Made by a program: the position numbers and the translations under genes
Shown here: positions 1 through 64,000 of the stretch, in pieces
Numbering within the stretch: the first letter of the stretch is position 1
Layout of the letters: every line of letters begins with the position of its first letter
The notes under the pieces: generated by a model
Databases searched by the model: none
Seen by the model: the letters and a program-made list of their open reading frames with translations, nothing else
What the model was told of the DNA's origin: nothing
From: Minisyncoccia bacterium
Lineage (GTDB): Bacteria > Patescibacteriota > Minisyncoccia > Phycocordibacterales > CAJBRS01
Assembly (NCBI GenBank): GCA_038215155.1
Contig: JBBQRF010000001.1
Span: forward strand, 54,042 to 118,041
Length of the DNA: 64,000 nucleotides
Reading direction: 5' to 3'

Positions 1-309
1 CTTTGCTCGAGTATCCACTTTGTGAGGCGTGATTTTTATCAGTCTTCTTTTAGTTAAGTCACTAGTCATGTTAGTAACGTAAGGAGCTTCCACGCCTAAG
101 ATATCTGCCGCATCACTAGGTTTAATCCCCTCCTCAAACTCACACAAGAGTCCTAAGAGGGCCCAACGTACTGGACCGATTTCTAGCTCGTTAAGATAAA
201 GTGTAGTGTTTTGGTGAAGGATTCGATAAGCTTTCGTCTGAAGTAGCCCTACTTTGTAGGTAGTATTGTTCTTTGCTAGCAGTTTCATTTTTTTCATCAT
301 ATCTTTCAT
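1..309 (-). CDS. MarR-family transcriptional regulator (partial, runs off window start)
   Basis: Minus-strand translation from ATG at 309 is open to position 1: MKDMMKKMKLLAKNNTTYKVGLLQTKAYRILHQ...ILGVEAPYVTNMTSDLTKRRLIKITPHKVDTRAK. The winged-helix segment resembles the MarR recognition helix/wing. It is absent from the ORF track because no stop lies inside the window. Confidence 0.55.
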   Translation of the reverse strand, partial: MKDMMKKMKLLAKNNTTYKVGLLQTKAYRILHQNTTLYLNELEIGPVRWALLGLLCEFEEGIKPSDAADILGVEAPYVTNMTSDLTKRRLIKITPHKVDTRAK

Positions 310-335
310 TGTTCTATACTACTACCGAACACTTT

Positions 336-794
336 TTAAGGCATTAATACCGTGTCAATAATGTGGGTAACTCCATTTGAAGAAATTACATCCGCTATTA
401 CTACTTTTGCATCGTTAATCCATACTCCCCCATCATTTTTGGTAATTTTAAGATCCTTTCCATTTACGGATTTTACCATCTGCTCCCCTTCCTTGAGATC
501 ACCAGCTTTCCAGGCGCCGGATACCACATGATAGGTTAAGATGGATGTTAATTTTTCTTTATTTTCAGGCTCAATCAGCGTTTCTACTGTCCCCTCGGGA
601 AGCTTTTTAAAGGCTTCGTTTGTAGGGGCAAATACGGTGAAAGGCCCGGCGCCTGATAATGTCTCTACTAAATCCGCTGCTTTTACTGCTGCAACCAAAG
701 TAGTGACGTTATTCGCTTGAACGGCGTTCTCTACAATATTTTTTGAGGGATACATCATGGCTCCCCCGACCATTATTCCATTTTCTTCTTGCAT
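336..794 (-). CDS. fasciclin (FAS1) domain protein
   Basis: 152 aa; FAS1-like segments TLVAAVKAADLVETLSGAGPFTVFAPTNEAF and VNGVTHIIDTVLMP. Confidence 0.8.
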   Translation of the reverse strand: MQEENGIMVGGAMMYPSKNIVENAVQANNVTTLVAAVKAADLVETLSGAGPFTVFAPTNEAFKKLPEGTVETLIEPENKEKLTSILTYHVVSGAWKAGDLKEGEQMVKSVNGKDLKITKNDGGVWINDAKVVIADVISSNGVTHIIDTVLMP

Positions 795-1021
795 ATATTT
801 ATTTTGATTAGATTTAATAACACTCGACCTATAACTAATTATAGTTAAGTCGCTTAAGTATATATTAAACCTAATTTAAATGCAAGGGTGCTAGTTCTAT
901 TTAGGAGATTATTTGTGTCTCTTTGCGTTCTTGATCCCTAGTCGTTTTTTGGTTTTTTTTGAACGTGATGTTTTGTTGCGAATATCTACTGATTTTCGTT
1001 TAGCCATAAAATAATGAATTT

Positions 1022-1071
1022 AAATAAATAAAAACTGCCGCCGCACTCTAAAACTACTTTCGCGGCGGCAG
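1022..1071 (-). terminator. rho-independent terminator downstream of cold-shock gene
   Basis: Perfect 10-bp GC-rich stem ctgccgccgc / gcggcggcag (1035-1044 / 1062-1071). On the minus strand it is followed by the T-run tttttatttattt. Confidence 0.65.
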
Positions 1072-1078
1072 TTCGCTA

Positions 1079-1276
1079 TTAAGCTTTTGTAACGTTCTTG
1101 GCAGCCGGTCCTCGGTCTGTATCTTCTACTTCAAAGTTCACTGCATCTCCTTCTCGGAGTTCAGCAAAAGTTGTGCCACTGACGCTCTCTGAATGAAAGA
1201 AAAGGTCCTTAGCTTCGCCCTCGCGAGAGATAAAACCAAATCCTCGATCAGTCAATTTTTTGATTGTTCCAGTCAT
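1079..1276 (-). CDS. csp: cold-shock protein (CspA family)
   Basis: 65 aa; GTIKKLTDRGFGFISREG...DLFFHSESV contains the RNP1/RNP2-like cold-shock-domain motifs. Confidence 0.92.
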   Translation of the reverse strand: MTGTIKKLTDRGFGFISREGEAKDLFFHSESVSGTTFAELREGDAVNFEVEDTDRGPAAKNVTKA

Positions 1277-1333
1277 TGTTTTTTTGTTTAAAATGTATAA
1301 AGCGACCCTTTCTTAAAAAGAAATTAAAAATAA

Positions 1334-1558
1334 TTACTCCGCTCGAGTTCGCAGCCAGTCAATTACGTGCTTTCTGTGTCTGTCCGTTGTCCAACGATCC
1401 CCGTCTTTAAAGAGCGATTGATGCTCGCTTTTAAATTGGTGGAGATTGCTGAGGGTAACCCGTGGGAAACTTTCTGGCACGTTGGAGTTGTAGAAATTCT
1501 GAAATTCATTAATCGAGAGCAGTATCTCGCTAGGGTTTATTTTAGGAGTTTTTGTCAT
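1334..1558 (-). CDS. hypothetical small protein
   Basis: 74 aa from ATG at 1558. The track's longer start at 1567 is a TTG. The ATG lies 1 nt from the stop of the upstream DEAD-box helicase, suggesting translational coupling. No recognisable domain. Confidence 0.35.
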   Translation of the reverse strand: MTKTPKINPSEILLSINEFQNFYNSNVPESFPRVTLSNLHQFKSEHQSLFKDGDRWTTDRHRKHVIDWLRTRAE

Positions 1559-1559
1559 A

Positions 1560-2702
1560 TTAATCAATGAAGGTTAAGGCCTTACCTTTCTTGTTTCCTC
1601 GCCCTGTGCGGCCGATTCGGTGAATATAATCGTCGTTAGTAGCCGGTAAATCAAAATTGATGACGTGGGAAATATTATCTATATCCAAGCCTCGGGCAGC
1701 TACATCCGTCGCCACCAGCACCTGTATATGGTTTTCTTTGAAAAGTTTTAAAGCTCTCTGTCGCTGACTATGATTCTTATTACCGTGGATAGAATCAGAT
1801 TTGAAGCCTCTTTTGCCTAGTATCTGAGAGAGATTTTCCACTCCCCTTTTTGTGCGTCCAAAGATTAGCACTTTTGTAAGCTCTTTTTGGTTTAGTAAAT
1901 CGTGTAGAAGTTCGGTCTTGTTTTGACTTCGGCCGACTCTAATAACGTCCTGCTCCACATTTTTAGCGGTATCTTGGCTTTTGACAGAAATTCGCACTGC
2001 TTCATGCAAGAACTCGTGAATTAATTTATCAATCTCCGGTGAAAGAGTGGCGGAAAAAAATAAAGTCTGTCGCTTCTTTGGCATGGCGCCCATGATAATT
2101 CTCATATCATTGATAAAGCCCATGTCGAGCATTCGATCTGCTTCATCTAAGACAATGGTATTGAAATTAGCTGGACGAATGAGGTGGCGGTTAATCAAGT
2201 CTTTTAATCGTCCCGGCGTACCAATAATAAAATTATTCTTGTATTTTAATTCTCTAATCTGTGGGCCAATAGGCGCTCCTCCCACGCAACAAACAGAAAA
2301 GATTTTCATGCCAGAGGCAAAATCTTTTAGTTCGCTCTGAATCTGAATAGCTAGTTCTCTAGTTGGCACAATAATCATTATTTCCTCCGCCCTATTTAAG
2401 AGAACTTTATTAATTAGAGGAATGATAAAAGCGGCTGTTTTACCAGTGCCTGTGTTGGCGATACCTACCAGGTCTGACCCTTCGAGGATACGACCAATAG
2501 CCCGATCCTGGATGGGAGTCGGCATCGTATACTTTTTATTGACGATAGATTTTTTCAGGATTTGCTCAATCTTGAAATCTTCAAATCGATGTTCAGGTTT
2601 GAAATGCTCCGCTTCTTCCGTAATAACGGCTTTATTGATGAATTTTGCAAAATTGATCTTTTCAGTCTTTCCCTTGAACTTCCGTGGATATTTCTTATAC
2701 AT
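1560..2702 (-). CDS. DEAD-box ATP-dependent RNA helicase
   Basis: 380 aa with Q-motif region, Walker A GTGKTAAF, DEAD, SAT, and HRIGRTGR (motif VI). Confidence 0.92.
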   Translation of the reverse strand: MYKKYPRKFKGKTEKINFAKFINKAVITEEAEHFKPEHRFEDFKIEQILKKSIVNKKYTMPTPIQDRAIGRILEGSDLVGIANTGTGKTAAFIIPLINKVLLNRAEEIMIIVPTRELAIQIQSELKDFASGMKIFSVCCVGGAPIGPQIRELKYKNNFIIGTPGRLKDLINRHLIRPANFNTIVLDEADRMLDMGFINDMRIIMGAMPKKRQTLFFSATLSPEIDKLIHEFLHEAVRISVKSQDTAKNVEQDVIRVGRSQNKTELLHDLLNQKELTKVLIFGRTKRGVENLSQILGKRGFKSDSIHGNKNHSQRQRALKLFKENHIQVLVATDVAARGLDIDNISHVINFDLPATNDDYIHRIGRTGRGNKKGKALTFID

Positions 2703-2790
2703 TTTTCGATAACTCTCACTCGAAAGTTTAGAAAAACTAAGGAGAATCGTTATAGCCCTATATTACTAGAGAAACCGGAATACGTCAAGG

Positions 2791-2827
2791 AAAACGCCGC
2801 ACGCCCATGGGCGCGCGGCGTTTTCAC
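2791..2827 (-). terminator. GC-rich hairpin terminator after secreted-protein gene
   Basis: cgccgcacgccc-atg-ggcgcgcggcg hairpin flanked by A-run and T-run (aaaa / ttttcac). It lies directly downstream of the stop of the gene at 2849..3556 on the minus strand. Confidence 0.5.
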
Positions 2828-2848
2828 TAAAACTTAGTTTCGATCTGG

Positions 2849-3556
2849 TTATCTTCGAAAGATTTTGAAAAACCAGCCGAAGAGACTAACTCCACTTGCA
2901 TGAGCGTCGATGAAAGCTTGTAAGGATGCTTGCTCTCTAACCAATACTTGAATTTGAGTGTTCAATTCTGCCTTTATAGCAACGTCAGTAGAAGAAGCAG
3001 CTAAAGCTCTTAATTGATTGATGGTTACTGTGGTGTTGGCTACCGCTGCTCTAAGGAGACTTAAACTAGTTTCATCTGTTCCAAAAAAGAAAACATGAAG
3101 TCGGCCTTGTCCTTCAAGATGGGACATTGCCGCAACAGTGCTTGAGCTTGAATGATCTTGATCTTCAGCAATGACACGAACCTTGGCTCCTATTCCTTTA
3201 TCGTGATCAGCAATATTAAGGAGATGCTGAACGAAACTAGCAACAACGCTTCGGTGCATGTCAGCACTTTCCTCACCCTGTGTTTCTACATCATTATCAT
3301 TCTTATCTTCGTTTCGTACCGTGGTAGTACTAGAATTATGTCCCGACACTTCGTCGCGTTCTCCACGATCTTTATGGCGAGAGTTTAAGTCACCATCAGC
3401 ATCTATTTCTTCAGAGGTATTTGCAGAATCTTCACCATTAGTAATCTTTAGTTGTGAATTCACGGAGGTTCGGAAATTTGTTTCCGCAAAAGCAAAACTG
3501 GAACTTATCAAACTAAGCATAAGGGCTAGGGATAAGAAAAGACTTGTTTTTTTCAT
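2849..3556 (-). CDS. secreted hypothetical protein (signal peptide)
   Basis: 235 aa; N-terminal MKKTSLFLSLALMLSLISSSFAFA signal-peptide-like segment; acidic, Ser/Asp-rich mature part with a predicted helical C-terminus. No recognisable catalytic motif. Confidence 0.5.
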   Translation of the reverse strand: MKKTSLFLSLALMLSLISSSFAFAETNFRTSVNSQLKITNGEDSANTSEEIDADGDLNSRHKDRGERDEVSGHNSSTTTVRNEDKNDNDVETQGEESADMHRSVVASFVQHLLNIADHDKGIGAKVRVIAEDQDHSSSSTVAAMSHLEGQGRLHVFFFGTDETSLSLLRAAVANTTVTINQLRALAASSTDVAIKAELNTQIQVLVREQASLQAFIDAHASGVSLFGWFFKIFRR

Positions 3557-3687
3557 GTTTAATATTTAATTAGTTATTAATAAATAAATCGGATAATACC
3601 CTCTACATCATAGCAGACGTATCGTCACAATCACTCTTACACACCCTCCTCTTTCAAAACGGCTTATTGTATGCTTATATTTAATTT

Positions 3688-5028
3688 ATGAAATCTTATT
3701 TACATTCATTGGGCAAGTGGCCGATCTGGCATAATTACAGTCCTACAGAATGGGTCTTAATAAGTGTCGGCGCACTTGCATTATTTTATATTGCTCTAAA
3801 TTTTTTTACATCTTTTGGAGATCAGACTCCTCCTCCTAAAATTGACTCTTCTGTCAGCTTAAATGATATCGGCCAATTTGAGGAAACTTTAGCGCATGCT
3901 GTAAATTCCAATATTTATGATATGCCTTCCGATTCGGTAAAAATATTAACTAATGGTGGTGAATTCCTGCCCGACTTATTGTCTGAAATCCAAACGGCAA
4001 AAAGTTCAATTTCAATCACCGATTATATTTGGGACGGTGGCAGTTTCGGCAACACATTATTTGAAGCATTAATTAAGAAAGCTCAGGAAGGGGTAGAGGT
4101 CAAAGTGCTGGTTGACGGGACTGGTGGGCATAAGGCAGATACAGACCTAATTAAAAAACTAGAACAGGCCGGAGGCAAGTTCGCTCGATTTCGTCCTGTC
4201 AGGTGGTGGAATTTAAATCGTATTGATCGCCGAACCCATGTACGAGATTTTGTCATTGATAATAAAACTGCCTATGTGGGAGGCATTGCTATTTCCGATT
4301 TATGGCTTGGAGATGCCACCACTTCCAAATCTTGGCATGATTTTATGTTTAAGTCGGGTGGATTATTAGCAGATCAATCCGCCAAGATTTTTAATGTAAT
4401 GTGGAGCAACACTACTGGAGAAATTTTACAAACATCATCCAACACAGAACTTGGTGGGAAACTAGCTCCAAAAGGCTCTAGTTTTGTCCCACTATTCAGT
4501 GTCCCCTCACCTGATATGTCTCACAATATGGAACATTTCATTTGGCTTTCAATGGGTGCAGCTGACCACTCCATCCATATTGAAAATCCATATCTTGTGC
4601 CGAGTAAATCTTTGCTTCAGATGCTGGAAAATAAAGCTCGAGAAGGTGTGGACGTAAAAATTATTGTCCCGGGGAAAAACACCGATGCTAAATACACTAG
4701 GTGGGCTACCCAGTCTTTCTACTCAGAGTTATTAAAGGCGGGGGTAAGAATTTTTGAATACCAACCTTCCCGTATACATGCCAAAATTATGGTGTTTGAT
4801 AATAAATGGAGCATTGTAGGGTCAGCTAACCTAGACAATCGTTCCAGTCAGATTAACCTAGAGTATGTAGTAGGTATTGCAGATCCTAAATTTGCCACTA
4901 ATTTAGAAGATAAGTTTCAAGAGGATTTAACCAAGACCAAAGAGATTACCAAGGAGAATTGGAAAGGTACCTCAACATTCAAACTTCCTTTTGAATTAGT
5001 TTCTAAAATATTTATTAAGCAATACTAA
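3688..5028 (+). CDS. cls: cardiolipin synthase / phospholipase D family protein
   Basis: 446 aa; N-terminal TM helix; two HKD motifs, HVRDFVIDNKTAYVGGIAISD and HAKIMVFDNKWSIVGSANLDNRS. Confidence 0.85.
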   Translation: MKSYLHSLGKWPIWHNYSPTEWVLISVGALALFYIALNFFTSFGDQTPPPKIDSSVSLNDIGQFEETLAHAVNSNIYDMPSDSVKILTNGGEFLPDLLSEIQTAKSSISITDYIWDGGSFGNTLFEALIKKAQEGVEVKVLVDGTGGHKADTDLIKKLEQAGGKFARFRPVRWWNLNRIDRRTHVRDFVIDNKTAYVGGIAISDLWLGDATTSKSWHDFMFKSGGLLADQSAKIFNVMWSNTTGEILQTSSNTELGGKLAPKGSSFVPLFSVPSPDMSHNMEHFIWLSMGAADHSIHIENPYLVPSKSLLQMLENKAREGVDVKIIVPGKNTDAKYTRWATQSFYSELLKAGVRIFEYQPSRIHAKIMVFDNKWSIVGSANLDNRSSQINLEYVVGIADPKFATNLEDKFQEDLTKTKEITKENWKGTSTFKLPFELVSKIFIKQY

Positions 5029-5044
5029 AGTTATCACAGAGTAG

Positions 5045-5431
5045 TTGATTTTACCGCGGTTATTACTTACCATATCACTAGATATGGACTCTTCTGATTC
5101 TTACGATACGTTATTAAGTATTCTATTCGATATAGGTGGTGCGATGGTAGTTTTTCTCAGCATCTATGGTGCTGTCATGGGTTGTCGAAAATACATTTGT
5201 GGAAGGTGTTTCCTGCCCTTTGTGCGAAGATATTGGCATTCGGGCCCCGTTTTCCACTCGTACCCTGACGAAAAAGATAATTATATCTACACTCGGCATA
5301 ATTTGATGAAGGAGTGTCGGCGACCACAATGTAGATACCGTAACGCATTGGATACCTATGAGGTGCCGTCAGAGACCGATGAGTTTTTGGAGCACATAAG
5401 TGTGCATAGTATGGAGACGGAAACATGGTGA
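5045..5431 (+). CDS. hypothetical Cys-rich protein (uncertain)
   Basis: 128-aa ORF in a 0.5-kb gene-free stretch; Cys pairs CRKYICGRC and ECRRPQC. A plus-strand terminator follows at 5525-5555. Composition looks GC-richer than the neighbours. No homology recognised. Confidence 0.25.
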   Translation: MILPRLLLTISLDMDSSDSYDTLLSILFDIGGAMVVFLSIYGAVMGCRKYICGRCFLPFVRRYWHSGPVFHSYPDEKDNYIYTRHNLMKECRRPQCRYRNALDTYEVPSETDEFLEHISVHSMETETW

Positions 5432-5524
5432 TAATTATAAGTGGTTTACTCGTAGTACTTCTCTGTTTAAGTTGGTTCCTCTTGTTCCTCTGGATCAAGC
5501 TATGTAAGAGTACCCAGGAATTTA

Positions 5525-5555
5525 ATCTCGACTGAAGGTGGTCGAGATTTTTTAT
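5525..5555 (+). terminator. rho-independent terminator (plus strand)
   Basis: atctcgac-tgaaggtg-gtcgagat hairpin followed by ttttttatc. Confidence 0.5.
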
Positions 5556-6038
5556 CTATGATAGAAGTGTTTTTAGAAGATTTTCAATATCAAGTGGCAA
5601 GGTTACCATCTCCACCTCGCCATCATTGTTAACTTTCCATTCAGATCTAGGGCGGTCTGCATAAAGTTCTATTCCGTTACCATCTGGATCATTAAGATAA
5701 ATAGCTTCTGAAACTCCATGATCAGATGCGCCCGCTAGAGGATAATTTACATCGATTAATTTCTGCAGAGTGTGCGCCAGTTCTTTTCTACTGGGATACA
5801 AAATAGCCGTATGATATAAACCGGTGTGGCCGCTCGGTGCTGGTGTGCCCCCCAAACTCTCCCAGGTGTTGAGCCCAATGTGGTGATGATAACCACCCGC
5901 CGAAAGAAAGACGGCTTCTTTTCCGTAGCGAGCAGTCACTTCAAAACCAAGCATGTCTCGATAAAAACCGAGAGCTCGCTCTAGATCGGCCACTTTTAAA
6001 TGTACGTGGCCGATCGTTACATCCCTATGAACCCCCAT
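5556..6038 (-). CDS. VOC/glyoxalase-family protein (extradiol dioxygenase-like)
   Basis: 160 aa; IGHVHLKVADLERALGFYRDMLGFEV is a typical glyoxalase/bleomycin-resistance fold N-terminus; HHHIGL metal-binding region. Confidence 0.8.
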   Translation of the reverse strand: MGVHRDVTIGHVHLKVADLERALGFYRDMLGFEVTARYGKEAVFLSAGGYHHHIGLNTWESLGGTPAPSGHTGLYHTAILYPSRKELAHTLQKLIDVNYPLAGASDHGVSEAIYLNDPDGNGIELYADRPRSEWKVNNDGEVEMVTLPLDIENLLKTLLS

Positions 6039-6667
6039 TATTGAGTCAGAGTAAACTGGACAATATTGCTAGTGCCATTTTTATTTATGACGCTGACAGA
6101 ATAAGTTCCCGGAGTTAATCGAATGGCAGTAATACCGACGCAAGCCCCTGCATCGCTACAGAGAATGCCCGAAGGGCCACTAGCCGGTACGATAAAAGTC
6201 AGCGTTTTGCCATTGGTCGAACCGCTAGTACTAATTACATTATCTGCAGATCCATCCTTATGGTGTCGCCCGCCTGAAGTGCCGAATGTGATTTGATTCG
6301 AGCGGCGATCAAAATTTAGACCCGTAATTGTTACTTCAGTGCCTGCATTTCCGCTCGATGGCTTTAGAGAAGTAATTTGCGGCTTGGAAGTCACAGTCGT
6401 TGCTGTTGTGGTGGAAGTGGTTGTAGAAGAAGTAATTGAGGTAGTAGAGGTAGAATTTGAAGTTGAATCAATTACTATCACTGGTTTGGCAGATGCGCGG
6501 TGGGAAATATTTCCGACGACGACAGAAGAAGTTTCCGCCATGCTTAAGACGTCAGCAGTCTTTTGATATTGAACGCCTAGATAAAAAGTTAAAATTGGTA
6601 ATAGCAAAATAAAGACAATTAGTGCTGCTAAACGTGAGTACCAGGTATATTCATTCCATTGAATCAT
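6038..6667 (-). CDS. membrane-anchored protein with Ser/Thr-rich linker and IPT/TIG-like domain
   Basis: 209 aa; N-terminal TM helix; low-complexity TSNSTSTTSITSSTTTSTTTATTVTS linker; C-terminal PQITSLKPSSGNAGTEVTITGLNF resembles IPT/TIG. The start overlaps the glyoxalase gene by 1 nt. Confidence 0.5.
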   Translation of the reverse strand: MIQWNEYTWYSRLAALIVFILLLPILTFYLGVQYQKTADVLSMAETSSVVVGNISHRASAKPVIVIDSTSNSTSTTSITSSTTTSTTTATTVTSKPQITSLKPSSGNAGTEVTITGLNFDRRSNQITFGTSGGRHHKDGSADNVISTSGSTNGKTLTFIVPASGPSGILCSDAGACVGITAIRLTPGTYSVSVINKNGTSNIVQFTLTQ

Positions 6668-6704
6668 AATAATTTGTGGTTAATAGTAATTCAAATATTA
6701 TATC

Positions 6705-7844
6705 TTATTTTTTATTTTCATAGTATTTCTGTCCATGAAGTTTTTCTGGCAATAAATCTTCTTTAGTATAGCGATCGTATCCTTTATGATAACCGAGATC
6801 TTTCATTAATTTAGTCGGGGCATTGCGAATCTTGAGAGGAACAGGCAGATTGCCAAATTTCCTGACGTCTACCAACGCTCGGCCGTATGCTTCGTATGAT
6901 GCCTTGGACTTTGGTTGACGGCATAAATAAACGGTGCCGTCAGCCAAATTAATAGCACATTCCGGCAAACCAATAACTTCTACTGCTTTAAAAACTTCGT
7001 TCGCCACTACTAATGCAGTAGGGTTGGCCTGCCCGACATCCTCCGATGCAAAAATAACCATTCGTCGTGCAATGAATTTAGGCTCCTCCCCTGACTCAAT
7101 CATTCGTGCCAAGTAATAAAGCGCTGCATCGGGCTGACCGGCGCGCATGCTCTTAATAAAGGCGCTAATAGTGTTGTAGTGTTCATCCCCTTTCTTATCA
7201 AAGCGTAGAAATTTATTTTGCATAGTCTCGGCCAAAGTCTCCAGCGTAATTTCTTCATATAATTTTGAAACTGCCTCGAGCATGGTAATAGCTTGCCGAG
7301 CATCTCCGTTTGCCATAGCTACCAACCACTCTTTCGCTTTATTAGAAAGTTTTAACTTTGTCCGATCAATTATCTTAAACATCTCATTCTCACTTAATTC
7401 ATTCAGTACAAAAACGCGACAACGGCTAAGTAGGGCTGGTATCACTTCAAAACTCGGATTTTCTGTAGTCGCCCCAATTAAAGTAATATCGCCACTCTCC
7501 ACATAAGGCAAAAGAAAATCCTGCTGAGTCTTATTGAAACGATGAATCTCATCTAAAAATAAAAGTTTTGGCTTCGAGAGTAAGGTTTTCTTTCCCAACA
7601 ATTGTTTAATATCTTCCTTGCCTGCCGAAACTGCGGAAAGATGATGGAATTCCACATCCAATGCGGCCGCATATATTTTAGCCAGGGTAGTTTTACCTAC
7701 ACCGGGTGGACCCCATAAAATAAAAGAGAAAAGGTGCTTTTCTTGTATAGCCATGCGCAACGGCTTATTGGGGGCCACCAAATGACCTTGCCCAACAAAT
7801 TCCTTTAGACTGCGAGGTCTAATGCGGGAAGCTAACGGTTCCAT
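6705..7844 (-). CDS. rarA: replication-associated recombination protein A (AAA+ ATPase)
   Basis: 379 aa; GPPGVGKTT Walker A, LFLDEIHRFNKTQQD Walker B/sensor region, and a MgsA-like C-terminal domain. Confidence 0.9.
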   Translation of the reverse strand: MEPLASRIRPRSLKEFVGQGHLVAPNKPLRMAIQEKHLFSFILWGPPGVGKTTLAKIYAAALDVEFHHLSAVSAGKEDIKQLLGKKTLLSKPKLLFLDEIHRFNKTQQDFLLPYVESGDITLIGATTENPSFEVIPALLSRCRVFVLNELSENEMFKIIDRTKLKLSNKAKEWLVAMANGDARQAITMLEAVSKLYEEITLETLAETMQNKFLRFDKKGDEHYNTISAFIKSMRAGQPDAALYYLARMIESGEEPKFIARRMVIFASEDVGQANPTALVVANEVFKAVEVIGLPECAINLADGTVYLCRQPKSKASYEAYGRALVDVRKFGNLPVPLKIRNAPTKLMKDLGYHKGYDRYTKEDLLPEKLHGQKYYENKK

Positions 7845-8017
7845 AGCAAGGCACTCCTCTTTAGAACAAAGAAAGAGTCACTAGCTTGTTATGAAACTTC
7901 AGAAAGATCTGGAAGTGATTAGCAAAGCGATGTTTCGCTCGTTTTAATCGCTTCTCCTTTGTTTGATAATCGTAATACATCATATTATTTAAGACGTGAA
8001 TAGTTAATAAACCTTAC

Positions 8018-8587
8018 TTAGTATTTTCTAATGACTGCCCGGACGATTGCCGCAATTCTCATTTGATACTGGGGATAAATATTTGAATATTTCTTATTGG
8101 CTGGCTCGAGATAGGCCTGTCCACCCTTATCGTAGCGTAGGTATTTCATTGTCCATCCTCCATCGACTTCAGCAATGACGATATCGCCTGCTTTAGCCGT
8201 ACCTTTTCGATCCACTAGGACCATGTCCCCTTCTTCAATGTGAGCTTCAATCATGGAGTCACCTTTTACCTCTAAAAGATAGGAAGAATCTTTATTTTCC
8301 ACTAAAAAATCTTCTAAATTCAAAGTATTATCCTTGATCTCATCAGCTGTCTCGGGAATACCGGCTTCCACTACTCCTAATAAAGGAATTTCATTAAAGA
8401 TGTTGTTGAGAGTAATTCTCCCCATCGCATCCTTGTTCAAAACCTCTTCTTCTACCAGGCGATTAATTAATTTAAAAACAGCATTCTTAGATTTGAAGCC
8501 GAGAAGATTCATAATCTCTTTATAGCCTGGCAAGCGGCCGTGTTTTTGATAGAAAGCGACAATTTTATCTTTGTATTCTATTTTCAT
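8018..8587 (-). CDS. lexA: LexA repressor (S24 peptidase)
   Basis: 189 aa; N-terminal wHTH; C-terminal GDSM (Ser nucleophile) and downstream Lys dyad; cleavage-site-like VEAG region. Confidence 0.9.
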   Translation of the reverse strand: MKIEYKDKIVAFYQKHGRLPGYKEIMNLLGFKSKNAVFKLINRLVEEEVLNKDAMGRITLNNIFNEIPLLGVVEAGIPETADEIKDNTLNLEDFLVENKDSSYLLEVKGDSMIEAHIEEGDMVLVDRKGTAKAGDIVIAEVDGGWTMKYLRYDKGGQAYLEPANKKYSNIYPQYQMRIAAIVRAVIRKY

Positions 8588-8588
8588 A

Positions 8589-8798
8589 TTAGAAAAGGGT
8601 TAGGCCAAAATTGCTACTAAGTTTCTGCCCCAGCCACGAACTCCCTTCGCTTTGAAGACGGTTGAACCGTGATAGTAATATCTTGTGACGAGTGGAAAGA
8701 TTCCTATATCCTCGACCTTCAATAATAGCCAGATCAATCTGCTCATTTAGCTTGTCTAATTCATAGCGGATTCTTGTTAATAAGGCGTTTTTTGACAT
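8589..8798 (-). CDS. small helical hypothetical protein co-transcribed with lexA
   Basis: 69 aa from ATG 8798 (MSKNALLTRIRYELDKLNEQIDLAIIEG...). Its stop TAA is 1 nt before the lexA ATG. The track's longer N-terminus would read through the upstream terminator hairpin and is rejected. Confidence 0.4.
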   Translation of the reverse strand: MSKNALLTRIRYELDKLNEQIDLAIIEGRGYRNLSTRHKILLSRFNRLQSEGSSWLGQKLSSNFGLTLF

Positions 8799-8811
8799 GA
8801 ATATATTATAG

Positions 8812-8827
8812 GTGAACGATAGTTCAC
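8812..8827. promoter_or_regulatory. candidate LexA (Cheo-type) box overlapping promoter
   Basis: Perfect palindrome GTGAAC-GATA-GTTCAC (GAAC-N4-GTTC core). On the minus strand it is immediately followed by TATAAT and then ATATTC-ATG of the small ORF. Confidence 0.45.
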
Positions 8828-8861
8828 CTGTCAAATAGATGGCTGTGGATAACTTTGAAAA

Positions 8862-8894
8862 AGCAAAAGGTCCTGCGCAAGCGCAGGACCTTTG
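8862..8894 (-). terminator. rho-independent terminator after the 8911..9249 gene
   Basis: ggtcctgcgc / gcgcaggacc perfect stem; T-rich tail on the minus strand (ttttgctttttc). Confidence 0.6.
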
Positions 8895-8910
8895 AATCAA
8901 AACTAACTAA

Positions 8911-9249
8911 TTATCGGAAGAATCCTTCGATTTCCTCGCGAATGTCCTCGACGGTACTGAGATCAGCAACTCCGTCGCTCAAAAAGCGAACGGCTCGAGA
9001 AGATCCATTTTCACCACTACCGACGCGGTGAAAGCGACCATTCGTGATTACTACCTTTCGAACTGTTATCACGGATACTGACAGTCCTTTCATATTTTCT
9101 TTTTGCTGATTTCGCGCCGAACGAGGACCATCAAGGATTTGATCTTTGAACGGAACGACAGATTTAGGTTTATTTGAAGTACTTTTTCTGGCAGCCTTCT
9201 GGTTTTTGCCTTTTCGAGATGGAGTAATTTTTCCAGCCATTCTAAACAT
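8911..9249 (-). CDS. hypothetical basic protein
   Basis: About 113 aa from ATG 9249 (alternative ATG at 9240; the track start at 9291 is TTG). N-terminal Lys/Arg-rich region. No confident family assignment. Confidence 0.4.
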   Translation of the reverse strand: MFRMAGKITPSRKGKNQKAARKSTSNKPKSVVPFKDQILDGPRSARNQQKENMKGLSVSVITVRKVVITNGRFHRVGSGENGSSRAVRFLSDGVADLSTVEDIREEIEGFFR

Positions 9250-9274
9250 ACAATACCAGGTAAATAGGAAATAG

Positions 9275-9493
9275 TCAATGGCTCTGGACAATACCTCGGA
9301 TGAAATTGAGAAGTAATAGAAAATCTTGCCAAATTATTTTAGTCAGTCCCCATACGTAGATGAAAAAATCTCGAACTGATTGCTTGGCCAAGAGACCGCT
9401 TAAACTAATATTTAAAAAATGAATAATGAGCAGAGCAATAATTAAGACGACAATGATTTGAATGATGCCTTGTTTATTTGGTCGTTTTTTCAT
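9275..9493 (-). CDS. small putative membrane protein (uncertain)
   Basis: About 72 aa (MKKRPNKQGIIQIIVVLIIALLIIHF...) with one or two hydrophobic helices. It overlaps the asnB stop region. Weak support. Confidence 0.2.
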   Translation of the reverse strand: MKKRPNKQGIIQIIVVLIIALLIIHFLNISLSGLLAKQSVRDFFIYVWGLTKIIWQDFLLLLNFIRGIVQSH

Positions 9494-11321
9494 TGACAAA
9501 GACATTATACCAAAGGGCGAGAAGGTAGAGAACGTATATTTTCCTAGAATTATCCGCTTTTTTGTTAAGGTGATTTTCGGAAAGCTGGCGAATATATTTC
9601 AGACTAAATTTAGTTGAAATATATTCATTTTCGACAATTGTACTTAAAATTTCCTTGGCCGTAGTTTCATTTTGGAGCCAGTTGCGGATTGGTGTTGGGA
9701 AGCCGAGTTTTTTGCGGCCTGCTGTCTCCTTGGGCAGGATGCTTTCAAATGCCTTGCGCAAAATGTATTTGGTTTGACCATTTTTGTATTTCAATTCTTC
9801 AGGAATGCGTCCGGATATTTTAGCAATTTCAATGTCAAGAAAAGGCACACGTAGCTCCAGTGAATTAGCCATTGTCATCTTATCTGCTTTGGCCAAGATG
9901 TCGCCTGGCAGCCAAGTATTTATATCGATGAATTGCATTTTGGCAGAATCGAGCTGAATTTTCACTTGATCATAGACGGGGTTTAGATCTAGTTTCTCGT
10001 TAGGATTGGCTTTCCATAGTTCGGCAATTTCTTCAGGGTGAAAGATGTAAGCATTGCCAATGTAGCGTTCTCGGATAGGAATGAGAACGCGATTCAAATA
10101 ATTTTTGCCGTAGAAATTCAAAGGTAGATGAGCAAAAAAGTGGATGAGTGATTTGGGTAGCCATTTTAATTTATTAAGGGCAAATGGTTCGCGATAAATA
10201 TTGTAGCCGCCAAATAGTTCATCACTTCCCTCGCCCGAAAGCACCACCTTGACGTGCTTTCGGGCTTCTCTAGCCAAGAAGTAAAGCGCCACCGCTGAGG
10301 GGTCGGCGACCGGCTCGTCGAAATGCCATACCACTTTAGGCATTTCTTGGAAATATTCTTCTGGCGAAATATTAATTTCAGTGTGATCAGTACCTAGAAG
10401 ATCGGCCATTATTTTAGCTTCACTCTGCTCGCTGACTTCTTCAAATCCAATGGTGAATGTTTTGAGATTTCCGCCTTGCTCTTTGCGAACTTTACTCATC
10501 ATGGCAACAATGATGGCGCTATCAATACCGCCAGACAGAAAGGCACCCACGGGAACATCAGCAATCATATGAGCCCGTACTGAGTTTTCAATTCCTTCTT
10601 GAATTTCCTTTTTTAGTAGGATCTCATCAATATTTTTTTCCCGAAACTGATAACCCCAATATTTCTCCTCTTTAATACTTTGGTCGGCTAAATTGATCTT
10701 TAAAAAGTGACCGGGTAAAAGTTTGTGAATATTGCGAAAAAAAGTTTCTTTTAAAGGATTGTATTGGTAAGAAAGATAGTTATAGATGGCGCGCTCATTT
10801 AATTCCGGTTTAAAATCTGGATGAAGGAGCAGGCACTTCATCTCTGAAGCAAATCCTTTCAACTTCCAATCGTCAAAATAATAATAAAGTGGCTTAATAC
10901 CGAAATAATCTCGCGCGACGAACATCTCGTCGCGCCCTAAATCATAAATAGCAAAAGTGAACATTCCTCGAAGTCGGAGTAGCATTTCTTCGCCGTGTTG
11001 CTCATATAAGTGAATTAGAGTTTCAGTATCGCTTTCTGTTGTAAGAGTGTGTCCTTGCAGTATTAATTCTTCTCGAAGTTCCCGATAATTGTAGATCTCA
11101 CCATTAAATACAATACAAATAGTTTTATTTTCATTCCAGATCGGTTGATCGCCAGTGGAAAGATCTATAATGCTCAAGCGCCGCATACCGATAGAAGCTT
11201 TCGGGCCATCAAAAAAACCATCATCGTCAGGCCCGCGATGATGAATTCTCTCAACCATTTCTCTAATTATCTTTTCTTTGTTTGGAGTGTTTGCTCCGAC
11301 GATTCCAGCAATGCCGCACAT
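9474..11321 (-). CDS. asnB: asparagine synthase (glutamine-hydrolysing)
   Basis: 615 aa; N-terminal MCGIAGI (Cys2 nucleophile of an Ntn amidotransferase); SGGIDSA PP-loop. Confidence 0.92.
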   Translation of the reverse strand: MCGIAGIVGANTPNKEKIIREMVERIHHRGPDDDGFFDGPKASIGMRRLSIIDLSTGDQPIWNENKTICIVFNGEIYNYRELREELILQGHTLTTESDTETLIHLYEQHGEEMLLRLRGMFTFAIYDLGRDEMFVARDYFGIKPLYYYFDDWKLKGFASEMKCLLLHPDFKPELNERAIYNYLSYQYNPLKETFFRNIHKLLPGHFLKINLADQSIKEEKYWGYQFREKNIDEILLKKEIQEGIENSVRAHMIADVPVGAFLSGGIDSAIIVAMMSKVRKEQGGNLKTFTIGFEEVSEQSEAKIMADLLGTDHTEINISPEEYFQEMPKVVWHFDEPVADPSAVALYFLAREARKHVKVVLSGEGSDELFGGYNIYREPFALNKLKWLPKSLIHFFAHLPLNFYGKNYLNRVLIPIRERYIGNAYIFHPEEIAELWKANPNEKLDLNPVYDQVKIQLDSAKMQFIDINTWLPGDILAKADKMTMANSLELRVPFLDIEIAKISGRIPEELKYKNGQTKYILRKAFESILPKETAGRKKLGFPTPIRNWLQNETTAKEILSTIVENEYISTKFSLKYIRQLSENHLNKKADNSRKIYVLYLLALWYNVFVNEKTTK

Positions 11322-11339
11322 GAAATAAGTATAACGGAT

Positions 11340-12650
11340 TTATTGAGTGGGGCCACTATAGCCCGGTAGATATAACAATGGGTCGAGATAGCCGTTGACG
11401 GCGGCAATCGGCAGGCGATAGATTCGATTGCCACAAACTTTACTTGGTAGATCTTTCATTTGGACACCGGCGGAGGCATAGACACTTAAATGAAGATGGG
11501 GGCCTGTAGCGTAGCCCGTCGAACCACTATAACCTATAATGTCTCCGCGATGGACTTGCTGGCCTTCACGCACAGAAATTACCGAAAGATGCCCATATGT
11601 GGTGGCTAAACCATTATAGTGCCTAATAAATACATAGCGTCCAAATGAAGCACCCGGACAAACTAAATCTGTATCCGTTGCTCCTTCCACTGCGCCATCG
11701 GCTACTGCTTTTACGGGGGTTCCGATACTAACTCCAAAATCTACTCCGTTATGAGAGCCTGACACATACAGCCGCGCAGAAGCATTAGTAACGCCAAAAA
11801 GTTGGGTAACTCTTACTTTATCCAATGGCCAACTTAAAACACCCGAACCAGCCTTTGGTAAAGTAGAAGGATCTAATTTAAATTTTAATTGCGACTCATA
11901 ATCATATAGTTCTTTTTCAAAGGCCGCTTTTTTAGCTTGTTTATCAGAAATAGTTTGCTGATAAATTTTTTCTTGATTTTTTGTCTCAGTTAATAACTGC
12001 CGCTGTTGTTGTTGGTTATAAAGCACTACTTTTTCTTGATCACTTAGCTGTTTTTGGTAGATCTGTAAATTGTTTTTCTCGACGGTGGTAGAGGCTTGAT
12101 CCTTCTCCAGTCCAGCTTTTAGAGTTTTCAAACCAAGAACTCTTTCGCGGACGCTACTCTGAAAAGTAATAATATTCTGAACATCGTTCCAGATATCTCC
12201 CAAATTTTTTCGACTAAGAATGGATGTGACTATGCTTTCTGAATCAGTTTGTTGAATTTTTCGCATGGCTTCGGCCAGGGCGCCTTGTCCAGTATGAATA
12301 TTTTTTGTTTTATCGCCTATTTGAATATTTAGTTTTTGAATATCCAAATTTGCAACATCAATTTTGGTTTGAGTTATTTTAATACTGGCGTCCAGCTTTT
12401 TTTGAGTAGCTTGAAGGGAAAGAATGGCTTTTTGCAAACTTTTAGCTTGAGCTGTGGTTTTATCAGCCAAGGCCTGGTATTGAGCAATCTCCTTTTCCAA
12501 TTGAGCGATATTGGCATTCCGTTGATTAATCTGGGCCTGCAGATCAGAAATGTCGTCAGCATGGGCTGCTCGAAAAATGACGAGCAGCAAAATAAAAACC
12601 AATACTGAAGATCTAATTAAGGAAGATAATTTAAATTTTTTTAATAGCAT
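11340..12650 (-). CDS. M23-family peptidoglycan metalloendopeptidase with coiled-coil N-terminus
   Basis: About 437 aa from ATG 12650 (MLLKKFKLSSLIRSSVLVFILLL signal/TM). Long Gln/Lys-rich coiled coil. C-terminal M23 motifs HNGVDF...GSTGYATGPHLH. The start overlaps the gltX 3' end by 20 nt. Confidence 0.8.
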   Translation of the reverse strand: MLLKKFKLSSLIRSSVLVFILLLVIFRAAHADDISDLQAQINQRNANIAQLEKEIAQYQALADKTTAQAKSLQKAILSLQATQKKLDASIKITQTKIDVANLDIQKLNIQIGDKTKNIHTGQGALAEAMRKIQQTDSESIVTSILSRKNLGDIWNDVQNIITFQSSVRERVLGLKTLKAGLEKDQASTTVEKNNLQIYQKQLSDQEKVVLYNQQQQRQLLTETKNQEKIYQQTISDKQAKKAAFEKELYDYESQLKFKLDPSTLPKAGSGVLSWPLDKVRVTQLFGVTNASARLYVSGSHNGVDFGVSIGTPVKAVADGAVEGATDTDLVCPGASFGRYVFIRHYNGLATTYGHLSVISVREGQQVHRGDIIGYSGSTGYATGPHLHLSVYASAGVQMKDLPSKVCGNRIYRLPIAAVNGYLDPLLYLPGYSGPTQ

Positions 12651-13992
12651 TATCAATTCTGCGCAAAGTTTCTTCTTTCCCAAAAATTTCAGCAAGTGTG
12701 AATGGGTCAGGTGATTTCTCTTGTCCGGAAAGACAGTAGCGCATAGCCCATAGTACCAGACCTCTACCCTTTTCTTCTGCATACGGCCAAACGGCCTCCT
12801 TTATGTTTAGCTGATTAAAAGGCTCTGAAAGTGGCTCTAAAAGGGCTTTTAGACGGCCTAAAATGGGCTTTAAAGCTTCTAAAGTGACTTCCTGACCCTT
12901 TCTTTGTTTGGGCGGGCACAGAAGATTTTCGGCTGAATATTTGGGATCACTAAAAAAGTATTTGAACTCTGTCTGCGCCATCTCAGTGACCTCGCCAAAG
13001 GTGGAAAGCCGTTCTCGAAGGAGAGGCAAAATTTTCGGTAGCATTAGAGAAAATTTTGCTGAATTCTTAATATCTTCCGGTAAAAATTCTATTACTTTAT
13101 CTTTAAATTCCTCATCCGACAGGAGTCTCATATGTTCCTTATTAATCCATTTTAATTTAACCATATCAAAAATAGCTCCACTTTTTTGTACTCGATCCAG
13201 ACTGAATTCTCCAATCAATTCTTCCATAGAAAATATTTCCTGTTCAGTCCCTGGATTCCATCCTAACAGAGCAAGATAATTAATCAGTGCTTGAGGCAAG
13301 AAGCCTTGGTCTCGATAATCAAATACACTAACAGCGCCATGACGTCCGGAAAATTTAGATCGGTCTGCCGCTAAAATCATTGGGAAGTGCGCATAAATCG
13401 GTCTTGGCGCACTAATTGCCTCCTGGATCAAGATTTGGCGTGGAGTATTGGAAATATGATCTTCCCCTCGCAATACATGCGTAATGCCCATTTCAAAATC
13501 ATCTACCACTACAGTTAGATGATAGAGCGGGTCATCAATACCGCGAGCTATGACAAAGTCTTTCAATTCAGTTGTGTCGAACTCAACTTCTCCTCGAATC
13601 AGATCTAAGAATTTTATTTTTTTATTAGGATTACGAAAACGAACTACCTCTTTCATTTCCCCGGAGGCGTCTTTCGCCGGCTCCGGGGAAATGTACGCCA
13701 CTCCACCCTCAATCATTTTTTGCAAATATTTTTTATACTCACCCGTTCTTTCCGATTGCCGGAACGGCCCTTGATCATATGAAATCCCGAGCCACTTTAA
13801 ACTTTCGATGATAACATCTTCGAACTCCTTTTTAGATCGCTCTTTGTCAGTATCTTCCAACCGAAAAACCATCTCTCCGCCATTCTTGCGAGTAAATAAA
13901 AAATTAAAGAGTGCCGTGCGAGCCCGACCAATATGAAGAAAGCCAGTCGGGCTCGGCGGGAAGCGAGTTATTATTTTTGGTTCATCGCTCAT
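12631..13992 (-). CDS. gltX: glutamyl-tRNA synthetase
   Basis: About 453 aa from ATG 13992 (MSDEPKIITRFPPSPTGFLHIGRARTALFNF, HIGH motif); KMSKS-like RHGAVS region. The track's longer N-terminal extension overlaps murG and is rejected. Confidence 0.9.
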   Translation of the reverse strand: MSDEPKIITRFPPSPTGFLHIGRARTALFNFLFTRKNGGEMVFRLEDTDKERSKKEFEDVIIESLKWLGISYDQGPFRQSERTGEYKKYLQKMIEGGVAYISPEPAKDASGEMKEVVRFRNPNKKIKFLDLIRGEVEFDTTELKDFVIARGIDDPLYHLTVVVDDFEMGITHVLRGEDHISNTPRQILIQEAISAPRPIYAHFPMILAADRSKFSGRHGAVSVFDYRDQGFLPQALINYLALLGWNPGTEQEIFSMEELIGEFSLDRVQKSGAIFDMVKLKWINKEHMRLLSDEEFKDKVIEFLPEDIKNSAKFSLMLPKILPLLRERLSTFGEVTEMAQTEFKYFFSDPKYSAENLLCPPKQRKGQEVTLEALKPILGRLKALLEPLSEPFNQLNIKEAVWPYAEEKGRGLVLWAMRYCLSGQEKSPDPFTLAEIFGKEETLRRIDNAIKKI

Positions 13993-13993
13993 A

Positions 13994-15121
13994 CTAGCTT
14001 TGATGCTCCAGCCCCAAAGTGATAATTTTCGCTGCAATTTTTCGCGCGGCGTCGAGCTTAGCAAAATTTTTGGCCGCCGTGCGCATCTTCTCATAAATGT
14101 CTGGGTTATCCAGTATTCGACGTACTTCCGATAATAAAATCTCAGGAGTCAGATTGTCCTGCTCAATAACTATTGCTGCGCCCGAACGAGCATAAGCATA
14201 CGCATTGTGTCTCTGGTCATGGCTCACTTTTTCAGGAATTGGAATCATGATACTAGGCAATCCCCAAGCTGCAATTTCAAATAGCGATGAGCCACTTCGA
14301 GAAATCACTAATTTGCTTGCCCCTGCTGACATTCGCATAGCCAAATCATTTAAATAATCGTAGGGCTTATATCTTTCTGGGTGAGGACTCTTCTCCAGGA
14401 TAACCTTAGCCCGACCCTTCACCTCTTTTAAATTTTTAGGCCCAGTCTGATGAATAACTTGGTATTTTTCTAAAAGTCCTGGTAAAGCATCTAGAATTTT
14501 TTCGTTTATCGCCTGTGCGCCTTGAGAACCGCCTAAGACTAAAATGGTTGGCAGATCTTTTTGTAAATTTAAAAATTCGTAAGAACCCTCAGTGGCTGGA
14601 ATGATAATTTCTTTGCGAATGGGATTGCCAGTATAAACGACTTTTTCTTCCGGAAAACAGTTAGCGGTTTCAGGATATGAAATGGCCACCGCCTTAGCAA
14701 ATTTTCCTGCCCAAGCATTTGTTTTGCCTGGTACCGTATCAGATTCGTGAATAATTACCGGTATTTTCAAAAGTTTAGCCGCGAAGAGTACCGGAAAGCT
14801 AGTGTATCCACCCTTACCAAAGACTACGTCGGGATAGATCCAAAAAACCTTCCAAAGGGAGAGCACCACTCCCCATGCTGTTTTAAATATGTCAAAAAAA
14901 TTTAATATGGAATGATAGCGACGAATCTTGCCGGCCTCTATCTTCCTATAATTAATATCGTGATCAAAAAGGATCTGACTGGAATATGGAGTGGGAGCTA
15001 AATAATAAATTTTCGCTTCCAAGAGTTTTTCTTCGCGCATTAAACTGCGCAGCTCTTCAGCTACCGCAATTAATGGATAGAAGTGTCCACCCGTACCTCC
15101 TCCGCAAAATACAATTTTCAT
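13994..15121 (-). CDS. murG: UDP-GlcNAc:lipid I GlcNAc transferase
   Basis: 375 aa; MKIVFCGGGTGGHFYPLIAV N-terminal signature; GT28 C-terminal domain. Confidence 0.92.
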   Translation of the reverse strand: MKIVFCGGGTGGHFYPLIAVAEELRSLMREEKLLEAKIYYLAPTPYSSQILFDHDINYRKIEAGKIRRYHSILNFFDIFKTAWGVVLSLWKVFWIYPDVVFGKGGYTSFPVLFAAKLLKIPVIIHESDTVPGKTNAWAGKFAKAVAISYPETANCFPEEKVVYTGNPIRKEIIIPATEGSYEFLNLQKDLPTILVLGGSQGAQAINEKILDALPGLLEKYQVIHQTGPKNLKEVKGRAKVILEKSPHPERYKPYDYLNDLAMRMSAGASKLVISRSGSSLFEIAAWGLPSIMIPIPEKVSHDQRHNAYAYARSGAAIVIEQDNLTPEILLSEVRRILDNPDIYEKMRTAAKNFAKLDAARKIAAKIITLGLEHQS

Positions 15122-15123
15122 AA

Positions 15124-16224
15124 TTAGATAACTTTAAGATTTTGAGAACGCGAAACGTTTAGGATGATGCCGACCTCGGCCAAAGTAAAAAATAGGGCCG
15201 TTCCGCCGTGACTAATAAAAAGTAAAGGGATGCCCGAAACCGGCAAAATGCCGAGCATTGAGGCAATATTGACGAAAGACTCGGCTAATATCAGTATAAC
15301 AAGTCCTATGACGAGCAGTCTACCGAAGAGATCTGTCGTGCGTGAAGCAATCCGAAGACCTCGAAATGTAAAGAATAAAAATAGGAAAATGATTAAGGAG
15401 CCTCCAATGAAACCGAATTCTTCAGCGGCCACAGCAAAAATGGAATCTCCAATTGGTTCAGGGAGATAATTGAATTTTTGAATACTTTGTCCAAAACCTC
15501 TGCCGGTAATTTGTCCCGTGCCTATGGCAATCTGCGATTGTTGAATCTGGTAGCCGCTACCCTGAGCATCATTAGCGGGGTGAATGAAAGTGTCTATTCG
15601 CTGTTTAATGTAGGGTCGGGAAAAATATAGAACTCCCACGCCAAGAATACCGATGGCTCCTAAAATAAAAATATCTCGCCATCGGCACCCCGCAACTACA
15701 AACATTGAGAGTCCAGCAATGAATATGACCCCAAAAGTGGCTGTATCAGGCTCAGACAGAATAAGTGCAGCGGCAATAGCTACTAGAATGGCAAACGGGA
15801 TAGTGCCGTGTTTAAGAGTGGTGACTTTTTGCTTTACGCCAGAAAGCCAAGCGGCAAAATAAATAACAAAGCCTACTTTAAAAATCTCTGCGGGTTGAAA
15901 AGAAAAATTTCCAACATCTACCCAACGGCGAGCGCCCCCAAATTTCATTCCAATATGAGGAATGAAAACTAAGATAACAGCAAAAATTGAAGCGATAAAA
16001 ATAAAAAGCGAATACTTTCGCCAAACCTTATATGGAATTCTGCTATTAATAAAACAGGCAATGGAGCCGCCGATAATGCCTAAAACTATTTGGTTGATTA
16101 AAACCGAGCGAAAGGTATTTCCTTTACCAGCAAGAAGTCCGAGTGATGCAGAGCTAAAAATAAAAAGTCCCGCAATGACTAAAATGAAAGTAGAAATTAA
16201 AAATGGCTTATCAACGGTTTTCAT
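15124..16224 (-). CDS. ftsW: SEDS-family lipid II flippase/polymerase (FtsW/RodA)
   Basis: 366 aa; about 10 TM helices; SEDS motifs (GxxRRW-like GGARRWVDVG, PEPIGD-like region); position between mraY and murG. Confidence 0.85.
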   Translation of the reverse strand: MKTVDKPFLISTFILVIAGLFIFSSASLGLLAGKGNTFRSVLINQIVLGIIGGSIACFINSRIPYKVWRKYSLFIFIASIFAVILVFIPHIGMKFGGARRWVDVGNFSFQPAEIFKVGFVIYFAAWLSGVKQKVTTLKHGTIPFAILVAIAAALILSEPDTATFGVIFIAGLSMFVVAGCRWRDIFILGAIGILGVGVLYFSRPYIKQRIDTFIHPANDAQGSGYQIQQSQIAIGTGQITGRGFGQSIQKFNYLPEPIGDSIFAVAAEEFGFIGGSLIIFLFLFFTFRGLRIASRTTDLFGRLLVIGLVILILAESFVNIASMLGILPVSGIPLLFISHGGTALFFTLAEVGIILNVSRSQNLKVI

Positions 16225-17279
16225 TAGCTAATGATGGCGATCATGGCGCCGATTAATGCAAAAACGAACGAAATAATCCAAAAGCGCATAGTCACCTTAT
16301 AGGAAGGCCAGCCCAATGCTTCAAAATGGTGATGAAGCGGAGCAACTATAAATACCTTACGATTAAAATAGACTTTAGAAATCCGCTGAATAATTACGGA
16401 AAGTGAGGTAATAAAAAGAGGAAAAGCGATCAGGGGTAATACTAAAACGGAATTAGTTAGGAAAGCTATGATAGAAAGAGTAACCGTTAAGCCAAGCATA
16501 CCTGTCTCACCCATGTAGAAGCGAGCCGGCGGAATATTAAACCAAAGAAAAGCCAGTATTCCACCAGTGATTACTGCGCAAAAAGCCGCCAGGTCAATTT
16601 GGTGATGAACGAAGGCAATAATCATGTAAGCGCCGAAAGAAGATGCCATTACTCCCCCAGCCAATCCATCAATTCCATCGATCACTGATCCGGAGAAGAC
16701 GGCCAGCATGACTATGATGAAAAATGGAATAAAAGAAAGTCCGAGATTAACGTCTTGCCAAAATGGTACATGGACGGTAACTGTCTGCAGCTTAAAGAAA
16801 AACCACCATGCCCCGATGGACCCTAAAAAAAGAACTATTAATACCCGGAGTCTTCGATTCAGGCCGTCACTAAATTGAATATTCTTGCTGTAAATTTGTA
16901 ATAGATCGTCTACCAAACCAACAATAGAAGCAAAGATTAAAGTGAAAAGTGGCAATAGGGTTTGATTTTGGCTAAGAAAGTTTAATTTAATATTTAGCTT
17001 GCTGGGAAAGACAAAGGAATTAATGGAGAGCAATAAAGTAGTAATTAAGACAGAGAGCCAGACAATTACTCCGCCTATTCGAGGAGTGGAGGTCTCCCCT
17101 TGGTGATTATGAATCTTTTGAAATTCCGGAGTGACCACGTCCTTGTTTGCGGCACTTCTCGAGCGGTTTTTCCACATTCTCCGTGAGTAAAGGATGTTAG
17201 AGATGCTGGGAGTAATTAACAAACCGATGAAAAAAGATAATAGAGCGGGCAGAAAAACCTTTACAGTACTTAGTAACAT
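16224..17279 (-). CDS. mraY: phospho-N-acetylmuramoyl-pentapeptide transferase
   Basis: 351 aa; GLVDDL and APLHHHFE motifs; polytopic membrane protein. Confidence 0.9.
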   Translation of the reverse strand: MLLSTVKVFLPALLSFFIGLLITPSISNILYSRRMWKNRSRSAANKDVVTPEFQKIHNHQGETSTPRIGGVIVWLSVLITTLLLSINSFVFPSKLNIKLNFLSQNQTLLPLFTLIFASIVGLVDDLLQIYSKNIQFSDGLNRRLRVLIVLFLGSIGAWWFFFKLQTVTVHVPFWQDVNLGLSFIPFFIIVMLAVFSGSVIDGIDGLAGGVMASSFGAYMIIAFVHHQIDLAAFCAVITGGILAFLWFNIPPARFYMGETGMLGLTVTLSIIAFLTNSVLVLPLIAFPLFITSLSVIIQRISKVYFNRKVFIVAPLHHHFEALGWPSYKVTMRFWIISFVFALIGAMIAIIS

Positions 17280-17304
17280 AGGAAAATTATACTAAAAAAG
17301 GGCA

Positions 17305-18261
17305 TCATTGTCGTATTAAATAGGCCCGAGTAGAGGAAGCCAGTTTTAAGGTGTCACTAAAGCGTCCATCGGCCGTTGATCCTAAGACTGTAATAATTAT
17401 AGGGTGATTAAGGCTGGGACTGTACACAATGGTCAAATTACCTCCCGCGAGCAAGGTGTATCCTGTTTTAGAGGCAATGATGCCAGACAAACGAGTTATG
17501 TCTCGATCGGTGTTAATTCCAGTGTGATTAATACCATCAAGAGAGGTAAATTTAAAAGTATGATGCCGGGTGACTGATAAAATATCGGGTCGATTCATCA
17601 AAATGTAGTGCATTAATTGGCTCACTTCTTTAGCCGAGCCAATGGCGCCAGGGGTAGTTTGATTAATATCCAAACCGCTTTCGTTATTAAAATGAAGAGT
17701 AGAAAGATTGAGGGTGGCTGCTTTATCGTTCATTTCACTAACAAAAGAAATAGTTGAGGAAGCAGCCGCAAGAGCAATGGCATTCGCCCCATCATTAGAA
17801 GAAACTAGTAAAGTAAAATCTCTCAAGTCTTTAAAACGCCAAGCCTCATTAGCTATTAAATTATTACTTCCTTCGAGTGCTAATGAAGAGGTCGAAACAA
17901 TTACTTGGGTCTCGTCTTTCAAAATTTCTGAAGCCAACAATGCCGTCATTAGTTTTGCGATGGAGGCGAGCGGAAGTGCTACATTGGCATTTTTTTCGTA
18001 AATGACTTTATTTGTAGTAATGTCTAGAACATAAACAGCTCGCGCCTGAAGCTTAAGAGAATTAAACGATTCTGAAGTGTCGGTTACGGGCTGCGACAAG
18101 GCCTGAGCAATGGTAGACGAACTAGCTAAGGTAGATGTAGCGATATTGGAAGAATTGATTGTAAATTTTCTCGAAGGTAAGTATCCAATAATGAAAAGAA
18201 AAACAATCACTAGGATTGCAATAATCCATTTTTTTGCAGGGGTAATATTAGGCTTACTCAT
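17305..18261 (-). CDS. D-alanyl-D-alanine carboxypeptidase (S11, PBP5-like)
   Basis: 318 aa; SIAK (SxxK), SND (SxN) and KTGYT (KTG) motifs; N-terminal TM anchor. Confidence 0.8.
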   Translation of the reverse strand: MSKPNITPAKKWIIAILVIVFLFIIGYLPSRKFTINSSNIATSTLASSSTIAQALSQPVTDTSESFNSLKLQARAVYVLDITTNKVIYEKNANVALPLASIAKLMTALLASEILKDETQVIVSTSSLALEGSNNLIANEAWRFKDLRDFTLLVSSNDGANAIALAAASSTISFVSEMNDKAATLNLSTLHFNNESGLDINQTTPGAIGSAKEVSQLMHYILMNRPDILSVTRHHTFKFTSLDGINHTGINTDRDITRLSGIIASKTGYTLLAGGNLTIVYSPSLNHPIIITVLGSTADGRFSDTLKLASSTRAYLIRQ

Positions 18262-18826
18262 TCTGGATCTCTTGATTTTCTTCTATCACTTCCTTTGCTT
18301 CTGCCTCCTCTTTAAATTCTGTTAGTTTAGAGATGACATTTTGGTATTCCGGCACTTCCTCAATGCGACTTGCTCCGAGATATGACAAAAGATCAAAGGT
18401 GGGCTTGTATAGGAAACTTCGTTCATCTTTTGGATTGGTTACTTTTTCTACCAGGCCCCTAATAAGCAAATTCCTTAAAATAAACGTAGAATTAACTCCT
18501 CTAATAAAATCTATTCCGCGCCGAGTGATAGGCCCTTTGTATAAAATGACGGAAAGAGTTTCGAGCCCGGCCTTGCCTAAGTCTTTAGTTAATTCCTCTT
18601 TAGTCAAATCCTCTATTAGCTTAGAGTTTTCTGGGGAGGTACCTAACAGTACTTCGTCCTCCTTTCGCATTAATACTAATCCCCTGCCTTTGAGATTATT
18701 TTCTAATGTAGAAAGCGCCGTCTCCACTTCGGCTTGATCCTTTTTTAGAATGTCGGTGAGCCGTTTAATCGAGAGCGGCTCGCCCTTCCAAAACAATATT
18801 GCTTCAATTTTTTGTTCTAAATTCAT
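18254..18826 (-). CDS. scpB: segregation and condensation protein B
   Basis: 190 aa; EAILFWKGEPLSIKRL and tandem winged-helix pattern typical of ScpB. It follows scpA with a 1-nt junction. Confidence 0.85.
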   Translation of the reverse strand: MNLEQKIEAILFWKGEPLSIKRLTDILKKDQAEVETALSTLENNLKGRGLVLMRKEDEVLLGTSPENSKLIEDLTKEELTKDLGKAGLETLSVILYKGPITRRGIDFIRGVNSTFILRNLLIRGLVEKVTNPKDERSFLYKPTFDLLSYLGASRIEEVPEYQNVISKLTEFKEEAEAKEVIEENQEIQNE

Positions 18827-19561
18827 TTAATTATATTTTGGGACACTAACATTTTGAGTTTCCATATGAATATCCTCAAAAAGAGCGCTCTGGGTGACAT
18901 CGATAATACCTTGCTTTACTAATTCAAGCATGGCTAGAAAACTAACAATGACGTTTATCTTGTCTTCCTTACTAATTTTTGTAAATTCACGGAAACTCAT
19001 TTTTAATGAATTCTGAATACGTTTAGTGAGGCTATCTATCATTTCCTCTAGGCTAATGACTTTTTCAACGATCTTTTTTGGTAAGATCTCCGTTTTTGGC
19101 AGATTTGCTAAAAGAGACTGCATAGCTATCACCAGAGTTTTCATTGATAGATCATGGGCTGGTGAAAAAACTGGATTTATAATCTTAGATGTGGACTTTG
19201 GGAAAATTATTTTCCTGCCGAAATGTTCTCGTAAACTTGCGGTGGCTTCTCGAAGGATTTTATAAACTCGCAATCTTTCTTGGAGCTCTTCGATACTCAT
19301 TTCTTCTTCTTCTGAAAGATTGAGGGCCGGCAATAAAGATTTGGATTTAATTAGCACTAAAGTGGAGGCAATTAAAATGAAATTAGCGCTGTCCGGAATA
19401 GAAAATTGAGGTAATTTCTTCAGATACTCCAAATAATCATCAGTCACTTTGGCCAGGGAGATATCGTTAATCAAGAACTTGCGCTTCTCAATTAAGCTCA
19501 ACAGAAGATCTAAAGGGCCTTCAAATTGTTCGGTTTTAATGGCAAAAGCAGTTTTTTCCAC
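18827..19561 (-). CDS. scpA: segregation and condensation protein A
   Basis: 244 aa; FEGPLDLLLSLIEKRKFLINDISLAKVTDDYL kleisin N-terminus. Confidence 0.85.
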   Translation of the reverse strand: MEKTAFAIKTEQFEGPLDLLLSLIEKRKFLINDISLAKVTDDYLEYLKKLPQFSIPDSANFILIASTLVLIKSKSLLPALNLSEEEEMSIEELQERLRVYKILREATASLREHFGRKIIFPKSTSKIINPVFSPAHDLSMKTLVIAMQSLLANLPKTEILPKKIVEKVISLEEMIDSLTKRIQNSLKMSFREFTKISKEDKINVIVSFLAMLELVKQGIIDVTQSALFEDIHMETQNVSVPKYN

Positions 19562-19579
19562 AAGCTAATTATATAGTAG

Positions 19580-19612
19580 AAATAGGGGCGGGCGAAGCCC
19601 GCCCCTATTTCT
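19580..19612 (-). terminator. rho-independent terminator after ABC exporter gene
   Basis: aggggcgggc-gaag-cccgcccct hairpin immediately after the stop codon at 19612. Confidence 0.6.
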
Positions 19613-21429
19613 TAATCTTCTGCCTCTTCCTCCTCAATTGCTTTATCCTCCGAATCGGTAACGATAAAACCACCGGCCTGTAAATTCCATAGCTTCTGAT
19701 AAAGTCCGCCATCATTTTGGAGTAATGTCTGATGAGTCCCTTCTTCTACAATTTTGCCATTTTCTACTACTACGATTCTATCCATCTTTTGGATAGTGGA
19801 GAGTCTGTGAGCGATGACAATAACTGTTTTTCCTATCATTAATTTATCCAATGCATCTTGAATTAATTGTTCTGAATGTGAATCAAGACTTGATGTGGCT
19901 TCATCGAGTACCAAGATCGGTGCATTCTTAAGAATAGCGCGAGCAATGGCCACCCGTTGACGTTCTCCTCCTGAAAGTTTAATTCCTCGCTCCCCTACGT
20001 AAGTTTCATATTTTTTCGGCAAGCTCTCAATGAACTCATCGCAATGAGCGAGGCGAGCCGCCGCAATAACCTCGTCATCGGAGGCATCCCGACGGCCATA
20101 CCTAATATTTTCCATTAGAGTTCGATGAAAAAGGATTGGATCTTGCGGTACTAAACTAATATTTTTATGCAGACTTTGCTGAGTGACGGTCTGAATATTT
20201 TGCTCATCCACAATAATTTCTCCTTCTTTAACATTATAAAGACGGAGCAACAGTCGAACAAAGGTAGATTTCCCTGCACCGGACGGGCCGATCAAGGCCA
20301 CTTTTTCGCCGCTCACAATCTTTAGATTAACCTCATCCAACACCTTTCTGTTCTCATTAAAACTGAAAGATAAATTTTTAAATTCTACTTCCCCTTTAGT
20401 AACAGTTAGCTCCTTTGCCTGCGGCGCATCCTGAATTTCTTGGGGTAATTCTAAAATTTCCACCATTTCCTTAGCATCAGCAAAGGCTTGATAGAAATCC
20501 TTTACAACGCTACTAAAGCTCCATAATCGATAACCTAGCCCTAGGACGTAGGTCTCAAATAAAACAAATGTTCCCAAGCTAATCTGACCGTTGGCCCATA
20601 GCCGAATGGAAAAATAAAAAATAAAAAACTCCATGAAAACAATAAACAGCATTTGAATTGCGTTCATCGTGTCATCTAAAGTGGCGACAAATAGACCAAT
20701 CTTCTGCTGATCATTGGTAACGCTTTTAAATCGATCATCTTCAAAACGCTCGCCGGTGAAAAGCTGGATTGTGTTGTGGTTAGTGATATTGTCGGAGAGC
20801 ACTGCCGATGATCGAGTATCTGCCTCCGCTTTTTGCAGATCATATTTTAATTTAAATCGAGCAAAGAAGTAATTAAAATTTAAAAATAAAATCATCCAAA
20901 TAATAATGACCCATCCAATAGTGTGGTTAATACTGAAGACAATTATAATAGTTCCGACAATACGAATACTGATTGGCAAGAGATTGAAAGTAATTCGATC
21001 CACTAGCCGCTCAAAGGCTCGAGCGTACCTACCAATTTTTTGCGTTAACGAACCGGTGAAATTATTGGCAAAAAAAGTGTATGAATGACGAATTAAATAC
21101 TCAAAGGCATTTTGTCGAAGAAGAGTTGATCCTTTAGTTTGGAAGCGGTCTATGGAAAATTGACCGTATTGCGAAAAGAGCCAATCCAATAAATTCAACA
21201 ATAGAATTATGAGAATGATCTTAGAAAGAAGAGGTACGGCGGCTAATCTGTCCGGAGAGCCATCAAGAATATTAAAGAAGTTTCTGTATTGGAGTGGAAT
21301 GAATAAGGCAATGATGGTTGGTAGAATGCCTCCTAAAATCGTTGAGACAAACCAAAAAGGCAAGCTCTTCACTACCTGCCAATACGAGCCTATCACCTGC
21401 TTTATTCCTATTTTGGGGTATTTAGTCAT
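19612..21429 (-). CDS. ABC transporter permease/ATPase (type I exporter, MsbA-like)
   Basis: 605 aa; 6-TM N-terminal domain; Walker A GPSGAGKST, signature LSGGERQR, Walker B ILVLDEATS. Confidence 0.88.
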   Translation of the reverse strand: MTKYPKIGIKQVIGSYWQVVKSLPFWFVSTILGGILPTIIALFIPLQYRNFFNILDGSPDRLAAVPLLSKIILIILLLNLLDWLFSQYGQFSIDRFQTKGSTLLRQNAFEYLIRHSYTFFANNFTGSLTQKIGRYARAFERLVDRITFNLLPISIRIVGTIIIVFSINHTIGWVIIIWMILFLNFNYFFARFKLKYDLQKAEADTRSSAVLSDNITNHNTIQLFTGERFEDDRFKSVTNDQQKIGLFVATLDDTMNAIQMLFIVFMEFFIFYFSIRLWANGQISLGTFVLFETYVLGLGYRLWSFSSVVKDFYQAFADAKEMVEILELPQEIQDAPQAKELTVTKGEVEFKNLSFSFNENRKVLDEVNLKIVSGEKVALIGPSGAGKSTFVRLLLRLYNVKEGEIIVDEQNIQTVTQQSLHKNISLVPQDPILFHRTLMENIRYGRRDASDDEVIAAARLAHCDEFIESLPKKYETYVGERGIKLSGGERQRVAIARAILKNAPILVLDEATSSLDSHSEQLIQDALDKLMIGKTVIVIAHRLSTIQKMDRIVVVENGKIVEEGTHQTLLQNDGGLYQKLWNLQAGGFIVTDSEDKAIEEEEAED

Positions 21430-21432
21430 TCT

Positions 21433-21462
21433 AAAGACAAAGAAAACCAGGGCATTGCCTGG
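21433..21462 (-). terminator. weak hairpin terminator after aspS
   Basis: ccagg-gcattg-cctgg stem followed on the minus strand by ttttctttgtcttt. Confidence 0.4.
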
Positions 21463-21507
21463 ATTTAATTTAGCTTAACACTGAAAGGAGGTTAAATCAA
21501 AAGCTAT

Positions 21508-22899
21508 TTATTTTTTGCGAATATCAATACCGAGCTCTTTTAATTGATCATTTGACACCTCGCTCGGCGAATTCATCATTAAATCCCTACCTTCTCCAGT
21601 TTTAGGAAAAGCAATAACTTCACGAATGTTTGGTTCGTTTTCTAGAATCATCATTAAGCGGTCGAAGCCCCAAGCAATGCCGCCATGAGGTGGAGTGCCC
21701 ATGCGAAAGGCTTGGAGCATATGACCAAAGTTCTTTTCCACGCTAGCACTGTCGTATCCCATAATTTCAAAGACGGAGATTAGGGCGGCGGCATTATGAT
21801 TGCGGATACTGCCGCCGCCAATCTCGTATCCGTTAAGCACTACGTCATATTGTGAAGTTAGAATTTCACCGATATTTTCTTTATTTTTTAGCCATTCTTG
21901 ATGCTCTTCTCTGGCTCCGGAAAATGGATTGTGAGTGAATGTCCAACCACCATTGTCAGTCTTCTCAAAAAATGGAAAATCAATGACCCAACAAAAAGCT
22001 AGCAGATTCTTGTCCTCTTTATCTTTTCGTAAATCAGGTCGGTCAGTCTGGTATTTTTCCATAGCTTCCTTATATGTAATTCGGGGAAAAGGAATTTCTT
22101 GAATGCGTTTTTCCGGATAATTATTTTTCACTACCTCTACCAAAATATCTTCATTTAAAGCCATCACATCTTTCTGTTTTACAAAACTCATCTCCAAATC
22201 AAGTTGGGTAAATTCCGGCTGCCGATCCCCCCGAGTATCTTCATCCCGCATACATTTAGCAAATTGAAAATATCGCTCGATTCCCGCCGCCATTAATAGT
22301 TGTTTGTATTGTTGCGGTGATTGCGGTAGAGCATAGAAATGGCCTGGGTCTGAGCGTGAAGGCACAATATAATCGCGAGCGCCTTCGGGTGTAGATTTAG
22401 TCAGAATAGGCGTTTCAATCTCAGTAAAATTTTTAGCGGCTAGGTAATCTCGAATAAATTTAATGATCTTGTGCCGGTTGCGAATATTTTTCTGCATCCT
22501 CGGCCGGCGCAAATCAAGGTAGCGGTATTTCAAGCGATTTTCCTCCCCTATTTCATGACCGTCGCTCCCCACGTCAATCGGTGGAGTCTCTGCTTCGTTT
22601 AATACAGTAATAGAAAGGATTTCTAGCTCAATGTCCCCGTTTTGTTTTTCCGCTTGAATATTTTTCTCCGGTCGCGGATTAACTTTTCCGAGAACCTCCA
22701 CTACCCATTCAGACCGAACCTTCTCGCCGATTTCGTGCGCTTCACTTTTTGGCAAAATAACTCCCTGAACATAGCCAGTCATGTCTCGGAAATCTAAAAA
22801 TATTAATTTGCCCTGATCACGACGAATATCAACCCATCCGCTAATGGAAACTTCCTTACCGATATTCTCTTTTAAATCTTTAATGAAAATTCGTGTCAT
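21508..22899 (-). CDS. aspS: aspartyl-tRNA synthetase (short form lacking large insertion domain)
   Basis: 463 aa; OB-fold N-terminus; class-II motif 2 FAKCMRDEDTRGDRQPEFTQLDLEMSF closely matches bacterial AspRS FRDEDLRADRQPEFTQ; motif 3 GGIAWGFDRLMMIL...IAFPK. Confidence 0.82.
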   Translation of the reverse strand: MTRIFIKDLKENIGKEVSISGWVDIRRDQGKLIFLDFRDMTGYVQGVILPKSEAHEIGEKVRSEWVVEVLGKVNPRPEKNIQAEKQNGDIELEILSITVLNEAETPPIDVGSDGHEIGEENRLKYRYLDLRRPRMQKNIRNRHKIIKFIRDYLAAKNFTEIETPILTKSTPEGARDYIVPSRSDPGHFYALPQSPQQYKQLLMAAGIERYFQFAKCMRDEDTRGDRQPEFTQLDLEMSFVKQKDVMALNEDILVEVVKNNYPEKRIQEIPFPRITYKEAMEKYQTDRPDLRKDKEDKNLLAFCWVIDFPFFEKTDNGGWTFTHNPFSGAREEHQEWLKNKENIGEILTSQYDVVLNGYEIGGGSIRNHNAAALISVFEIMGYDSASVEKNFGHMLQAFRMGTPPHGGIAWGFDRLMMILENEPNIREVIAFPKTGEGRDLMMNSPSEVSNDQLKELGIDIRKK

Positions 22900-23856
22900 T
22901 TAATATAATTTTACACCGACCCTGTCGCGAACGAGTTCCATCTTGGCTTTCGCTCGTTCGCGAGCTTTTTCTCCACCCGCTCTTAATATTTCTAATACTT
23001 CTTCTTTGCGACTCTCCCAATTTTGCCGCTTTTCTCTTAGTGGACTAACGAAAACAATAATATCATTAGCCAGAGCTTCCTTAAGAATCTGGTACTTTCC
23101 TTTATTTTGCGAGTAAAGGGCGTCGAGCTCGGCATTTGGTTTAAATAAATTATGAATGGCTCGAACATTCACGGGCACATCAGTGCCTGAGTCAGTAACA
23201 ATACTCATTACAGATTTTCGGACTTCCTCGTCAGAGGCAAAAAGTGGAATGGTATTATTGTAACTCTTGCTCATTTTCTCTCCATCAATTCCTGGCACCG
23301 TTTGCACCGCCGCTAAAATGAGCGGCTCAGGAAGCTTAAAAGTCTGGCCAAATATTCGATTAAATTTCTCTGCTGTGTCTCGCGCATATTCAACGTGCTG
23401 TTTTTGATCGCTTCCCACTGGCACAATATCTGGATCATAAATTAAGATATCGGTGGCCATGAGCATTGGGTAGTTAAAAGTGCCAACACTTACTTCCTTG
23501 TCCTTAGCGATGGCATCCTTGTATGCGTGGGCGCGCTGAAGGTACGGCATGGTAGTAATAGTGTCAAAAATCCAAGTGAGCTCAGTGTGCTCCGAGATAT
23601 CAGATTGCTTAAAGAGAGTGACTTTGGTGGGATCGAGCCCAATAGCTAAATAATCCAGCATTATTCCAAGGATATTTTCTCGCATTTCTTCGGCATTTTG
23701 AATGAAGTTTAAAGCGTGATAATCAGCAATCATGACAAAACACTCATACTGATCCTGCATTTCCACAAATTGGCGCATGGCCCCGAAGTAATTACCAATA
23801 TGAGGGCGGCCGGTCGGTTTTACACCGGAGAGCATAATTTTCTTTTCAGCAGACAT
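22900..23856 (-). CDS. trpS: tryptophanyl-tRNA synthetase
   Basis: 318 aa; SGVKPTGRPHIGNYFGA (HIGH-type) and KMSKS motif. Confidence 0.9.
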   Translation of the reverse strand: MSAEKKIMLSGVKPTGRPHIGNYFGAMRQFVEMQDQYECFVMIADYHALNFIQNAEEMRENILGIMLDYLAIGLDPTKVTLFKQSDISEHTELTWIFDTITTMPYLQRAHAYKDAIAKDKEVSVGTFNYPMLMATDILIYDPDIVPVGSDQKQHVEYARDTAEKFNRIFGQTFKLPEPLILAAVQTVPGIDGEKMSKSYNNTIPLFASDEEVRKSVMSIVTDSGTDVPVNVRAIHNLFKPNAELDALYSQNKGKYQILKEALANDIIVFVSPLREKRQNWESRKEEVLEILRAGGEKARERAKAKMELVRDRVGVKLY

Positions 23857-23983
23857 TACTAAAATAATAGCAAAAAGCAGACGGTTTTAGAAATTCCAGC
23901 ATGTATGACTAAGAGAGATGAAGGCTGCCTAACTATACTTACCAAAACAATCTACACAAGAAATATAATGTTAATATATTAAT

Positions 23984-24559
23984 ATGGCATTATTTTTTAT
24001 TATCCCAGGATATGGCGAAAGTCCCAATGGCAAGGCGTATCGAAAAATTGCCTTGGCTGCTAAAAAGAAAGGTCATATCCCTGTGCCAATTGAAGTAGAT
24101 TGGAGAAAAAACAAATCAATGTCTTTGTATGTTAAAGAGACTAAGCAAAAAATTCGAACATCCTTAAAAAATCAAAAAGACAAAGATATTCAAATTCTCG
24201 GGTTTTCTTTTGGGGCCTATATAGCGGCTCTATTGACTCGTAAGTATTACTTTCAAAAAATATATTTTTGTTCGATGTCACCCTACTTTAAGGATGACTT
24301 TTCTGCAATTCCAACCGAGTGGAAAAAAAAATTAGGTAAAAAAATGCTACAAAGTCTGCAAAAATACAAATTTCCAACAACTTCAAAATGCTCCGCGGTA
24401 TTTCTGGTGGGCAAAAAAGAACCTCCTATTTCAATCAATCGATTTCACAAATCTTACAGACAATGGAGAGGAAGAAAGAAAAAATTTATTATCGAAAAGT
24501 CTGATCATGATATTGGCAATGCTGCATATTTAAAAAAAGTTTTGGAGGTAATAAATTAA
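23984..24559 (+). CDS. alpha/beta-hydrolase-fold protein (putative esterase)
   Basis: 191 aa; GFSFGA nucleophile elbow (GxSxG); C-terminal DHD. Very AT-rich and Lys-rich. Confidence 0.5.
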   Translation: MALFFIIPGYGESPNGKAYRKIALAAKKKGHIPVPIEVDWRKNKSMSLYVKETKQKIRTSLKNQKDKDIQILGFSFGAYIAALLTRKYYFQKIYFCSMSPYFKDDFSAIPTEWKKKLGKKMLQSLQKYKFPTTSKCSAVFLVGKKEPPISINRFHKSYRQWRGRKKKFIIEKSDHDIGNAAYLKKVLEVIN

Positions 24560-24582
24560 AAAAGCACCTAAACATTAGATGC

Positions 24583-25533
24583 TCACTCTTTTACTTTATC
24601 TTGCAATAGAGATAGATGAAATTTGGTGATTTCATCACCTCGCTTCTGGTTAAAAAATCCATACCAGTCGCCGCAAGGATTGAAGTCAATCAAAATCAGC
24701 TGTCCTTCTTTGGTTAGCAGAAATTCAGGACTAGCAAAAGATAGGTTTAGCTTTTTAAGCAAGATTTTGCATGCATCCTTCACACTGGTCGCAAGCTGAA
24801 AATTCTTCCAATTAAGTCTGTCGAACTTCTTTGTGGAGGCATTTCTTTTTTGTATTTTACTTAATACGCTCGCGCAGACTGCCCAACACTTATCTTCGGT
24901 AATGTGAGTCCTGACGTGATAAGAAGTATCAATCAGTTCCTGCCACTGCCACAGCAACCCATCCTCAACTATTTTCGGATTCAGGATACATTCACGTGTA
25001 ATCGTGACTTCCTTCGAGTAGCTTCTCTTATTGGAAATCATGAAAGAATGTCCCAGACTTTTTTTACACAGAATTGTAGGGGACAATCGAGTTGGAGGTA
25101 ACATTCCATTAATGCAAAATGAGGGGACCAGTAATCCACTTTTCTGAGCTTGATCCAGTAGGAATATCTTCGAATCTCCATTGGAAATGCGTTGGGGTGT
25201 TCCTGGAAACCATTGGTTCGGGAACAACCTACCTAATTCCTCTAGAAATTGACCCAGAACATACCTATAAACTTGAGGAAACGAGTATTTGGAATTAAGC
25301 ATTAAAGCGCTATCGGCTCGAATTGGAGCTGATGCGTAAAAAATCGGTCGATTTATAGGTCGCAGCTGATAATAGCAGACTGTCTTTTTATCGACATATC
25401 CAAAGGATAATTCACCTCGGATCGAGTGAATATCTATAATATGGATTGGCAAACCAAAATGTGGAGCTAATCTTTGAAGAGCGACCAAGTGTGGATCCAC
25501 CGAACTAACCCGACTCGATATGACAAAGATCAT
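24583..25533 (-). CDS. ATP-grasp-like protein (graspetide maturase-like, possibly degenerate)
   Basis: 316 aa; N-terminal segment MIFVISSRVSSVDPHLVALQRLAPHFGLPIHIID resembles a pre-ATP-grasp domain; central KIFLLDQAQKSGLLVP; C-terminal LILIDFNPCGDWYGF resembles the E-x-N-P-x-G-x-W Mg-site motif with D in place of E. Confidence 0.45.
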   Translation of the reverse strand: MIFVISSRVSSVDPHLVALQRLAPHFGLPIHIIDIHSIRGELSFGYVDKKTVCYYQLRPINRPIFYASAPIRADSALMLNSKYSFPQVYRYVLGQFLEELGRLFPNQWFPGTPQRISNGDSKIFLLDQAQKSGLLVPSFCINGMLPPTRLSPTILCKKSLGHSFMISNKRSYSKEVTITRECILNPKIVEDGLLWQWQELIDTSYHVRTHITEDKCWAVCASVLSKIQKRNASTKKFDRLNWKNFQLATSVKDACKILLKKLNLSFASPEFLLTKEGQLILIDFNPCGDWYGFFNQKRGDEITKFHLSLLQDKVKE

Positions 25534-25552
25534 AAATTTCCTTCCTAAGGAG

Positions 25553-25590
25553 GTAAAAAAAGAAGCGTAGAGACTAGCCCTACGCTTCTC
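25553..25590 (-). terminator. hairpin terminator/attenuator between small ORF and ATP-grasp gene
   Basis: gaagcgtag-(10 nt)-ctacgcttc stem, followed on the minus strand by a run of 7 T. Confidence 0.55.
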
Positions 25591-25594
25591 TAAT

Positions 25595-25714
25595 TTAGCC
25601 GCAAAAATGCTTGGTGGGGCGTCGAACTTTCTTGCTCATCTCTTGGATGAGTTGCTCCTTCGAGCCTTCCAACACTCCTAACTTCCGCATTTTTCTGCAC
25701 ATGAGCTTTTTCAT
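25595..25714 (-). CDS. 39-aa basic small ORF with strong SD (candidate peptide)
   Basis: GGAGGT-ATC-ATG; translation MKKLMCRKMRKLGVLEGSKEQLIQEMSKKVRRPTKHFCG. It lies directly downstream of the histidine kinase gene and upstream of the hairpin. Below the 60-aa cut-off of the ORF track. Confidence 0.3.
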   Translation of the reverse strand: MKKLMCRKMRKLGVLEGSKEQLIQEMSKKVRRPTKHFCG

Positions 25715-25810
25715 GATACCTCCGTGTTTTTTATTTTAAGAACAGCTCAGCACACGCTGGATGCTCTAAAAGTAGATTACTTAATGGATTATTTTTGTCA
25801 ATGGAAGTCC

Positions 25811-27409
25811 TTATGCTGCTGGCAGTTCTACCCAAAATGTAGATCCTTTCCCGGTTCCTTCTGATTCTGCCCAAATGCGGCCTTTGTGAGCTTCCACAAT
25901 TTCCTTGGCGATGAAGAGGCCGTAGCCGGTGCTGTTGACGTTGACCTTGGTGGATTCTTTGCCACGACCACCTTCAGTAAAGAGCCGTTTCTTATCTTCT
26001 TCGGTAATGCCCACACCCGTGTCTTTTATACTAAAAAATATTTTCCCATCTTTTTTAGCCAATGAGATTTTCAAGCCACCCTTCAGGGTGTATTTAATAG
26101 AGTTATCAATCAGATTCCCCACGACATGTTGACTGAGTTGATCTCGATCGCCAATGGTGGTGAAATCGACATCTCCCGGAATAATAGTCTCCAATGTCAG
26201 ATTTTTATTTCGAGCCTCCTTTGTGTGTCCCTCAATCTGATCAACGACTACTTTTCGGAAATCAAAAGACTCTCGTTTATATGTAACTGTTCCCTTCTTT
26301 AAGTTAGCGGCGCTTAAGATACTCATTACTGTCTCTACTCCCTCCTGATTATCTCTAAGCCCTTCTTTGGCGACAGATTTAATAGAATCAGGAGTCTCAC
26401 CAAAATCCCCTTCAAGTATTCCAGCAAAAGCAGCCTTACTCTTGGTCAAGTATCCCTTGATTTGATGGCTGACGAAATGAATCAGACCTTCCTGGCGGTC
26501 ATTGGCAAGTTGTAATTCACTGGCCAAATGTTCAATCTTCTCGCGCTGCTCTACCTCGCGCAAAACTCCTCGAATGAGATTGATTCCAAAAATTAAAACT
26601 AAAATAAAAATACTGCTTCGAAATATAATTAATGAAGCAGTATTGGCAAAGATTATTTCGATAAAACTTACGAGAGCTAAGAAAAAAGTAATTATTGCAG
26701 TGCTAACCACTTTTACATTAAATAAATGATGTCGAGCTATGGCATAGGCGGTAAAAAGAACAAATGGAAAAACGAAAAGGGCGCTCAGGGGTATGAACCT
26801 TGTGTTGTTTAATAGCGTAGGAAAAATTAAATTAAAAACAATTATCAAAGTAAACATGATGCTCACGCCCGAAAGCAAAAGAGTAAATTGTTTTCTTTCG
26901 ATTCCGCCTGCTATACCTCTTTTTTTTACCATTAAGAAAATCCCGTTTCCTACTAAAGACACTGCTAATATTACAAACAACAAAATACCGGGTGCTGCTA
27001 TGGGTTGCGACACAGTGCCTAATGGTGCCGCTTTAATACCAGAATAGACAAAAGGAGTCAACGTTAACAAAGCAGTGCCCAAAACAGCGAGCTTTAAATG
27101 TCTTCTATATTTAGAGGTAAATGTAAACGTGGTGTTAGGAAAGACAGACATAAGCTTATAAAAAAAATATGCCTGAAAAATAGCAAAAAATAACACTAAT
27201 TTAATCAGAAACAAGACTAATGAAATATTGGCAACTTGGTAGTTTAAATAACTTACGACTCCCCATAACATAGTGCTAACAGAAAAACCCAAAAAGTATT
27301 TATTTGTGATGCTTTTTGGGTTACTAAAATAAATTACCGAGCCCAAAATTCCCGTACTTGCAACGACAAAACCAACAGACAAAAGATCAAAATTATGGAA
27401 CGAAGACAT
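25811..27409 (-). CDS. sensor histidine kinase with polytopic (about 7 TM) input domain
   Basis: 532 aa; about 300-aa hydrophobic N-terminus with no large periplasmic loop; H-box HFVSHQIKGYL; N-box GNLIDNSIKYT; G1 DTGVGI; G2 GYGLFIAKEIVEAHKG. No response-regulator gene in the window. Confidence 0.85.
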   Translation of the reverse strand: MSSFHNFDLLSVGFVVASTGILGSVIYFSNPKSITNKYFLGFSVSTMLWGVVSYLNYQVANISLVLFLIKLVLFFAIFQAYFFYKLMSVFPNTTFTFTSKYRRHLKLAVLGTALLTLTPFVYSGIKAAPLGTVSQPIAAPGILLFVILAVSLVGNGIFLMVKKRGIAGGIERKQFTLLLSGVSIMFTLIIVFNLIFPTLLNNTRFIPLSALFVFPFVLFTAYAIARHHLFNVKVVSTAIITFFLALVSFIEIIFANTASLIIFRSSIFILVLIFGINLIRGVLREVEQREKIEHLASELQLANDRQEGLIHFVSHQIKGYLTKSKAAFAGILEGDFGETPDSIKSVAKEGLRDNQEGVETVMSILSAANLKKGTVTYKRESFDFRKVVVDQIEGHTKEARNKNLTLETIIPGDVDFTTIGDRDQLSQHVVGNLIDNSIKYTLKGGLKISLAKKDGKIFFSIKDTGVGITEEDKKRLFTEGGRGKESTKVNVNSTGYGLFIAKEIVEAHKGRIWAESEGTGKGSTFWVELPAA

Positions 27410-27424
27410 TTGTGTAAAATTATA

Positions 27425-28453
27425 TCAGTTTTTTAAAACGTCTGAAACCGAAAGACGCGGACTATGTGGTTGCGAAGTGATTGCGCGGCCTACTCGAAAT
27501 ATAAATTGACTATGAAAACCGGGCTTTATAAAAAAATTTAATTTTTCTCGATAATTCGGAGACAAGATGGGTGCTGCCCATACTGCCGTTTTTAAATTGA
27601 ATTGTTCTGCAATTAAGGCGATTCTTTCATAGCATTCCCCCACCTTTATCCAATCAACTTTTGTATCCGTCATGGAACTTAACAAAATATAAGCTGGAGT
27701 ACCGTCAGTGAGTATTTTTAAAGTCGAAGACTTATTAAGGCGATCCATATTAAAAAATTTTACTAAATTAGGAACAATAAAAGATGGTAATAGAGGTATA
27801 CCCATCCCAAATGCAGGGATACCAATTTTGGATTTTGTTATATTATTTTTCACATATGGACTGAGTTCTCGTCGAAATTTTGAATTGTCCATTAATTCTA
27901 TATTTGAACTAACTATTATATCCGCAATTCCCTCTTTATCTGTATGGCCGTCAACAACGTTTATATTCATCTTAGGATTATCCAACTGAGAAAGTGCTTC
28001 TCTAAATTCTATAGAAAGTGGCTCCCTATGATAATTACTACGATTTACAGATCTTTTTACAATTGAAAAAATCAAGTGAGAAGAATTTTTTCGTATTGCG
28101 GTTTCGTCGAAACGAATGATGGCGACTAGATTTTCATGTATTGCATCAGGAAGATAAGAGACGTCGTATGATAGGCCGTAGTAATCTGCGGCTACACGTA
28201 TGTTTTCGATAGCACACCCCAAATTCATCAATAATAATCTATTATCAGGGTCACCCACCTTTAATTTTCGGAGAGAATTTTGGTAAATAAAAATACTTTG
28301 GTCGCGTATTTCAAAAATCCATGGCTGACTGTTATGACTCGAGGGCGCTAGAACTGCAAAATTAATTAGGAAATGTAATTTTTCTTTCCACGTGCGGCAC
28401 TCTTCGTATTTAGCAAAGTCAATGTCCCAAGGTTTATAATTTTCCTTTTCCAT
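27425..28453 (-). CDS. two-domain nitroreductase-family flavoprotein (SagB/Acg-like?)
   Basis: About 342 aa from ATG 28453. APSSHNSQPW is the nitroreductase-family FMN-binding motif. Its length implies a tandem or two-lobed nitroreductase fold. Confidence 0.6.
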   Translation of the reverse strand: MEKENYKPWDIDFAKYEECRTWKEKLHFLINFAVLAPSSHNSQPWIFEIRDQSIFIYQNSLRKLKVGDPDNRLLLMNLGCAIENIRVAADYYGLSYDVSYLPDAIHENLVAIIRFDETAIRKNSSHLIFSIVKRSVNRSNYHREPLSIEFREALSQLDNPKMNINVVDGHTDKEGIADIIVSSNIELMDNSKFRRELSPYVKNNITKSKIGIPAFGMGIPLLPSFIVPNLVKFFNMDRLNKSSTLKILTDGTPAYILLSSMTDTKVDWIKVGECYERIALIAEQFNLKTAVWAAPILSPNYREKLNFFIKPGFHSQFIFRVGRAITSQPHSPRLSVSDVLKN

Positions 28454-28457
28454 ATAA

Positions 28458-29870
28458 TTATTTTTTAACCCACCGTTGTTTGCCTTGTGAATTAAAATAT
28501 TTTGAATGTTGGTAAGGCCACCCAATAATTAACGGAATTACTTTTGAGGGTTCGGTTGAATAAAGATAAGCATATTCTGAATTGTGAGTTCGCAAACCCA
28601 GTATTATAGATTCGGTAATTTGTTTTTTTAATTTGGGATTCCAGCGTATTCCTTTTTTAAGTTCAACGTGTATTTCCAGTATTCTATCCATTTTTTTGTT
28701 CTCACGTTTCATCATGGTAGCCTTTCCTGTTAGATAGCGATTTAAAGGATAGCTGTCGATAATAGACCTAATTTCCTCCGGATAAATGTTTGCACCTCTA
28801 AAAACCATACCTAAGTCTGACCGTGCATAGACATAAACAAAGGGCAACTTTAATATTTGATCAAATATTTTATATTTTAAAATTTCCTTCTCGATACTAA
28901 TTCCACTTTTTTTTAACTTTCTCATCATTTCGTCATAAGTAATCACACCCCCAAGATCTGCAAACTCGTAACGAATAAGCGGAATAGAAGAGCCATAATT
29001 AGTGGCTACTACTTTTTTTCCAACCTCCTCAAAAAAAATACTTTGCGGGTAATATTGACCTATTGTCGGAATATTGGTGGCATGTGGAAAGATGGATAAA
29101 AAAACTTTCGGATTTTCATTGGCAATTTTTCGGATTAAGTTAGACAAGGATGTTTCATGCGCAATCGTTCCTTGTTCAACGGTACCGTAAATATTGATAA
29201 TATCGTTTAAAGGGTTTTTTAACCCAGATTTTTTGACAATATAATTGCGGAATTCCTCGGAATACCCTTCCGCAGCAGTTAAAATACGTAAATTATGTTT
29301 AGACCAATGAATGCCTGCCTCCTTTCCACTATCTAAAATATCTTTTATGAAAGGTGGGTAGCCCATCAAGATAACTTGATCATAAAAAGGAGCGAACTTT
29401 TTAAACGACTGAAGATATAACTCTTTGTTTGTGCCGACCGGTACAAGTGTAAAATCATAACCTTTCTGGGCAATTTTGTTGAAATTCTTGTAGGTAAAGA
29501 TGCCGCCAATCCAAATACCAAGTCCAAAGCCCACTATGCCTAGGGTGCGCTTCTTATCTAATTCAAATTGATTGATTAAAAAAATCTCCGATGCGTGCTC
29601 ATATTGACGATCGTGGTCCTCATCGCGCGGAAAGAAAAAAGGCTCACCAGTAGATCCTGAAGTGGCTGAGATTGTCGTTGCCACGGAGACATCTCGATTT
29701 GGAAAAAGGTCAAGATAATCGTGGCTACGGAGATAAGCGTCCTTTGAAAGAAGCGGTAGTTTATGAAAATCCTTGATAGTGGAAATCCGTCCCTTGAATC
29801 CTTGTTTTCTAATAAATTGGCGATAGGCGGGAACGGTTTCGTAAACATACTTAAATAAATTTATAGCCAT
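28458..29870 (-). CDS. PaaK/F390-synthetase-like adenylate-forming enzyme
   Basis: About 470 aa from ATG 29870, preceded by AGGGGGAAAAT. SATSGSTGEPFFFPR resembles the PaaK-family AMP-binding motif. An in-frame open extension upstream (possible starts at 29987/30023) leaves the start uncertain. Confidence 0.55.
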   Translation of the reverse strand: MAINLFKYVYETVPAYRQFIRKQGFKGRISTIKDFHKLPLLSKDAYLRSHDYLDLFPNRDVSVATTISATSGSTGEPFFFPRDEDHDRQYEHASEIFLINQFELDKKRTLGIVGFGLGIWIGGIFTYKNFNKIAQKGYDFTLVPVGTNKELYLQSFKKFAPFYDQVILMGYPPFIKDILDSGKEAGIHWSKHNLRILTAAEGYSEEFRNYIVKKSGLKNPLNDIINIYGTVEQGTIAHETSLSNLIRKIANENPKVFLSIFPHATNIPTIGQYYPQSIFFEEVGKKVVATNYGSSIPLIRYEFADLGGVITYDEMMRKLKKSGISIEKEILKYKIFDQILKLPFVYVYARSDLGMVFRGANIYPEEIRSIIDSYPLNRYLTGKATMMKRENKKMDRILEIHVELKKGIRWNPKLKKQITESIILGLRTHNSEYAYLYSTEPSKVIPLIIGWPYQHSKYFNSQGKQRWVKK

Positions 29871-29979
29871 ATTTTCCCCCTGCCTCTTCCAATATGCTGC
29901 GGGCCGTCTTTTGTAATATGCCAAAGATTTCTCAATCTTGGGAGGAACGAAGTGGGCAAATTTATTTTTCTTTTTGGGG

Positions 29980-31068
29980 CTAGGCATAGGAATTAAAAAT
30001 CTTTTCGGCCATGATATTGGCAATAATATTAGGCGCGGTATTTTCTTTTTTGCTTTTTCTTAAAATATTTTGAAGGGTGTTAGGGATTTCCAACACTTGT
30101 TTTAGTACTTTATTTTCACGATATGTCTTATTCTTAAATTCATCGAAAACAGCAATGAGGCCGCCGGCATTAATGACGTAGTCGGGCGCGTATAGAATAT
30201 CCAATTTGTGGAGCAGTACTCCGATATTTTCATTGGCTAATTGGTTGTTGGCACTACCGGCTATGATTTTAGCTCTAATTTCGGTAATAGTCATTGAGCT
30301 AAGGGAGCCGCTCAGGGCACACGGAGAGAAGACGTCGACATTTTGTTTATGAATTTCTTCCGGCTTTACTATAATCACTTTTGGAAATTTGCGGCGGCAA
30401 AGAGCAATGGCTTTTGGATCGATGTCAGCTCCATAAATTTTCCCCGCTTCAATTCCAGATTTCTTCATTTCTTTCTCAATCAAGGTAAGAAGGGCGTTTC
30501 CAACCTTACCTAACCCTTGGATAGCGAAACTCCTTCCTTCAAAAGAGGTATTGCCATAAATCTCTTTTAAGCAAACTTTTATTGATTCGAAAATGCCGAC
30601 TGCTGTTAAAAAGGTGGCATTGTCATTGAAACCGACTATTTGATTTTTAGCAGCCTTCATTGAATTGAGGTCGCGTCTAAAGACGCCGGCATCCGTCCCG
30701 GTGACGAAGTGAGTAGAGAGAAAGGCTACTTTTTCGGCGTAACTTCTGAAGAGCTCCTTTCGCTTTTTTTCATCTCTATTCCCCACCTTATCAATGATCA
30801 CTCCCTTGGCGCCGCCACAATCAAGTCCTGCCATGGCGGATTTATATGACATAAGGCGAGATAAGCGAAGAGCATCCTGAAGTGCCTCGTTCAGTGAGCC
30901 GTATTGCCACAAACGTGTAGCGCCGAAAGATGGAATGGAAGGATTAGAACGATGAATAACAATAAATCCTTCTAGTCCGGAAGCTTCATCCTGAAGGTAG
31001 GCCACGAAACGATGATCATCAAACTCTGAAAAATCCTTTATGCTTTTTTCAGCTAAAAAGTCGGGCAT
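29980..31068 (-). CDS. Glu/Leu/Phe/Val amino-acid dehydrogenase family (Leu/Phe-DH-like)
   Basis: 362 aa; GATRLWQYGSLNEALQDALRLSRLMSYKSAMAGLDCGGAKGVI matches the LeuDH/PheDH substrate/catalytic-Lys region (GGTRMW...GGGK); Rossmann GLGKVG. Confidence 0.75.
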   Translation of the reverse strand: MPDFLAEKSIKDFSEFDDHRFVAYLQDEASGLEGFIVIHRSNPSIPSFGATRLWQYGSLNEALQDALRLSRLMSYKSAMAGLDCGGAKGVIIDKVGNRDEKKRKELFRSYAEKVAFLSTHFVTGTDAGVFRRDLNSMKAAKNQIVGFNDNATFLTAVGIFESIKVCLKEIYGNTSFEGRSFAIQGLGKVGNALLTLIEKEMKKSGIEAGKIYGADIDPKAIALCRRKFPKVIIVKPEEIHKQNVDVFSPCALSGSLSSMTITEIRAKIIAGSANNQLANENIGVLLHKLDILYAPDYVINAGGLIAVFDEFKNKTYRENKVLKQVLEIPNTLQNILRKSKKENTAPNIIANIMAEKIFNSYA

Positions 31069-31073
31069 AGTGT

Positions 31074-32153
31074 TTAAGCGTGAGTTGAATGAGTAATGTC
31101 TGTGGGTGAAATATAACTTCGAATATCTAAATCAGTACTTTCTCCAGAGACGACTTTCTTCAGCATGGCAGTTACGACGACGCCGCCTAAAATTGCGGCG
31201 GAGCCAAGCTGAGGCCAAGAAACAAGTTCCTTGGAAATTACACGGGGTACAGCCATCATCATGTTGGGGTCCACTTTGTCGGGTCCTCCGACAATATCTC
31301 CGATAATCATTTTGCCCGCCATTTCTTTAGTGAAAGGGCCAGCAGCCAATTTCTTTTTAAAATATTCGACGTCTTTGCCCCATATCTTGGTGTTGCCTAA
31401 ATCGTATCTTTCAACATGGAGAACTACGCCGTCGCCATTATCGGTCACCATTAATACGGCTTTTTTATATTTTATGGCAAGGAGGCGGGCATGAATTTTA
31501 AATGGCATATCATCAATTTCCTCAACAATGCAGTCAATCTTCCCCGCTTTCAATAATTCTTCTAAGTTATCTTCGTTTACGCCATCTTTCAATAACGTTA
31601 CTTCCGCAAAAGGATTGTCTTCGTAGATGCGGCGAGCGGCAATGATGGTCTTGTTGATACCTATCTGATGAGCACCTGCTAAGATTCTGTTTAAATTAGT
31701 GGTGTCGAGCTCGTCGAAATCAGCTAAGACGATCTTATTTGAGATTCCAGCTTGAGTCATGACGAAAGCAATGTTAGAGCCAACACTCATTCCAAGGACA
31801 GCTACTTTATAATCCCGTAATTTTTTCTGAAGATCGGGTGATATTAGTCCGTCGTTTCTGTTAGTCTTCAGGCGATAGTAGTTGTCGGCTTTAACTGTTT
31901 TGATTAAATGATGATTCCATGGGAAATAAACGTGAATAAAATCGTCCTTTTTATCATCGGTGTATTTTTTGAAGTCATCGGTCTTGTAGACTTCTTCTTT
32001 GTCTTGGCCGATGAATGAATGATTATCAATAAAGAACAATTCTTTTAGCTGACGATCAAAAGCGTCAACAACAGTGATATAGGAGTGCTGATTTAGAAAT
32101 TCTTCTACCTTCTCCGAGCTTTCAAAATAAAGCGGTTTTTCAGAAGTGTCCAT
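31074..32153 (-). CDS. E1-like (ThiF/MoeB/MccB superfamily) adenylyltransferase with N-terminal extension
   Basis: 359 aa; KVAVLGMSVGSNIAFVMTQAGI...IVLADFDELDTTNLNR matches the E1 nucleotide-binding fold (GxGxxG ... D.D.V..SNLNRQ). It has about 110 aa N-terminal and about 100 aa C-terminal extensions and no CxxC zinc motif. Confidence 0.7.
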   Translation of the reverse strand: MDTSEKPLYFESSEKVEEFLNQHSYITVVDAFDRQLKELFFIDNHSFIGQDKEEVYKTDDFKKYTDDKKDDFIHVYFPWNHHLIKTVKADNYYRLKTNRNDGLISPDLQKKLRDYKVAVLGMSVGSNIAFVMTQAGISNKIVLADFDELDTTNLNRILAGAHQIGINKTIIAARRIYEDNPFAEVTLLKDGVNEDNLEELLKAGKIDCIVEEIDDMPFKIHARLLAIKYKKAVLMVTDNGDGVVLHVERYDLGNTKIWGKDVEYFKKKLAAGPFTKEMAGKMIIGDIVGGPDKVDPNMMMAVPRVISKELVSWPQLGSAAILGGVVVTAMLKKVVSGESTDLDIRSYISPTDITHSTHA

Positions 32154-32273
32154 ATAGATATTATATAACAGATATAAAATAATGGCTCGGACGGGGATAA
32201 TCCGCTATAGATGATACAATGCGTCTTAAATTTATCAATGATAATTATCTCACAAGTATATACTTATAAAGAT

Positions 32274-32789
32274 CTAGTCTTTCCTTTTAAAAATAAACCT
32301 AATAATATGCCAAAATTTAACTTCCCCTCTCATGGTCTTACCATATCCCTCGGTGACGGATTTTTCGATGAGAGATAGGTTAAGAGAATCAATACAAGGA
32401 AGGATTTCCGGAAGATCGAAAAATGACATATTTTTATTGCCCATCCACTCGTCATGGGGACCGAAAAGGCTGAAATACATTACTCCATTAAGAGCTAATC
32501 CCTTTGACATATTAGCCAATATTTTCTTGACCTTTTCTTTATCGGAAATGAAAGAGAGGGTGTTATTGCAGATAATAACATTATATTTTTCAGGTTCGAT
32601 GTGAAAGTTCGTTATATCTGTTCTAATTGCTGATCTATATTCACTCCGAACATCTACGGAAATGACTTTGTAACCAAGTTTTTTAAAATACTCGGAATCA
32701 TCACCTGCTCCACACCCTAGATCAAGCATGTTACCGCTGTCTTTGATCAAGTCGAGCTCGATCATTTTGTTTATATAATGTTTTACCAT
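32274..32789 (-). CDS. class I SAM-dependent methyltransferase
   Basis: 171 aa; motif I LDLGCGAGDDS, followed by acidic post-I VISVDV. Confidence 0.7.
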   Translation of the reverse strand: MVKHYINKMIELDLIKDSGNMLDLGCGAGDDSEYFKKLGYKVISVDVRSEYRSAIRTDITNFHIEPEKYNVIICNNTLSFISDKEKVKKILANMSKGLALNGVMYFSLFGPHDEWMGNKNMSFFDLPEILPCIDSLNLSLIEKSVTEGYGKTMRGEVKFWHIIRFIFKRKD

Positions 32790-32796
32790 TTTGCTT

Positions 32797-32841
32797 ATTT
32801 AAAAAATTGCCCGTACTACTTGTTATGGTGAGCACGGGCAA
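32797..32841 (-). terminator. hairpin terminator after the Cys-rich protein gene
   Basis: ttgcccgt-(19 nt)-acgggcaa stem; on the minus strand it is followed by attttttaaataa. It separates the 32861..33376 gene from the methyltransferase gene. Confidence 0.5.
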
Positions 32842-32860
32842 TTGAGTGGTTATAGACAGA

Positions 32861-33376
32861 CTACGTGTTGGCGCAGTTGTGGCAACTCTTGCAGGACATA
32901 CATGAACCACAATCGCCACTTGGTTCTCCGGAATTACCCCAATTTTCGGAGATGACACCGAAAGTTGAGACTGCGACTGATGCCGCATTCAGGACTTTCC
33001 CTTCAAGTGATTCTCCACGACGACGCGGGCGATGATGGATGAAACGTCCAAATCTGGTTAAGCAAAACTCCTCGTAATCCAGAGTGAACAGGATGAAGTT
33101 ATGCCACATCTCATCAATCTTCGGTGGAGGAGCTATGGGCGTCGTGTTGGTAGCGCAGAGATACAAATATAGTTTTGTATCCTCGAAGCAGTGTACTGCA
33201 TCCTCTTCTTTCCATCCGTACTTATCCACCATGCGATGAATCAACGGAAGGAAAATGAATGCCAGAACATACTTAAGATCGACTCGAGACGCTGACTGAT
33301 CGTTAATCTCTCTGTCTTCTTTATCGGCCCGTGTACGCTTCGCACCCGTTTTAGGGGGTACAGCTATTGTTTTCAT
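32861..33376 (-). CDS. hypothetical protein with periodic-Cys C-terminal tail (candidate modified-peptide precursor)
   Basis: 171 aa; C-terminal GEPSGDCGSCMSCKSCHNCANT has Cys every third residue (C-xx-C-xx-C-xx-C-xx-C). Monocistronic, with its own terminator; divergent from the M16 peptidase gene. Confidence 0.5.
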   Translation of the reverse strand: MKTIAVPPKTGAKRTRADKEDREINDQSASRVDLKYVLAFIFLPLIHRMVDKYGWKEEDAVHCFEDTKLYLYLCATNTTPIAPPPKIDEMWHNFILFTLDYEEFCLTRFGRFIHHRPRRRGESLEGKVLNAASVAVSTFGVISENWGNSGEPSGDCGSCMSCKSCHNCANT

Positions 33377-33650
33377 AATGAACCTTTCTTTTTTGTGTGT
33401 TCGATTTGAGTTAACACAATCTGGAATTAGTATAATAAAGAAAAGTGATAAGTCAAGTAGTTATTAGAGGCTGGGGTATTTATTAGCTTAGCTTCATAAA
33501 AAAGGATTCTGACCCCTTAATGACGTTTTTTCTGCTTTAGCTTTAGCTGGAGGCATTTAGTGTTTAACTTTTACTATAAGAATCCTCATTTACAAGGTTT
33601 TTTCATTTCACCTGTTAGACATTTTCAGTGGCAAACCTTATCATGTGTAA

Positions 33651-34859
33651 ATGAAAGAATTTCATCTGGAAGACATTCCTGTACGGTTTCACCAAAAAAA
33701 AGATGCTCCAATTTATATCAGAGTTCAGTTTTTGGCTGGAAGTCGCTTTGACGAAAAGGAAGGTACTGCCCACTTTCTAGAACATATGATGTGCGCAGGC
33801 AGCCAAAAATTTACCACCAAGAATTTATTGGCTGAATACATAGAAGCTGTGGGTGGAAATTTCGCCTTAAGCACTAGTAGTGATTATATTAATATTGATA
33901 TCCAGGTTCCGACAAAAGATGAGATGAAGATTGCGGTGGTGATATTAGATGAAATGGTGAATCATTCGCTTTTTGAGCCCGCAACCTTAGAGACTGAGAG
34001 GGGCTCAATCTTGTCCGAACAAGTTATAGCCAAAAATGCACAACGTTCTTATATTCATACAGTATTCAAGAAATTAGCCTATCAAAAAACTGATATTGCA
34101 AAAAATGTCCTCGGAACCAAGGAGTCTGTGATGACTATAACCACGGAGGATCTAAAAAAACACAGGACCAAATATATCCATAGGCAGACTTTAAAAATCT
34201 TAGTTGTGGGAGATATTAGTGAGGAAGAACTCATAAAGGAAATGCGAGGTATAAATTGGGCAACTGGTCCATGTTTTATCGTGGTTAATTTACCCATAGT
34301 AGCAAATCAATTATTTGTCCTTGAAATTTATAATTCAAAAGAGGCTACCCTTCGAGCCGGTTTTAGATTAAGTACTTTTGATATTAAGAATCGAATCTGT
34401 GGGGATATTCTCGCGGAGTTTTTAGGCAGTAGTCGAAGTGGCATTTTAAGTCAAGAACTGCGATATAAAAGAGGTCTGATCTATTCCGCTTCCGCACACC
34501 ATTTTCAATCGATTGATGGGGGTACTTTTTCTGTTACTACCTCCACCGAGGTTAAAAATTTTGCCGAAGTTTTGTCCGTCATTAAACAGATCATAGAAGA
34601 TCTGATCGCTCAGGGAATTCCCGCCTCCACATTGAAATATATAAAATCTAAAATATTAAAATCTATGAAAATAGATTTACAGACCTCTAAAGCTTGGGTG
34701 AATTATATTGAGAATTATGATTTAGAAGAAACAAGCAGATACTTAGAGGATATAAGTGAAGGGGATATAAAAAATTATATCAATCAAAATTTTGCTATAG
34801 ATAAATTTTTTGTGGCCGTGTGCGGTCCAGAAGATCTTAGGATGATTTTAGAAAAGTAG
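33651..34859 (+). CDS. M16-family zinc peptidase (insulinase/pitrilysin-like, single chain)
   Basis: 402 aa; inverted zinc motif HFLEHM (HxxEH) near the N-terminus; downstream Glu-rich LETERGSILSE. Confidence 0.75.
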   Translation: MKEFHLEDIPVRFHQKKDAPIYIRVQFLAGSRFDEKEGTAHFLEHMMCAGSQKFTTKNLLAEYIEAVGGNFALSTSSDYINIDIQVPTKDEMKIAVVILDEMVNHSLFEPATLETERGSILSEQVIAKNAQRSYIHTVFKKLAYQKTDIAKNVLGTKESVMTITTEDLKKHRTKYIHRQTLKILVVGDISEEELIKEMRGINWATGPCFIVVNLPIVANQLFVLEIYNSKEATLRAGFRLSTFDIKNRICGDILAEFLGSSRSGILSQELRYKRGLIYSASAHHFQSIDGGTFSVTTSTEVKNFAEVLSVIKQIIEDLIAQGIPASTLKYIKSKILKSMKIDLQTSKAWVNYIENYDLEETSRYLEDISEGDIKNYINQNFAIDKFFVAVCGPEDLRMILEK

Positions 34860-34889
34860 CCCCCAACATTTAAGTTGAGAGGCTAGTCT

Positions 34890-35006
34890 TCAGCTGGGAT
34901 CGTGATCGGGACCGCTCGAATCGTGGCTAGAATCGCCACAGGAACCATCGTTGCAGTCGCTACAATCATCAGCTTTCTGGGAGACCATGATGTTTATATT
35001 TAGCAT
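34890..35006 (-). CDS. 38-aa Cys/Asp/Ser-rich small peptide ORF with strong SD
   Basis: GGAGG-TACT-ATG; translation MLNINIMVSQKADDCSDCNDGSCGDSSHDSSGPDHDPS (verified by reverse-complementing 34890-35006). Located between the M16 peptidase gene and a membrane-protein gene. Below the track cut-off. Confidence 0.35.
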   Translation of the reverse strand: MLNINIMVSQKADDCSDCNDGSCGDSSHDSSGPDHDPS

Positions 35007-35067
35007 AGTACCTCCTTTCTAAGGTGAATGCTAAACTTTTTTATTAAAAAAGCAACTCCTTTAAAAT

Positions 35068-35460
35068 TTAAATAAAATACAAATAAACTATAGGCAAAAT
35101 AACAGCTAGAAATGGATAATACCCTTTTAGAATGTATTGATTGACTAAGGCTGGTGTGGCATAGACGTTGGCCCCGGGCAAAATACTGTAAAAAACAAAG
35201 GTAGCTAAAATTAGGAGTAGCAGGGCGCCGAGAATATTTGCCAGAGTTTGCCGGCGACCAAGATACCCTACCGTTACATATCTCTGGATTACTAAGTAAC
35301 AGAAAATGAAAATTAGAATGTAAACAATGGCTCGCACAAAAAAGTGGCCAGAGGATGTGCTGCCGAAGGAGTCAATTCTTTTTAATAAACTGCTTGGAAT
35401 TGAATACCAGAGCAGGGTGGTGGGATAAAAAGAGAGGATAAGATTAAGAATTATGTTCAT
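35068..35460 (-). CDS. hypothetical integral membrane protein
   Basis: 130 aa; about 4 hydrophobic helices. No motif. Confidence 0.5.
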   Translation of the reverse strand: MNIILNLILSFYPTTLLWYSIPSSLLKRIDSFGSTSSGHFFVRAIVYILIFIFCYLVIQRYVTVGYLGRRQTLANILGALLLLILATFVFYSILPGANVYATPALVNQYILKGYYPFLAVILPIVYLYFI

Positions 35461-35541
35461 CTAAAATATTTTATCACACTTCTAATGCAAACTTGACTTA
35501 TTTATGAGAGGGTCCAAGATGGAAAAAGCCCTATAAAACCC

Positions 35542-36054
35542 ATGAACCTTTACAAAAGAATGCAAGTGGAAAATGCTTATCAGAATTCCAAAAAACTTAG
35601 GCAGAATCTTCCTGTGAATGCACAAATTACCTTGGTAGGAGGATGTTTTGATCTACTGCACGTAGGCCATATCCACCTTCTAAAATACGCAGCTTCGTTG
35701 GGAAATTTGGTTATTGTAGCTGTACTTTCGGACTCCTACATTCGTTCCTATAAAGGAGGGGTGCGGCCGATCATTTCGGAAGAAGACCGCCTTAGTTTAC
35801 TGGCTAGTATTAGATTTGTGGACTTTGCCTACATTTCTGATATTAGTACTACACACCCCAAGACTCTAAAATTTCTGCAGCCAGATCTTATGGTGTTTGA
35901 ACAGTCACCAACCAATGATTTAAGGATGAATGTTCGGCTGAAAAATATCTTTAACTTCTCTCCTAAGACAAAAATATTATTCCTACCTCGTTATAAGAAA
36001 GAGAACATTTCAACGGGCAGCATTATTAGTAGGATCCAAGATATTGAAAGCTAA
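35542..36054 (+). CDS. cytidylyltransferase-like nucleotidyltransferase (HxGH family)
   Basis: 170 aa; LVGGCFDLLHVGHIHLL is the (T/H)xGH motif of the CTP/ATP-transferase-like Rossmann family (TagD/RfaE-domain-II-like). Confidence 0.65.
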   Translation: MNLYKRMQVENAYQNSKKLRQNLPVNAQITLVGGCFDLLHVGHIHLLKYAASLGNLVIVAVLSDSYIRSYKGGVRPIISEEDRLSLLASIRFVDFAYISDISTTHPKTLKFLQPDLMVFEQSPTNDLRMNVRLKNIFNFSPKTKILFLPRYKKENISTGSIISRIQDIES

Positions 36055-36611
36055 GCGAGCGGTAGCATTTTTTCGGCTCGAAGTAAGAAAAAATGATCAC
36101 GCCATATGTTGAAACAGGTGTTGTAAAATTTTACTTCACCTTTTTTAACTTTCTCTCTTTGATCTTCCAAGAGTGTTAGCGCCTCCGAAAAAGGGAACCA
36201 CTTAAGGTAAACTCCTATGTCTTTTTCGTTCGAAGTAAGTGCGGGAGTGCCTTTCGAAAGTGCAGTGGCAAAATAAGCGATTGTGATGCAGTGCTTAGCG
36301 TCACGAATACGAAAATCTTCGCTCACTCCAATTTCTCTAGTGAGTTCAACCTCTAACCCTGTTTCCTCTCTACATTCTCGCTTTACCCCTTGAATTATAT
36401 TTTCGCCATTTTCTATTCCACCACCTGGTAATAGGAAAAACGAATGAATTCGGTTTCCAATCAAAGCAATTTGATTATTGTCGTTGAAGATCACCGCTTT
36501 CCCGGTAATCCGATCTTTCCAAACAGGGTCCGGAGTGCTCAAAACTTCTGGAAAAATATCCTTGTCTCTTAAAGTCATCAGAATTTTTAGAGGGTTGGTA
36601 GAGATAATCAT
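36051..36611 (-). CDS. NUDIX hydrolase
   Basis: 186 aa; Nudix box GGGIENGENIIQGVKRECREETGLEV. Confidence 0.82.
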   Translation of the reverse strand: MIISTNPLKILMTLRDKDIFPEVLSTPDPVWKDRITGKAVIFNDNNQIALIGNRIHSFFLLPGGGIENGENIIQGVKRECREETGLEVELTREIGVSEDFRIRDAKHCITIAYFATALSKGTPALTSNEKDIGVYLKWFPFSEALTLLEDQREKVKKGEVKFYNTCFNIWRDHFFLLRAEKMLPLA

Positions 36612-36662
36612 TCATTCTAATTTACTATAGAAACGACCGCAAACCAAAAGAAAGGATTAAAT

Positions 36663-37331
36663 GTGAAGAAACCCCGCATAATACTTTGTCGACATGCCGA
36701 ATCCATGGAGGATGTGGACAATAGTATATACAACTTGTTGGAAGACCTCCAAATTCCGTTGACTGATAAAGGCTTGATTCAGGCGAGGAATTTTGGAGCA
36801 TTCCTGGCGCAACTCTTACAAGGTAACCAAAATGTACATTTTTACACCTCCCCAGGGGTACGTAATGTCCAAACTTTGAAAAGCGTTCTACCACAACTAC
36901 CCGATAATATAAACATTCAGACTAATATTGAACCTCTTTTGGTAAAACAGAATTGGGGAAAAATATCTGGTCAGGATAGAGGGGAGATTGAGGCAGATCG
37001 CTATAGAATCGGAGTGTTGCGCTACGATTTTCCGCAAGGAGAAACGATAGCTAGTTTAATTGATAGATTGTCACGATTTATCATTAAAATTACCGCCTTA
37101 CAAAGGCGAAAAGAAGAAGATTTGGTGGTCTTTTCCCACGGTTTCGAGTTTCGCATTATTCTGATGCTAATCTTAGGCTGGAATGAAGAAAAGTTTGAAT
37201 CATTTAGCAATCTAAATAATTGTGAATACCGTATTCTGACCCAACAAGAGGATAAGTCCTATACGCTCAATACTCCACTTCGTAGACACGGCCAGCCCGT
37301 AACTAGAATTATGAACGCGAAAAAGAGGTAG
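36663..37331 (+). CDS. histidine phosphatase family protein (phosphoglycerate-mutase-like)
   Basis: 222 aa; GTG start; ILCRHAES (RHG-type catalytic motif); C-terminal SHG. Confidence 0.7.
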   Translation: MKKPRIILCRHAESMEDVDNSIYNLLEDLQIPLTDKGLIQARNFGAFLAQLLQGNQNVHFYTSPGVRNVQTLKSVLPQLPDNINIQTNIEPLLVKQNWGKISGQDRGEIEADRYRIGVLRYDFPQGETIASLIDRLSRFIIKITALQRRKEEDLVVFSHGFEFRIILMLILGWNEEKFESFSNLNNCEYRILTQQEDKSYTLNTPLRRHGQPVTRIMNAKKR

Positions 37332-37334
37332 GTA

Positions 37335-37369
37335 CGCCACCATCAAAACAGGTGGCGTTTTTTATTTTT
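37335..37369 (+). terminator. rho-independent terminator
   Basis: cgccacc-atcaaaaca-ggtggcg hairpin followed by ttttttattttt, directly after the stop at 37331. Confidence 0.65.
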
Positions 37370-37421
37370 AGATCATGCTAAAATGGTCTGGGTGGGCGTA
37401 ACTGGTTTAAATACTAAATAG

Positions 37422-38495
37422 TTATATTCCTTCTTTTTTTAATTCCTCTACTAATTTTCTACTTTCTTTGGAAAGCTTTTTTGGTAAGTCGATTTTGATT
37501 CGAATCATTAAATCACCACGATGATTATGGCGGTCGGTCGGTACGCCTTTACCTTTTACTCTGAGAATCTCGCCAAAAGTAATGCCTGCCGGGATTTTAA
37601 CAGTTACTTTTCCATCCAGTGTTTCAATCAGGTACTCGTTTCCTAAGAGTGAGTCGGTTAATTTAATATTTTGATCCATGTAAAGATTAATTCCCTCTTT
37701 TTTAAAGACAGGGTGGGGACGAACGCGAATTTTAACATAGAGATCTCCAGGGGTGCCATTTCCAATGGCTTCACCTTCACCAGTCATACGGATCATTTCA
37801 CCGTTATTGATGCCGGCGGGAATTCCAATTGGAATTTCTACTTGTTTTCGTTCTACTCCTTCGCCTTTGCAATTCCTACATTTCACTTTAGGTATCTCAC
37901 CTTTGCCATGGCAAGTGGGACAAGTTATGACGCTATTGAAGACACCAAGAAAGGAACGGCGGGATTCATTGACTTGCCCCTGCCCATTGCAGGTAGCGCA
38001 GGTTTCCATACCAGAGCCAGGTTCCCCGCCTGTTCCATGACAAATGCTGCAAGTCGAGGTCTTGGTGAGCAATACCTTTTTCTCAGTGCCAAAGACGGAT
38101 TCGCTGAAAGGAATTTCTAAATCAATGGTGATGTCACGCCCACGGCGGCTTTGCCGCCGTGGGCGCCCTCCACCAAAAAAATCACCGAAAATATCTCCCA
38201 GGTCAAAGTCCTGAAATTGGCTAGGGTCAAAACCCTGACCACTAAAGTCGAAGCCGCCAAAACCTCCCGATTGGCCGGCGCCACCGGCTCCCGCATCTCC
38301 ATACATATCGTATTGAGCGCGCTTTTTATCATCAGAAAGCACGCTGTAAGCTTCACTCGCTTCTTTAAATTTAGCGGCATCACCTCCTCCTTTGTCGGGG
38401 TGATATTTATGAGCGATGGTTCGGAAAGCCTTTTTAATTTCCTCTTTAGTCGCCTTGCGATCTATTCCGAGGATTTTGTAATAGTCTTTAGACAT
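37422..38495 (-). CDS. dnaJ: molecular chaperone DnaJ
   Basis: 357 aa; J-domain with HPD; Gly/Phe-rich region; four CxxCxGxG zinc-finger repeats. Confidence 0.93.
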   Translation of the reverse strand: MSKDYYKILGIDRKATKEEIKKAFRTIAHKYHPDKGGGDAAKFKEASEAYSVLSDDKKRAQYDMYGDAGAGGAGQSGGFGGFDFSGQGFDPSQFQDFDLGDIFGDFFGGGRPRRQSRRGRDITIDLEIPFSESVFGTEKKVLLTKTSTCSICHGTGGEPGSGMETCATCNGQGQVNESRRSFLGVFNSVITCPTCHGKGEIPKVKCRNCKGEGVERKQVEIPIGIPAGINNGEMIRMTGEGEAIGNGTPGDLYVKIRVRPHPVFKKEGINLYMDQNIKLTDSLLGNEYLIETLDGKVTVKIPAGITFGEILRVKGKGVPTDRHNHRGDLMIRIKIDLPKKLSKESRKLVEELKKEGI

Positions 38496-40402
38496 TATTT
38501 CGTCTCAGCATCTCGTACATTTCCGTCGGTAGTTCCATCTGTTCCGCTAGCTTGATCACTTCCTGGCGCTCCGGGCTCTGAATTTGTTCCGGCCTGTTGA
38601 TTGGCTTTATTCATCGCTTTACCAATTTTAGACATTTCCGACGAAAGTTCTTCCGTAGCTTTTTTAACCGCCTCAATATCTGTTCCATCTTTCACTCCTT
38701 TCAAGGCTGTAATTTTAGCTTCAACAGAAGACTTTATATCTACCGGCACTTTCTCTCCTCCATCTTTAAGTGCCTTTTCTGCAGCGTAGAGAAGCTGCTC
38801 AGCGGTATTCTTGACATCGGCTTCCTCCCGCTTCTTTTCATCTTCCACTTTATTGGCCTCAGCATCTTTCTGCATCTTTTCAATCTCATCTTTGGAAAGA
38901 CCGGAGCTTCCTTGAATGGTAATTGATTGCTCTTTTCCGCTTGCCTTGTCTTTGGCTTTGACATTGAGAATTCCGTTAGCGTCGACATCAAAGGAAACTT
39001 CAACCTGAGGCATACCCCGAGGAGCCGGTGGAATGCCATCTAGGATAAAGCGACCAAGAGATTTATTATCTTTCGACATGGCCCGTTCTCCTTGCACTAC
39101 ATGGATTTCGACTGAAGTTTGGTTATCAGCAGCAGTAGAAAAGATTTGTGAACGAGAAGTTGGGATAGTAGTATTTCGGTCAATTAATTTTGTGGCTACA
39201 TTACCCATAGTCTCAATTCCTAGGGAAAGAGGAATGACGTCAAGCAAGAGCAGGTCTTTAACATCTCCGGAAAGTATTCCTCCTTGAATGGCGGCGCCAA
39301 GAGCCACTACCTCGTCGGGATTAACGGTCATGTTTGGATCCTTGCCGAAATATTTTTTGACCTCTTCCTGAATCTTCGGCATGCGTGTCTGACCTCCCAC
39401 CAAAATGATTTCGTTTATTTCTCCAAGTTTGAAAGGTGATGCTTCAAGTGCGCGCTTAGTGATTTGCATGGCACGGTCAATAAATTCAGCGGTGAGCTCT
39501 TCTAACTTTGCCCGAGTCATTTTAATGAGTAGGTGTTTTGGGCCATCGCTGCCAGAAGTAATGAATGGAATGTTAATCTCCGTCTCCACTGCAGTTGAAA
39601 GTTCAATCTTTGCTTTCTCAGCTGCTTCATCCAATCGCTGTTTAGCTAAAGGATCAGTTAATAGATCAATCCCCTGCTCTTTTTTGAATTCATCAGCAAG
39701 CCACTGAATAATCTTCTGATCAATATCTTTTCCCCCGAGATGAGCATCTCCATCAGTGGACTTTACTTCAATGACGTCGCCGCCTACTTCCAGAATAGAT
39801 ATATCGAAAGTCCCACCTCCAAAGTCGAAGACGGCAATTTTTTCGTCCTTTTTTTTCTCAAAACCATAAGCGAGTGCTGCGGCTGTTGGTTCGTTAATAA
39901 TTCTCATTACCTCTAGCCCCGCAATCTTGCCGGCGTCTTTCGTTGCTTGTCGCTGGGAGTCATTAAAGTAGGCCGGCACGGTGATGACGGCTTGGGTAAT
40001 TTTCTCACCTAAACGAGCTTCGGCGTCTGCCTTTAATTTCTGCAGAATCATGGCAGAAATTTCTTCAGGTCTTAAGTATTTATCACCCATTTTTACTTCA
40101 ATTCCACCGCTTGCGCTTTTTTTTGTTTCGAACGGCACTACTTTGGTATCTTTCTGAACGGCTGGCTCATCAAAAGTATGACCAATGAAGCGCTTAATTT
40201 GAAAGATAGTGTTGTGCGGATTAGTGACGGATTGGCGTTTAGCCAAAAGGCCGACTAATTTTTCTTTAGTTTTTGATTCAGCAACAATGGATGGAGTGGT
40301 CCGAGCGCCTTCCGCATTTTCAAGAATTTTTGGGGAGCCTGCCTCCATTACCGCCACGGCAGAATTTGTGGTACCGAGATCGATACCGATAATTTTAGAC
40401 AT
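38495..40402 (-). CDS. dnaK: molecular chaperone DnaK (Hsp70)
   Basis: 635 aa; [22 protein letters not shown], and the other Hsp70 signatures. Confidence 0.96.
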
Positions 40403-40446
40403 AATTTTAAATAGTTAACCTAGTAATCAACTGCTTCCTGCTTTGA

Positions 40447-40809
40447 TTAGGCATTAGGTCCTCTAGTTTTTTGAGTGGAAAAAAATTCTGCTTCTCTAAA
40501 TATATTTAAAAAATATGGAGATGGAACAAGGCGAAGTGTTGAGGTTTGATTAGAAATTGTAGAATTTCCGGCAAGGAGGTAAGTCTTCGCCGAAATATCT
40601 TCCTCGACAATGAGGAAGATATTTCGGCTCTTTAATTCATCTTTCTGGGCGAGGAGAATTTGATACTCCTGTGCTGTCAGGGCCTTTTCTCCGAGAATGG
40701 AGAGCTTTCTGTCCTGATTAAATACAAAAAATGAGGCATGCCATCTACCTTTAGTCCTTGAAACTAAGATGCCCGCTTGCTGATTCTGTTTTTTAATTAA
40801 TTCCAACAT
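40447..40809 (-). CDS. hypothetical ORF between grpE and dnaK (doubtful coding)
   Basis: 120-aa ORF that contains a perfect 17-bp inverted repeat in its middle. No recognisable domain; may instead be a regulatory or UTR region. Confidence 0.25.
   Translation of the reverse strand: MLELIKKQNQQAGILVSRTKGRWHASFFVFNQDRKLSILGEKALTAQEYQILLAQKDELKSRNIFLIVEEDISAKTYLLAGNSTISNQTSTLRLVPSPYFLNIFREAEFFSTQKTRGPNA
40589..40628. promoter_or_regulatory. perfect 17-bp inverted repeat (6-nt loop) upstream of dnaK
   Basis: gccgaaatatcttcctc-gacaat-gaggaagatatttcggc at 40589-40605 / 40612-40628, about 190 bp upstream of the dnaK start. Not followed by a U-run on the minus strand. Confidence 0.5.
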
Positions 40810-40812
40810 GTA

Positions 40813-41376
40813 TTATTCAAAAACTTTGACTAAGGCCGGCCTCAGAACTCTTTCTCTCATTTTATAACCCTTTTGGAGAACTTCGGCAATAGTTTGGCTA
40901 GTAGCGCTCTCATTTAGAGGAACCGAGGCGATGGCCTGATGGAAATTGGGATCAAAAGTATCGCCAATTTCTCCATAAGCTAGAACTCCGCTTCTCGTAA
41001 GAATTGAACGAAGCTGCTGGTCAATTCCCTCCATTCCATTCGCCCATTCCTTTGGGACGCCCTGATCCTCCTTCATCTTACTGATGGCGACATCAAAACT
41101 ATCTAAAACCGGCAGAATTTCCTCAATTAACTTTGCTGAAGCGTACAAGAGATGCTCTGTGTTTCTTTCCTCGTCTCTCTTTCGAGCATTAATGAATTCG
41201 GCCTTGTCTCTTTGCCAATTATCAAGATATTTTTGCTTTTCCGCTACCGCCTCCTTCAATTTCAGACGAAGCTTTTTCACGACATCTTTTCCCACCACTT
41301 CTTCCCCGTCCTCGTTAGTCTCAACGATTTCTTCTTCTACTTCTTCATTGATTGATTTTGTATCTTTATCAGACAT
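40813..41376 (-). CDS. grpE: nucleotide exchange factor GrpE
   Basis: 187 aa; acidic N-terminus, long helix and C-terminal beta-domain pattern typical of GrpE (…LLPVLDSFD…). Confidence 0.85.
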   Translation of the reverse strand: MSDKDTKSINEEVEEEIVETNEDGEEVVGKDVVKKLRLKLKEAVAEKQKYLDNWQRDKAEFINARKRDEERNTEHLLYASAKLIEEILPVLDSFDVAISKMKEDQGVPKEWANGMEGIDQQLRSILTRSGVLAYGEIGDTFDPNFHQAIASVPLNESATSQTIAEVLQKGYKMRERVLRPALVKVFE

Positions 41377-41438
41377 TTTTTTATTGGGCGAAACAAAAGA
41401 ACTTCTTTTGCGAAGCCCTCGAGAAAAATCTATCTTTA

Positions 41439-41846
41439 CTATCTCTTACTCCACTGCGGAGCCTTGCGAGCTTTCTTCAAGCCGAACTTACGTCTTTCTT
41501 TACTTCGGGGATCTCTTTTCAAATAACCCTCTTTTTTTAAAGTAGTTCTGAGTTCTTTATCATATTCTATGAGCGCCCGAGATAGGCCATGGCGAAGAGC
41601 ACCTGCCTGAGAACTAATGCCTCCTCCTTTCAGTTTAACAGTAATTTTAAACTTCCCTGTTAAACCTGCTTTATTTAGCGGATTAGTAACCGTCATTCGT
41701 AAAGCAGCGGTTGGAAAATAAGACTCTAAGGCGCGATCATTGACCAGATACGATTGCTTACTCTCTGGAGTAATTCGGACTCGCGCGACGGATGTTTTGC
41801 GGCGACCGACAGCTTCAATATATTTTGTTGTAAGAGTGGTAGACAT
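41439..41846 (-). CDS. rpsI: 30S ribosomal protein S9
   Basis: 135 aa; GGGISSQAGALRHGLSRAL and C-terminal ...KKARKAPQWSKR. Confidence 0.92.
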   Translation of the reverse strand: MSTTLTTKYIEAVGRRKTSVARVRITPESKQSYLVNDRALESYFPTAALRMTVTNPLNKAGLTGKFKITVKLKGGGISSQAGALRHGLSRALIEYDKELRTTLKKEGYLKRDPRSKERRKFGLKKARKAPQWSKR

Positions 41847-41849
41847 TGA

Positions 41850-42194
41850 TTAATCTGAAATAATTAATTGCTTGAGCATTTTAGCCCGAAGTTTATTCGA
41901 TGGCAACATTCCGTGCACAGCTTTCCGAAAGACTTCCTTGTATCCCTTAGTGGTTATCATTTTTTCTAGAGTTATTTTACTTTGGCCGCCCGGAAAACCA
42001 GAATATTTCTGATAAATCTTACCAGTGCGTTTCTTCGCATCAATATTAGCGGATGAGGCGTTGATTATGCGAACTGTCTGTTCCGGAATACGATGTCGTG
42101 CAAAATCCACTCTATTTTTTCCCATTAAAACACTGGCAGCTTCTGATGCTACCCGTCCCAATCTTTTGTTTTTTGCGTCAATTGTGTGTTCCAT
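41850..42194 (-). CDS. rplM: 50S ribosomal protein L13
   Basis: 114 aa; typical uL13 N-terminus (…IDAKNKRLGRVAS…). Confidence 0.9.
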   Translation of the reverse strand: MEHTIDAKNKRLGRVASEAASVLMGKNRVDFARHRIPEQTVRIINASSANIDAKKRTGKIYQKYSGFPGGQSKITLEKMITTKGYKEVFRKAVHGMLPSNKLRAKMLKQLIISD

Positions 42195-42214
42195 AATCAG
42201 TCTTCAATATTCCA

Positions 42215-42565
42215 TTAAACTAATTCGATTTGAGCCATTTTACTCCCATCACCCATTCGGCGAGCCAATCGAGTAATCCGTGTATACCCTCCCTTACGAG
42301 TTTCGTATCTTACACCAATATCTTTAAAAAGTTTAGTGACGGCACGATTTTGGCCAATCCTACTAGCCACTAACCGGCGTGCAGCGATATTATCAGTTTT
42401 ACTCTTAGAAATTATCTTTTCAATATAAGGGCGCAGCTCTTTGGCTTTAGCTTCAGTGGTCACAATTTTCTCATCCCGAATAAGAGAGACAGCCATTGTC
42501 TTCATCAGGGCCGTTCGACCCTTTCTTTTCAATCCTAATTTTCGGTTGGAATTATGGTGGCGCAT
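42215..42565 (-). CDS. rplQ: 50S ribosomal protein L17
   Basis: 116 aa; MRHHNSNRKLGLKRKGRTALMKTMAVSLI is the bL17 N-terminal signature. Confidence 0.9.
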   Translation of the reverse strand: MRHHNSNRKLGLKRKGRTALMKTMAVSLIRDEKIVTTEAKAKELRPYIEKIISKSKTDNIAARRLVASRIGQNRAVTKLFKDIGVRYETRKGGYTRITRLARRMGDGSKMAQIELV

Positions 42566-42569
42566 TTTA

Positions 42570-43544
42570 TTATCCTTTTAAAGACATTTCATTACTCTCT
42601 AAAACTTTTTTTATTTCATCCACTCCTTTCGCTCCTAATCCCTCAATTTCTAAAATATCTTTCTCTTTCTTCTTGCCTAATCCACCAAGTGTTCGAACAT
42701 TGCCAGCAATTAAGGCATTAATAGTGCGTTGTGAAAGATCCAGAGATTCGATTCTAGTTTTCAATAAATCCTCATGGTCTTCCTTTTTTTCCGAATTAGT
42801 TGCCTCAGTTGGAGAAGCCGTTTCTTTGTGATGAATTAAAATCTCTTCCTCTTCTTTAAAGCCCACAATGGCTTTCAACTGATTAATCATAATCTCAATT
42901 GATTTCTCGAGTGCGTCCTTTGGAGAGACCGTGCCGTCAGTTTCGATAAAAATCTTTAAGCGATTGAAGTCAGTACGATTACCTACTCGCATATGATCAA
43001 CATCGTAATTCACTCGTTTGATAGGGCTAAATGGGGCGTCTAGGGCAATAGTACCAATCTCCACCTTGTCCTTTTGTAAGCTTTCCTTGGATAAATAGCC
43101 GATGCCTTTTTCCACAGTTAACTCCATGTTAATTTCGCCACTTTTGTCCGTTAACTCAGCAATGTATTGGTCTCCATTCATAATTTTAGCCTGTCCCGGT
43201 ACTTTAATATCGGAAGCGGTAATTTTCTTAGGTCCCTTGATCTTTAGGGTAAGAACTTGTGGTTCATCGGATAGTAGCTCAATACGTACTTTCTTTAGAT
43301 TTAAAATTATATTAATGACATCTTCTTTCACTCCAGGAATGGTGGAGAACTCGTGACTAACACCGTCAATTTTTACAGCAGTGATAGCGGAACCCGGCAG
43401 AGAAGATAGAATAATGCGGCGCAAGGAATTACCTAAAGTATGTCCGTAACCCGGATATAAACCGTCAATTTCAAATGTCCCTTGAAAACCACTTTCAGTA
43501 ACAATGCGAGGTTTGGAAGGTAATAATACGTTGTAATCAGACAT
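42570..43544 (-). CDS. rpoA: DNA-directed RNA polymerase alpha subunit
   Basis: 324 aa; N-terminal domain (…GYGHTLGNSLRRILLSSLPG…) and C-terminal alpha-CTD helix-hairpin-helix (…LDLSQRTINAL…). Confidence 0.92.
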   Translation of the reverse strand: MSDYNVLLPSKPRIVTESGFQGTFEIDGLYPGYGHTLGNSLRRIILSSLPGSAITAVKIDGVSHEFSTIPGVKEDVINIILNLKKVRIELLSDEPQVLTLKIKGPKKITASDIKVPGQAKIMNGDQYIAELTDKSGEINMELTVEKGIGYLSKESLQKDKVEIGTIALDAPFSPIKRVNYDVDHMRVGNRTDFNRLKIFIETDGTVSPKDALEKSIEIMINQLKAIVGFKEEEEILIHHKETASPTEATNSEKKEDHEDLLKTRIESLDLSQRTINALIAGNVRTLGGLGKKKEKDILEIEGLGAKGVDEIKKVLESNEMSLKG

Positions 43545-43560
43545 AAAAATATTTTAATAA

Positions 43561-44172
43561 TTATCGTTTATAAAATTCCAAAACAGCTCCGAGATCAAAA
43601 AGTAAACTCTGACCTTGAAGCTGGGGTACTCCTTTAATTTCCCCTTTATTTTCTTTAATGTTGAATGAAAGCCAAGCTGGCAATGTTTCCCCGGCCATTT
43701 TCTCTTCTAGCTCGGCAAAAATCTTCTTGTCTTTACTTCCCTCTCTAATACTAATTAATTCACCTACTCTCACTTGATATGAGGGAATGGTGACACGCTG
43801 ACCATTGACGCTGATATGACCATGAGAAACCATTTGACGTGCAGCGGAACGAGTCTTGGTCAAACCTATTCGGTATACGACGTTATCTAATCGCTGCTCT
43901 AATAAAACAAAGAGGCGTTCCTGTGGGGGAACTTTAGTATTTTTGCTAAGAATTTTATTTACATAATTGCCAAATTGCTTCTCGGAAACTCCGTAAGAAA
44001 AACGTGCTTTCTGCTTTTCAATTAATTGCTGCCCGAAGTCACTTCTAGGACGAGGGCGGCCCATGTTCTTAGACTTCTTCTCCGCTCCCGCTTTAAACTT
44101 AGCGGTTTGAGTTTTTTCAAATATTGGAGCTCCTAGACGGCGAGCAATTTTAAATTTTGGGCCTATTTTCAT
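43561..44172 (-). CDS. rpsD: 30S ribosomal protein S4
   Basis: 203 aa; uS4 N-terminus MKIGPKFKIARRLG and an S4 RNA-binding domain. Confidence 0.9.
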   Translation of the reverse strand: MKIGPKFKIARRLGAPIFEKTQTAKFKAGAEKKSKNMGRPRPRSDFGQQLIEKQKARFSYGVSEKQFGNYVNKILSKNTKVPPQERLFVLLEQRLDNVVYRIGLTKTRSAARQMVSHGHISVNGQRVTIPSYQVRVGELISIREGSKDKKIFAELEEKMAGETLPAWLSFNIKENKGEIKGVPQLQGQSLLFDLGAVLEFYKR

Positions 44173-44181
44173 ATTTTTATA

Positions 44182-44610
44182 TTAAACGCGACGTGGCTTC
44201 TTTGGTTTCGGACCATTATGTGGAACTGGAGTAACGTCTTTAATGGAAGTGATGGCAATTCCTTTTGATACGAAGCCACGGATAGACGATTCTCGGCCAG
44301 AACCGACCCCCTTTACTACCACGGCGACCTCCTTTAATCCCATAGTCAGGGCCTTGCCTCCGACAGTTTCCCCTACCTTGGCCGCGGCAAATGGAGTGCC
44401 TTTTTTGGCACCCTTAAAGCCTAAAGCTCCACTTGATGACCAAGTAAGACTATTTCCTTTTGGATCAGTCAAAACTACCTTTGTATTATTATAGGTGGAC
44501 TGAACATATAAAATGCCATTGTCCACTCGCTTTTTAGATAATACAGCAGGAGCAGCTTTTGCGCCTTCTGTGTCACCTTCACCTTTTTTTACAATTCGTT
44601 TCTTACCCAT
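44182..44610 (-). CDS. rpsK: 30S ribosomal protein S11
   Basis: 142 aa; uS11 signature (…GSGRESSIRGF…ITSIKDVTPVPHNG…). Confidence 0.9.
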   Translation of the reverse strand: MGKKRIVKKGEGDTEGAKAAPAVLSKKRVDNGILYVQSTYNNTKVVLTDPKGNSLTWSSSGALGFKGAKKGTPFAAAKVGETVGGKALTMGLKEVAVVVKGVGSGRESSIRGFVSKGIAITSIKDVTPVPHNGPKPKKPRRV

Positions 44611-44646
44611 TGTTCGTGTTGTATTAATTATTGGATGACTAATTTA

Positions 44647-45024
44647 TTATTTTTTGGTCTCTTTCTTACGACCGGTGCCCATGGTTTTCTTCGCTCCTTT
44701 AAGAGTGCGGGCATTGGTCTTGGTTCGCTGCCCCCGCGCTGGTAGTCGTTTAGTATGGCGGCTGCCTCGATAAGACTTAATATCTTTCAATCGTTTAATA
44801 TTGGCTGAAACTTCTCGCTTCAAATCCCCTTCAATTTTAAATTGCTCAATAATGCGGCGAATTTCATTTTCCTGCTCTACCTTCAAGTCCTTGGCTTTAG
44901 CTCCATACTCTATTTTGGCTTGATCTAAAATATCATGAGCTCGAGGACGGCCAATACCATATAGAGTAGTTAGCCCAATCTCAAGTCTTTTATTATCTGG
45001 AATGGTGATACCTAATATACGCAT
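44647..45024 (-). CDS. rpsM: 30S ribosomal protein S13
   Basis: 125 aa; MRILGITIPDNKRLEIGLTTLYGIGR. Confidence 0.9.
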   Translation of the reverse strand: MRILGITIPDNKRLEIGLTTLYGIGRPRAHDILDQAKIEYGAKAKDLKVEQENEIRRIIEQFKIEGDLKREVSANIKRLKDIKSYRGSRHTKRLPARGQRTKTNARTLKGAKKTMGTGRKKETKK

Positions 45025-45029
45025 AATAT

Positions 45030-45146
45030 TTAGCCTTGACGTTGCTTGTGGCGAGGATTCGCCTTACAAATAATATAAACATAGCCCTTTCGGCGGACCA
45101 CCTGGCATTTCGGACACATTTTCTTTACTGATGCTTTTACTTTCAT
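45030..45146 (-). CDS. rpmJ: 50S ribosomal protein L36
   Basis: 38 aa, found by hand: [38 protein letters not shown] (zinc-ribbon C-x2-C...C-x-H pattern of bL36). Its position between infA and rpsM is canonical. Absent from the track because it is below 60 aa. Confidence 0.85.
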
Positions 45147-45228
45147 TGGGATTTAAAATTACCGACAAAAAAACAACCCTCATCCTCTTTTTATATTTTT
45201 CTGAAACTAGGACGTGGGCGTGACTTTC

Positions 45229-45450
45229 TTAAAATCTTTTTACTATCCTCCCCCTTCCTCCGTATGGATCAAGCTCAAGTTGAACCTTATCTCCAATTAA
45301 AACTCTGATTCGATTTAGTCTCATCCGACCACCTAGATAAGCTAGAATTTCCTCTTCCTTGTCATCGAGTTTTATTCGAAACAAGGTATTGGGTAAGGCC
45401 TCCGTGACTACTCCTGTAGCCGTTGGCACTTTTTCTTTGCGGTTATCCAT
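45229..45450 (-). CDS. infA: translation initiation factor IF-1
   Basis: 73 aa; S1-like OB fold (…[44 protein letters not shown]…). Confidence 0.9.
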
Positions 45451-45521
45451 TAGTTGGTCTGAGTCATCAAATTAAATCAGTTTTCCTATCATAACAGCAA
45501 TCGGCTATACCCGTCAAGCTA

Positions 45522-46832
45522 TTAAGGGTTTACCGTTTCCACCTTGATACTGGCCGCTTTACTAGGAAACGACCAGCGCCAGAAAGGCTTAAAGACTACC
45601 TCGGCTTTTTTAATGGAGGCGTAGTTGGCGAGGACTGTGGAAAGATCGCTTCGAGATATACCTTTCAGGTCATTTTTTAACTTATCCACATCCACCACTG
45701 ATACAACAGCTAATTGTCCTTCTAATTTGAAACTGAGCTGGTTGGGAGATTTAGGATCATATCCTTTTGGATCTGTGAAATTAAAGGTTAAATTTTCAAT
45801 TCCTGAAAAACTACTGCTAGCTAAGCTAATAGAAAAAGCATTGGCGAGATATTTAGATATTTGATTTTTGTCCAAGACGACAGCATAGGCGGTGGCACTT
45901 TCTTTTACGGTGACTTTTTTGTCCGTACTAGTGCCATTGCCGAGAGGGGTAAAAATAATTGTTAGAGCATTTGGATAGAGGATAAAGTTATCGGGTTTTT
46001 GGCTGTTGGCTTGCGCGAGTATTTCCGCGCGCAAGTTTGATTCAATTTGTGTTTTAGCAACTGCTAAGTCAGCGGCGGAAACAGTCTTGCGCGTACCGAC
46101 GAAGCCACCGGAGAGTGGAGTTTTGGATCGAGCGTAAAAACCCTGGGCCTTTGGAGTGCCTTGAAAACCAGGAATAGTAAAATCTTTTAAACCAACATTA
46201 TATTCTTCTCCGGGTGCATCGGCATAGAGAGTGGCTTCGGCAGTACCTGGAGTAATTTTTCCATTGACCGTAGCTTGTCCTGGGACTGTAACGTCTTTAT
46301 CTATTCTAAATATCAATCCTTCTGGTGTTTTAAAACGCGTGGTGGCTATCAGAGTTTGAGGTTGGCTATTGTAGTTATTGTAAATAATAATATCTCCTGA
46401 CGCCTTGTCGCTTCCTGTTGTATCACCACTGGAAGGCGCTTCTGCTTTCCCCTCTTTCTCCAAAGTAATAACGGCATAAGGCATTGCTCCGTTCGCTGCA
46501 TTTGGATCGCCAATAATAGTTTGATTGACGTTAACGTTCTGACTGTTGGGTGTAACTTTTACATCAGCCCCGGCAAATAGATAAGAAATACCAAAAAATA
46601 AAAATATAATGGCTATTAGCACTAAAGACCATAGACCCGCTCGGCGGGTGCGGTCATTTCTGGGAGCGCTATCGTCGACTGTCCTATTGACCACCGGAGG
46701 GTCGATCGATCTTTCTGGAGCAGGTGCGGGCGCCGGAGAAACCTCCGCTTTTACTCTTCGCGGCGCAGATAAAGGAATATCTCGAATGGATCTTCTTTGA
46801 GGTGGAGTAATGTCTTGAAATTGATTAGCCAT
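45522..46832 (-). CDS. membrane-anchored hypothetical protein with Pro/Ala-rich cytoplasmic N-terminus
   Basis: 436 aa; single TM (LWSLVLIAIIFLFFGISYLF) after an Arg/Pro-rich N-terminus; large beta-rich extracytoplasmic part. No motif. Confidence 0.5.
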   Translation of the reverse strand: MANQFQDITPPQRRSIRDIPLSAPRRVKAEVSPAPAPAPERSIDPPVVNRTVDDSAPRNDRTRRAGLWSLVLIAIIFLFFGISYLFAGADVKVTPNSQNVNVNQTIIGDPNAANGAMPYAVITLEKEGKAEAPSSGDTTGSDKASGDIIIYNNYNSQPQTLIATTRFKTPEGLIFRIDKDVTVPGQATVNGKITPGTAEATLYADAPGEEYNVGLKDFTIPGFQGTPKAQGFYARSKTPLSGGFVGTRKTVSAADLAVAKTQIESNLRAEILAQANSQKPDNFILYPNALTIIFTPLGNGTSTDKKVTVKESATAYAVVLDKNQISKYLANAFSISLASSSFSGIENLTFNFTDPKGYDPKSPNQLSFKLEGQLAVVSVVDVDKLKNDLKGISRSDLSTVLANYASIKKAEVVFKPFWRWSFPSKAASIKVETVNP

Positions 46833-46845
46833 AACTTATTTAATA

Positions 46846-48009
46846 TTAACCTAACTTGTTCGGCTTAAAAAGGGTTTGCTGCACAAAAATGCCAATACTC
46901 GCTAAGGACGAATCGAGTTGTTTTTTATTAAAATCGATGAATTCTACGAAATCCAGGGCGGAAACGACCCGTACATTACTTGAATTCGCCCCAAAAGAAA
47001 ATTGACTGAGATCTTCTCGTTTAAAGATGTTGGAGAAAAGGGACTCCATTTGGTTTTGGCTAATAAGATACGATGAAGTCGGCAAAGAAACCCCTCCCGA
47101 AAGTACCGTAAGGGCAGAGGTTAAGTTTTGCTGCCATTCTTTTTCAAATTCAGAAATAATTTTTACGATTTTCTCATTTATACCTTTTTCTACATTTCCT
47201 TGTTTGTAAAGTTTTATTAAAGAGGCGGCCACTGCTGGGCTAACTCTCATATCACCTTGCATTAGATCTAATAACTTTGAAAAACCGATGGGTACCGAAA
47301 TGGTCTCGTGCAAAACATTTTTCTTTATTAGTGAAATTTCCGTCACTAACCCCGTAACGTTTAACAATAGAAAGTCATTTGCTTCTTTTAAAACGTCGCG
47401 AATGGCTACAAAAGAAACGAGTGCCAGGGTGTTGATGTGGACTCGCTGATATGGCAGGTGGGTTGAAATATTTTTTTGAAGAGCATTTATAAATCTTTTC
47501 TCGCCAAAACTTTGGACGACAGAAATATTTATGGTGTTTGCTTTCTTATTTAACGGCGCAGCGGTAACATATCCATTCAAGGAAATATCAATTATTTTAT
47601 TTTCCAATAATACGAGTTCCTCTGGATAATTTTTAAGGTTCTCTTTTTCACCGTTTGACAGCAGACTTTCAATTGTCTCTTCTTTTACGGTAAGGGGCTG
47701 TTCCGATGTCGTCTTAAAGGTCTTAGTCCAAGAATGATACCAGGGTGAAGCCACCACAACGAAAATATCGCTTATTTTGTGAGGATCAAGTTGATTCTCC
47801 TGGAGGTGTTTAGCCATTTTCTGGGTAATCTTGTCCAGGCGACGCAGGATTGCGCCCTCAAGCTCCACCTTTCCGAGGTTGGAATCGGCCGTCAGCTCTT
47901 CTATTTCTATATTTAATATTTTAGGAACTTCTAAATAAGGATAAGTTACTAAGGCACTTTTCACTAAACTGTCGCCAATATAAAAGAGAAGAGCGTGCCT
48001 ATCATTCAT
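46846..48009 (-). CDS. actin-like (ASKHA-fold) ATPase-domain protein, FtsA/PilM-like (tentative)
   Basis: 387 aa; N-terminal LLFYIGDSLVKSALV (phosphate-1-like) and LLLNVTGLVTEISLI (phosphate-2/DxG-like). Remote similarity only. Confidence 0.35.
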   Translation of the reverse strand: MNDRHALLFYIGDSLVKSALVTYPYLEVPKILNIEIEELTADSNLGKVELEGAILRRLDKITQKMAKHLQENQLDPHKISDIFVVVASPWYHSWTKTFKTTSEQPLTVKEETIESLLSNGEKENLKNYPEELVLLENKIIDISLNGYVTAAPLNKKANTINISVVQSFGEKRFINALQKNISTHLPYQRVHINTLALVSFVAIRDVLKEANDFLLLNVTGLVTEISLIKKNVLHETISVPIGFSKLLDLMQGDMRVSPAVAASLIKLYKQGNVEKGINEKIVKIISEFEKEWQQNLTSALTVLSGGVSLPTSSYLISQNQMESLFSNIFKREDLSQFSFGANSSNVRVVSALDFVEFIDFNKKQLDSSLASIGIFVQQTLFKPNKLG

Positions 48010-48035
48010 GAGAGTATTATAAACTGCTTAAATTA

Positions 48036-49805
48036 TTAATCCAAGACGGCCTTGATACGGCGCACTCCAGCAGAAACTGCTTCTTCTTTTATAATTTTAA
48101 AATGGCCAAGAACGCCTGTCTCGTTCACGTGTGGTCCTCCACAAAATTCGCGACTAAAGTAGCCGGTGTTTTCGTTGCCAATAGAATAAACTTTTACCGT
48201 TTGGTCATATTTTTCTCCAAAAGCGTGAACGGCGCCGGTTTTTAAAGCCTCTTCCTTAGACATTTCCGTGAAAGAAACTGGTAAATTGGCTTTTATTTTT
48301 TCGTTTACTAGGTTCTCTATTTTTTGTTTTTGCTCCTCTGTTAGTTTTCCTTGATGAGCAAAATCGAAACGTAATCGTTCGGGAGTAATATTACTTCCCT
48401 TTTGCACTATGCCATTTCCTAGCACTTCTCGGAGAGCGGCGTTTAAAAGATGCGTTGCCGTGTGATATTTTAATGATTTTTCGCTAGTGTCGGCGAGGCC
48501 GCCCTTAAATTTTTGGGCGGCGCCTTGGCGAGAAAGTGCTTGATGTTTTTCTAAGGCACTTTTAAAACCAGCGCTGTCGACTGTTAGACCCTTTTCTTTG
48601 GCTAACTCTTCAATCATCTCTAGCGGAAAACCAAAACTGGAGAAAAGAATAAAAGCTTCTTCTGCGGAGATGTGAGTAGTAGTTAGTTTTTCAAATTCGC
48701 GGAGACCCCTTTCCAGGGTATGACGAAATTTCTGCTCCTCCTTATCAATCTCACTTTTAATTAATTCTGCGACGGCTTTTACTTCAGGATAAATATCTTG
48801 ATACATTTCGATTGCAGTTTGGCTAATCCATAAGAGCGAGCCATGCTTCATGGCGAGTTTGTCCGCCTGAAGCATGGCTCGCCGAATTAATCTTCGTAAA
48901 ACATATCCTCGATCGGTGTTAGAGGGCGTGATTCCGTCAGCGATAATAAAAACTGAAGTGCGCAAATGATCTGCCAATATTCTTTTGGCTCTTTCATTAT
49001 CAAGTGTGGTGAATTCATTAATTTTATTTAAAATCGGAAGAAATAAATCGGTAGCAAAAATATTATCAGTTTTTTGAATGACAGTAGCTAATCGTTCCAG
49101 CCCCGCTCCCGTGTCAACGTTTTGCTGACTAAGCTTCCCTACCACCTTTCCATCCTTTTTTAAAAATTGCATAAAAACGTCATTCCAAACCTCAATGATC
49201 TGTTGATCTTTGTCCGCCTTCTGAAATTCTTCCATAGTTAAAATTCCCAGACCTTTCTCTGAAATATCGTAAAACATTTCCGTGTCAGGACCACACGGAC
49301 CATTATCTCCCACGCTCCACCAGTTTGTTTCAGCGCCCATATAATAAATGCGCTCTGCCGGCACTCCCGTATTCTTCCAAATTTCATATGACTCTGTGTC
49401 TTTGGGGGCATTTTCATCTCCTTCAAAAACGGTTATATAAAGTCTCTCTGGATCGAGTGCTAGTCCTTCTTCCTTTGAAGTGAGAAATTCATAGCTCCAT
49501 TTTATCGCGTCTTCTTTAAAGTAATCTCCAAGAGACCAATTACCGAGCATTTCAAAGAAAGTGTCGTGAGTATTATCTCCTACTTCTTCAATATCCTGAG
49601 TGCGCACACACTTTTGAACATTTACTAAACGCTTACCCCTAGGATGTTTTTCACCTAAAAGATATGGCACTAGAGGCTGCATACCCGCCGTGTTAAAGAG
49701 GACTGTAGGATCATTTTCCGGCACCAAAAGTGCGGAAGGCAATATTTTATGTCCCCGTTTTTCGAAAAATTTTAGGAATCGCTCGCGAATTTCAGTGGAT
49801 GTCAT
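48036..49805 (-). CDS. alaS: alanyl-tRNA synthetase (short form lacking C-terminal C-Ala domain)
   Basis: 589 aa; class-II catalytic core (…FFEKRGHKILPSALLVPENDPTVLFNTAGMQP…); editing-domain HxxxH (HTATHLL) and CxxxH (CGGPHV) motifs. Confidence 0.85.
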   Translation of the reverse strand: MTSTEIRERFLKFFEKRGHKILPSALLVPENDPTVLFNTAGMQPLVPYLLGEKHPRGKRLVNVQKCVRTQDIEEVGDNTHDTFFEMLGNWSLGDYFKEDAIKWSYEFLTSKEEGLALDPERLYITVFEGDENAPKDTESYEIWKNTGVPAERIYYMGAETNWWSVGDNGPCGPDTEMFYDISEKGLGILTMEEFQKADKDQQIIEVWNDVFMQFLKKDGKVVGKLSQQNVDTGAGLERLATVIQKTDNIFATDLFLPILNKINEFTTLDNERAKRILADHLRTSVFIIADGITPSNTDRGYVLRRLIRRAMLQADKLAMKHGSLLWISQTAIEMYQDIYPEVKAVAELIKSEIDKEEQKFRHTLERGLREFEKLTTTHISAEEAFILFSSFGFPLEMIEELAKEKGLTVDSAGFKSALEKHQALSRQGAAQKFKGGLADTSEKSLKYHTATHLLNAALREVLGNGIVQKGSNITPERLRFDFAHQGKLTEEQKQKIENLVNEKIKANLPVSFTEMSKEEALKTGAVHAFGEKYDQTVKVYSIGNENTGYFSREFCGGPHVNETGVLGHFKIIKEEAVSAGVRRIKAVLD

Positions 49806-49807
49806 AA

Positions 49808-51043
49808 TTAAAAATTATATTGACCATTCCGGTAAATAACTTTTTGTTTACCGTTCTTTAAGTAAGCCGTGATGATGCGAGGGGTAGTGGTAATTATATC
49901 AGTATGAACAGAGGAACTATTGAAACCTAGCCTTTTCCAGTCAGTTTTGGTGTTTTTGGTGGAATTGCCGGAAAAACAATCGTGATAAGCATTGCCTAAA
50001 GCTAGATGGCTGTTACCATTTGGTCCACCAATATTTTCATCATAAAGGGTTTCGGCCATAAATTTACTAATGCGGGAAAAGCGCTTGTCTGTCATAGAAA
50101 ACTCTCCTATTTTATTGGCGTTTTTAGTGGCAATCATTTGCTTTAATAATTTTTCATTTTTCTTAGCTTTACTTTTTACCACTACTCCATTTTCAAACTC
50201 TAATTCAATACCGGTAATTAAGTTGCCGTATCGGTAAAGCGGCTGATTAAATTTAATCCAGCCATTCGTCCCTCTCCAATCAGGAGAAGTGAATAATTCA
50301 AAGCTGGGAATGTTTCGGCCACTCCCTCCATTCCATCGTCGTTTTTCGCCGATCTTAACCCACAAATCAACATCCTTTCCCAGAACGTGGAGGCGATCGA
50401 TTTCTAGCTTATTGAGTCTTTGACGGTATCGCTCTAAATCTTTAAATACCTCCTTCCATTTTTTGACTGGGTTTTTTTGATCAAGAAAGCAGGCGTTTAT
50501 AATTTCTTGCCAGTATTCTTCTAATGTGAGACCCGCTTCTTTTGCCATTGCTTCAGTACCATAGAGACCAATGGTCCAGGTAAATTTTCCTTTATTTTCT
50601 TTCTCGACAAACCACTCCGAGATTTTTTTTCTATATTCTCCGGCGCGCATGATTTTTTTCGGATCAACTGATGACAGAGCCTTCTTGTCGGTGTTGGCCA
50701 ATATGTGGACATTGTGATCAATTAGCTTTACAAATTCCCTCATAAATTTAGTAGGGGAAAACCGCAGCTGATGTTCCTCGGCGTAATGATAAAAATGATG
50801 TTCGAAACGATTGTCTTCATCGTTTGTGGCAATAAATTGATGGCGAACATGACCACCTTTTTTCCAAACCGCTTTGCATAGCTCTATATATAGAGGTTTC
50901 GCCGCTTCTTGCACTGATAATTGAACTACGTCTCCTTTTTTTATTCCCTTTCCGCTTCCTAAGGCAAAATTAATTAAAACATCTGCATACTTCTCCAAGA
51001 TTTTTTTCGGCGGAACATATTTACTAGATTTTTTATTAGCCAT
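49808..51043 (-). CDS. M29-family aminopeptidase (AmpS/PepS-like)
   Basis: 411 aa; N-terminal YADVLINFALGSGKGIKKGDVVQLS is typical of thermophilic M29 aminopeptidases. Confidence 0.7.
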   Translation of the reverse strand: MANKKSSKYVPPKKILEKYADVLINFALGSGKGIKKGDVVQLSVQEAAKPLYIELCKAVWKKGGHVRHQFIATNDEDNRFEHHFYHYAEEHQLRFSPTKFMREFVKLIDHNVHILANTDKKALSSVDPKKIMRAGEYRKKISEWFVEKENKGKFTWTIGLYGTEAMAKEAGLTLEEYWQEIINACFLDQKNPVKKWKEVFKDLERYRQRLNKLEIDRLHVLGKDVDLWVKIGEKRRWNGGSGRNIPSFELFTSPDWRGTNGWIKFNQPLYRYGNLITGIELEFENGVVVKSKAKKNEKLLKQMIATKNANKIGEFSMTDKRFSRISKFMAETLYDENIGGPNGNSHLALGNAYHDCFSGNSTKNTKTDWKRLGFNSSSVHTDIITTTPRIITAYLKNGKQKVIYRNGQYNF

Positions 51044-51638
51044 ATTTTTTCAAAATCTTAAAATCTTCTTTAAGCACTTCTTTTAGTGATTGGTTATAGA
51101 TAGAGGCGGCGGGATGGTATAGCGGTATGATGTTTATCTTGCCATAAGAAGTCACGGCCTCAAAATTTTTTCCATGCATTTGATTGATCGGCAAAAGTTC
51201 AGACTGGAGACTAAATTTATTCATAATATAAATCATGGAAAATCGACCGAGAGTGGCAATTACCCTTGGCTGAATAATATTAATTTGCCTATCTAGAAAT
51301 GGGCCATAAATTTCAATTTCCTCTGGCTGTGGATCGCGATTTTCTGGAGGGCGGTCCTTTACAATATTGGTAATGTAAACCTCCTCACGTTTCAGGCCTA
51401 TTTCTTCCAGCAGTTTGGTGAGGATTTTGCCGGACGCCCCGACAAAGGGGCGTCCACTCGCCGCCTCCGCCTTTCCTGGTGCCTCGCCAATAAACATAAT
51501 GGCGGCGTCATGATTTCCCTCACCTATCACGGGAAATACTTTATTTTTTATTCGCTCGGAATATAAAGGAGATTTATCTAAAGCCATGACTTCCTCTTTA
51601 ATTTTTTTTAAACCGTCGTCTTTAGCATTTAGGTTCAT
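51036..51638 (-). CDS. uracil-DNA glycosylase, family 4
   Basis: 200 aa; IGEAPGKAEAASGRPFVGASGKIL (GEAPG motif A) and C-terminal HPAA-type motif B (LYHPAAS). Confidence 0.8.
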   Translation of the reverse strand: MNLNAKDDGLKKIKEEVMALDKSPLYSERIKNKVFPVIGEGNHDAAIMFIGEAPGKAEAASGRPFVGASGKILTKLLEEIGLKREEVYITNIVKDRPPENRDPQPEEIEIYGPFLDRQINIIQPRVIATLGRFSMIYIMNKFSLQSELLPINQMHGKNFEAVTSYGKINIIPLYHPAASIYNQSLKEVLKEDFKILKKYG

Positions 51639-51642
51639 ATTT

Positions 51643-52248
51643 TTAAATTAGGGTCGCAAAAGAAAATCCGGGGAACTCTTCCTCTTCTAATTCCCCATCT
51701 TCGTTTTTGTAAATTTTAAAAAGAGACTCTTCTATTGGAATTACCATCGTTCCACCCACGCGCAAGCGATCAGCTATTTCTAGCGGTAGTTCTTCAGCTG
51801 TTGCCGAAACTAAAATTTTATCGAATTGGATAGTGTCGTCGTCATCTTCGGTGTTTATGATACTGGCCTGATGATATTTATAGCTAGCCAAATTTTCTTG
51901 ACCTAATTTCACTAATTCCGGAACAATCTCCAATCCTAAGACACTGCCCTCCGCTCCCACCATATTAGCCATAAGTGCTGTGGTCCAGCCGGAACCTGCT
52001 CCAATATCTAAAACTTCTTCATTTTTCTTGACATCTAAAAGTTCTAGCATGAAAGCCACAATGGTGGGCTGATTAATGGTTTGTCCGTAGCCAATGGGTA
52101 ATGCGTAGTCCTCATAAGCTTCGACCTTATAATCTTCTGCCACAAAATCTGCCCGATCTATTTCTTTAAATGCTCGACTAAGAAGCGGTAGTTCTAAAAC
52201 TTTAATATCACTTCTTAAATGTTCGTATAAATCTTCCCGACTATTCAT
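51643..52248 (-). CDS. pcm: protein-L-isoaspartate O-methyltransferase
   Basis: About 202 aa from ATG 52248 (MNSREDLYEHL...); GYGQTINQPTIVAFMLELLD and VLDIGAGSGWTTALMA SAM motif. The track's N-terminal extension overlaps the upstream gene and is rejected. Confidence 0.82.
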   Translation of the reverse strand: MNSREDLYEHLRSDIKVLELPLLSRAFKEIDRADFVAEDYKVEAYEDYALPIGYGQTINQPTIVAFMLELLDVKKNEEVLDIGAGSGWTTALMANMVGAEGSVLGLEIVPELVKLGQENLASYKYHQASIINTEDDDDTIQFDKILVSATAEELPLEIADRLRVGGTMVIPIEESLFKIYKNEDGELEEEEFPGFSFATLI

Positions 52249-52249
52249 A

Positions 52250-53047
52250 TTAAAATAAACTGGCCTCTTTTGACTCCTGGCTCTCTTTAATTTTAGCCTG
52301 GAATGCCGCAGCGGCCTGGTTGCGATATAGGCAATATCCACAGTCATCATCTGGCTGAGGGGATTTTTCGGATAAAAGTGTAGCTTTAATGTCGTGTAAA
52401 ATTTTCTCGATCCACTTATCAGATCCTTCATACGGAATTAATTTCAGGTCAAATTCTAGCTTTGCATCAAATGCCTTGGCATCGACTTTGCCGTTTACGT
52501 ATACAAAATATGCGGTATTAGAAACCTCAAAACCATTTTGCCTAAATAACCATTGATAGACTTCTACTTGACGCTTGTATCCATCTTGCCACTCTGCATC
52601 AAGATTCACTTCACCTTCCTTGGCTGTCGCTTTATAATCAACAATTAACAATTCTTTATCTGGAGTAATCCAGACGTCATCAATTCCACCTCTGACAAAT
52701 AAATTAGTGGCGGGGTGGAGAAAACCGATACCGCGCGTGAAGGCATCTCGCCATTCTTCCATTTTCTCATGAGGGAAGGGCACTGCATCAAGGCCGTATT
52801 TCTCTACCAAAGGATGTTTAGTACCGTCCGCTCTATGTATATCGAATTCCTTTTTTAAAAGTCTGTCCACTGCAGAATTAAGAGTGAAGGGAAAAGGACG
52901 CGGTCGAGGAACGCCTAAGCGTTGCTCTAAATAAAAACAGCGCGGGCATTCCATGAATAAATCAATCTTAGAACGACTGATTCTGAAGGGTTCACTAGAG
53001 GATGGGTTAAAAAGTTGGCGCTTTTTTTCTTTATTATAGTGACTCAT
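52250..53047 (-). CDS. Cas4/RecB-family PD-(D/E)xK nuclease with Fe-S Cys cluster (stand-alone)
   Basis: 265 aa; N-terminal CPRCFY and C-terminal CGYC (4 Cys, Cas4-like 4Fe-4S arrangement); IVDYK (D/E-x-K) and QVEVYQ (Q-h-x-x-Y) motifs. Confidence 0.65.
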   Translation of the reverse strand: MSHYNKEKKRQLFNPSSSEPFRISRSKIDLFMECPRCFYLEQRLGVPRPRPFPFTLNSAVDRLLKKEFDIHRADGTKHPLVEKYGLDAVPFPHEKMEEWRDAFTRGIGFLHPATNLFVRGGIDDVWITPDKELLIVDYKATAKEGEVNLDAEWQDGYKRQVEVYQWLFRQNGFEVSNTAYFVYVNGKVDAKAFDAKLEFDLKLIPYEGSDKWIEKILHDIKATLLSEKSPQPDDDCGYCLYRNQAAAAFQAKIKESQESKEASLF

Positions 53048-53916
53048 TCGGCTGAGTATAACATGTTTATTTCCTCTAAAATATTACCTAATCTTGCTCC
53101 TTTTATTCCCATCATTTCGAGCCGCTGAGGGTCCTTTCTTAGGTCTTTACAGAGTACCGTTCCTTTAGAAATTAGCTGATTCTTCTCATCGTGAGTCACT
53201 GTGGTAAGACAAGTAATGGGATGTAAATCGCCGTCCTCAATCAATTGTTGAAGATTGCCTTTTTTTGGATAATTCCAGGCAACCATTTTTAATCCCTGAC
53301 ACTCACCGTAGTGAATGGCCGTCTCCGTGAATTTCGTGTTAGTTATAAGCCAACCTTCATCCAGATGCCGATCTTTTCCGTAATGAAAAAGGTTTGCCTT
53401 TAAATCATCGAATCGAGCTTTTACGTATAGGGCCACTTTTACATCCGTTTTGGGAGAAGTTTCATTATGAAATTTTATCTCAGACATAATCAGTTTTTCA
53501 TTGTTCCAAGCGACAACATCCACTTCATGCGGTACGCAACCTCCTAAAACTACTTGATCGGTTAAGGTCTCATATCCGCGAGACTTAAATATTTCGGCAA
53601 TATATCTCTCAAAAGGAAACCCGGTAGGCCCAAGATCGGCAATGGCTTTCTTCATGGAATAACGCACCGCCACCGGACGTCGTAATTTTTTCAGAAATTG
53701 AAAGGCGTGTTCATAAATAGACCGCGTGGTCATGCCGGCTTTTAGTTCTCCCTCAATCTGAGCAAAAACTTGGTCGACTAGCTCTGGAGAAGCCCCGGCC
53801 TCCTTTAATGAAGAGATTAATTTTCGAGGATCAAAGATTTCTCTTTCTCCATTGTTCTTAATAATTTCGATGCCGGTTTTATTCATTTGATTATTATACT
53901 CTGTTTGCTGATTCAA
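53044..53916 (-). CDS. ATP-cone domain fused to Mrr-like restriction-endonuclease-fold domain
   Basis: 290 aa; N-terminal IEIIKNNGEREIFDPRKLISSLKEAGASPELVDQVFAQIE resembles an ATP-cone; C-terminal VPHEVDVVAWNNEKLIMSEIK resembles the Mrr catalytic (D-x-n-E-x-K) core. A 4-nt overlap (ATGA) with the Cas4-like gene. Confidence 0.5.
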   Translation of the reverse strand: MNQQTEYNNQMNKTGIEIIKNNGEREIFDPRKLISSLKEAGASPELVDQVFAQIEGELKAGMTTRSIYEHAFQFLKKLRRPVAVRYSMKKAIADLGPTGFPFERYIAEIFKSRGYETLTDQVVLGGCVPHEVDVVAWNNEKLIMSEIKFHNETSPKTDVKVALYVKARFDDLKANLFHYGKDRHLDEGWLITNTKFTETAIHYGECQGLKMVAWNYPKKGNLQQLIEDGDLHPITCLTTVTHDEKNQLISKGTVLCKDLRKDPQRLEMMGIKGARLGNILEEINMLYSAE

Positions 53917-54976
53917 TTATGCCACCCCCGAGACAGGTTTCGCCATCGTAGATCACCAAGGACTGACCACTGGAAAGGCCCTCCTGAGGATTTTTGAATT
54001 TAATGTGAAAATGCTTGTTTTTTTTGCTTAGAAGTAACGGTTGTTTTTCCTGCCGATAGCGAATGCGGCCTAAAAGAGCCGGCTTAGTTGGCTCTTTTAG
54101 GCCGACCCAATTTACTTCTGTTAAATAGCATTCTTTTGCGGCTAGCTTTTCCCTCTTTATCTGCTCCTTATTTGAAACTATCAGAATATTTTTTGCAATA
54201 TCTTTTTTTATGACGTAATAGGGGCTCGAGTGATTGTTTTTCTTTTTAATCTCAAAACCATGTCGTTGACCAATAGTGTAAAAAAAGGCTCCATCATGTT
54301 GACCGATTACTTCTCTTTTCTCATTCATTACTCTCCCCTTTTTTTCCTTGAGGAAGTTTTTTAAAAAAGTCTTCATCTCAACCTTCCCAATAAAACAAAG
54401 ACCTTGGCTGTCTTTTTTATCAAAATTCGGCAAGTCAAATTTTTTAGCCATTTTTCGTACTTCCAACTTCTCAAAATCGCCTACTGGAAATAAAATATGA
54501 TTAAAGTCTTCTTTCTTCAATGACCACAGAAAATAACTTTGATCTTTTGATTTGTCTCGTCCCTCTAGGAGTTTCCCTCCTTGAATACGAGCGTAGTGAC
54601 CGGTGGCAATAAAATCGGCACCTTTTTTACGCGCCCAATCAAAAAAGGCACCAAACTTAATCTCTTTATTACACATTACGTCAGGATTGGGGGTGCGTCC
54701 TTTTTTATATTCCCTGATCATATAATCTACTACTTCTTTTTTGTACTCTCTCTCTAAATCCAAAGTCAAAAATGGAATCTTCAAATGAGCGGCCACTCGC
54801 ATGGCGTCGCGACGGTCTTCTTTCCAAGTACATTCGACAAAATCCGGCTGCCAGACTTTAATAAAAACACCCGTGACGTCATATCCTCCTTTCTTTAATA
54901 GGGCGGCAGAAACAGACGAGTCTACTCCCCCCGACATCCCTACAAAAACTTTTCTTTTAGAGATACTTCTTAACAT
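53894..54976 (-). CDS. mnmA: tRNA 2-thiouridine(34) synthase
   Basis: 360 aa; VFVGMSGGVDSSVSAALL PP-loop; catalytic Cys region (…NPDVMCNKEIKFGAF…). Confidence 0.9.
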   Translation of the reverse strand: MLRSISKRKVFVGMSGGVDSSVSAALLKKGGYDVTGVFIKVWQPDFVECTWKEDRRDAMRVAAHLKIPFLTLDLEREYKKEVVDYMIREYKKGRTPNPDVMCNKEIKFGAFFDWARKKGADFIATGHYARIQGGKLLEGRDKSKDQSYFLWSLKKEDFNHILFPVGDFEKLEVRKMAKKFDLPNFDKKDSQGLCFIGKVEMKTFLKNFLKEKKGRVMNEKREVIGQHDGAFFYTIGQRHGFEIKKKNNHSSPYYVIKKDIAKNILIVSNKEQIKREKLAAKECYLTEVNWVGLKEPTKPALLGRIRYRQEKQPLLLSKKNKHFHIKFKNPQEGLSSGQSLVIYDGETCLGGGIIESANRV

Positions 54977-55922
54977 TGGCTATATGCTCTTTTAAAGTGG
55001 TGGCGTAATGCATATTGCCGCTTTTATCAGAGATAAAATAATAGAAAGGTGTATCCGTGGGATAGAGGGCAGCAGTAATGGTATCTAACCCTGGATTGGA
55101 AATGGGAGTAGGGGGGAGACCCCGGTGTCTGTAAGTATTATATGGAGAATTAATTTTCAAATCAGCCGCCGTTAATTCTGCTGAACTTTTACCATTAATG
55201 TATTTGAACGTGGCGTCCACTTGAAGTGGAGTGCCGTCCGTAATTCTCTTCCACAAAATACCAGCCACAATCTTCCTATCGGCACTAGTCTTCGCCTCCC
55301 CCTCCAGAATGGAGGCCATAGTAATAATCTCATCCACCGAATGGGTAGATGAGGCCACTGCACCACTCAAGGTATTGATCTTCTGGTCAAAAGTATTCCG
55401 CATCATGGAAATTACCTCCGCAGGAGGCACTGTGGGAATAAAAAAATAAGTCTCGGGAAATAAATATCCTTCCTTGTCTGTAGCAAGATTTAAAAACTCT
55501 TCCTTATCAAATAAATTAAATCTATTTTTGTAAATATTAGCCATCTCTTTCACACTCACCCCTTCCGGAAGAGTTACCTTTATAGTAACGATGCCATAAT
55601 CTCCCTGGTTAATTCGACGAGCAACTTCAAACAAGCTATTGGAGTGCTGAAAAAGATAGTAACCCGCCACAACCTTATGTTCGCCCCCCATGAAAATCAC
55701 AAGATTAGTAAGCCAAAATGGAGAGCTAATGATTCCATTATTATAGAGTTCCCGCGCTACAGACTGAACACTTTGACCGCTCTCCACTCTAATTGTTGAG
55801 TCGGGCTTAAAATTAGAAGGCGTCTGAAAAAATATCTTAAAAAAAAGGAAAAGTAAAACACAAATAAATAATACTCCGTACAATCCCAGACGTTCTAAGA
55901 TTTTCAATATTTTTTCCCTCAT
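54957..55922 (-). CDS. mltG: endolytic murein transglycosylase MltG (YceG family)
   Basis: 321 aa; N-terminal TM; C-terminal YceG signature (…PYNTYRHRGLPPTPISNPG…FYYFISD…). Confidence 0.85.
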   Translation of the reverse strand: MREKILKILERLGLYGVLFICVLLFLFFKIFFQTPSNFKPDSTIRVESGQSVQSVARELYNNGIISSPFWLTNLVIFMGGEHKVVAGYYLFQHSNSLFEVARRINQGDYGIVTIKVTLPEGVSVKEMANIYKNRFNLFDKEEFLNLATDKEGYLFPETYFFIPTVPPAEVISMMRNTFDQKINTLSGAVASSTHSVDEIITMASILEGEAKTSADRKIVAGILWKRITDGTPLQVDATFKYINGKSSAELTAADLKINSPYNTYRHRGLPPTPISNPGLDTITAALYPTDTPFYYFISDKSGNMHYATTLKEHIANVKKYL

Positions 55923-57151
55923 ATTGGAAGATTAGCCGGAGCGTCGGCTTTCTTAGCAGGCAATCGGTCAAAGCTAGGCGTGCCAGCCACTTCACCTGGG
56001 AAGTGAAAGATGGTGGCCAATTCTTCTGTTGTCATGATGAAGGGTTCGTGATGATCCATGAAAGGCGGCTCAAAAGCTCCGCGTTCTTTATAAGCGTCTA
56101 GCATGTGTTGCTCCATTCGATTTCGCCGCCTTCTCATAGTATTTTTAAATGGCGAAATCCAGCCAAAAAGTTTTACCATGTCTTTACCAAAATCATCATG
56201 GTCGGTAAACCATCCCAAGCTAATGCTGTTGAGATGGTCAGAGGAGTATTGTCTGAAACTGCCAATTAAGCCGCTAATGCCAAGATGATTATTGAAAATA
56301 TCCTCATGGGCAATATAGATACCGCGAATACAGCATTCAAATGGAAACTTAGCCAAATTTCTTTCCAAAACCATCATTACTTCTTGTTGGGCTTTGGTGG
56401 GGTTCGGGCGTCCTTTAGCTTCTTTGTCGGTGCTTTCAGTAGTTTCTTTTCTGATTTTCTGCACTTCGGCCTTCACTTCTTCTTTCCATTCTCGACTAGG
56501 ACCCTGGAGAACCCGGCCCTCTTTCCAACCTTCTTGTTTGTGAGCTTGAATAATTATTTGAATCCAGCCATATTCATTTTGGTGAAGAGATCCTAAATAT
56601 TCCAGGACAGAAGTAAATGGATCAATTTTAAATTCTTCTTTTGGATTTTCGTCCAAGCCGTAATCAATATAGGTTTTAATAGGATAGACATCCTCTTTCT
56701 TTTTCTTAAAATAGGTTCCCCACATCACCATCTCTTTACCGTGATCAATTATATGAGTGTAATCCTCCACCTCATGAACTTCTACGTTTGGATACTGGGC
56801 GTAAATTTGGGTCTCAATAATATTCTTCCAAGCAGAACGAGTGTAAATATAAAAATGAACCTTTCCTTCTAAAGAAACTAACTCTAAAGAAAACGAGGGG
56901 CGAACTTTGCCGTCAATATAAGTTTCCAAATAAGAGGCGGCTCCGGTTTGAAAAAGGGCAGTGAAGAAAATCTCCATGGCGGCGGGAGATTTAGTTATTT
57001 CTTTTGGTAATTTTAATTCTAAAAGAGTGTAGTTTTGTTTGGCCACAAATTTACTCCGAGTGTAACGGAGCCATAGACGCAAAAAAGCGTATCCCAGAAA
57101 AAGTGGAATACAGAAGACTAAAAGAACATAGACAGCATAAAAAACATTCAT
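55919..57151 (-). CDS. conserved hypothetical membrane-anchored protein
   Basis: 410 aa; N-terminal TM; charged Lys/Glu-rich central region; C-terminal ...TTEELATIFHFPG. Family not recognised. Confidence 0.5.
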   Translation of the reverse strand: MNVFYAVYVLLVFCIPLFLGYAFLRLWLRYTRSKFVAKQNYTLLELKLPKEITKSPAAMEIFFTALFQTGAASYLETYIDGKVRPSFSLELVSLEGKVHFYIYTRSAWKNIIETQIYAQYPNVEVHEVEDYTHIIDHGKEMVMWGTYFKKKKEDVYPIKTYIDYGLDENPKEEFKIDPFTSVLEYLGSLHQNEYGWIQIIIQAHKQEGWKEGRVLQGPSREWKEEVKAEVQKIRKETTESTDKEAKGRPNPTKAQQEVMMVLERNLAKFPFECCIRGIYIAHEDIFNNHLGISGLIGSFRQYSSDHLNSISLGWFTDHDDFGKDMVKLFGWISPFKNTMRRRRNRMEQHMLDAYKERGAFEPPFMDHHEPFIMTTEELATIFHFPGEVAGTPSFDRLPAKKADAPANLPI

Positions 57152-57177
57152 AACTATATTTTAACTGGAAAGAGGTA

Positions 57178-58206
57178 TTAGACCAAGTTGTATTTTCCCT
57201 CCTTGGTTTTCTTAAAGAATTTAGGATTCTGGAGATTGACCATAATGGTATTCTCCTTAACGTATCGCTCCTTCAAAACTTTCTCAATAATTTGCTCGCG
57301 AGTTAGTGGGCCGTTCTTTTCTAAAATCTTTTTAATGACGTCTTTTACTACACCGCTTAAGTACCCCCATTCTGATAGAGCATATAAACCACGGCCGACT
57401 AATACGAAACGTGGATCTTTAATCAATTCATTGTGAGTGGTAGCTACATGAGCTTTTTTGTGGAATAGATCAGTAACAATACGAGCTATTTCTTTAAAGT
57501 GAATTGGGGAGCCGTGTTTTCTCATGGCTAAAAAGGCATAATCACGGATGCCTTTAGTTTTAATGTTTGGAGATGATGCAATTCCCCATTCCTCTAGTGG
57601 ATTTTTTCCAATATTTTTAGAAATACCAAGCCAGCGTCTCAAAATTTCTTCATCCTTATAATGTTCTGAAACATCTTTGACGTGCTCTAAGAAAGAAGCA
57701 ATTAGTTCTGCTTCTGGAATGAGATCTTCATCAGAAAGATTTTTATAAAGCTTTCTCAAGGAGTCGTGGACTTTTTTGGAAAGATCTTCATCAACATACC
57801 AGCGATGCTTGAACTCATCATCCTCTTTGCGGCGCTTAAAAGCATCCCCCACTACCAACATGAAATTAACATGATTTTGAATTGAAGAATCTTTTGACAG
57901 GTTATTTAAAAAATCTTCTTCCGCTACAATGCCGCCCATCTGATGAAGAACGGATTCTAATTCTTCAAAGTCTGCTTTCTCCTCTTTAATGGCGTCCGAT
58001 TTGCGAATATTAATTAATCCAGAATTTTCAATTTGGCGCACCCTCTCTCGAGTAATACCGTAATGTTCGCCGATGGCTTCTAGGGTCATCTTTTCCGGAT
58101 CTTTTCCTAGGCCATAGCGTTTAATAAGCACCTCACGGGCACGTTCAGGCAAGCTCTGAAGCAGGCGTTTGGTGGTCTGTTTCGGCTTGAATTTAAGAAG
58201 ATTCAT
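57178..58206 (-). CDS. sigma-70 region-4-like HTH protein with two HARE-HTH-like C-terminal domains
   Basis: 342 aa; LPERAREVLIKRYGL...TLEAIGEHYGITRERVRQIE is a sigma-70 r4.2 motif; IHFKEIARIVTDL...DPRFVLVGRGLYALSEWGY and a second ...LTREQIIEKVL...FFKKTKEGKYNL match HARE-HTH. Confidence 0.5.
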   Translation of the reverse strand: MNLLKFKPKQTTKRLLQSLPERAREVLIKRYGLGKDPEKMTLEAIGEHYGITRERVRQIENSGLINIRKSDAIKEEKADFEELESVLHQMGGIVAEEDFLNNLSKDSSIQNHVNFMLVVGDAFKRRKEDDEFKHRWYVDEDLSKKVHDSLRKLYKNLSDEDLIPEAELIASFLEHVKDVSEHYKDEEILRRWLGISKNIGKNPLEEWGIASSPNIKTKGIRDYAFLAMRKHGSPIHFKEIARIVTDLFHKKAHVATTHNELIKDPRFVLVGRGLYALSEWGYLSGVVKDVIKKILEKNGPLTREQIIEKVLKERYVKENTIMVNLQNPKFFKKTKEGKYNLV

Positions 58207-58288
58207 ATGATTACATCATTTTTATCATAATATGGGTATAAGTCAAGGTGAGGGGCACTTGAATGGCTAAAAATGGCCATAAAGTAGC

Positions 58289-60649
58289 CTAAATTACAAT
58301 ATTTAATAATCTGCCCGGCACGTAGATTATTTTCTTAGGTTCCGTTTTTCCCAGCCATTTAGCCATTTCTGGCAGCCCTTTTGCCGCTAAAAAAACCGCC
58401 TCCTGCTCAGAATCGGCGCTCATTTTAACCAAACCGCGCATCTTGCCGTTTATCTGAATGACGATGTTTGACTCTTCCTCAGTAATTAATTGCGGATTAT
58501 GTGCAGGCCATTTTTCGGCAAAAATCGAGGTAGAATGTCCGCACTTTTCCCAAAGTTCTTCGGAGAGGTGTGGGCAAAACGGGGCAAGGATTATTAAAAA
58601 TCTTTCAAAATCCAATTGATTAATCTCGGAAACTTTATCAAATTGATTACCTAGAATCATTAAGGTTGAGACGGCAGTATTAAAATGCATTGATTCAATA
58701 TCCTCCCCTACTTTCTTAATAGTTTTTTCTAATAGGGATTTTGTTTCCTTATCGGTTGTTTTAGTATTAACTTTTTCAAATTGCTTCCATATTTTTTCCA
58801 CAAAACGACGCGGGCCGAGAATTCCGTCTGTACTCCACTTCACAGCCTGATCGAACGGCCCCATGAACATTTCATAAAGACGAAAAGTATCAGCGCCAAA
58901 AGTATTCACCACATCGTCTGGATTAATAACATTTCCGCGTGATTTAGACATCTTTTCACCATCCGGAGCCAAAATAAATCCGTGGGAAGTGCGTTTTTGA
59001 TACGGTTCATTGACTGGCGAGACGCCAATGTCGAATAAAAATTTATTCCAAAAGCGCGAGTAAAGCAGGTGCAAAGTCGTATGTTCCATTCCTCCGTTAT
59101 ACCAATCCACTGGCATCCACTTTTTTAATTTCTCCGGATCAGCTAGAGCGTTCGTATTTTCAGGATCAATGTAGCGCAGAAAATACCAGCTTGAGCCCGC
59201 CCAATTTGGCATGGTATCGGTTTCCCGCTTTGCTTCCCCTCCACATTTTGGACAAGTAATATTCACCCACTCGGAAATGACAGCGAGCGGAGATTCGCCA
59301 CTATCAGTAGGATGATAATTTTCTACCTCAGGAAGCTCGACAGGTAGATCTTTCTCAGGCACGGGCACCGTCCCGCATTTAGCGCAGTGAATTATGGGGA
59401 TCGGCTCTCCCCAATACCTTTGGCGGGAGAAAATCCAATCACGAAGTTTGTAGGTGGTTTTCATTTTACCCCCGACTAAATCTACTAATTCTTCCTTTAC
59501 TTCTTGGATTGAGTGCCCGGAAAAATTTTCAGAATTAATTAATTTGGATCCGTCTATTACTTCCTTGGTGGGCAATGTGTACTTTTTAGCAAATTGTCCA
59601 TCTCGCTCATCGTGAGCAGGCACGGCCATGATAGCGCCAGTGCCATAGTGCGGCAGGACGTAATCCGCCACAAAGACGGGGATGCGTTCCTTAGTGGCAG
59701 GATTGATAGCCTTAATTCCTTTTAATTCCACTCCTGTTTTTTCCTTACTAAGCGATGTTCGCTCAATTTCTGTGGTTGCTTTAGATTTTTGAAGATAGGA
59801 ATTTACCTTATCTTTATTTTCTATTGTTTCGCGTTTAAGAAACTCCTCAACAAAAAAGTGCTCCGGGGAAAGCACTAAATAGGTCGCCCCGTAAATAGTT
59901 TCGGGGCGACTAGTAAAAACAATGATGGACGCTTCTTCCCCCTCGATGTTAAATTTAATTTCTGCTCCTTCGCTGCGGCCAATCCAATTTTTCTGCTGTA
60001 ATTTAATCTGAGGGGAATAATCTACCGTATCTAAATCTTTATCAAGGCGCTCTGCGTATTTAGTTATAGCCAGAATCCACTGTTCTTTCTCTCTCTTTTC
60101 CACGGCTGTGCCGCATCTCTCGCATTTACCATTTATCACCTCTTCGTTGGCCAAGCCAGTCTTATCTTTCGGACACCAATTAATAATGGCCTTAGCCTTA
60201 TAACCCAGACCATGTTTATAAAGTTGCAAGAAGATCCATTGAGTCCATTTATAATATTTTGGATCTGTCGTATTAATTTCGCGAGACCAATCGAAAGAAG
60301 TGCCGAGAAGCTTAATCTGCCGGCGAAAATTATCAGTATTGTTTTTCGTCACTTCGGCAGGCGAAATGCCAGTCTTAATAGCGTAATTTTCCGTGGGTAA
60401 GCCGAAGGCGTCCCACCCTATAGGATAGAGGACGTTAAACCCTTCCAAACGCTTCTTTCGAGCAATGATATCCATGCCAATGTAAGGACGTGGATGACCG
60501 ACGTGAAGGCCATCTCCGGAAGGATACGGAAATTCAACTAAGGCGTAGAACTTTGGATTAGAGCTATTATCGTCTGTTTTATAGAGTTGTTTTTCTTCCC
60601 AAATTTTTTGCCATTTTTCTTCAAGCTTTTTGTGATCGTATTGATCCAT
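58289..60649 (-). CDS. leuS: leucyl-tRNA synthetase
   Basis: 786 aa; HVGHPRPY (HIGH) and KMSKS (GEKMSKSRGNV) motifs; CP1 editing insertion. Confidence 0.93.
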   Translation of the reverse strand: MDQYDHKKLEEKWQKIWEEKQLYKTDDNSSNPKFYALVEFPYPSGDGLHVGHPRPYIGMDIIARKKRLEGFNVLYPIGWDAFGLPTENYAIKTGISPAEVTKNNTDNFRRQIKLLGTSFDWSREINTTDPKYYKWTQWIFLQLYKHGLGYKAKAIINWCPKDKTGLANEEVINGKCERCGTAVEKREKEQWILAITKYAERLDKDLDTVDYSPQIKLQQKNWIGRSEGAEIKFNIEGEEASIIVFTSRPETIYGATYLVLSPEHFFVEEFLKRETIENKDKVNSYLQKSKATTEIERTSLSKEKTGVELKGIKAINPATKERIPVFVADYVLPHYGTGAIMAVPAHDERDGQFAKKYTLPTKEVIDGSKLINSENFSGHSIQEVKEELVDLVGGKMKTTYKLRDWIFSRQRYWGEPIPIIHCAKCGTVPVPEKDLPVELPEVENYHPTDSGESPLAVISEWVNITCPKCGGEAKRETDTMPNWAGSSWYFLRYIDPENTNALADPEKLKKWMPVDWYNGGMEHTTLHLLYSRFWNKFLFDIGVSPVNEPYQKRTSHGFILAPDGEKMSKSRGNVINPDDVVNTFGADTFRLYEMFMGPFDQAVKWSTDGILGPRRFVEKIWKQFEKVNTKTTDKETKSLLEKTIKKVGEDIESMHFNTAVSTLMILGNQFDKVSEINQLDFERFLIILAPFCPHLSEELWEKCGHSTSIFAEKWPAHNPQLITEEESNIVIQINGKMRGLVKMSADSEQEAVFLAAKGLPEMAKWLGKTEPKKIIYVPGRLLNIVI

Positions 60650-60654
60650 CCCCC

Positions 60655-61251
60655 TTATTCATTTTTAAACTTTTTCACCCCAACCCAAATTAACGCGGCC
60701 AGCGCTACCCCAAGAATTACTACTCTTAGCAAATTTTGAGCTTCACCCCAATATCGGACCGCAGCAATTACTAATGAAAGCACGCCACCTAATGACAATC
60801 CCATAGTAACTATGCCGGCCACTCTCCAGAATATAGCCACCAGTATCGAAATAATACCTAAACTGATTAAGATGGTGAAAACATTTCTCTCATATATTTT
60901 TCTAGTATCCTCAAATTTATTACGGCAAGAATAATCGGGATCACAATAGCCAGTAACGGTTGGATTCGCTAATTTAGCGGGAGAAACTGCGGGAGCAGTA
61001 GGAGCGTTGGGAATTTGCTGAGGATAGACGTTTTCCGTCCACTGACCTCCAACATTTATACACTGATCTCGAGTGGCGGGTTGGATATTAACTTGTCGAG
61101 TCGGGCAAAAATTTTGATAGTTAGGCGCCTTGTAAAAAAGTGATAGCGAATAATTAAAAAATAAATTTAATAATATAACTATGCCGATGATAATTGACCA
61201 TTTCAGAACGCGAGAAGGTTTTTGTGATTCCATATACTCAAATTCTGCCAC
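60655..61251 (-). CDS. hypothetical membrane protein
   Basis: 198 aa; N-terminal TM, C-terminal 2-3 TM; Pro/Gln-rich middle with Cys pairs. Confidence 0.5.
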   Translation of the reverse strand: MAEFEYMESQKPSRVLKWSIIIGIVILLNLFFNYSLSLFYKAPNYQNFCPTRQVNIQPATRDQCINVGGQWTENVYPQQIPNAPTAPAVSPAKLANPTVTGYCDPDYSCRNKFEDTRKIYERNVFTILISLGIISILVAIFWRVAGIVTMGLSLGGVLSLVIAAVRYWGEAQNLLRVVILGVALAALIWVGVKKFKNE

Positions 61252-61257
61252 AGAATA

Positions 61258-61296
61258 GTGAAAATAAAAAGCCCTCGAATTTCTAAGAGGGCTTGA
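61258..61296 (-). terminator. rho-independent terminator after ychF
   Basis: aagccctc-(11 nt)-gagggctt stem; on the minus strand it is followed by tttttatttt. Confidence 0.55.
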
Positions 61297-61466
61297 GAAT
61301 GTGAAGGACGAAGCAGATGATAAGACCTGAAACAGGACAGGTCATGGTTAAAAGAACTGGAAGAGAAAAAATTTTTCCCTTCCAAGGCATTTCAGACGAT
61401 AGTAAGGTCGGTTCAATCATGTACAGTTCTAGACTATTTTGAAATTAATACAAGTGTGTTAATTTG

Positions 61467-62573
61467 TCAAATTTTAAACTCAATGACATCCCCATCCTGG
61501 ACGATGTAATCTTTGCCTTCTGTGCGAAGAAGGCCTTTCTCCCGTGCGGCGCCGAAGGAGCCGCACGTCAACAAATCTTGCCAATTAATCACTTCCGCTC
61601 GAATAAACTTCTCGCGGAAGTCGCCGTGGATGGCCGCGCCCGCTTCTGGCGCGGCCGATCCACTCTTAATAGTCCATGCCCGCGTCTCATCTTCTCCGGT
61701 TGTAAAATATGTCATCAATCCTAAGGTCTCATAACTTTTTTGTATAAGACCTTGAATACCGTCATCTCCCCCATTGAGCTCTTTACGAAAAGTGGCCTTC
61801 TCTTCTCCTTCAAAATCCTTTAAATCATCTTCAATTTTAGCGTCGATAATAACGTAGTCTGCTTTTTCCACCTTAAAAAATTCTAATAACTTATTGTATC
61901 GCTCGTCCTTCTCTTCATCTAAATTCCTTCCCCCGGCCTTCTTATTCAAACCGTAGAGGATTTTTTTCATTGTTAAAAGGTTCAGAAGTTTTACCGGTGC
62001 CAATTCCTCGTCGCTTAAATCTGCCTTTCGAGCCAAATCTCCTTTTTCCAAAATCTCTAAAACTTTTAAAATGGCCTGATATTCGGCGATTATTTTTTTA
62101 TCTCCTTTTTTTGCCTCTTTCTCAAGATTTCCGGCCCGCTTCTTGACGGTTTCTGTATCGACTAAAATCAACTCTAAATTTATTACCTCAATATCTCCAA
62201 GTGGATCAATATTGTTATTAACATGGATAATATTTTGATCTTCAAAAATACGCACCACTTCCAAGATAGCGTCTACTTCTCTAATATGGCTTAAGAATTT
62301 ATTTCCCAGACCTTCCCCTTTAGAGGCGCCCTTTACGAGTCCGGCAATATCCACAAATTCCACAACTGCGGGAATGGTTTTTTTGGATTTAGAGAATTCG
62401 CTTAGATTCCACAACCGCTTATCGGGCACCGCCACCACACCCACAGAGGGATCGATAGTAGCGAATGGATAATTAGCAGCCAAAACACTTTGGCGCGTTA
62501 GCGCATTGAAAAGAGTAGATTTACCAACATTTGGAAGGCCCACTATTCCGATTGTAAGTTTTGTAATGGACAT
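61467..62573 (-). CDS. ychF: ribosome-binding ATPase YchF (Obg-family GTPase)
   Basis: 368 aa; GIVGLPNVGKSTLFNALT G1; C-terminal TGS domain. Confidence 0.92.
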   Translation of the reverse strand: MSITKLTIGIVGLPNVGKSTLFNALTRQSVLAANYPFATIDPSVGVVAVPDKRLWNLSEFSKSKKTIPAVVEFVDIAGLVKGASKGEGLGNKFLSHIREVDAILEVVRIFEDQNIIHVNNNIDPLGDIEVINLELILVDTETVKKRAGNLEKEAKKGDKKIIAEYQAILKVLEILEKGDLARKADLSDEELAPVKLLNLLTMKKILYGLNKKAGGRNLDEEKDERYNKLLEFFKVEKADYVIIDAKIEDDLKDFEGEEKATFRKELNGGDDGIQGLIQKSYETLGLMTYFTTGEDETRAWTIKSGSAAPEAGAAIHGDFREKFIRAEVINWQDLLTCGSFGAAREKGLLRTEGKDYIVQDGDVIEFKI

Positions 62574-62600
62574 AGATGATAATGTTTTTGTAAGGAATTA

Positions 62601-63443
62601 TTAAGCTTTGATAAATAGATAATTAGACTCAATCTCCTGTTGGAGAATAAAATGATTGGTGGCAAGTAATTGCTTTACTTCCTTATCTTTTCTATCACTT
62701 ATTTCTAGCATTATACAACAACCTTTTTGCATCATTTCTAAGATCTCCGTCATCCCTGAGAGCGCTTCGTATTCAAATCCTTCTACATCAATTTTAACAA
62801 AACTGATTTTATTAGGAGATATACCGCATTCTCTTATAATGTGATCTCCTGTATTCATGTGAACGACATTTTTCATATCCCACCCTGGATTATTGCTATC
62901 TATTCCAACAATCCTCCCACCACCCAAATGATTAGAATTTGTCTCAAATTCTACGTCTCGCTCTGCGTCCCCTACCGCTAATTGTTTAAGAATGGCTGAG
63001 TTACCAATATTGTTTAGATTAATATTCTCTTTAAGCAACGCGTAGGTGTATGGATTTGCCTCCACGGATATAGATTTTTGATAGCCTTTTGCGTGGGCTA
63101 ATATCGTATATCTTCCGATATTTGCGCCCAAATCAAGAAAAGTCTCCTTATTTTTAGAAATCTCAAGCCAGGGTATTAAACGACCTTCAAAATACTCGGA
63201 AGAAATTGTTATGGAGTCATTAAAAGGTTTAACCACAAAAATTCCTATTTTATTTTTTATGATAAATTTATTTTCAGGAAAAGGAGAAAATAAATATTTT
63301 ATAGCCTTCCCCAGCCAGGGCAATTTTCTTAGAAAAATATGACTAATATATGAAGCGGAAAATAAAAAATAGAAAAGCAGTCTTGAACCTTTAATAATTT
63401 CCGTATGAAAAATTATATTATAAACTTCTTCTAATTTTTTCAT
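62601..63443 (-). CDS. FkbM-family methyltransferase
   Basis: 280 aa; N-terminal hydrophobic segment; FLDLGANIGRYTILAH matches the FkbM-family SAM motif. Confidence 0.65.
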   Translation of the reverse strand: MKKLEEVYNIIFHTEIIKGSRLLFYFLFSASYISHIFLRKLPWLGKAIKYLFSPFPENKFIIKNKIGIFVVKPFNDSITISSEYFEGRLIPWLEISKNKETFLDLGANIGRYTILAHAKGYQKSISVEANPYTYALLKENINLNNIGNSAILKQLAVGDAERDVEFETNSNHLGGGRIVGIDSNNPGWDMKNVVHMNTGDHIIRECGISPNKISFVKIDVEGFEYEALSGMTEILEMMQKGCCIMLEISDRKDKEVKQLLATNHFILQQEIESNYLFIKA

Positions 63444-63471
63444 ATATGGAAATGTTTTCGCTCAGGCCGCT

Positions 63472-63978
63472 TCAAAGCGATGGATTGGGATTGAGAGACC
63501 GAAAAGTCAGTGGTCGGAAAATAATGCCGACTGGAGATTGAAATTTGGTTTGTTCCGGAGTCCAAGTAGAACATTGCGCAAGGATCTTCTGATCCAGATT
63601 AAGGGGAGCATCCGGTGCTTGATGTGCATTTTGAAATTCCATTTTCGAGACAACTACTCCATCAGTTCCCGTCCAAAGATAGACTTTGTCGGAAGTACCA
63701 ATAATATGAGTTTCGTAAGAATTATTCTGGGTGGTCACTTTTATATCCCCTCTCATTTGTCCATCACCAAAATAGAAATTGCCTTTTACTTCTGCGGTGG
63801 CACTCTTAAATGTGCACTTTGAATTTTTATTTTCCAAAAGCTTTCGCAGGGAAGTAGTGGTGGATGTTGAATTTTTTACCACGGAATGAGGATGGTTTAA
63901 AGAATAAATAACTCCCCAGATTAAAAGAATTAGTAAAACGATTATCGCTCCTATCGCAACATAAGAAGAATTTTTCAT
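63472..63978 (-). CDS. hypothetical exported/membrane-anchored protein
   Basis: 168 aa; N-terminal TM/signal anchor (VAIGAIIVLLILLIWGVIY). No motif. Confidence 0.45.
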   Translation of the reverse strand: MKNSSYVAIGAIIVLLILLIWGVIYSLNHPHSVVKNSTSTTTSLRKLLENKNSKCTFKSATAEVKGNFYFGDGQMRGDIKVTTQNNSYETHIIGTSDKVYLWTGTDGVVVSKMEFQNAHQAPDAPLNLDQKILAQCSTWTPEQTKFQSPVGIIFRPLTFRSLNPNPSL

Positions 63979-64000
63979 TTAGCTTTTTTGCCCAGCCGAT

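Follow-up and report, generated by a model that had tools for sequence, protein, structure and literature searches.

The repression of lexA by its own product through a GAAC-N4-GTTC box is textbook knowledge. The SOS division inhibitors YneA, SosA, ChiZ (Rv2719c) and DivS are encoded divergently from lexA, while the SulA gene lies downstream of lexA in Pseudomonas. Another protein relevant here is Sda of Bacillus subtilis, a small helical hairpin whose gene carries DnaA boxes and whose clearance depends on its C-terminal tail; these properties were reportedly described by Burkholder in 2001, Rowland in 2004 and Ruvolo in 2006. In the Patescibacteria, genomes measure roughly 1 Mb and encode few regulators, and the SOS network of this group is said to have been treated by Sanchez-Osuna, Barbe and Erill in Environ Microbiol in 2017. 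The core SOS regulon of Gram-positive bacteria includes a cell-division inhibitor (PMC7739468). In addition, small partners of LexA-like repressors have been described, namely gp7 of phage GIL01, a partner of Bacillus LexA (PMC4551915), and DdrR, a partner of Acinetobacter UmuDAb (PMC7273328, PMC11332147).

Here, we describe a lexA operon from a tiny uncultured Paceibacteria (Patescibacteria) bacterium. The window, i.e., the whole stretch of DNA analysed, is 64,000 nucleotides long, and it was compared with a set of about 95 related genomes.

Layout of the lexA operon and its promoter

All the features of the operon are found on the minus strand. In the direction of transcription, the locus reads as follows:

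8856–8893, minus strand: intrinsic terminator of the upstream 110-aa gene (stem 8893–8866, then a T-tract)
8844–8852, minus strand: putative DnaA box, a perfect TTATCCACA (9-mer match, conservation)
8829–8834, minus strand: -35 hexamer TTGACA (sequence; a TTGAC-type hexamer is kept in orthologues)
8811–8828, minus strand: predicted LexA operator, the palindrome GGTGAAC-TATC-GTTCACC (sequence, weight matrix, conservation)
8805–8810, minus strand: -10 hexamer TATAAT (sequence)
8798, minus strand: predicted transcription start, the A of the small-ORF ATG (from the geometry)
8589–8798, minus strand: small ORF of 69 aa, with its ATG at 8798 and its stop TAA at 8591–8589
8018–8587, minus strand: lexA, 189 aa, with its ATG at 8587 (PF00717 match)
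6705–7844, minus strand: rarA/mgsA, encoding a recombination-factor ATPase (MgsA_C and AAA domains)

The palindrome is perfect (plus-strand form GGTGAACGATAGTTCACC, 8811–8828) and constitutes the entire 18-nt promoter spacer, with TTGACA on one flank, TATAAT on the other and no gap between them. The original prediction had reported a perfect GAAC-N4-GTTC palindrome abutting TATAAT, 6 nt between TATAAT and the ATG of the 69-aa ORF, a stop codon of this ORF 1 nt from the lexA ATG, and an upstream terminator isolating the unit. All of these hold: position 8811 is directly next to 8810, the 6 nt are ATATTC, a single nucleotide (8588) separates the stop from the lexA ATG at 8587, the terminator is real, and the palindrome is even longer than noted. 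The abutting -35 hexamer TTGACA, the DnaA box and the large family to which the small ORF belongs are three points that this prediction had missed.

Taken alone, the motif is not significant, as GAAC-N4-GTTC occurs once in the window against 0.8 expected; perfect 7-N4-7 palindromes number eight against 5.1 expected. Its significance comes instead from its exact placement in the promoter spacer and from its conservation across related genomes. This promoter is the only one matching the sigma-70 consensus at 12 of 12 positions on both strands of the 64-kb window. A weight matrix was derived from 73 orthologous sites, all chosen on a perfect GAAC-N4-GTTC core; with it, the predicted operator scores 32.5 bits and is the sole positive scorer in the window, the next best site reaching -0.8. 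Outside this selection core, the flanks show G in 144 of the 146 half-sites, then T (TGAAC) in 140. The box has the GAAC-N4-GTTC core of the Cheo type, whereas its flanks are TGAAC/GTTCA and not the CGAAC/GTTCG of Bacillus. As to the -10 hexamer, orthologues carry TATACT (50 loci) or TATAAT (19 loci).

The upstream terminator consists of a 12-bp stem with seven GC pairs and a loop of 4, followed by TGCTTTTTCA. Its free energy is -21.7 kcal/mol (z = -4.27), none of 200 shuffles folds as well, and it insulates the operon from upstream transcription. At the other end, rarA is located 173 nt downstream of lexA; no strong terminator was found in the lexA-rarA spacer, a weak promoter-like site is present downstream of lexA (8007–7979), and read-through from the operon into rarA is possible. 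The presence of rarA after lexA is restricted to the window, L082 and L018. An Rfam scan of positions 7700–9500 retrieved only sub-threshold matches (ROSE_3 at 22.4 bits, the gathering score being 43).

Conservation of the predicted operator and of LexA

At about 79 of the 81 related Paceibacteria lexA loci, the GTGAAC-N4-GTTCAC box occupies the same place within the promoter. Searching 400–450 nt upstream, a perfect GAAC-N4-GTTC was recovered in the lexA promoter spacer of 72 of 82 loci, and seven further lexA loci have the box farther upstream or with one change. Away from lexA, a single site of at least 12 bits was detected in 618 kb. The same box and promoter also precede separate Y-family polymerase operons at L077 and L195, and thus the motif, which had been expected at other SOS genes, is indeed present at such genes in relatives. 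Y-family polymerase genes occur in about 25 related loci, directly 3' of lexA in 10 loci, and none is in the window. Within the window, the box is confined to the lexA operon and there is no other SOS gene; searching for recA with an approximate E. coli RecA sequence gave no match in the window or in any related locus retrieved. A metagenome scan for GGTGAACNNNNGTTCACC returned at least 120 matches, mostly chance matches in unrelated organisms; among the matches listed, 11 are lexA loci and the only new non-lexA promoter is that of L195. Given this recurrence at lexA loci and at Y-family polymerase operons, a chance origin of the predicted operator is excluded, and the claim that the palindrome is the LexA/SOS operator is supported.

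The protein encoded downstream has the properties of a LexA-type repressor, as originally proposed. It contains an S24 peptidase domain (PF00717, E = 8.5e-26, scoring 90.4 bits where the cut-off is 23.3), and neither the Ala75-Gly76 cleavage site nor the catalytic residues Ser111 and Lys148 vary among 24 orthologues. The LexA of T. maritima (3k2z, E = 4.5e-21) can be aligned with it over the full length, from residue 10, LLGVVEAG being paired with LIGEIRAG and VKGDSM with VKGESM. Its score against TIGR00498 is 105.1 bits, narrowly under the equivalog cut-off of 110.95 (model positions 15–201 of 203), and the N-terminal PF01726 (LexA_DNA_bind) scores 15.5 bits, under its cut-off of 23.7. Within the clade, LexA is unusually conserved, with 60–80% identity.

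From these features, the following circuit can be proposed. A LexA dimer would sit on the GTGAAC-N4-GTTCAC palindrome and, since the palindrome takes up all of the spacer in a consensus sigma-70 promoter, LexA bound across it would block RNA polymerase. DNA damage would activate RecA, leading to LexA self-cleavage at Ala75-Gly76 via Ser111 and Lys148. The promoter would then fire, producing a leaderless mRNA from the A of the first ATG. Ribosomes would make the 69-aa protein and reinitiate 1 nt further on at lexA, and fresh LexA would turn the operon off again. The lexA start lies 1 nt past the small-ORF stop and has no Shine-Dalgarno ahead of it, which suggests translational coupling of lexA to the small ORF. 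We consider this regulatory architecture, by itself, to be very likely.

The small protein, the DnaA box and competing readings

The small gene adjoins lexA in 72 of 82 loci (HMM searches, E from 1e-18 to 1e-29). It is co-oriented with lexA, with gaps of 0–30 nt or with overlapping stop and start codons, and the order is reversed yet the genes are still adjacent in L037, L041, L050, L099 and L165. Look-ups started from the small protein recovered the same linkage, all four hits adjoining an S24 peptidase gene. The small gene is absent in L052, L070, L077 and L079, where the operator and promoter are kept. The family to which the protein belongs comprises at least 893 clusters, every one of them named hypothetical; its 381 representatives are single-match proteins, with lengths of 48–107 aa among the 150 listed.

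AlphaFold2 predicts two helices (residues 3–27 and 32–61) with a mean pLDDT of 84, and the small protein is thus modelled as a basic helical hairpin that carries a hydrophobic tail at its C-terminus. The invariant polar residues of the hairpin are E13, N18, D22, Y31 and H38. The tail is hydrophobic and of low confidence in the prediction, and 41 of 59 members end in F or L. The original proposal of a small helical protein is therefore borne out by the conservation of the ORF, its co-orientation with lexA and its predicted helices.

No match to the small protein was found in Pfam, PDB, NCBIfam or PHROG. Among the Pfam matches at E up to 1 for 39 members, none belongs to SulA, LysM, DUF896 or a related family, and a profile search of all PDB chain sequences yielded a single match, to an unrelated peptide (E = 0.51); the structures of Sda and gp7 are presumably among those present in the PDB. 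A relation to YnzC (DUF896) was considered and rejected, with an hhalign probability of 0.3% for an approximate YnzC sequence and no such family among the Pfam matches listed. No transmembrane segment is present, as uncharged stretches in the tail reach 13 aa at most, too short for a membrane span. Similarly, the tail was rejected as a membrane-targeting amphipathic helix, its hydrophobic moment not being significantly above that of shuffles (mean z = 0.44).

The small protein most likely acts by binding another protein. We regard as probable the joint claim that the locus is the core SOS operon of a Paceibacteria bacterium, controlled by its own product, and that the small protein is a protein-binding factor induced in the SOS response. 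As for its role, our first choice, a tentative one made by analogy, is that of an SOS checkpoint effector, the positional counterpart of the lexA-adjacent division inhibitors of Gram-positive bacteria. Nevertheless, a division inhibitor in the strict sense is argued against by the lack of a transmembrane segment, with the short uncharged run in the tail, by a tail that is not significantly amphipathic, and by the fact that the protein resembles no Pfam family, SulA and LysM included.

Keeping the same architecture, the small protein could instead be a partner of LexA, a co-repressor or a modulator of its cleavage, held at a fixed ratio to LexA through translational coupling. There are precedents in gp7 (PMC4551915) and DdrR (PMC7273328, PMC11332147). 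The adjacency and shared orientation with lexA, an adjacency that survives even a reversed order of the genes, point in this direction, as do the five invariant residues on the hairpin, and the high identity of LexA within the clade would suit a conserved binding interface. However, the four loci devoid of the small gene keep the operator and promoter, and therefore LexA needs no small protein for recognition of the box. Moreover, no similarity to a PDB chain sequence was detected, and co-expression with lexA is equally expected of an SOS effector. On balance, a role as LexA partner seems somewhat unlikely to us.

The putative DnaA box bears on a further reading. It lies 9 nt upstream of the -35 hexamer, at about -54 to -46 from the predicted start, and is one of only two perfect TTATCCACA copies in the 64 kb. 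Of 80 orthologous lexA promoters, 41 have a perfect copy (background 0.0018 per window) and 70 a copy with at most one mismatch (background 0.022 per window); the box is also found in 11 of 14 further lexA promoters. Its spacing falls into classes of 15, 21–24 and 32–36 nt and, when the window is compared with L082, conservation begins exactly at the box. There is no box at the polymerase-operon promoter of L195, and none is visible in the polymerase promoter sequence of L077. Among lexA promoters, it accompanies the small gene in 67 of 70 cases and is present in 3 of 9 promoters without this gene, counts that are not corrected for shared ancestry. The box would probably add an input from replication status to the promoter, the sign of its effect aside.

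These patterns would be compatible with a replication checkpoint factor under the joint control of DnaA and LexA, comparable to Sda of Bacillus subtilis: the box is specific to the promoters of the small gene and was not seen at those of the polymerases in L195 and L077, its position classes are about one helical turn apart, and the predicted hairpin ends in a low-confidence hydrophobic tail with a terminal F or L in most members. Nevertheless, common descent may be the sole reason why the box and the gene go together, DnaA binding is a prediction from sequence, no PDB chain sequence shows similarity, and there is no evident target such as a sporulation kinase. A role of this Sda-like kind thus appears distinctly improbable. 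It is possible, if doubtful, that DnaA and LexA jointly control one promoter whose first product is a new checkpoint factor, a member of the hairpin family of at least 893 clusters, coupling damage and replication status to division, initiation or LexA activity.

Under the preferred reading, i.e., a LexA-controlled operon whose first product is an SOS effector, the mRNA of the small ORF would start at its own ATG. Among the 65 window ORFs, a -10 box is located exactly 6 nt before the start codon in nine, which is the modal spacing, and 6–9 nt before it in 16, about a quarter; only eight have a Shine-Dalgarno-like motif, and none precedes ATG 8798. The leaderless geometry put forward originally is consistent with these values. 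A leaderless start is plausible and would be ordinary for this genome, not special to the lexA operon. The same -10-to-ATG geometry is found in 16 of 79 orthologous operons, most having a leader of 17–60 nt, so that leaderless initiation has not been conserved in this operon. Leaders of 9 of 80 orthologues also contain an AGGTCG-like motif, probably a sub-clade signal. It could be argued from the leaders of most orthologues, and from the placement of the start site by spacing alone, that the transcript is not leaderless, starting elsewhere or carrying ATG 8798 behind the conventional leader of another promoter. This is very unlikely given the strong terminator immediately upstream of the operon, the absence of a second consensus promoter in the window, the modal 6-nt distance, the lack of a Shine-Dalgarno ahead of the ATG, and the N-terminus MSK of the family, which fixes the start codon.

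Finally, a prophage or mobile-element repressor module of the CI type, suggested by the frequency of S24 peptidase repressors in phages and by a LexA score slightly under the NCBIfam cut-off, is extremely improbable in view of the housekeeping surroundings of the locus (asnB, gltX, rarA and tRNA synthetase genes), its occurrence in nearly all related genomes with a single copy at each locus, the linkage to Y-family polymerase genes, the lack of a PHROG match, and a best structural relative that is a cellular LexA aligned over its full length.

Comparison with described SOS systems

LexA self-repression and the type of motif are known. In contrast, neither the small partner gene nor the DnaA box of the promoter was found described in databases or searchable papers, the 2017 text of Sanchez-Osuna et al. 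aside, and both appear new. In bacteria with such small genomes and few regulators, a 65-aa protein encoded beside lexA in almost every member likely matters. The locus offers a concrete and testable model of an SOS promoter for a large uncultured lineage, in which the conserved small protein is probably understood less well than any other member of a minimal SOS regulon. In addition, the DnaA box suggests one control point common to replication initiation and the damage response, and the size of the small protein allows quick tests in heterologous hosts.

The closest counterpart of the promoter is that of lexA/dinR in Bacillus subtilis, where a Cheo box, GAAC-N4-GTTC, is likewise found in lexA's own promoter. 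As in Gram-positive autoregulation generally, the repressor is a self-cleaving S24 protein and the same box, in relatives, precedes a Y-family polymerase operon. The present operon differs in several respects: the TGAAC/GTTCA flanks extend the box to a palindrome of 16–18 bp, the box coincides exactly with the promoter spacer, a putative DnaA box is part of the promoter, and lexA comes second in a two-gene operon.

The leaderless mRNAs of Actinobacteria and Deinococcus resemble the predicted transcript in having the -10 box 6–7 nt before the ATG and no Shine-Dalgarno. In contrast, the leaderless cistron here appears to feed a second, coupled cistron, lexA; no description of leaderless initiation in Patescibacteria was found in the literature searched.

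With YneA, SosA, ChiZ, DivS and SulA, the small protein shares its size, its lineage-specific distribution, the linkage of its gene to lexA and control by LexA, the last of which we infer here from the operator. Nevertheless, its gene is co-directional with lexA and usually upstream of it, there is no homology and no transmembrane or LysM segment, and the protein is predicted to be a soluble basic helical hairpin. Similarly, gp7 and DdrR are small clade-restricted proteins whose genes have physical and regulatory ties to an S24 repressor, whereas the gene described here is chromosomal and conserved across the whole class, its interaction with LexA is hypothetical, and the profile search of PDB chains detected no sequence similarity to gp7.

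Sda, to which no sequence similarity was detected either, provides a parallel in predicted form and control. Both are helical hairpins (predicted here, with 62–75 aa, Sda being smaller) with a hydrophobic C-terminal tail, both have a DnaA box in their promoter, and induction by DNA damage is expected; in contrast to sda, the small gene of Paceibacteria forms an operon with lexA.

Promoter and operon layout at lexA

In the window, lexA and the small gene directly 5' of it share a promoter with the following features:

8893-8866, minus strand: upstream terminator stem (-21.7 kcal/mol, z = -4.3), ending a 110-aa gene
8852-8844, minus strand: perfect DnaA box TTATCCACA, 9 nt 5' of the -35
8834-8829, minus strand: -35 element TTGACA, perfect consensus
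8828-8811, minus strand: palindrome GGTGAACTATCGTTCACC, putative LexA operator, occupying the whole 18-nt promoter spacer
8810-8805, minus strand: -10 element TATAAT, perfect consensus, followed by ATATTC
8798 (ATG) to 8591-8589 (TAA), minus strand: small ORF, 69 aa
8587 (ATG) to 8018, minus strand: lexA, 189-aa ORF, starting 1 nt after the small-ORF stop

The coordinates and counts of the original prediction for these features, including the strong terminator stem 5' of the operon, were correct; its palindrome is also present, although it really extends one base further on each side. This is the only promoter matching the consensus at 12 of 12 positions within the 64-kb window. The GAAC-N4-GTTC motif alone would not stand out there (one observed versus 0.8 expected), and perfect 7-N4-7 palindromes number eight, versus 5.1 expected from shuffles.

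The gene 5' of the terminator (8911-9243, minus strand) encodes a basic protein of 110 aa without Pfam or NCBIfam match; the closest relative of the window, L082, has a 95-aa gene at the matching position. On the other side, no strong terminator was found in the 173-nt lexA-rarA spacer (7845-8017, minus strand), which contains a weak promoter-like site (8007-7979) and a sub-threshold match to ROSE_3 of Rfam (22.4 bits versus 43) that is probably due to chance. The location of rarA 3' of lexA is restricted to the window, L082 and one further related locus (L018).

Predicted leaderless transcription and translational coupling

Given the 6 nt between the -10 element and the ATG of the small ORF, the expected start site is the A of this ATG. 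Start regions were surveyed for the 65 non-overlapping window ORFs of 100 aa or more: a Shine-Dalgarno-like motif was present in only 8, and a TATAAT-like hexamer lay 6-9 nt before the start in 16, with a sharp peak at 6 nt (9 ORFs, versus about 0.5 per position elsewhere; among them 9474-11321, 16224-17279, 18827-19561, 31074-32153, 33651-34859, 46846-48009 and 55919-57151). Leaderless geometry thus seems to be the usual arrangement here. Among 79 orthologous operons, spacing from the -10 to the first start codon is bimodal: 16 lie at 6-9 nt (the small gene being first in nine and lexA in seven), and in the others the leader is longer, nearly always 17-60 nt. Together, the peak in the window and the bimodal spacing among orthologues indicate that the leaderless transcript originally proposed is well supported and ordinary for the genome, and that it is not a trait conserved with the operon. 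Since lexA has no Shine-Dalgarno motif and its ATG lies 1 nt past the small-ORF stop, translational coupling of the two genes is a natural inference.

In one sub-clade of leader-bearing operons (L056, L060, L062, L066, L067, L071, L074, L076 and L203-L206), an (A/G)GTCG motif is located 6-15 nt 3' of the -10, which may represent a shared 5' UTR element or merely shared ancestry.

The putative LexA operator and DnaA box across relatives

The comparison covered 80 lexA loci, each from a separate species-level genome, together with the closest relative; these are metagenome-assembled genomes with uncertain labels, and all counts ignore kinship. Of 82 loci, 72 have a perfect GAAC-N4-GTTC within 400-450 nt 5' of lexA, in every case between a -35 of the TTGAC type and a TATA(A/C)T -10, and a weight matrix added seven lexA-upstream sites located further 5' or carrying one change. 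As the matrix sites were picked by their GAAC/GTTC core, independent evidence comes from flanks and positions only. The flanking GT/AC, not used in the site choice, is kept in 144/146 and 140/146 half-sites, which points to GTGAAC-N4-GTTCAC as the clade motif. The window operator scores 32.5 bits (runner-up in the window, -0.8). LexA autoregulation and this type of operator are already known, and the SOS network of Patescibacteria was reportedly the subject of a comparative study in 2017.

Away from lexA promoters, the 618 kb of related loci contain a single site scoring 12 bits or more. It has the same architecture (TTGCTA, AGTGAACGTTTGTTCAC, TATACT, 6 nt, ATG) and precedes a Y-family polymerase gene (L077:6221). 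In L195, the same box lies 5' of an operon encoding a UmuD-like protein and a polymerase, its promoter being, like that of L077, 6 nt from the start codon. Among relatives, the idea that the motif also marks other SOS genes therefore holds for these two polymerase operons. In ten loci (L014, L040, L042, L052, L065, L067, L070, L072, L079 and L080), a Y-family (DinB/UmuC-like) polymerase gene is found directly 3' of lexA. The 64-kb window, whose ten largest ORFs are housekeeping genes, contains no Y-family polymerase gene and no recA detectable with our query (the RecA and YnzC query sequences were approximate).

The promoter alignment shows TTATCCACA a short way 5' of the -35 in most lexA loci. 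Of 80 lexA promoters, 41 carry a perfect copy and 70 a copy with no more than one mismatch, against a background of 0.0018 and 0.022 per window, respectively, in the same loci and for the same window size; a separate set had the box in 11 of 14 lexA promoters. Its distances to the operator centre cluster at 15, 21-24 and 32-36 nt, classes roughly one helical turn apart, and a few boxes are inverted. Sequence conservation with the closest relative, L082, sets in exactly at this box. Only two perfect copies exist in the 64-kb window, so the box is no general promoter element; the other (45682-45690, plus strand) lies within a 436-aa ORF (45522-46832) without Pfam match. No DnaA box is present in the polymerase-operon promoter of L195 or visible in that of L077. 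The box tracks the small gene: 67 of 70 gene-bearing loci have it, versus 3 of 9 loci lacking the gene (Fisher p = 2e-5, ancestry ignored). No report linking a DnaA box to the lexA promoter was found in the literature searched and, as far as our searches reach, its conservation there is undescribed.

LexA, the small lexA-linked protein and their possible roles

An S24 peptidase domain (E = 8.5e-26) is present in the 189-aa lexA product, which has more than 5,000 relatives, the named ones being LexA of Paceibacterota, Parcubacteria or Patescibacteria. Ala75-Gly76, Ser111 and Lys148 are invariant across 24 LexA orthologues and match their counterparts in a full-length alignment with Thermotoga maritima LexA (E = 4.5e-21). 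The NCBI LexA equivalog cut-off is narrowly missed (105.1 versus 110.95 bits) and the N-terminal domain scores under the Pfam cut-off; the protein is therefore a divergent yet clear LexA-type repressor.

A single-sequence search with the small ORF retrieved only itself and one relative. Nevertheless, ORFs of 62-75 aa occupy the same position in lexA loci, with the aligned consensus MSK....l..Ei.kLN..ID.KII.G..Y..EArRHK.L, after which come a variable linker and a hydrophobic tail; E13, N18, I21, D22, I25, G28, Y31 and H38 are invariant. An HMM found the gene in 72 of 82 loci, always adjoining lexA on the same strand, 5' in 69 and 3' in three (L037, L041 and L050, about 4557-4790). Two further metagenome loci (L099 and L165) share this reversed order, a leaderless lexA directly followed by the small gene, which suggests selection for co-expression and not for a particular order. 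All four look-ups starting from the small protein placed it directly 5' of an S24 peptidase gene. A profile search gave 893 clusters at 90% identity, all named members being hypothetical, and 381 representatives at 50%; the 150 representatives listed have 48-107 aa and one matched segment each. The family had no match in Pfam, NCBIfam, PHROG or PDB sequences. Both the family and the occasional order swap are undescribed within the reach of our searches.

In agreement with the helical protein originally proposed, AlphaFold2 predicts a helical hairpin (helices 3-27 and 32-61, pLDDT above 90) with a low-confidence tail; fold searches returned generic hairpins only. These proteins are basic (mean pI 10.6), and F or L is usually their last residue; the tail lacks the length to span a membrane, and its amphipathicity is not significant.

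Two loci have a second, unrelated small ORF (MSK(S/N)KILYS..GF.KFR..FGD...) between the small gene and lexA (L004, about 3770-3980; L017, about 3300-3505). The Nomurabacteria-type loci L203-L206 conserve a neighbourhood of a dksA/traR-like zinc-finger gene, a comM-like Mg-chelatase ATPase gene, the small gene and lexA, with an HU gene (PF00216) 3' on the opposite strand, adjoining lexA in L203 and L205 and more distant in L204 and L206.

Beyond what is established here (the promoter/operator layout and its clade-wide conservation, the linkage of the two genes, the catalytic residues of LexA and the fold predicted for the small protein), established LexA biology suggests that LexA on its operator would occlude the promoter and that RecA-stimulated self-cleavage would lift this repression. 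The leaderless two-gene mRNA would then yield the small protein first and LexA by reinitiation, the newly made LexA closing the feedback loop. DnaA probably modulates the same promoter via the candidate box.

The role of the small protein can only be proposed tentatively. Our first choice, by analogy of position, is an SOS checkpoint effector, a counterpart of the lexA-linked division inhibitors of Gram-positive bacteria, whose core SOS regulon includes a division inhibitor (PMC7739468). Somewhat less likely, it could be a LexA partner, in which case it would resemble gp7 (PMC4551915) or DdrR (PMC7273328; PMC11332147). A replication checkpoint factor tied to the DnaA box, ranked third and rather improbable, would resemble Sda.

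Follow-up and report, generated by a model that had tools for sequence, protein, structure and literature searches.

The graspetide synthetases, namely MdnB/MdnC (microviridin), PsnB (plesiocin), CdnC (chryseoviridin) and PruB, are the described systems closest to the locus reported here, and share with it the ATP-grasp fold, an enzyme architecture of 310–330 aa and a precursor gene placed directly upstream. We know of no characterised graspetide synthetase that uses an alpha-carboxylate. Such a carboxylate, at the C-terminus, is the acceptor in the pheromones GBAP (Enterococcus faecalis) and AIP, where it is linked to the side chain of Ser, Thr or Cys; these agr/fsr rings are made by the membrane protease AgrB/FsrB, by transacylation after removal of the C-terminal tail and without ATP. 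C-terminal carboxylates are also modified by RimK (on ribosomal protein S6), by LysX/ArgX (on LysW) and by glutathionylspermidine synthetase (GspS, at the Cys-Gly end of glutathione). RimK and LysX/ArgX are ATP-grasp enzymes that activate a carboxylate on the last residue of a ribosomal polypeptide, as may happen here, but they add external amino acids to a C-terminal Glu, have no graspetide-type motifs and no cyclisation activity, and act on substrates larger than a peptide of 24–39 aa.

The present definition of a graspetide requires an Asp or Glu acceptor (PMC13097080). Graspetide loci of ATP-grasp branches 1 and 2 have been described by Makarova et al. 2022 (PMC8939145) from the same host group as the present locus, the CPR bacteria; that paper describes many branch 2 loci as having no identifiable precursor, with small ORFs possibly missed, and an alpha/beta hydrolase as possibly co-located. 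The CPR precursors that it lists are 55–80 aa long and have Asp/Glu-rich cores (e.g. ...GPGSYDTD), unlike the precursors described below. The present ligase family may still fall within branch 2. Within the part of the supplementary text that was searched, neither these loci nor the strings HHCG, HFCG and NPCGDW were found.

The window, meaning the whole stretch of 64,000 nucleotides that was analysed, carries on its minus strand a 39-aa ORF, a hairpin and a 316-aa ligase ORF, in that order. The original prediction had read this order as a precursor, an attenuating hairpin and a modification enzyme, and the order was upheld, with all of the described elements present. The features of the locus are as follows.

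25811..27409, minus strand: 7TM sensor histidine kinase, directly upstream of the precursor (Pfam HATPase_c 1.5e-24, HisKA_7TM 6e-6)
25774..25801, minus strand: promoter-like site of the precursor gene, TTGACA, 16-nt spacer, TAATCT (consensus match only; putative function)
25595..25714, minus strand: precursor peptide gene, 39 aa, MKKLMCRKMRKLGVLEGSKEQLIQEMSKKVRRPTKHFCG (ORF call and homologues in 31 loci)
25555..25591, minus strand: intrinsic-terminator-like hairpin between precursor and ligase, 14-bp stem, 5-nt loop, T7 (sequence and folding)
24583..25533, minus strand: graspetide-type ATP-grasp ligase, 316 aa (profile and predicted-structure matches)
24562..24584, minus strand: terminator-like hairpin in the 23-nt gap of the convergent ligase and hydrolase genes, 10-pair stem and TTTT (consensus match only)
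23984..24559, plus strand: alpha/beta-fold serine hydrolase, esterase-like, 191 aa, convergent with the ligase (homology, AF2 and Foldseek)

The same layout of peptide ORF, hairpin and ligase was repeated in 31 distinct loci on other contigs, and because of this recurrence the arrangement is far above chance expectation. All of these loci come from CPR/Patescibacteria genomes or uncultured-community metagenomes, and both the small ORF and the hairpin, whose conservation in relatives had been proposed as a check, are conserved among them. A hydrolase homologue, convergent with the ligase, was found immediately downstream of it wherever the downstream sequence suffices (~40 loci), and no transporter or leader protease was conserved in the module. 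Taken as a whole, the locus is best explained, at about even odds, as a three-gene RiPP-like module of precursor, ligase and hydrolase, confined to CPR/Patescibacteria as far as sampled.

Genes for ThiF-like, amino-acid dehydrogenase, PaaK-like and nitroreductase-like proteins upstream in the window were considered as parts of the module and rejected; since they are not conserved beside the other ligase loci, they were treated as an unrelated neighbouring cluster. The Zambryskibacteria outliers L017 and L053–L055 were left out of the family statistics. They carry just a 51-aa remnant of the ligase, together with an unrelated classical graspetide ligase that has a classical acidic precursor.

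The ligase ORF starts at an ATG preceded by the Shine-Dalgarno sequence AGGAAGGA at 25546–25539. The resemblance of its 316-aa product to ATP-grasp enzymes and graspetide maturases, first proposed from the letters of the DNA, was borne out by NCBIfam, a family profile and Foldseek, which agree, and the AF2 model has an ATP-grasp fold. The profile of the ligase family matched the PDB chains of AMdnB, MdnB, CdnC and MdnC at E values of about 1e-20 to 1e-15 (9e-20 to 5e-15), and the protein itself matched TIGR04187, TIGR04185, TIGR04192 and TIGR04184 (E 7e-11 to 1e-4). The bit scores of the latter lie far below the curated cut-offs (42 against 350 for TIGR04187, 38 against 425 for TIGR04185 MvdC, 30 against 230 for TIGR04184 MvdD and 21 against 475 for TIGR04192), and judged by these scores the protein is a distant homologue that stands outside the named NCBIfam maturase families. 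No Pfam match to the 316-aa protein was obtained. The family comprises ~47 clusters at 50% identity, is set apart from generic graspetide ligases by a clear score gap, and has an identity of only 11–18% to the graspetide synthetases.

The AF2 model is of only moderate confidence, with a mean pLDDT of 71.6 and values below 50 in the central lid (residues 140–195). Its best Foldseek matches were MdnC, PruB, AMdnB, CdnC and PsnB. The top 32 matches consisted of graspetide ligases only (E 2e-14 to 3e-10, TM 0.56–0.70), with RimK and ArgX next, as a second tier. The N-terminal pre-ATP-grasp domain that had been suggested for this protein was less clear than proposed, being visible only in the structure and in profile alignment to CdnC; no Pfam model detects it.

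The residues K122, K158, Q198, R208, R230, D283, N285, G288 and W290 are kept in 41/41 members of the ligase family. Mapping to PsnB by HMM alignment equated R208 with Arg213, the residue that binds the ring-forming carboxylate in PsnB (preprint 10.1101/2021.03.09.434688), and R230 with Arg235 of the DFR loop. Together with the ATP-binding lysines and an acid-x-Asn Mg site, the Arg213 equivalent and the D(F/W)R-loop Arg are shared with the graspetide synthetases, and LILIDFNPCGDWYGF, which had been pointed out as a possible Mg-site motif, indeed aligns with the E-x-N-P-x-G-E-W strand of MdnB and AMdnB. The Glu-to-Asp substitution in this motif had raised the possibility that the enzyme is degenerate. 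Asp is found at position 283 in 41/41 sequences and represents a family-specific change, and since no family member has lost a catalytic residue, degeneracy was rejected. The motifs D-x-NPCGDW, QWQ and P-E-F set the family apart from the graspetide synthetases, as do two further invariant arginines, R72 and R90, and a His/Gln that takes the place of the acidic residue two positions ahead of R208. Judged by its retained residues, the ligase belongs to the graspetide ATP-grasp macrocyclase superfamily, as a member that has diverged but is catalytically complete. The activity of the window enzyme in particular could be reduced, because it has QKR in place of the D[LF]R found in 40/41 relatives, with the Arg kept.

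The precursor gene of the window has the Shine-Dalgarno sequence GGAGG at 25723–25719, 4 nt ahead of its ATG, and its C-terminal core, R-P-T-K-H-F-C-G, is followed directly by the stop codon. Immediately ahead of the ligase, 31/31 loci have homologues of 24–39 aa, mostly with a strong Shine-Dalgarno sequence. Their sole universally conserved feature is position -6, which is Thr in 30 of the 31 and Ser in the remaining one; the last residue is Gly in 29/31, Asp in 1/31 and Val in 1/31. This Ser/Thr(-6) is present in four unrelated core types (RPTxH[HF]CG, [DG]xT[RY]Y[ILY]GG, GRTMGFVD and GCSNGIAV), which are interspersed on the ligase tree, and the ligase chemistry is therefore independent of His and Cys. 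An amphipathic leader of the EISLEEL type is found in some precursors.

The invariant peptide positions use all synonymous codons (4 for Thr, 4 for Gly, 2 for His and 2 for Cys), and all three stop codons occur. Such full synonymous variation indicates selection on the amino-acid sequence and, together with the conservation of the peptide in 31 loci, rules out a chance ORF. In the contigs with listed gene calls, gene calling had missed every one of these small ORFs, and Pfam and NCBIfam gave zero family matches for 11 of the precursors.

Asp and Glu are absent altogether from 7/31 precursors, such as MKKQPLPQLSKQTRGGKPPRPTRHFCG and the L001 peptide, and absent from the last 12 residues in 19/31. 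No acidic position is conserved across the 31 precursors; where acidic residues are present, they fall in the variable leader helix. The precursors thus resemble those of graspetides in that the gene adjoins the ligase and a Ser/Thr donor is present in the core (31/31), while a conserved Asp/Glu side-chain acceptor, as in the graspetide core, is missing. Because these peptides, which are very short compared with those of the graspetide synthetases, are often without Asp/Glu, the acceptor can hardly be a side chain. With many precursors lacking Asp/Glu and with the donor at a fixed distance from the C-terminus, the alpha-carboxylate of the last residue is the most likely acceptor.

Our main reading, to which we give a probability of roughly 0.5, is that the graspetide-type ligase forms a macrolactone between Thr(-6) and the C-terminal carboxylate, with a six-residue ring. 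The precursor gene would have a promoter to itself, with translation starting behind the strong Shine-Dalgarno sequence, and the terminator-like hairpin would pass only some transcripts on into the ligase gene. The ligase may then bind the precursor via the amphipathic leader, where present, and the C-terminal core, and would use ATP to phosphorylate a carboxylate, the resulting acyl phosphate being attacked by the invariant Ser/Thr(-6). The predicted product in the window is a side-chain-to-tail macrolactone, T-x-H-x-C-G, with a mass change of -18 Da. In characterised graspetides the nucleophile is N-terminal to the electrophile (PMC12291112), and the precursors here share that order, as Ser/Thr(-6) is N-terminal to the proposed C-terminal acceptor. 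Deduced as it is from sequence patterns alone, the lactone onto the C-terminus would be a chemistry so far undescribed for the graspetide class of ATP-grasp enzymes.

The hydrolase was examined as the other enzyme of the module. GFSFG (Ser75) and His175 do not vary, Asp/Glu146 is kept in 27/30 sequences and the PG..E motif is invariant or close to it. Its AF2 model (pLDDT 95.7) gave feruloyl/cinnamoyl esterases, carboxylesterase Est30, monoglyceride lipases and type II thioesterases as best Foldseek matches. The protein has the G-x-S-x-G elbow, the triad with acid and His, and the fold of alpha/beta-hydrolase serine esterases. This convergent esterase-like hydrolase is a dedicated partner of the module, and such an obligatory esterase partner distinguishes the module from the graspetide synthetases. 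It would most likely open the ester bond, for turnover, self-protection or quenching, or process the precursor. Neither the hydrolase partner nor the register between Thr(-6) and the C-terminus had been part of the original prediction.

The same pairing of ligase and hydrolase would also suit a reversible conjugation, in which the C-terminus is ligated to an external nucleophile instead of being cyclised, the hydrolase reverses the conjugation, and the fixed -6 register could reflect substrate recognition only. We consider this unlikely, although it is consistent with RimK and ArgX ranking directly behind the graspetide ligases in structural similarity and with the C-terminus being the sole carboxylate common to all precursors. 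In sequence and fold the enzyme clearly resembles the macrocyclases more than it does RimK or LysX, whose substrates end in Glu, not Gly, and the unchanging presence of a hydroxyl residue at -6 in otherwise unrelated cores would be left unexplained.

The histidine kinase gene upstream of the precursor would allow the macrolactone to be placed in a signalling context. Predicted to have the same ring topology as the agr/fsr pheromones, the product would serve as a signal, a cyclic depsipeptide whose six-residue lactone runs from Thr to the C-terminus, with the 7TM kinase as its receptor and the esterase as a signal-quenching lactonase; the module would be a CPR analogue of the staphylococcal AIP and enterococcal GBAP systems, with cyclisation by an ATP-grasp enzyme on a free alpha-carboxylate. 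As in agr/fsr, a multi-pass membrane histidine kinase gene adjoins the precursor in some loci: L029/L030 and L031 have a kinase homologue immediately upstream and on the same strand, and L012, L013, L014/L015, L016 and L047 have one at a distance of up to about 3 kb. However, a histidine kinase is near the module in only ~8 of ~30 loci, the window included, no response regulator was detected near it by tblastn with CheY and PhoB (a search of low sensitivity), and, in contrast to agr/fsr, the processing enzyme is an ATP-grasp protein and the precursor ends exactly at the ring. The kinase is therefore a possible, non-universal associate of the module, and the signalling reading as a whole is decidedly doubtful. 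If it were true, no peptide signalling system would have been described before it in these episymbiotic bacteria, and no graspetide-type enzyme would earlier have been shown to act on a C-terminal carboxylate.

A classical graspetide, with omega-ester or omega-amide bonds from Ser/Thr/Lys to Glu/Asp side chains within the peptide, had been suggested originally, and it accords with an enzyme from the graspetide ligase superfamily and with the window peptide, which carries three Glu (Glu16, Glu20 and Glu25) as well as Lys, Ser and Thr. It also accords with the core ending in Asp (GRTMGFVD), whose T-x4-D spacing follows the classical donor-acceptor order; in placing the acceptor at residue -1, this core also speaks for the macrolactone. 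Cross-links via Glu are very improbable, since the Glu positions of the window peptide are not conserved and lie, like other acidic residues, in the variable leader helix, and since the precursors without any acid, or without one near the C-terminus, counted above could not form them.

Concerning expression of the module, in 22/30 loci the 160 nt ahead of the peptide ORF contain the pattern TTGA[CT]N-N16-18-TAnnnT, compared with 5.6% of random 160-nt windows. The hairpin stem of the window (25591–25559) begins 3 nt past the precursor stop codon and runs into the T7 tract at 25561–25555, and the intergenic region has an MFE of -22.5 kcal/mol (z = -4.2) and no Rfam match at the gathering threshold or at E <= 1. 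A strong hairpin past the peptide stop codon is present in most of the 31 loci (MFE -13 to -36 kcal/mol, z -3 to -8), with T tracts in many; the hairpin sequence itself is not conserved between loci. With a GC-containing stem-loop, a direct U tract and a position downstream of the stop codon, the window hairpin has the features of an intrinsic terminator or attenuator, and its presumed role is that of an attenuator, which would have to be leaky, or of a 3' end stabilising the precursor transcript. That the small ORF is instead a regulatory leader peptide, whose translation or stalling controls the terminator and ligase expression while the ligase acts elsewhere, is barely credible. The conserved peptide does end just before the terminator hairpin, but stop codon and stem are about 0 to 19 nt apart, depending on the locus, which a mechanism of fixed ribosome masking would not allow. 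The core passes from one class to another with only Ser/Thr(-6) preserved, and an alternative antiterminator structure is absent. In addition, each of the enzyme's close structural relatives modifies an adjacent peptide, and high expression of the product is what the strong Shine-Dalgarno sequence and the promoter of its own would suggest.

If the macrolactone reading is true, a natural clade that closes a ring onto its own C-terminal carboxylate would extend the chemistry of graspetide synthetases, and would provide a minimal tool for leader-guided side-chain-to-tail cyclisation, with a precursor of at least 24 aa, an enzyme of 316 aa and a six-residue ring. Head-to-tail rings might follow via an O-to-N acyl shift after leader removal, although this is speculative. 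The short gene set makes the proposal directly testable in E. coli. The small ORFs found here are candidate precursors of the kind that earlier surveys suspected gene callers to have missed in CPR ATP-grasp loci. CPR bacteria have genomes of roughly 1 Mb, and to our knowledge almost none of their secondary metabolism has been characterised. That a module with a dedicated esterase and an almost unchanging RPTxHxCG core has been retained in many CPR lineages points to a conserved small-molecule function, which may lie in signalling, metal handling or host interaction.

The locus within the window comprises a minus-strand series and one convergent plus-strand gene, in which all the elements described by the original prediction were found at their expected positions:

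25811-27409, minus strand: 7TM histidine kinase gene, the end of which is the first element of the series
25801-25774, minus strand: promoter-like TTGACA-N16-TAATCT, inside the 96-nt spacer between the kinase gene and the precursor ORF
25595-25714, minus strand: precursor ORF of 39 codons, encoding MKKLMCRKMRKLGVLEGSKEQLIQEMSKKVRRPTKHFCG, with a GGAGG Shine-Dalgarno site ahead
25591-25555, minus strand: hairpin with a 14-bp stem running into seven T's, beginning three nt past the precursor stop
24583-25533, minus strand: ligase ORF of 316 codons, with the Shine-Dalgarno site AGGAAGGA ahead, after the hairpin
23984-24559, plus strand: hydrolase gene of 191 codons, convergent with the ligase ORF, the two stop codons lying 23 nt apart

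The protein of 316 aa belongs to the graspetide-type ATP-grasp ligases. A Pfam search with it returned no match; four ATP-grasp ribosomal-peptide-maturase models of NCBIfam matched, with E values of 6.6e-11 to 1.3e-4, though all scores were far under the cut-offs (42 bits vs 350 for the best model). A profile built from six family members and compared with solved structures matched the macrocyclases AMdnB (9e-20), MdnB (9e-16), CdnC (3e-15) and MdnC (5e-15), from residue ~36 or ~110 to 313 of the ligase. The AlphaFold2 model (pLDDT 71.6, pTM 0.73), in which the central lid (140-195) was poorly defined, bore out the predicted ATP-grasp fold, since its top Foldseek matches were exclusively graspetide ligases (MdnC, PruB, AMdnB, CdnC, MdnB and PsnB), followed by RimK and ArgX. 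Searched exhaustively with the family HMM (E <= 1e-30), 1.84 billion cluster representatives yielded 47 matches, whose scores ran from 513 to ~125 bits, with a clear gap before generic graspetide ligases, which plateau at ~100 bits or below. Judged by these scores, the ligase family is a distinct, small clade.

Related loci were gathered through exact-protein contig look-ups, a one-genome-per-species scan and a metagenome scan; every named host belongs to CPR/Patescibacteria (Saccharibacteria-labelled, Parcubacteria, Campbellbacteria, Nomurabacteria, Paceibacterota and Vogelbacteria). Wherever the upstream sequence is intact, a small ORF of 24-39 codons ends 40-90 nt ahead of the ligase start, and in the contigs for which gene calls were listed it had gone uncalled. 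The small ORF is thus conserved in relatives, with 31 distinct precursor peptides upstream of the ligase, and no Pfam or NCBIfam model matched any of the peptides searched. Their cores fall into four classes:

Class A (n=21, including the window): R-[PIVK]-T-x-H-[HF]-C-G
Class B (n=8): [DG]-x-T-[RY]-Y-[ILY]-G-G
Class C (n=1): G-R-T-M-G-F-V-D
Class D (n=1): G-C-S-N-G-I-A-V

Many precursors share an EISLEEL-type amphipathic leader motif. Counted from the C-terminus, position -6 alone is universally conserved (Thr in 30 of 31, Ser in the other); the last residue (-1) is Gly in 29, Asp in one and Val in one. Since the codons in use include all four for Thr, all four for Gly, both for His, both for Cys and all three stops, conservation acts on the translated peptide. 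The peptide is probably the substrate of the ligase.

Concerning the bond to be expected, the definition of graspetides calls for a donor side chain (Ser, Thr, Lys) and an acceptor side chain (Asp, Glu) (PMC13097080), and omega-ester or amide cross-links of this kind had been proposed for the window peptide. The precursors argue against them: seven of the 31 contain no Asp or Glu, 19 have none in their last 12 residues, and the acidic residues that are present sit in the variable leader. An alignment of 41 family members and 87 outgroup ligases showed that K122, K158, Q198, R208, R230, N285, P286, G288 and W290 are common to both, with R208 aligned to Arg213 of PsnB and R230 to Arg235 of the D(F/W)R loop. 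In PsnB, Arg213 keeps the ring-forming carboxylate beside ATP (preprint 10.1101/2021.03.09.434688). The ligase therefore keeps the carboxylate-presenting arginine although its precursors are often acid-free; the C-terminal alpha-carboxylate is the only carboxylate common to every precursor, and the sole invariant nucleophile lies at a fixed five-residue distance from it. Based on these three features, we propose a macrolactone between Thr(-6) and the C-terminus, in which an ATP-dependent bond from O-gamma of Thr(-6) to the C-terminal carboxylate would close a six-residue ring. From sequence, we give this specific lactone a probability of about 0.4-0.5.

Side-chain-to-C-terminus (thio)lactones are known in AIP and GBAP, which by topology come closest to the predicted product; their makers are AgrB-type proteases and not ATP-grasps. 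The register proposed for the precursors gains support from three observations. The order of the residues matches that of characterised graspetides, in which the donor precedes the acceptor (PMC12291112). The class C core terminates in Asp (T-x4-D): donor and acceptor are here of the classical kind and keep the register, with the acceptor at residue -1, and this hints at how use of the side-chain carboxylate could have given way, in evolution, to use of the terminal residue's alpha-carboxylate. A neighbour-joining tree of the ligases shows the core classes intermingled; therefore, the ligase chemistry depends on Ser/Thr(-6) and the C-terminus, with no need for the class A His and Cys.

In each locus with sufficient sequence (~40), a convergent hydrolase homologue directly follows the ligase, and these loci are otherwise in unrelated genomic contexts. 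PG..E, GFSFG (Ser75) and His175 are invariant, and Asp/Glu at 146 nearly so. The hydrolase model is very confident (pLDDT 95.7), and the solved structures closest to it are not those of peptidases but those of carboxylesterases (feruloyl and cinnamoyl esterases, Est30), monoglyceride lipases and type II thioesterases. The lactone model agrees with the pairing of an ester-cleaving enzyme with an ester-forming ligase; the hydrolase might act in turnover, self-protection or quenching, or conceivably in leader removal or acyl transfer instead.

The suggestion that the enzyme is degenerate was unsupported, since D283 is invariant across the 41-member alignment and the Glu-to-Asp change is thus a family trait and not decay. 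Further family-specific invariants are R72, D74, R90, P110, Q196-W197-Q198, P269-E270, C287 and D289, and His or Gln replaces the acidic residue two positions ahead of R208. The sole oddity of the window ligase is Q-K-R at residues 228-230 (24844-24852), which are D-[LFY]-R in 40 of 41 members; the Arg is retained. The equivalent DFR loop of PsnB touches the nucleotide (preprint 10.1101/2021.03.09.434688).

In most loci the precursor stop is followed by a stable hairpin, frequently accompanied by a T tract, with an MFE of -13 to -36 kcal/mol and a z of -3 to -8; in a few loci the ligase start was wrongly assigned, and their intergenic folds are uninformative. The hairpin sequences differ between loci, so the structure is what is conserved. 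Strong Shine-Dalgarno sites, usually GGAGGTG, precede most precursor genes, and 22 of 30 loci carry a TTGAC-type promoter-like site <=160 nt upstream, versus 5.6% of random windows. In the window, no credible promoter was found between the hairpin and the ligase start. These data fit a picture in which precursor transcripts are abundant and some of them, as we infer, continue into the ligase gene, and thereby fit the attenuating hairpin originally envisaged. Rfam gave no match in the precursor-ligase region, and cmscan of the whole 64-kb window found no family, those of tRNA, rRNA and riboswitches included, at the gathering threshold. A terminator-like hairpin and T run (24562-24584) fill the 23-nt gap between ligase and hydrolase and may be a bidirectional terminator.

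Homologues of the 7TM (HisKA_7TM) kinase occur beside the module in ~8 of ~30 distinct loci, directly upstream on the same strand in the window and two other independent loci (L029/L030, at 902-2011 of L029, and L031, at 1040-2215), and within ~3 kb in five more (L012, L013, L014/L015, L016 and L047). No response regulator was detected near these kinases. This proximity, which is not universal, is suggestive of a signalling link. Upstream of the kinase in the window lies a tightly packed run (27425-32153, minus strand):

31074-32153, minus strand: ThiF-family/Rv1355c-N-terminal-like adenylyltransferase
29980-31068, minus strand: ScyB-like amino-acid (Trp) dehydrogenase
28458-30023, minus strand: PaaK-like adenylate-forming enzyme
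27425-28525, minus strand: Acg/Rv3131-family FMN nitroreductase-like protein

The ThiF and nitroreductase genes look like a split Rv1355c, and the run is possibly a small-molecule or peptide-modifying cluster; its genes are not conserved beside other ligase loci. Candidates, in principle, for processing or exporting a peptide are an M16-family (insulinase-like) peptidase (33651-34859, plus strand), 8 kb from the module, and an ABC exporter (ABC_membrane and ABC_tran; 19612-21429, minus strand), 3 kb from it. In Zambryskibacteria (L053 1101-3023; also L017, L054 and L055), the module is decayed or replaced and the esterase homologue intact. All that survives there of the ligase family is a 51-aa C-terminal remnant (FIDLNPCGDWYGF; L053 1689-1844, minus strand), adjoining a classical graspetide ligase (EINPNGQW, DWRR) and then a 57-aa precursor with the classical acidic core TTSQWISNPNSKEWDYDQD.

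Makarova et al. 2022 (PMC8939145) describe two CPR branches of graspetide ATP-grasps, the second mostly without identifiable precursors and with an alpha/beta hydrolase that may be co-located; the CPR precursors reported there are long and Asp/Glu-rich, unlike those found here, and the motifs of the present family are absent from the supplementary text searched. In a 2026 RODEO survey of >20,000 graspetides, Asp and Glu are still the acceptors by definition. Within our incomplete coverage of the literature, we found no description of the precursor family or of a graspetide-type ligase using an alpha-carboxylate. The reading of the locus as a RiPP operon is retained in outline, with a conserved precursor, a hairpin and a graspetide-type ligase, and abandoned as to the cross-link chemistry and the degenerate enzyme. 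It is one instance of a module of precursor, graspetide-type ligase and esterase, apparently undescribed and, as far as sampled, restricted to CPR, whose conserved features point to what would be a non-canonical C-terminal acceptor.

Follow-up and report, generated by a model that had tools for sequence, protein, structure and literature searches.

The ORF at positions 31074-32153, located on the minus strand of the 64-kb stretch of DNA analysed (the window), encodes a genuine ThiF/E1-fold protein and represents a real, conserved gene. On sequence grounds, the protein is probably a stand-alone ATP-dependent cyclase of the oxazolone-synthetase lineage (OxzB/TyzB/TrzS), which would act together with a flavin-dependent oxidase (FDO) encoded in the same operon. 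The initial annotation had recognized the gene but did not state its strand, and the split flavin-oxidase partner as well as the conserved five-gene operon were missed. While the enzyme family is already known, a split architecture in which a PaaK-like ligase and a dehydrogenase replace the acyltransferase is undescribed, as are the linked 7TM kinase and the phylum-wide conservation in genome-reduced Patescibacteria.

The ThiF-like protein and its relatives

The ORF is intact, specifies 359 aa, and is the first gene of the operon. Its product had been described as carrying an E1-like core, and this is borne out by a Pfam ThiF match to residues 103-234 (1e-19) and by an AF2 model, calculated from an alignment of 35 sequences, with a pLDDT of 91.1 and a pTM of 0.89. 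Searches yielded 486 homologues. The best 120 of these are 56-69% identical to the query and all about 350-365 aa long, and their named sources are Parcubacteria, Paceibacterota or CPR.

The adenylation core comprises residues 89-359 (31074..31889, minus strand) and is encoded by the same ORF as the preceding N-terminal domain. Its motifs are R99, a short P-loop (G121-M-S-V-G-S126), D145/D147, N153-L-N-R156, K168, E212/D214, and T237-DNGDG. All of them, with R99, R156, K168, and D214 of the ATP site, are invariant across 35 homologues. An invariant T97-N98-R99-N100 motif sits on the first core helix, after residues 1-88. The E1/ThiF fold is combined with intact ATP/Mg-binding residues, among them the Asp equivalent to D217 of TrzS(Msmeg), and binding of ATP and adenylation of a carboxylate may be regarded as established by homology. 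Only one Cys is present in the protein (C208), so that the CxxC zinc site is indeed missing, as reported before.

Residues 1-88 (31890..32153, minus strand) form a family-specific N-terminal domain with a beta-alpha-beta-alpha-alpha-alpha-beta-beta topology, and a structure of this domain by itself was modelled from an alignment of eight rows. A long N-terminal extension had been noted previously and is real, with about 88 aa preceding the first core helix, but the likeness to an RRE or peptide clamp suggested for it did not hold. No RRE-like (PqqD-like winged-helix) match was found for the domain, and its homology is to the N-terminal part of Rv1355c/TrzS family proteins.

The ThiF-like protein was placed by HMM scores. 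By far the best match among NCBIfam models was NF005901, 'Rv1355c family protein' (193.6 bits, E 5e-57), with query residues 13-340 aligned to profile positions 24-326 of 722; the cut-off of this model, 476 bits, is set for a 722-aa fusion and is out of reach for half of it. The runner-up model was ThiF with 68 bits (9e-19; cut-off 159), and MoeB reached 44.9 bits (6e-12; cut-off 449). The TcdA model NF011696 gave 46.9 bits (cut-off 304), the MoeZ model 34.8 bits (cut-off 647), and the ThiF-nitroreductase models PRK14851 and PRK14852 just 63 and 41 bits, respectively. TcdA was the best sequence match in the PDB (5e-9). Near the top of the list of fold matches were MccB, PaaA, and AclA, with AclA (PDB 9egb) as the top structural match.

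An exhaustive search of 1.84 billion representatives revealed 518 clusters at E<1e-30. Among the best 150 of these, stand-alone proteins of 340-430 aa occur alongside about 39 proteins of more than 600 aa, and at least 27 of the 150 representatives carry a C-terminal domain homologous to the FDO of the window. In 131 of the same 150 representatives, the alignment starts at query residue 35 or before. With 342-452 bits, the scores of four long representatives on the Rv1355c model came near its cut-off of 476 bits. One of the four, the ThiF-FDO fusion P0142, reached 452 bits and is 33% identical to the ThiF-like protein over residues 5-338. Common to both proteins are, among other features, the N-domain, a P-loop lacking one residue relative to GxGxxG (G-x-S-V-G-S), and the motifs DNGD, ERYDL, and SWPQLG. 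Since the alignments with P0142 and Rv1355c/TrzS take in the N-domain, it is a family trait that a small-molecule enzyme has as well. In sequence, the ThiF-like protein most resembles the cyclase half of the bacterial oxazolone synthetases (TrzS/Rv1355c).

Oxazolone synthetases were discovered in 2020-2021, OxzB of Pseudoalteromonas rubra being the first one described (bioRxiv 10.1101/2020.06.11.147165). In a review from 2025, OxzB is counted as the sole known case of a ThiF-like enzyme with a small-molecule substrate (PMC12596934). OxzB is likewise a pair of an ATP-dependent ThiF part and a nitroreductase working on a small molecule, but it is a fusion protein of Proteobacteria with an adjacent acyltransferase, OxzA. 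Rv1355c, or TrzS ('MoeY'), is the tryptazolone synthase of M. tuberculosis and M. smegmatis and consists of a ThiF cyclase plus an FDO. The enzyme first cyclises N-acyl-tryptophan with the aid of ATP and then desaturates it with O2, which yields N-acyl tryptazolone, and Asp217 is required for the ATP step, as seen with the D217A variant (PMC12856293). Oxazolones do not survive acid or methanol (PMC12856293). The similarities to TrzS comprise the best-scoring family model, which spans N-domain and ThiF core, the conserved Asp of the ATP site, the pairing with an FDO of the nitroreductase superfamily, and the presence of signalling genes nearby. In M. tuberculosis these are genes for c-di-GMP turnover adjoining the trzS locus (PMC12856293), and at the patescibacterial locus a histidine kinase gene. 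In TrzS, on the other hand, ThiF and FDO are fused into one protein of about 720 aa, whereas here the two parts are specified by separate genes with two genes between them. In addition, TrzS partners an acyl-CoA N-acyltransferase, TrzA; here, TrzA is absent, and the operon instead encodes a PaaK-like ligase together with an amino-acid dehydrogenase and a 7TM kinase. Compared by description, the split architecture, in which the ThiF-like cyclase and the FDO are two stand-alone proteins of the same operon, is that of TyzB/TyzC (Rv2338c/Rv2337c), a split pair making tyrazolones (PMC10404671). TyzB belongs to an SSN subcluster other than that of TrzS (PMC12856293). The Tyz pathway, however, uses acyl-CoA and the acyltransferase TyzA, which has a FeeM/AHL-synthase-like fold.

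The operon and its conservation

The operon is located on the minus strand and contains, in this order, the genes for the ThiF-like protein, the dehydrogenase, the PaaK-like ligase, the FDO, and the kinase, which are separated by 1-15 nt or overlap. A consensus scan detected a promoter-like site, TTGATA-16-TATCAT (32211..32238, minus strand; 10/12 matches), which precedes the start codon of the ThiF-like gene by about 60 nt. The evidence for it is weak, since sites of this kind are no more frequent than in shuffled sequence. Another consensus scan result is a terminator-like hairpin with a stem of 14 bp followed by a T-run, positioned after the kinase gene (25559..25591, minus strand).

The second gene (29980..31068, minus strand) encodes an amino-acid dehydrogenase of the Glu/Leu/Phe/Val family (ELFV-DH) of 362 aa with Pfam ELFV_dehydrog and N domains. 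It is closest to LeuDH/TrpDH, with PDB matches to LeuDH (4.7e-63), TrpDH (1e-55), and PheDH (4.5e-34), and its match to a ScyB-like model (4e-76) is below the cut-off. The third gene (28458..29987, minus strand; ATG at 29987, mechanical ORF to 30023) specifies a PaaK-like adenylate-forming ligase of about 509 aa. It was detected by the NCBIfam PaaK model (8e-13) and matched PDB entry 2y4o, PaaK, with an SSGTTGKP-type loop (1e-6). Its own motifs are a TSGSTGEP P-loop and a C-terminal GKQRW, and no match was obtained for this protein in a Pfam search.

An Acg-like FDO of the nitroreductase superfamily, about 343 aa in size, is encoded by the fourth gene (27425..28456, minus strand; ATG at 28456). 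Searched as ORF 27425-28525, it yielded 197 bits on NF047509, the Acg family of FMN oxidoreductases (cut-off 199), and matched positions 368-647 of the Rv1355c profile (1e-19), i.e. the half other than that matched by the ThiF-like protein. It also matched Acg in the PDB (2ymv) and is homologous to the C-terminal domain of the fusion P0142. Judged by these matches, the FDO corresponds, as a separate protein, to the C-terminal half of TrzS. The last gene (25811..27409, minus strand) encodes a sensor histidine kinase of 532 aa with an N-terminal 7TM region (Pfam HATPase_c 1.5e-24, HisKA_7TM 6e-6).

A scan of GTDB genomes revealed 36 loci, almost all of them labelled Patescibacteria. The presence of the partner genes was determined by tblastn with the proteins of the window and counted in those 25 loci in which 5.5 kb or more of sequence follows the ThiF gene. 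All 25 contained the PaaK-like gene; the ELFV-DH gene was detected in 24, the kinase gene in 23, and the FDO gene in 22, and the order of the five genes is nearly always kept. Adjacency of the kinase gene extends to distant contexts (L042, L045, L046, L048, and L049) and persists in relatives showing just 31-38% identity in the ThiF-like protein.

Several operon parts are fused in other representatives. ELFV, PaaK-like, and ThiF parts form one protein of 1242 aa in P0217, with the FDO gene immediately upstream and a gene for a 7TM kinase downstream. In P0197, the PaaK-like and ThiF parts are joined, preceded by ELFV and followed by a kinase and a response regulator. The gene for the ThiF-FDO fusion P0142 has ELFV and PaaK-like genes upstream and a kinase gene downstream. 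These fusions confirm that the operon parts are functionally linked. The position of the dehydrogenase can be taken by other enzymes. Three loci without dehydrogenase (L004, L005, and L010) harbor a class I/II aminotransferase gene directly upstream, and in L048 an aromatic ammonia-lyase/aminomutase domain replaces the dehydrogenase and is fused to the ThiF-like protein, followed by the PaaK-like gene, the FDO, and the 7TM kinase. Among the representatives, the fusion of ThiF with an aromatic ammonia-lyase is seen in P0184. ELFV-DH, aminotransferase, and lyase, three unrelated enzymes in the same operon position, have in common that the alpha-amino group of an amino acid is removed or moved.

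Proposed pathway and competing explanations

[quoted passage not shown] The amide oxygen would then attack the acyl-adenylate, closing a 5(4H)-oxazolone ring, and the FDO, separated from the ThiF gene by two genes, would desaturate the C-alpha/C-beta bond to give an exocyclic double bond. A small-molecule substrate and an oxazolone product are suggested by the nearest characterised relatives and by the conserved FDO partner. The peptide- or metabolite-adenylating role put forward in the initial annotation is thus narrowed down: a metabolite-adenylating role is the best reading, but the RRE-like N-domain invoked along with it could not be retained.

The substrate itself is probably assembled by the operon. 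The LeuDH/TrpDH-like dehydrogenase would deaminate an amino acid to an acid, and the PaaK-like ligase would activate this acid, either directly or by way of CoA, so that a second amino acid could be acylated with it. We infer these roles from the composition of the operons, which are without an OxzA/TyzA/TrzA acyltransferase and all combine the PaaK-like ligase with a deaminating enzyme. More speculatively, the acyl donor would be the deaminated amino acid, a 2-oxo acid or a cinnamate-type acid. The tyrosine ammonia-lyase FlxA and the PaaK-like ligase FlxY of flexirubin synthesis, both with weak or partial NCBIfam matches, offer an analogy for this proposal. The 7TM histidine kinase would tie the pathway to signalling as product sensor or regulator; its adjacency even at 31-38% ThiF identity suggests product sensing or control of the operon.

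Several observations speak against an oxazolone. The defining N-acyltransferase of the OxzA/TyzA/TrzA type is absent from the operon and the 64-kb window and was not found among the called genes of the related loci. To our knowledge, no PaaK-family enzyme makes N-acyl amino acids, and the step assigned to the ligase has no precedent in its family. The product of a lyase, a cinnamate-type acid or beta-amino acid, differs chemically from the 2-oxo acid produced by a dehydrogenase. Many Patescibacteria live in anoxic habitats, yet desaturation by FDOs requires O2 in the characterised systems. Identity to ThiF-FDO fusions is only about 33%, the comparison with TrzS, TyzB, and OxzB being via profile and descriptions. 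Finally, the highest score of the FDO was obtained with the Acg (FDO-B) model, while TrzS is in FDO subcluster A4 (PMC10404671).

The missing acyltransferase, with a PaaK-like ligase and a deaminating enzyme in its stead, could also indicate that the same enzymes perform other chemistry, a reading we consider rather unlikely. Another nucleophile would close or capture the adenylate. With an amine, the result could be a diketopiperazine, a pyrazinone, or a lactam; alternatively, the attack could come from an external amine or thiol. The FDO would then oxidise or reduce a product that is not an oxazolone. ThiF-like enzymes do form many linkages from the same adenylate (PMC12596934), and AlbA, of the nitroreductase superfamily, desaturates cyclic dipeptides (cited in bioRxiv 10.1101/2020.06.11.147165). 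However, the closest characterised relatives, TrzS, TyzB, and OxzB, all make oxazolones, and the match to the family model is full-length, N-domain included. A ribosomal peptide or protein as substrate, adenylated at its C-terminus or a side chain as in RiPP pathways, with the FDO acting like a TOMM dehydrogenase, appears improbable. One candidate substrate would be a Cys-rich protein of 171 aa encoded two genes upstream. The protein has a Cys-rich tail (32861-33376), a homologue is contained within the operon region of L006, an M16 peptidase is encoded nearby in the window, and the top fold matches include MccB, PaaA, and AclA. In L045, genes for a Cys-rich 60-aa peptide, a YcaO protein, a nitroreductase, and an M16 peptidase are divergent to the PaaK-like and ThiF genes. 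Nevertheless, just about 3 of 45 loci have Cys-rich ORFs together with the operon, the methyltransferase, Cys-rich protein, and M16 peptidase are not conserved neighbours, and the close spacing of the operon genes leaves no room for a precursor gene. The partner of TOMM/LAP C-proteins, a YcaO cyclodehydratase, is absent from the window and was seen among the related loci only in L045, on the opposite strand. The N-domain of MccB, PaaA, GrcB, and IndF is a leader-peptide-binding RRE (PMC12596934), unlike the N-domain here, and a conserved precursor gene is lacking. AclA of Tenacibaculum discolor (9egb) has 250-265 aa, no N-domain, and only 17% identity to the ThiF-like protein.

A classical E1 (ThiF, MoeB, MoeZ or UBA-type) activating a sulfur carrier or ubiquitin-like protein encoded elsewhere in the genome is very hard to reconcile with these data. 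The protein does share with such enzymes the Pfam ThiF match, a Rossmann-type core for adenylation, and motifs for binding ATP, and the search for a partner in the genome itself covered 64 kb. Against this stand the missing CxxC site, catalytic-Cys loop, and rhodanese domain, the single Cys, and scores on the MoeB, MoeZ, and ThiF models of 35-68 bits versus cut-offs of 159-647. A small ORF ending in GG (ThiS/MoaD/CysO-like) had been reported as missing from the vicinity; no plausible one was detected in the 64-kb window or in 49 related loci, and the hypothesis of a ubiquitin-like partner was rejected. The conserved partners are metabolic enzymes, and the annotated ORFs of the window revealed none for thiamine or molybdopterin. 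The earlier conclusion that sulfur-carrier activation is not the function is therefore upheld. The best PDB sequence match (5e-9) would point to a TcdA-like tRNA t6A dehydratase, and TcdA also forms an oxazolone or hydantoin ring. This assignment is just as hard to sustain: the TcdA model scores far below its cut-off (46.9 versus 304 bits), TcdA is without the N-domain, and operon and gene fusions point to amino-acid metabolism. The stand-alone oxazolone-type cyclase is the preferred reading.

Significance and surroundings of the locus

The literature searches revealed no paper on the combination of ThiF, nitroreductase, PaaK-like (F390 synthetase), and LeuDH, none joining oxazolones or ThiF with Patescibacteria/CPR or treating a CPR oxazolone pathway, and none giving a function for AclA (9egb). 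The locus suggests that genome-reduced Patescibacteria harbor a large branch of oxazolone synthetases that is still uncharacterised, with a different substrate supply and a strictly linked sensor kinase. If this is true, a rare specialised-metabolite pathway would be added to CPR bacteria, and a new acyltransferase-free route to N-acyl amino acids would be suggested. Signalling as the role of oxazolones is a speculation of the TrzS authors (PMC12856293), and it would become directly testable via binding of the product to the kinase.

A more far-reaching interpretation, which we put forward only tentatively and regard as unlikely to hold in full, takes the five-gene module as a route from amino acids to a new azlactone-type class without acyl-CoA N-acyltransferase. 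The ligase would join a deaminated amino acid to a second one, the ThiF-like enzyme would cyclise and the FDO desaturate the resulting molecule, and the kinase would sense the product, so that Patescibacteria (CPR) would share a conserved signalling system based on a small molecule. In that case, the kinase would be the first receptor candidate for bacterial oxazolones.

Genes flanking the operon were also considered as conserved components and rejected. The upstream genes for the methyltransferase, the Cys-rich 171-aa protein, and the M16 peptidase, and an ATP-grasp-like gene downstream, are absent from nearly all related loci, the Cys-rich protein recurring sporadically. An Rfam scan of the window gave nothing at gathering thresholds. 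Several ORFs of the window had no family match. The other ORFs with such a match specify housekeeping functions, among them ribosomal proteins, aminoacyl-tRNA synthetases, RpoA, DnaK/DnaJ/GrpE, MurG/FtsW/MraY, and MnmA.

Deaminating enzymes beside the ThiF-like gene

A single operon position beside the gene for the ThiF-like putative cyclase is occupied by three unrelated amino-acid-deaminating enzymes, differing by genome. One is an ELFV dehydrogenase. The second, a class I/II aminotransferase, lies beside the ThiF-like gene in three related loci (L004/L005/L010, 6811-7968), and the third, an aromatic ammonia-lyase/aminomutase, is fused to ThiF in locus L048 (153-2927).

7TM histidine kinase and alpha/beta-hydrolase genes

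The gene for the 7TM histidine kinase (window 25811-27409, minus strand) is a conserved neighbour of the operon, adjoining it at 23 of 25 loci. The annotated ORFs of the window yielded no response regulator, whereas one is adjacent in L046 and L049. In L042 and L049, where ThiF is part of a PaaK-ThiF or ELFV-PaaK-ThiF fusion, the ThiF-containing gene is separated from that of the 7TM kinase by an alpha/beta-hydrolase gene (L042 11732-12607; L049 3767-4648). This hydrolase is a candidate processing enzyme, which could act on a labile ring product.

Genes outside the operon

Directly past the terminator-like hairpin of the operon, an ATP-grasp-like protein of 316 aa is encoded (window 24583-25533, minus strand), whose matches to ATP-grasp ribosomal-peptide maturases are weak (for TIGR04187, 6.6e-11 and 42 bits with a cut-off of 350). 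No obvious precursor ORF is present in the 278-nt gap upstream, and the gene is not conserved near the operon in other loci. Three large ORFs of 436, 387, and 410 aa (window 45522-46832, 46846-48009, and 55919-57151, minus strand), located amid housekeeping genes, gave no Pfam matches at 1e-5.

Cys-rich proteins

Cys-rich proteins accompany the operon sporadically, in about 3 of 45 loci. The window encodes one of 171 aa (32861-33376, minus strand) with the Cys-rich C-terminal tail GDCGSCMSCKSCHNCANT, for which a family search yielded no matches. It is flanked by genes for a small SAM methyltransferase (32274-32789, minus strand) and a two-domain M16 peptidase, weakly YfmF/YfmH-like (33651-34859, plus strand). 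L045 and L021 likewise have M16 homologues close to the operon, but these are not a general feature. A homologue of the Cys-rich protein with 32% identity and a similar tail is encoded in L006 (13556-14182), flanked by the PaaK-like and FDO (flavin-dependent oxidase) genes. In L045, a 60-aa peptide (3524-3706, minus strand) ending in ...CKSNKCQCSQCKSCSCRISSGEVKGK is encoded divergently from the PaaK-like and ThiF genes, next to YcaO, nitroreductase, and M16 peptidase genes.

Follow-up and report, generated by a model that had tools for sequence, protein, structure and literature searches.

The window analysed here, a stretch of 64 kb, contains on its minus strand an open reading frame for a protein of 171 residues (32861..33376, ATG start) that ends in five Cys residues spaced by three, and the question is what such a tail might be for. 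The first-pass annotation, which had described this ORF correctly, took the tail for the core of an azol(in)e-containing peptide as known from microcin B17 or heterocycloanthracin, and named as its fallback a metallochaperone-like protein with a metal-binding tail. The fallback fits the data better than the azole core: the protein, a member of PF27765 ('UCP032817-like') according to a precomputed match, resembles a protein that handles metals or thiols more than it does a thiazole antibiotic precursor.

Gene organization and flanking signals

Upstream of the ORF, in what had been claimed as its promoter region, a sigma-70-like site (TTGACT-16-TATACT, 33456..33429, minus strand) is recognizable by 10 of 12 consensus matches and by nothing more. 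Divergent from the ORF, as had been annotated, a gene for an M16 peptidase is located on the plus strand (33651..34859), and an association between the two is possible but weak. At the other end, the hairpin terminator attributed to the gene is genuine: at 32799..32843 of the minus strand, 15 paired bases (32805..32843) are followed by six U (32799..32804), and the folding energy of -21.5 kcal/mol (z = -3.66) was equalled in none of 200 shuffled sequences. A simple terminator scan did not pick up this hairpin, probably because the apical part is larger than the loops of 3-8 nt that the scan allows.

The description of the gene as monocistronic needs one qualification: 71 nt downstream it is followed on the same strand by a gene for a class I SAM methyltransferase of 171 aa with similarity to TehB (32274..32789). 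Since the pairing of these two genes is kept in many genomes, often with a hairpin between them, the terminator is more likely leaky than absolute. The wider surroundings of the locus are of housekeeping type (aminoacyl-tRNA synthetases, ScpA, DnaK, DnaJ, GrpE, RpoA). The N-terminus of the encoded protein is hydrophilic by inspection of its sequence, which suggests that the protein is cytoplasmic.

The conserved domain and its family

Three parts can be distinguished in the protein, all encoded on the minus strand: a variable, unconserved N-terminal stretch predicted to be disordered (residues 1-30, 33287..33376, mean pLDDT 53-59), a conserved helical domain of 116 residues (31-146, 32939..33286) with the anchor FGxLSxNW, and the Cys-rich tail (147-171, 32864..32938). 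In the domain, the columns D88, W91, H92, I95-T98, Y101, F104, C105, H115, and P117 are invariant and H114 nearly so, and the homologues have the family motif IDExWHNFILFTxDYxxFC...GRFIHHxP in common; its core (D-E-x-W-H-N-F-I-L-F-T-x-x-Y-x-x-F-C ... H-H-x-P) is also found in members from Bacteroidota, Shewanella, and cyanobacteria. In the AlphaFold model, the domain is confident and helical and the tail is disordered (pLDDT <50). A second run, with a relative whose tail contains CTCSNWCQCS, again gave low confidence for the tail, and in neither of the two models does the tail dock onto the domain.

A protein database search yielded 34 homologues from metagenomic or MAG sources, the few with a source name being of Patescibacteria type. 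All 34 carry the precomputed PF27765.1 match, among them P0001, a database entry that is 100% identical to the window protein. The family itself is very large: searched with a profile, 1.84 billion representatives gave 12,708 clusters at E<=1e-3 (232 at E<=1e-30), i.e., more than 12,000 clusters as counted at 50% identity, and many of these are without a Cys tail. Close relatives are mostly from Patescibacteria and nearly always tailed, whereas distant relatives are mostly from Bacteroidota and lack the Cys tail; in the distant members (Bacteroidota, gamma-proteobacteria, cyanobacteria), the core motif is kept and a helical extension, YDxLGEETVxKWFxxYPxxYS, replaces it.

PF27765, a Pfam family derived from PIRSF UCP032817, is catalogued but uncharacterised, with neither a solved structure nor an assigned function; it is not mentioned in the literature searched. 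The Cys tail and the methyltransferase or GNAT partner described below are traits of one sub-group only. The window protein gave no match when scanned locally against Pfam, NCBIfam, and PADLOC, and PDB sequence searches, with the single protein as well as with a profile, found no solved relative. Public entries are named 'hypothetical protein' throughout, save one 'glycine-rich domain-containing protein' and one 'DUF4375', and these two names were not reproduced by local Pfam scans.

The Cys-rich tail

The sequence of the tail is GDCGSCMSCKSCHNCANT, with Cys or Ser at each third position, and the protein terminates in ...GNSGEPSGDCGSCMSCKSCHNCANT, where the five Cys (residues 156, 159, 162, 165, and 168) are present at the period of three as had been claimed. 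This five-Cys run is the sole instance in the six-frame translation of the window and appeared in none of 200 shuffles, Cys having a frequency of 0.63% in long ORFs.

The three nearest relatives (53-75% identity) have the tail scaffold DCG[ST]CMSCK[SE]CN in common with the window protein. Among close relatives in general, 172 of 181 possess Cys within their last 32 residues, after the conserved FGxLSxNW anchor, and both the spacing of these Cys and the length of the tail differ. Recurring types are STNCQ, CSCSNWCQCS, CAPVACGHR, CDSCGCxxAC, and the CxxCxxCxxC of the window, and two tail motifs, GSCGPGVCGASTNCQ and CSCSNWCQCS, are nearly constant from one genus to another. An xDG[ST] motif ahead of the Cys region is found in a subset of the close relatives only.

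Concerning the position of the Cys stretch, 23 of 215 Cys-tailed members (~10%) carry an additional Cys-rich arm at the N-terminus, and in the tandem proteins P0035 and P0058 every copy of the domain is followed by a Cys stretch of its own, one of them internal. Furthermore, tail identity amounts to 0.70-0.96 where domain identity is 70-100%, and it is at background level only below 60% domain identity. Between close relatives the tail is not hypervariable, unlike the cores of RiPPs. The N-terminal arms, the tandem copies, and the parallel change of tail and domain speak for a Cys stretch that acts together with the domain and against a detachable core.

An alignment of homologues had been expected to reveal a tail that is conserved and at the same time hypervariable in length. 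Conservation in presence and variation in length and sequence were found, hypervariability between close relatives was not. Since this outcome is partly as predicted, and since tailoring-type enzymes and peptidases recur nearby, a reading of the protein as RiPP-like or as the target of a protein modification, other than by azole formation, is kept and weighed below.

The predicted disorder of the tail and its wide variation in sequence and length might also suggest a low-complexity appendage without specific function, i.e., a compositional or structural quirk of the lineage. This is very improbable: a residue as rare in the genome as Cys is nevertheless retained at the terminus of nearly all close relatives, two motifs hardly change from genus to genus, and each of the tandem copies keeps its own stretch.

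Neighbouring ThiF-like and nitroreductase genes

On the same strand as the ORF, a block at 25811..32153 encodes, according to Pfam and NCBIfam, a ThiF-like protein, an ELFV dehydrogenase, a PaaK-like ligase, an Acg-type nitroreductase, and a 7TM histidine kinase; the companions of the ThiF-like and nitroreductase genes are a Trp-dehydrogenase-like enzyme, the PaaK-like ligase, and the 7TM histidine kinase. The ThiF-like protein (31074..32153) corresponds to the N-terminal half of NF005901 (Rv1355c, E 5e-57), and the protein encoded at 27425..28525 corresponds to the Acg family and to the C-terminal half of the same model (E 1e-19). Rv1355c (TrzS), OxzB, and TyzBC are oxazolone synthetases, which cyclise and desaturate N-acyl aromatic amino acids (PMC12856293; bioRxiv 10.1101/2020.06.11.147165). 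The clusters of these enzymes (OxzAB, TyzACB, TrzAS) share with the block a ThiF-like cyclase and a nitroreductase-type flavin oxidase, here split in two genes, whereas an N-acyl amino acid synthase of the OxzA/TyzA/TrzA type was not found here and a PaaK-like adenylate-forming ligase is present instead. Judged by its gene content, the block is probably an oxazolone-type small-molecule cluster in its own right. It adjoins the pair of ORF and methyltransferase gene in three loci, in the window and, in different order, in L003 and L007; from most homologous loci, oxazolone-type genes are absent.

This bears on the proposal that the CxxC tail is that of a precursor and is turned into thiazol(in)es by enzymes encoded nearby, following the example of microcin B17 or heterocycloanthracin. 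The proposal draws on the Cys or Ser at every third tail position, on E1-like and nitroreductase-family flavoprotein genes within 5 kb on the same strand, and on the adjoining peptidase gene. However, the E1-like and nitroreductase proteins match the two halves of Rv1355c, an enzyme that makes N-acyl amino-acid oxazolones (PMC12856293), and their genes are missing from most homologous loci. When the 19 genes scanned between 17.3 and 43.5 kb, within about 15 kb of the ORF, were compared with Pfam and NCBIfam, neither YcaO nor a lanthionine synthetase (LanM) nor a radical SAM protein was detected, and no YcaO was seen in the homologous loci either. As the neighbours match an oxazolone synthetase and YcaO was not found, the azole-peptide reading is unsupported; the missing cyclodehydratase already largely refutes it, and we regard it as extremely unlikely. 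The FMN dehydrogenase of the SagB/McbC type with its E1-like partner, which in azol(in)e RiPPs is dedicated to the oxidation of peptide azolines, likewise has no counterpart in these genes. Thiazole/oxazole-modified microcins have a short leader and a hypervariable core, whereas the present protein has a folded and conserved domain of 116 residues that behaves as an autonomous unit, and a tail that does not vary in this way; to our knowledge, a folded 'leader' of 146 residues is without precedent among azol(in)e precursors. A false lead is thereby removed, the neighbouring ThiF and nitroreductase genes being of the oxazolone-synthetase type and not azole-peptide machinery.

The downstream partner enzymes

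Gene neighbourhoods were fetched for 158 loci, and the downstream gene was compared for 63 Cys-tailed genes whose locus extends far enough in that direction and for 76 tail-less genes. A methyltransferase is the first downstream gene in 24 of the 63 Cys-tailed cases (20 of the window type, four of a second type) versus 4 of the 76 tail-less ones, and a distance of up to 1.5 kb includes a methyltransferase for 31 of 63 Cys-tailed genes and for 4 of 76 tail-less genes. A GNAT acetyltransferase takes the place of the methyltransferase or precedes it in 12 loci, such that one or the other enzyme comes first in 36 of 63. The type of tail tracks the enzyme: GSCGPGVCGASTNCQ is found with GNAT, CSCSNWCQCS and STNCQ with the methyltransferase. 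Hairpins comparable to that of the window are situated between the two genes in most of 27 other loci, many of them with a U-run, which suggests a surplus of the Cys-tailed protein relative to the enzyme.

In two cases, on the contig of P0004 and in L160, the pair exists with neither peptidase nor oxazolone-type genes nearby; on the former, an HTH gene is situated upstream of the pair. L160 was found from the side of the methyltransferase, a relative with 50% identity being preceded there by a family gene; methyltransferase relatives at about 25% identity have no adjoining family gene.

Concerning the identity of the partner, its best PDB and NCBIfam matches are to TehB (3m70, 2xva; E about 1e-15 to 1e-16). 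It is similar in size to this tellurite/selenite methyltransferase, but the PDB profile matches span only positions 15-112, so that only the Rossmann part aligns. The Pfam model for TehB gives 29.3 bits (cut-off 20.4), the NCBIfam TehB equivalogs 25-34 bits against cut-offs of 218-303 bits, and generic methyltransferase models score equally or better. With scores this far below the equivalog cut-offs, 'TehB-like' denotes resemblance and not membership.

Peptidase genes are recurrent near the family but not constant: M16 occurs in the window, in L010, and in L013 (in the latter two just downstream of the family gene), and an S9 peptidase is located nearby in L003, L015, L017, L096, and L113.

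Taken as a RiPP-like substrate of protein size, the Cys-tailed protein might be modified by the methyltransferase or GNAT, either on the Cys tail itself or on a residue positioned by a metal-organised tail. For imiditides and cysimiditides, such a combination of precursor and methyltransferase is described, with a Zn-(Cys)4 site needed for recognition (bioRxiv 10.1101/2024.10.02.616296). The minimal module of two genes resembles these systems, in which the gene for a Cys-motif protein likewise precedes that for a methyltransferase and an HTH regulator is often close by, and the same reading would account for the recurrent hairpin between the gene of an abundant 'substrate' and that of its enzyme, for the correspondence of tail type and enzyme type including the GNAT variants, for the recurrence of M16 and S9 peptidases, and for the variation of tail length and sequence at moderate evolutionary distance. 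There are, however, differences, among them in the defining features: imiditides and cysimiditides stem from Actinomycetota and employ a PIMT enzyme, whereas here the hosts are Patescibacteria, the enzyme is TehB-like, and the N-terminal domain is autonomous. The partner is no PIMT homologue (its Pfam and NCBIfam matches include no PCMT/PIMT model, the best being TehB-like and generic class I), and the window protein lacks a CxxCxGxG pair flanking Asp-Gly. In addition, the supposed leader is deeply conserved, has residues of catalytic appearance, and also exists as a domain without any tail, Cys stretches occur at the N-terminus and internally, the module is often without a protease or exporter, and the tails of close relatives are not hypervariable. 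That the Cys-tailed PF27765 proteins are substrates of a new modification system, a cysimiditide analogue assembled from unrelated parts and widespread in Patescibacteria, in which the enzyme would recognise a metal-organised tail on a fold not seen before, is the main rival of the metal-arm reading given below and in our estimation unlikely, and equally so the combination of such a modification with a trimming or release of the tail by the M16 or S9 peptidase in some genomes.

A further reading, rated by us as similarly doubtful, places the PF27765 domain in a small-molecule pathway, as an enzyme or accessory factor whose tail would be a relay (redox, persulfide, or Fe-S) for the chemistry concerned; candidates are the oxazolone pathway next to the gene and the metabolism of a low-molecular-weight thiol, with the methyltransferase, GNAT, or hydrolase in a tailoring role. 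The invariant polar residues of the domain do look like an active site, the downstream enzyme depends on the clade (methyltransferase, GNAT, S9-like hydrolase, or a 306-aa protein), three loci (the window, L003, L007) have the pair next to genes of PaaK-like, ThiF, nitroreductase, and kinase type, and roughly 10 loci contain a 7TM histidine kinase near the family. Yet the oxazolone genes are found in these three loci only, the pair also occurs without any of them, the variable Cys spacing speaks against a defined Fe-S site, and no relative of known function was found that would point to a chemistry.

A putative metal-handling arm

The reading that fits best, in view of thiolate arms at either end of a domain with a putative metal site, the tolerance in Cys spacing, and distant relatives in uptake operons, is that of a cytoplasmic, stoichiometric binder, the arm of which would hold a soft metal, a metalloid, or else a cluster, and which would be coupled to the methyltransferase. 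In this specific form we put it forward tentatively, as plausible though short of probable. Proteins with Cys-rich metal-binding or modified tails are known, and the present one is best rated as a case in which such a tail is built on a fold without a solved relative.

Several lines of evidence speak for a metal-binding arm. Within the protein, these are the conserved motif, the confidently predicted domain fold, and the disordered tail in both models; within the family, the persistence of the Cys tail, the N-terminal arms, the stretches in tandem copies, and the parallel divergence of tail and domain; and at the level of gene order, the higher frequency of the methyltransferase after tailed genes, the minimal pairs, the TehB chalcogen methyltransferases as closest solved relatives of the partner enzyme, and the recurrent hairpins. 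A further line comes from the tail-less relatives, whose operon combines the family gene with genes for a 306-aa protein, a TonB-dependent receptor, DUF4374, and transporters of the ABC-2 or MATE type; an S9-like hydrolase is found in an alternative context. The gene for the 306-aa protein often abuts the one upstream of it, and the protein has no match in Pfam, NCBIfam, or PDB. Operons with TonB-dependent receptors and transporters are contexts of metal or siderophore uptake, and variable Cys spacing is commoner in metallothionein-like metal-binding tails than in fixed Fe-S motifs.

With metallothionein-like and metallochaperone tails and with clusters of the FhuF type, the window protein shares a flexible terminal arrangement of 3-6 Cys with free spacing on a helical domain, and a terminal cluster of at least three Cys that is conserved in presence, as characterizes metal-binding tails, was found. 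Nevertheless, there is no relationship in sequence or fold to metallothioneins, metallochaperones, or FhuF, and the C-C-x10-C-x2-C motif of the latter is absent here.

As to the mechanism, the compact helical PF27765 domain would provide a metal or active centre, probably formed by Asp-x3-His ... Cys ... His-His-x-Pro, and the flexible, thiolate-rich arm would most likely bind a soft metal, a metalloid, or a cofactor of Fe-S type. The arm would work in cis with the domain and would not be excised as a peptide. In Patescibacteria, the tailed form and the small TehB-like SAM methyltransferase constitute a conserved module of two genes, in which a leaky terminator could render the Cys-tailed protein far more abundant than the enzyme; the former might then act as a stoichiometric binder or presenter, and the methyltransferase on the cargo of the arm or on the arm itself. 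What the analysis shows is the gene, its family, the architecture of domain and tail, their conservation, the order of the genes, and the hairpins; the binding of metal, the hand-over to the methyltransferase, and the cytoplasmic location are what we infer.

Some observations do not agree with a metal-binding arm. Beside the Patescibacteria loci there is neither a metal transporter nor a recognisable metal-responsive regulator, the regulators being of XRE or TrmB type. A hand-over of metalloid leaves the GNAT of 12 loci unexplained, and the methyltransferase remains far below the TehB cut-off (34 versus 303 bits). Distant relatives of the methyltransferase are situated away from the family, and the tail is undocked in the AlphaFold models.

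In the literature searched, no description of the module of Cys tail, hairpin, and methyltransferase or GNAT was found. Its sub-group can be recognized by a testable signature, consisting of a Cys-rich arm, leaky termination, and a small enzyme (methyltransferase or acetyltransferase) dedicated to it, and it is widespread in Patescibacteria, i.e., in small genomes with few accessory genes. If the ligand of the arm or its modification were found, this would give the whole PF27765 family a function, and the outcome would be either a new device for the handling of metals or metalloids or a new protein-modification system.

Rejected candidates and further neighbours

A relationship to GRDP/DUF1399 (PF07173), which presumably has a similar WH...Y..C motif, was rejected, as the window protein and 10 diverse members gave no match at E<=10 in lenient Pfam scans. 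The sole link to GRDP on record is the one NCBI entry named 'glycine-rich domain-containing protein', and the literature on DUF1399 is confined to plant physiology. A phage origin, raised by the phage-like contexts of L004 and L005, was likewise dismissed after an IMG/VR scan without relatives, and an origin from a defence system after PADLOC had given nothing specific.

Near distant Cys-tailed members, other and unrelated genes are found (GroEL, JmjC, cyanate lyase, RelA/SpoT, and an aerolysin-like protein). Only in L015 and L113 is a radical SAM gene located upstream of the family member; by inspection of its sequence, it is taken to be HemN-like and incidental.

Split oxazolone-type cluster beside the target gene

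A split cluster of the oxazolone-synthetase type (window 25811-32153, minus strand) lies beside the target gene, which encodes the 171-aa PF27765 protein with a Cys-rich C-terminal tail; further copies are found at two loci of relatives (L003:1193-6704 and L007:1790-7077). Its ThiF-like gene and its Acg-type nitroreductase gene correspond to the two halves of the characterised oxazolone synthetase Rv1355c, and the other members encode a PaaK-like ligase, an ELFV enzyme resembling Trp dehydrogenase, and a 7TM histidine kinase. Whereas an N-acyltransferase serves known oxazolone clusters, here its position is held by the PaaK-like adenylating enzyme, such that the arrangement may constitute a new oxazolone-cluster variant in a Patescibacteria-type genome. 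As listed from their TTG starts, the nitroreductase ORF (window 27425-28525) and the PaaK-like ORF (28458-30023) overlap by 68 nt; the real start of the nitroreductase gene probably lies downstream of the listed TTG.

Possible horizontal transfer

The GC content of the target gene (window 32861-33376) is 0.46-0.49, versus 0.33-0.36 in the adjoining TehB-like methyltransferase gene (32274-32789). The nearest relative of the target gene (L087, 75-78% identity) is situated on a GC-rich contig, has no adjoining methyltransferase and, judged by eye, neighbours genes of XRE-type HTH and ImmA/IrrE-like appearance, and in L019 a phage integrase is located 1 kb from the family gene. The GC gap, the context of L087 and this integrase are hints of horizontal transfer.

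Concerning the tails, the almost invariant sequence GSCGPG[VT]CGASTNCQ, encoded just ahead of a GNAT gene, is common to alphaproteobacterial chromosomes and to MAGs of Saccharibacteria and other Patescibacteria (L016, Sphingomonadaceae, 1.77-Mb contig, L019, Roseicyclus, 1.70-Mb contig, and L018 compared with L015, L017, L021, L023, L025 and L026), which suggests either transfer between host and episymbiont or mis-binned contigs.

Further tail features and genomic contexts

A subset of tails (e.g., P0018, P0005, P0010 and P0027) exhibits the motif [FY]xRxDG[ST]x[VIL] after the LSxNW anchor and ahead of the first Cys; the window protein lacks it. Imiditides exploit the Asp-Gly dipeptide, which is prone to aspartimide formation. 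Three members (P0035, 341 aa; P0058, 291 aa; P0084, 370 aa) possess two PF27765 domains in tandem, each domain copy carrying its own Cys-rich stretch in the Cys type and its own helical extension in the tail-less type.

In L004:1-7073 and L005:1-7854, the pair of PF27765 and methyltransferase genes adjoins phage-like genes (SU10 adaptor, Gly_rich_2, HNH and many small ORFs), and a 314-aa protein upstream of the pair is common to both loci; no relative was found in IMG/VR. A radical SAM gene of HemN/HemW appearance immediately upstream of the family gene is found only in two near-identical loci (L015:7870-9336 and L113:7877-9421).

A tail-less PF27765 gene heads a conserved operon in L034:9947-15377 and in about 28 further Bacteroidota loci (e.g., L036, L044 and L048), comprising a 306-aa protein without a match in Pfam, NCBIfam or PDB, a TonB-dependent receptor, DUF4374, and ABC-2/DUF3526 or MATE transporters. 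At a further 12 loci, the gene immediately 3' of the tail-less PF27765 gene encodes an S9-like alpha/beta hydrolase.
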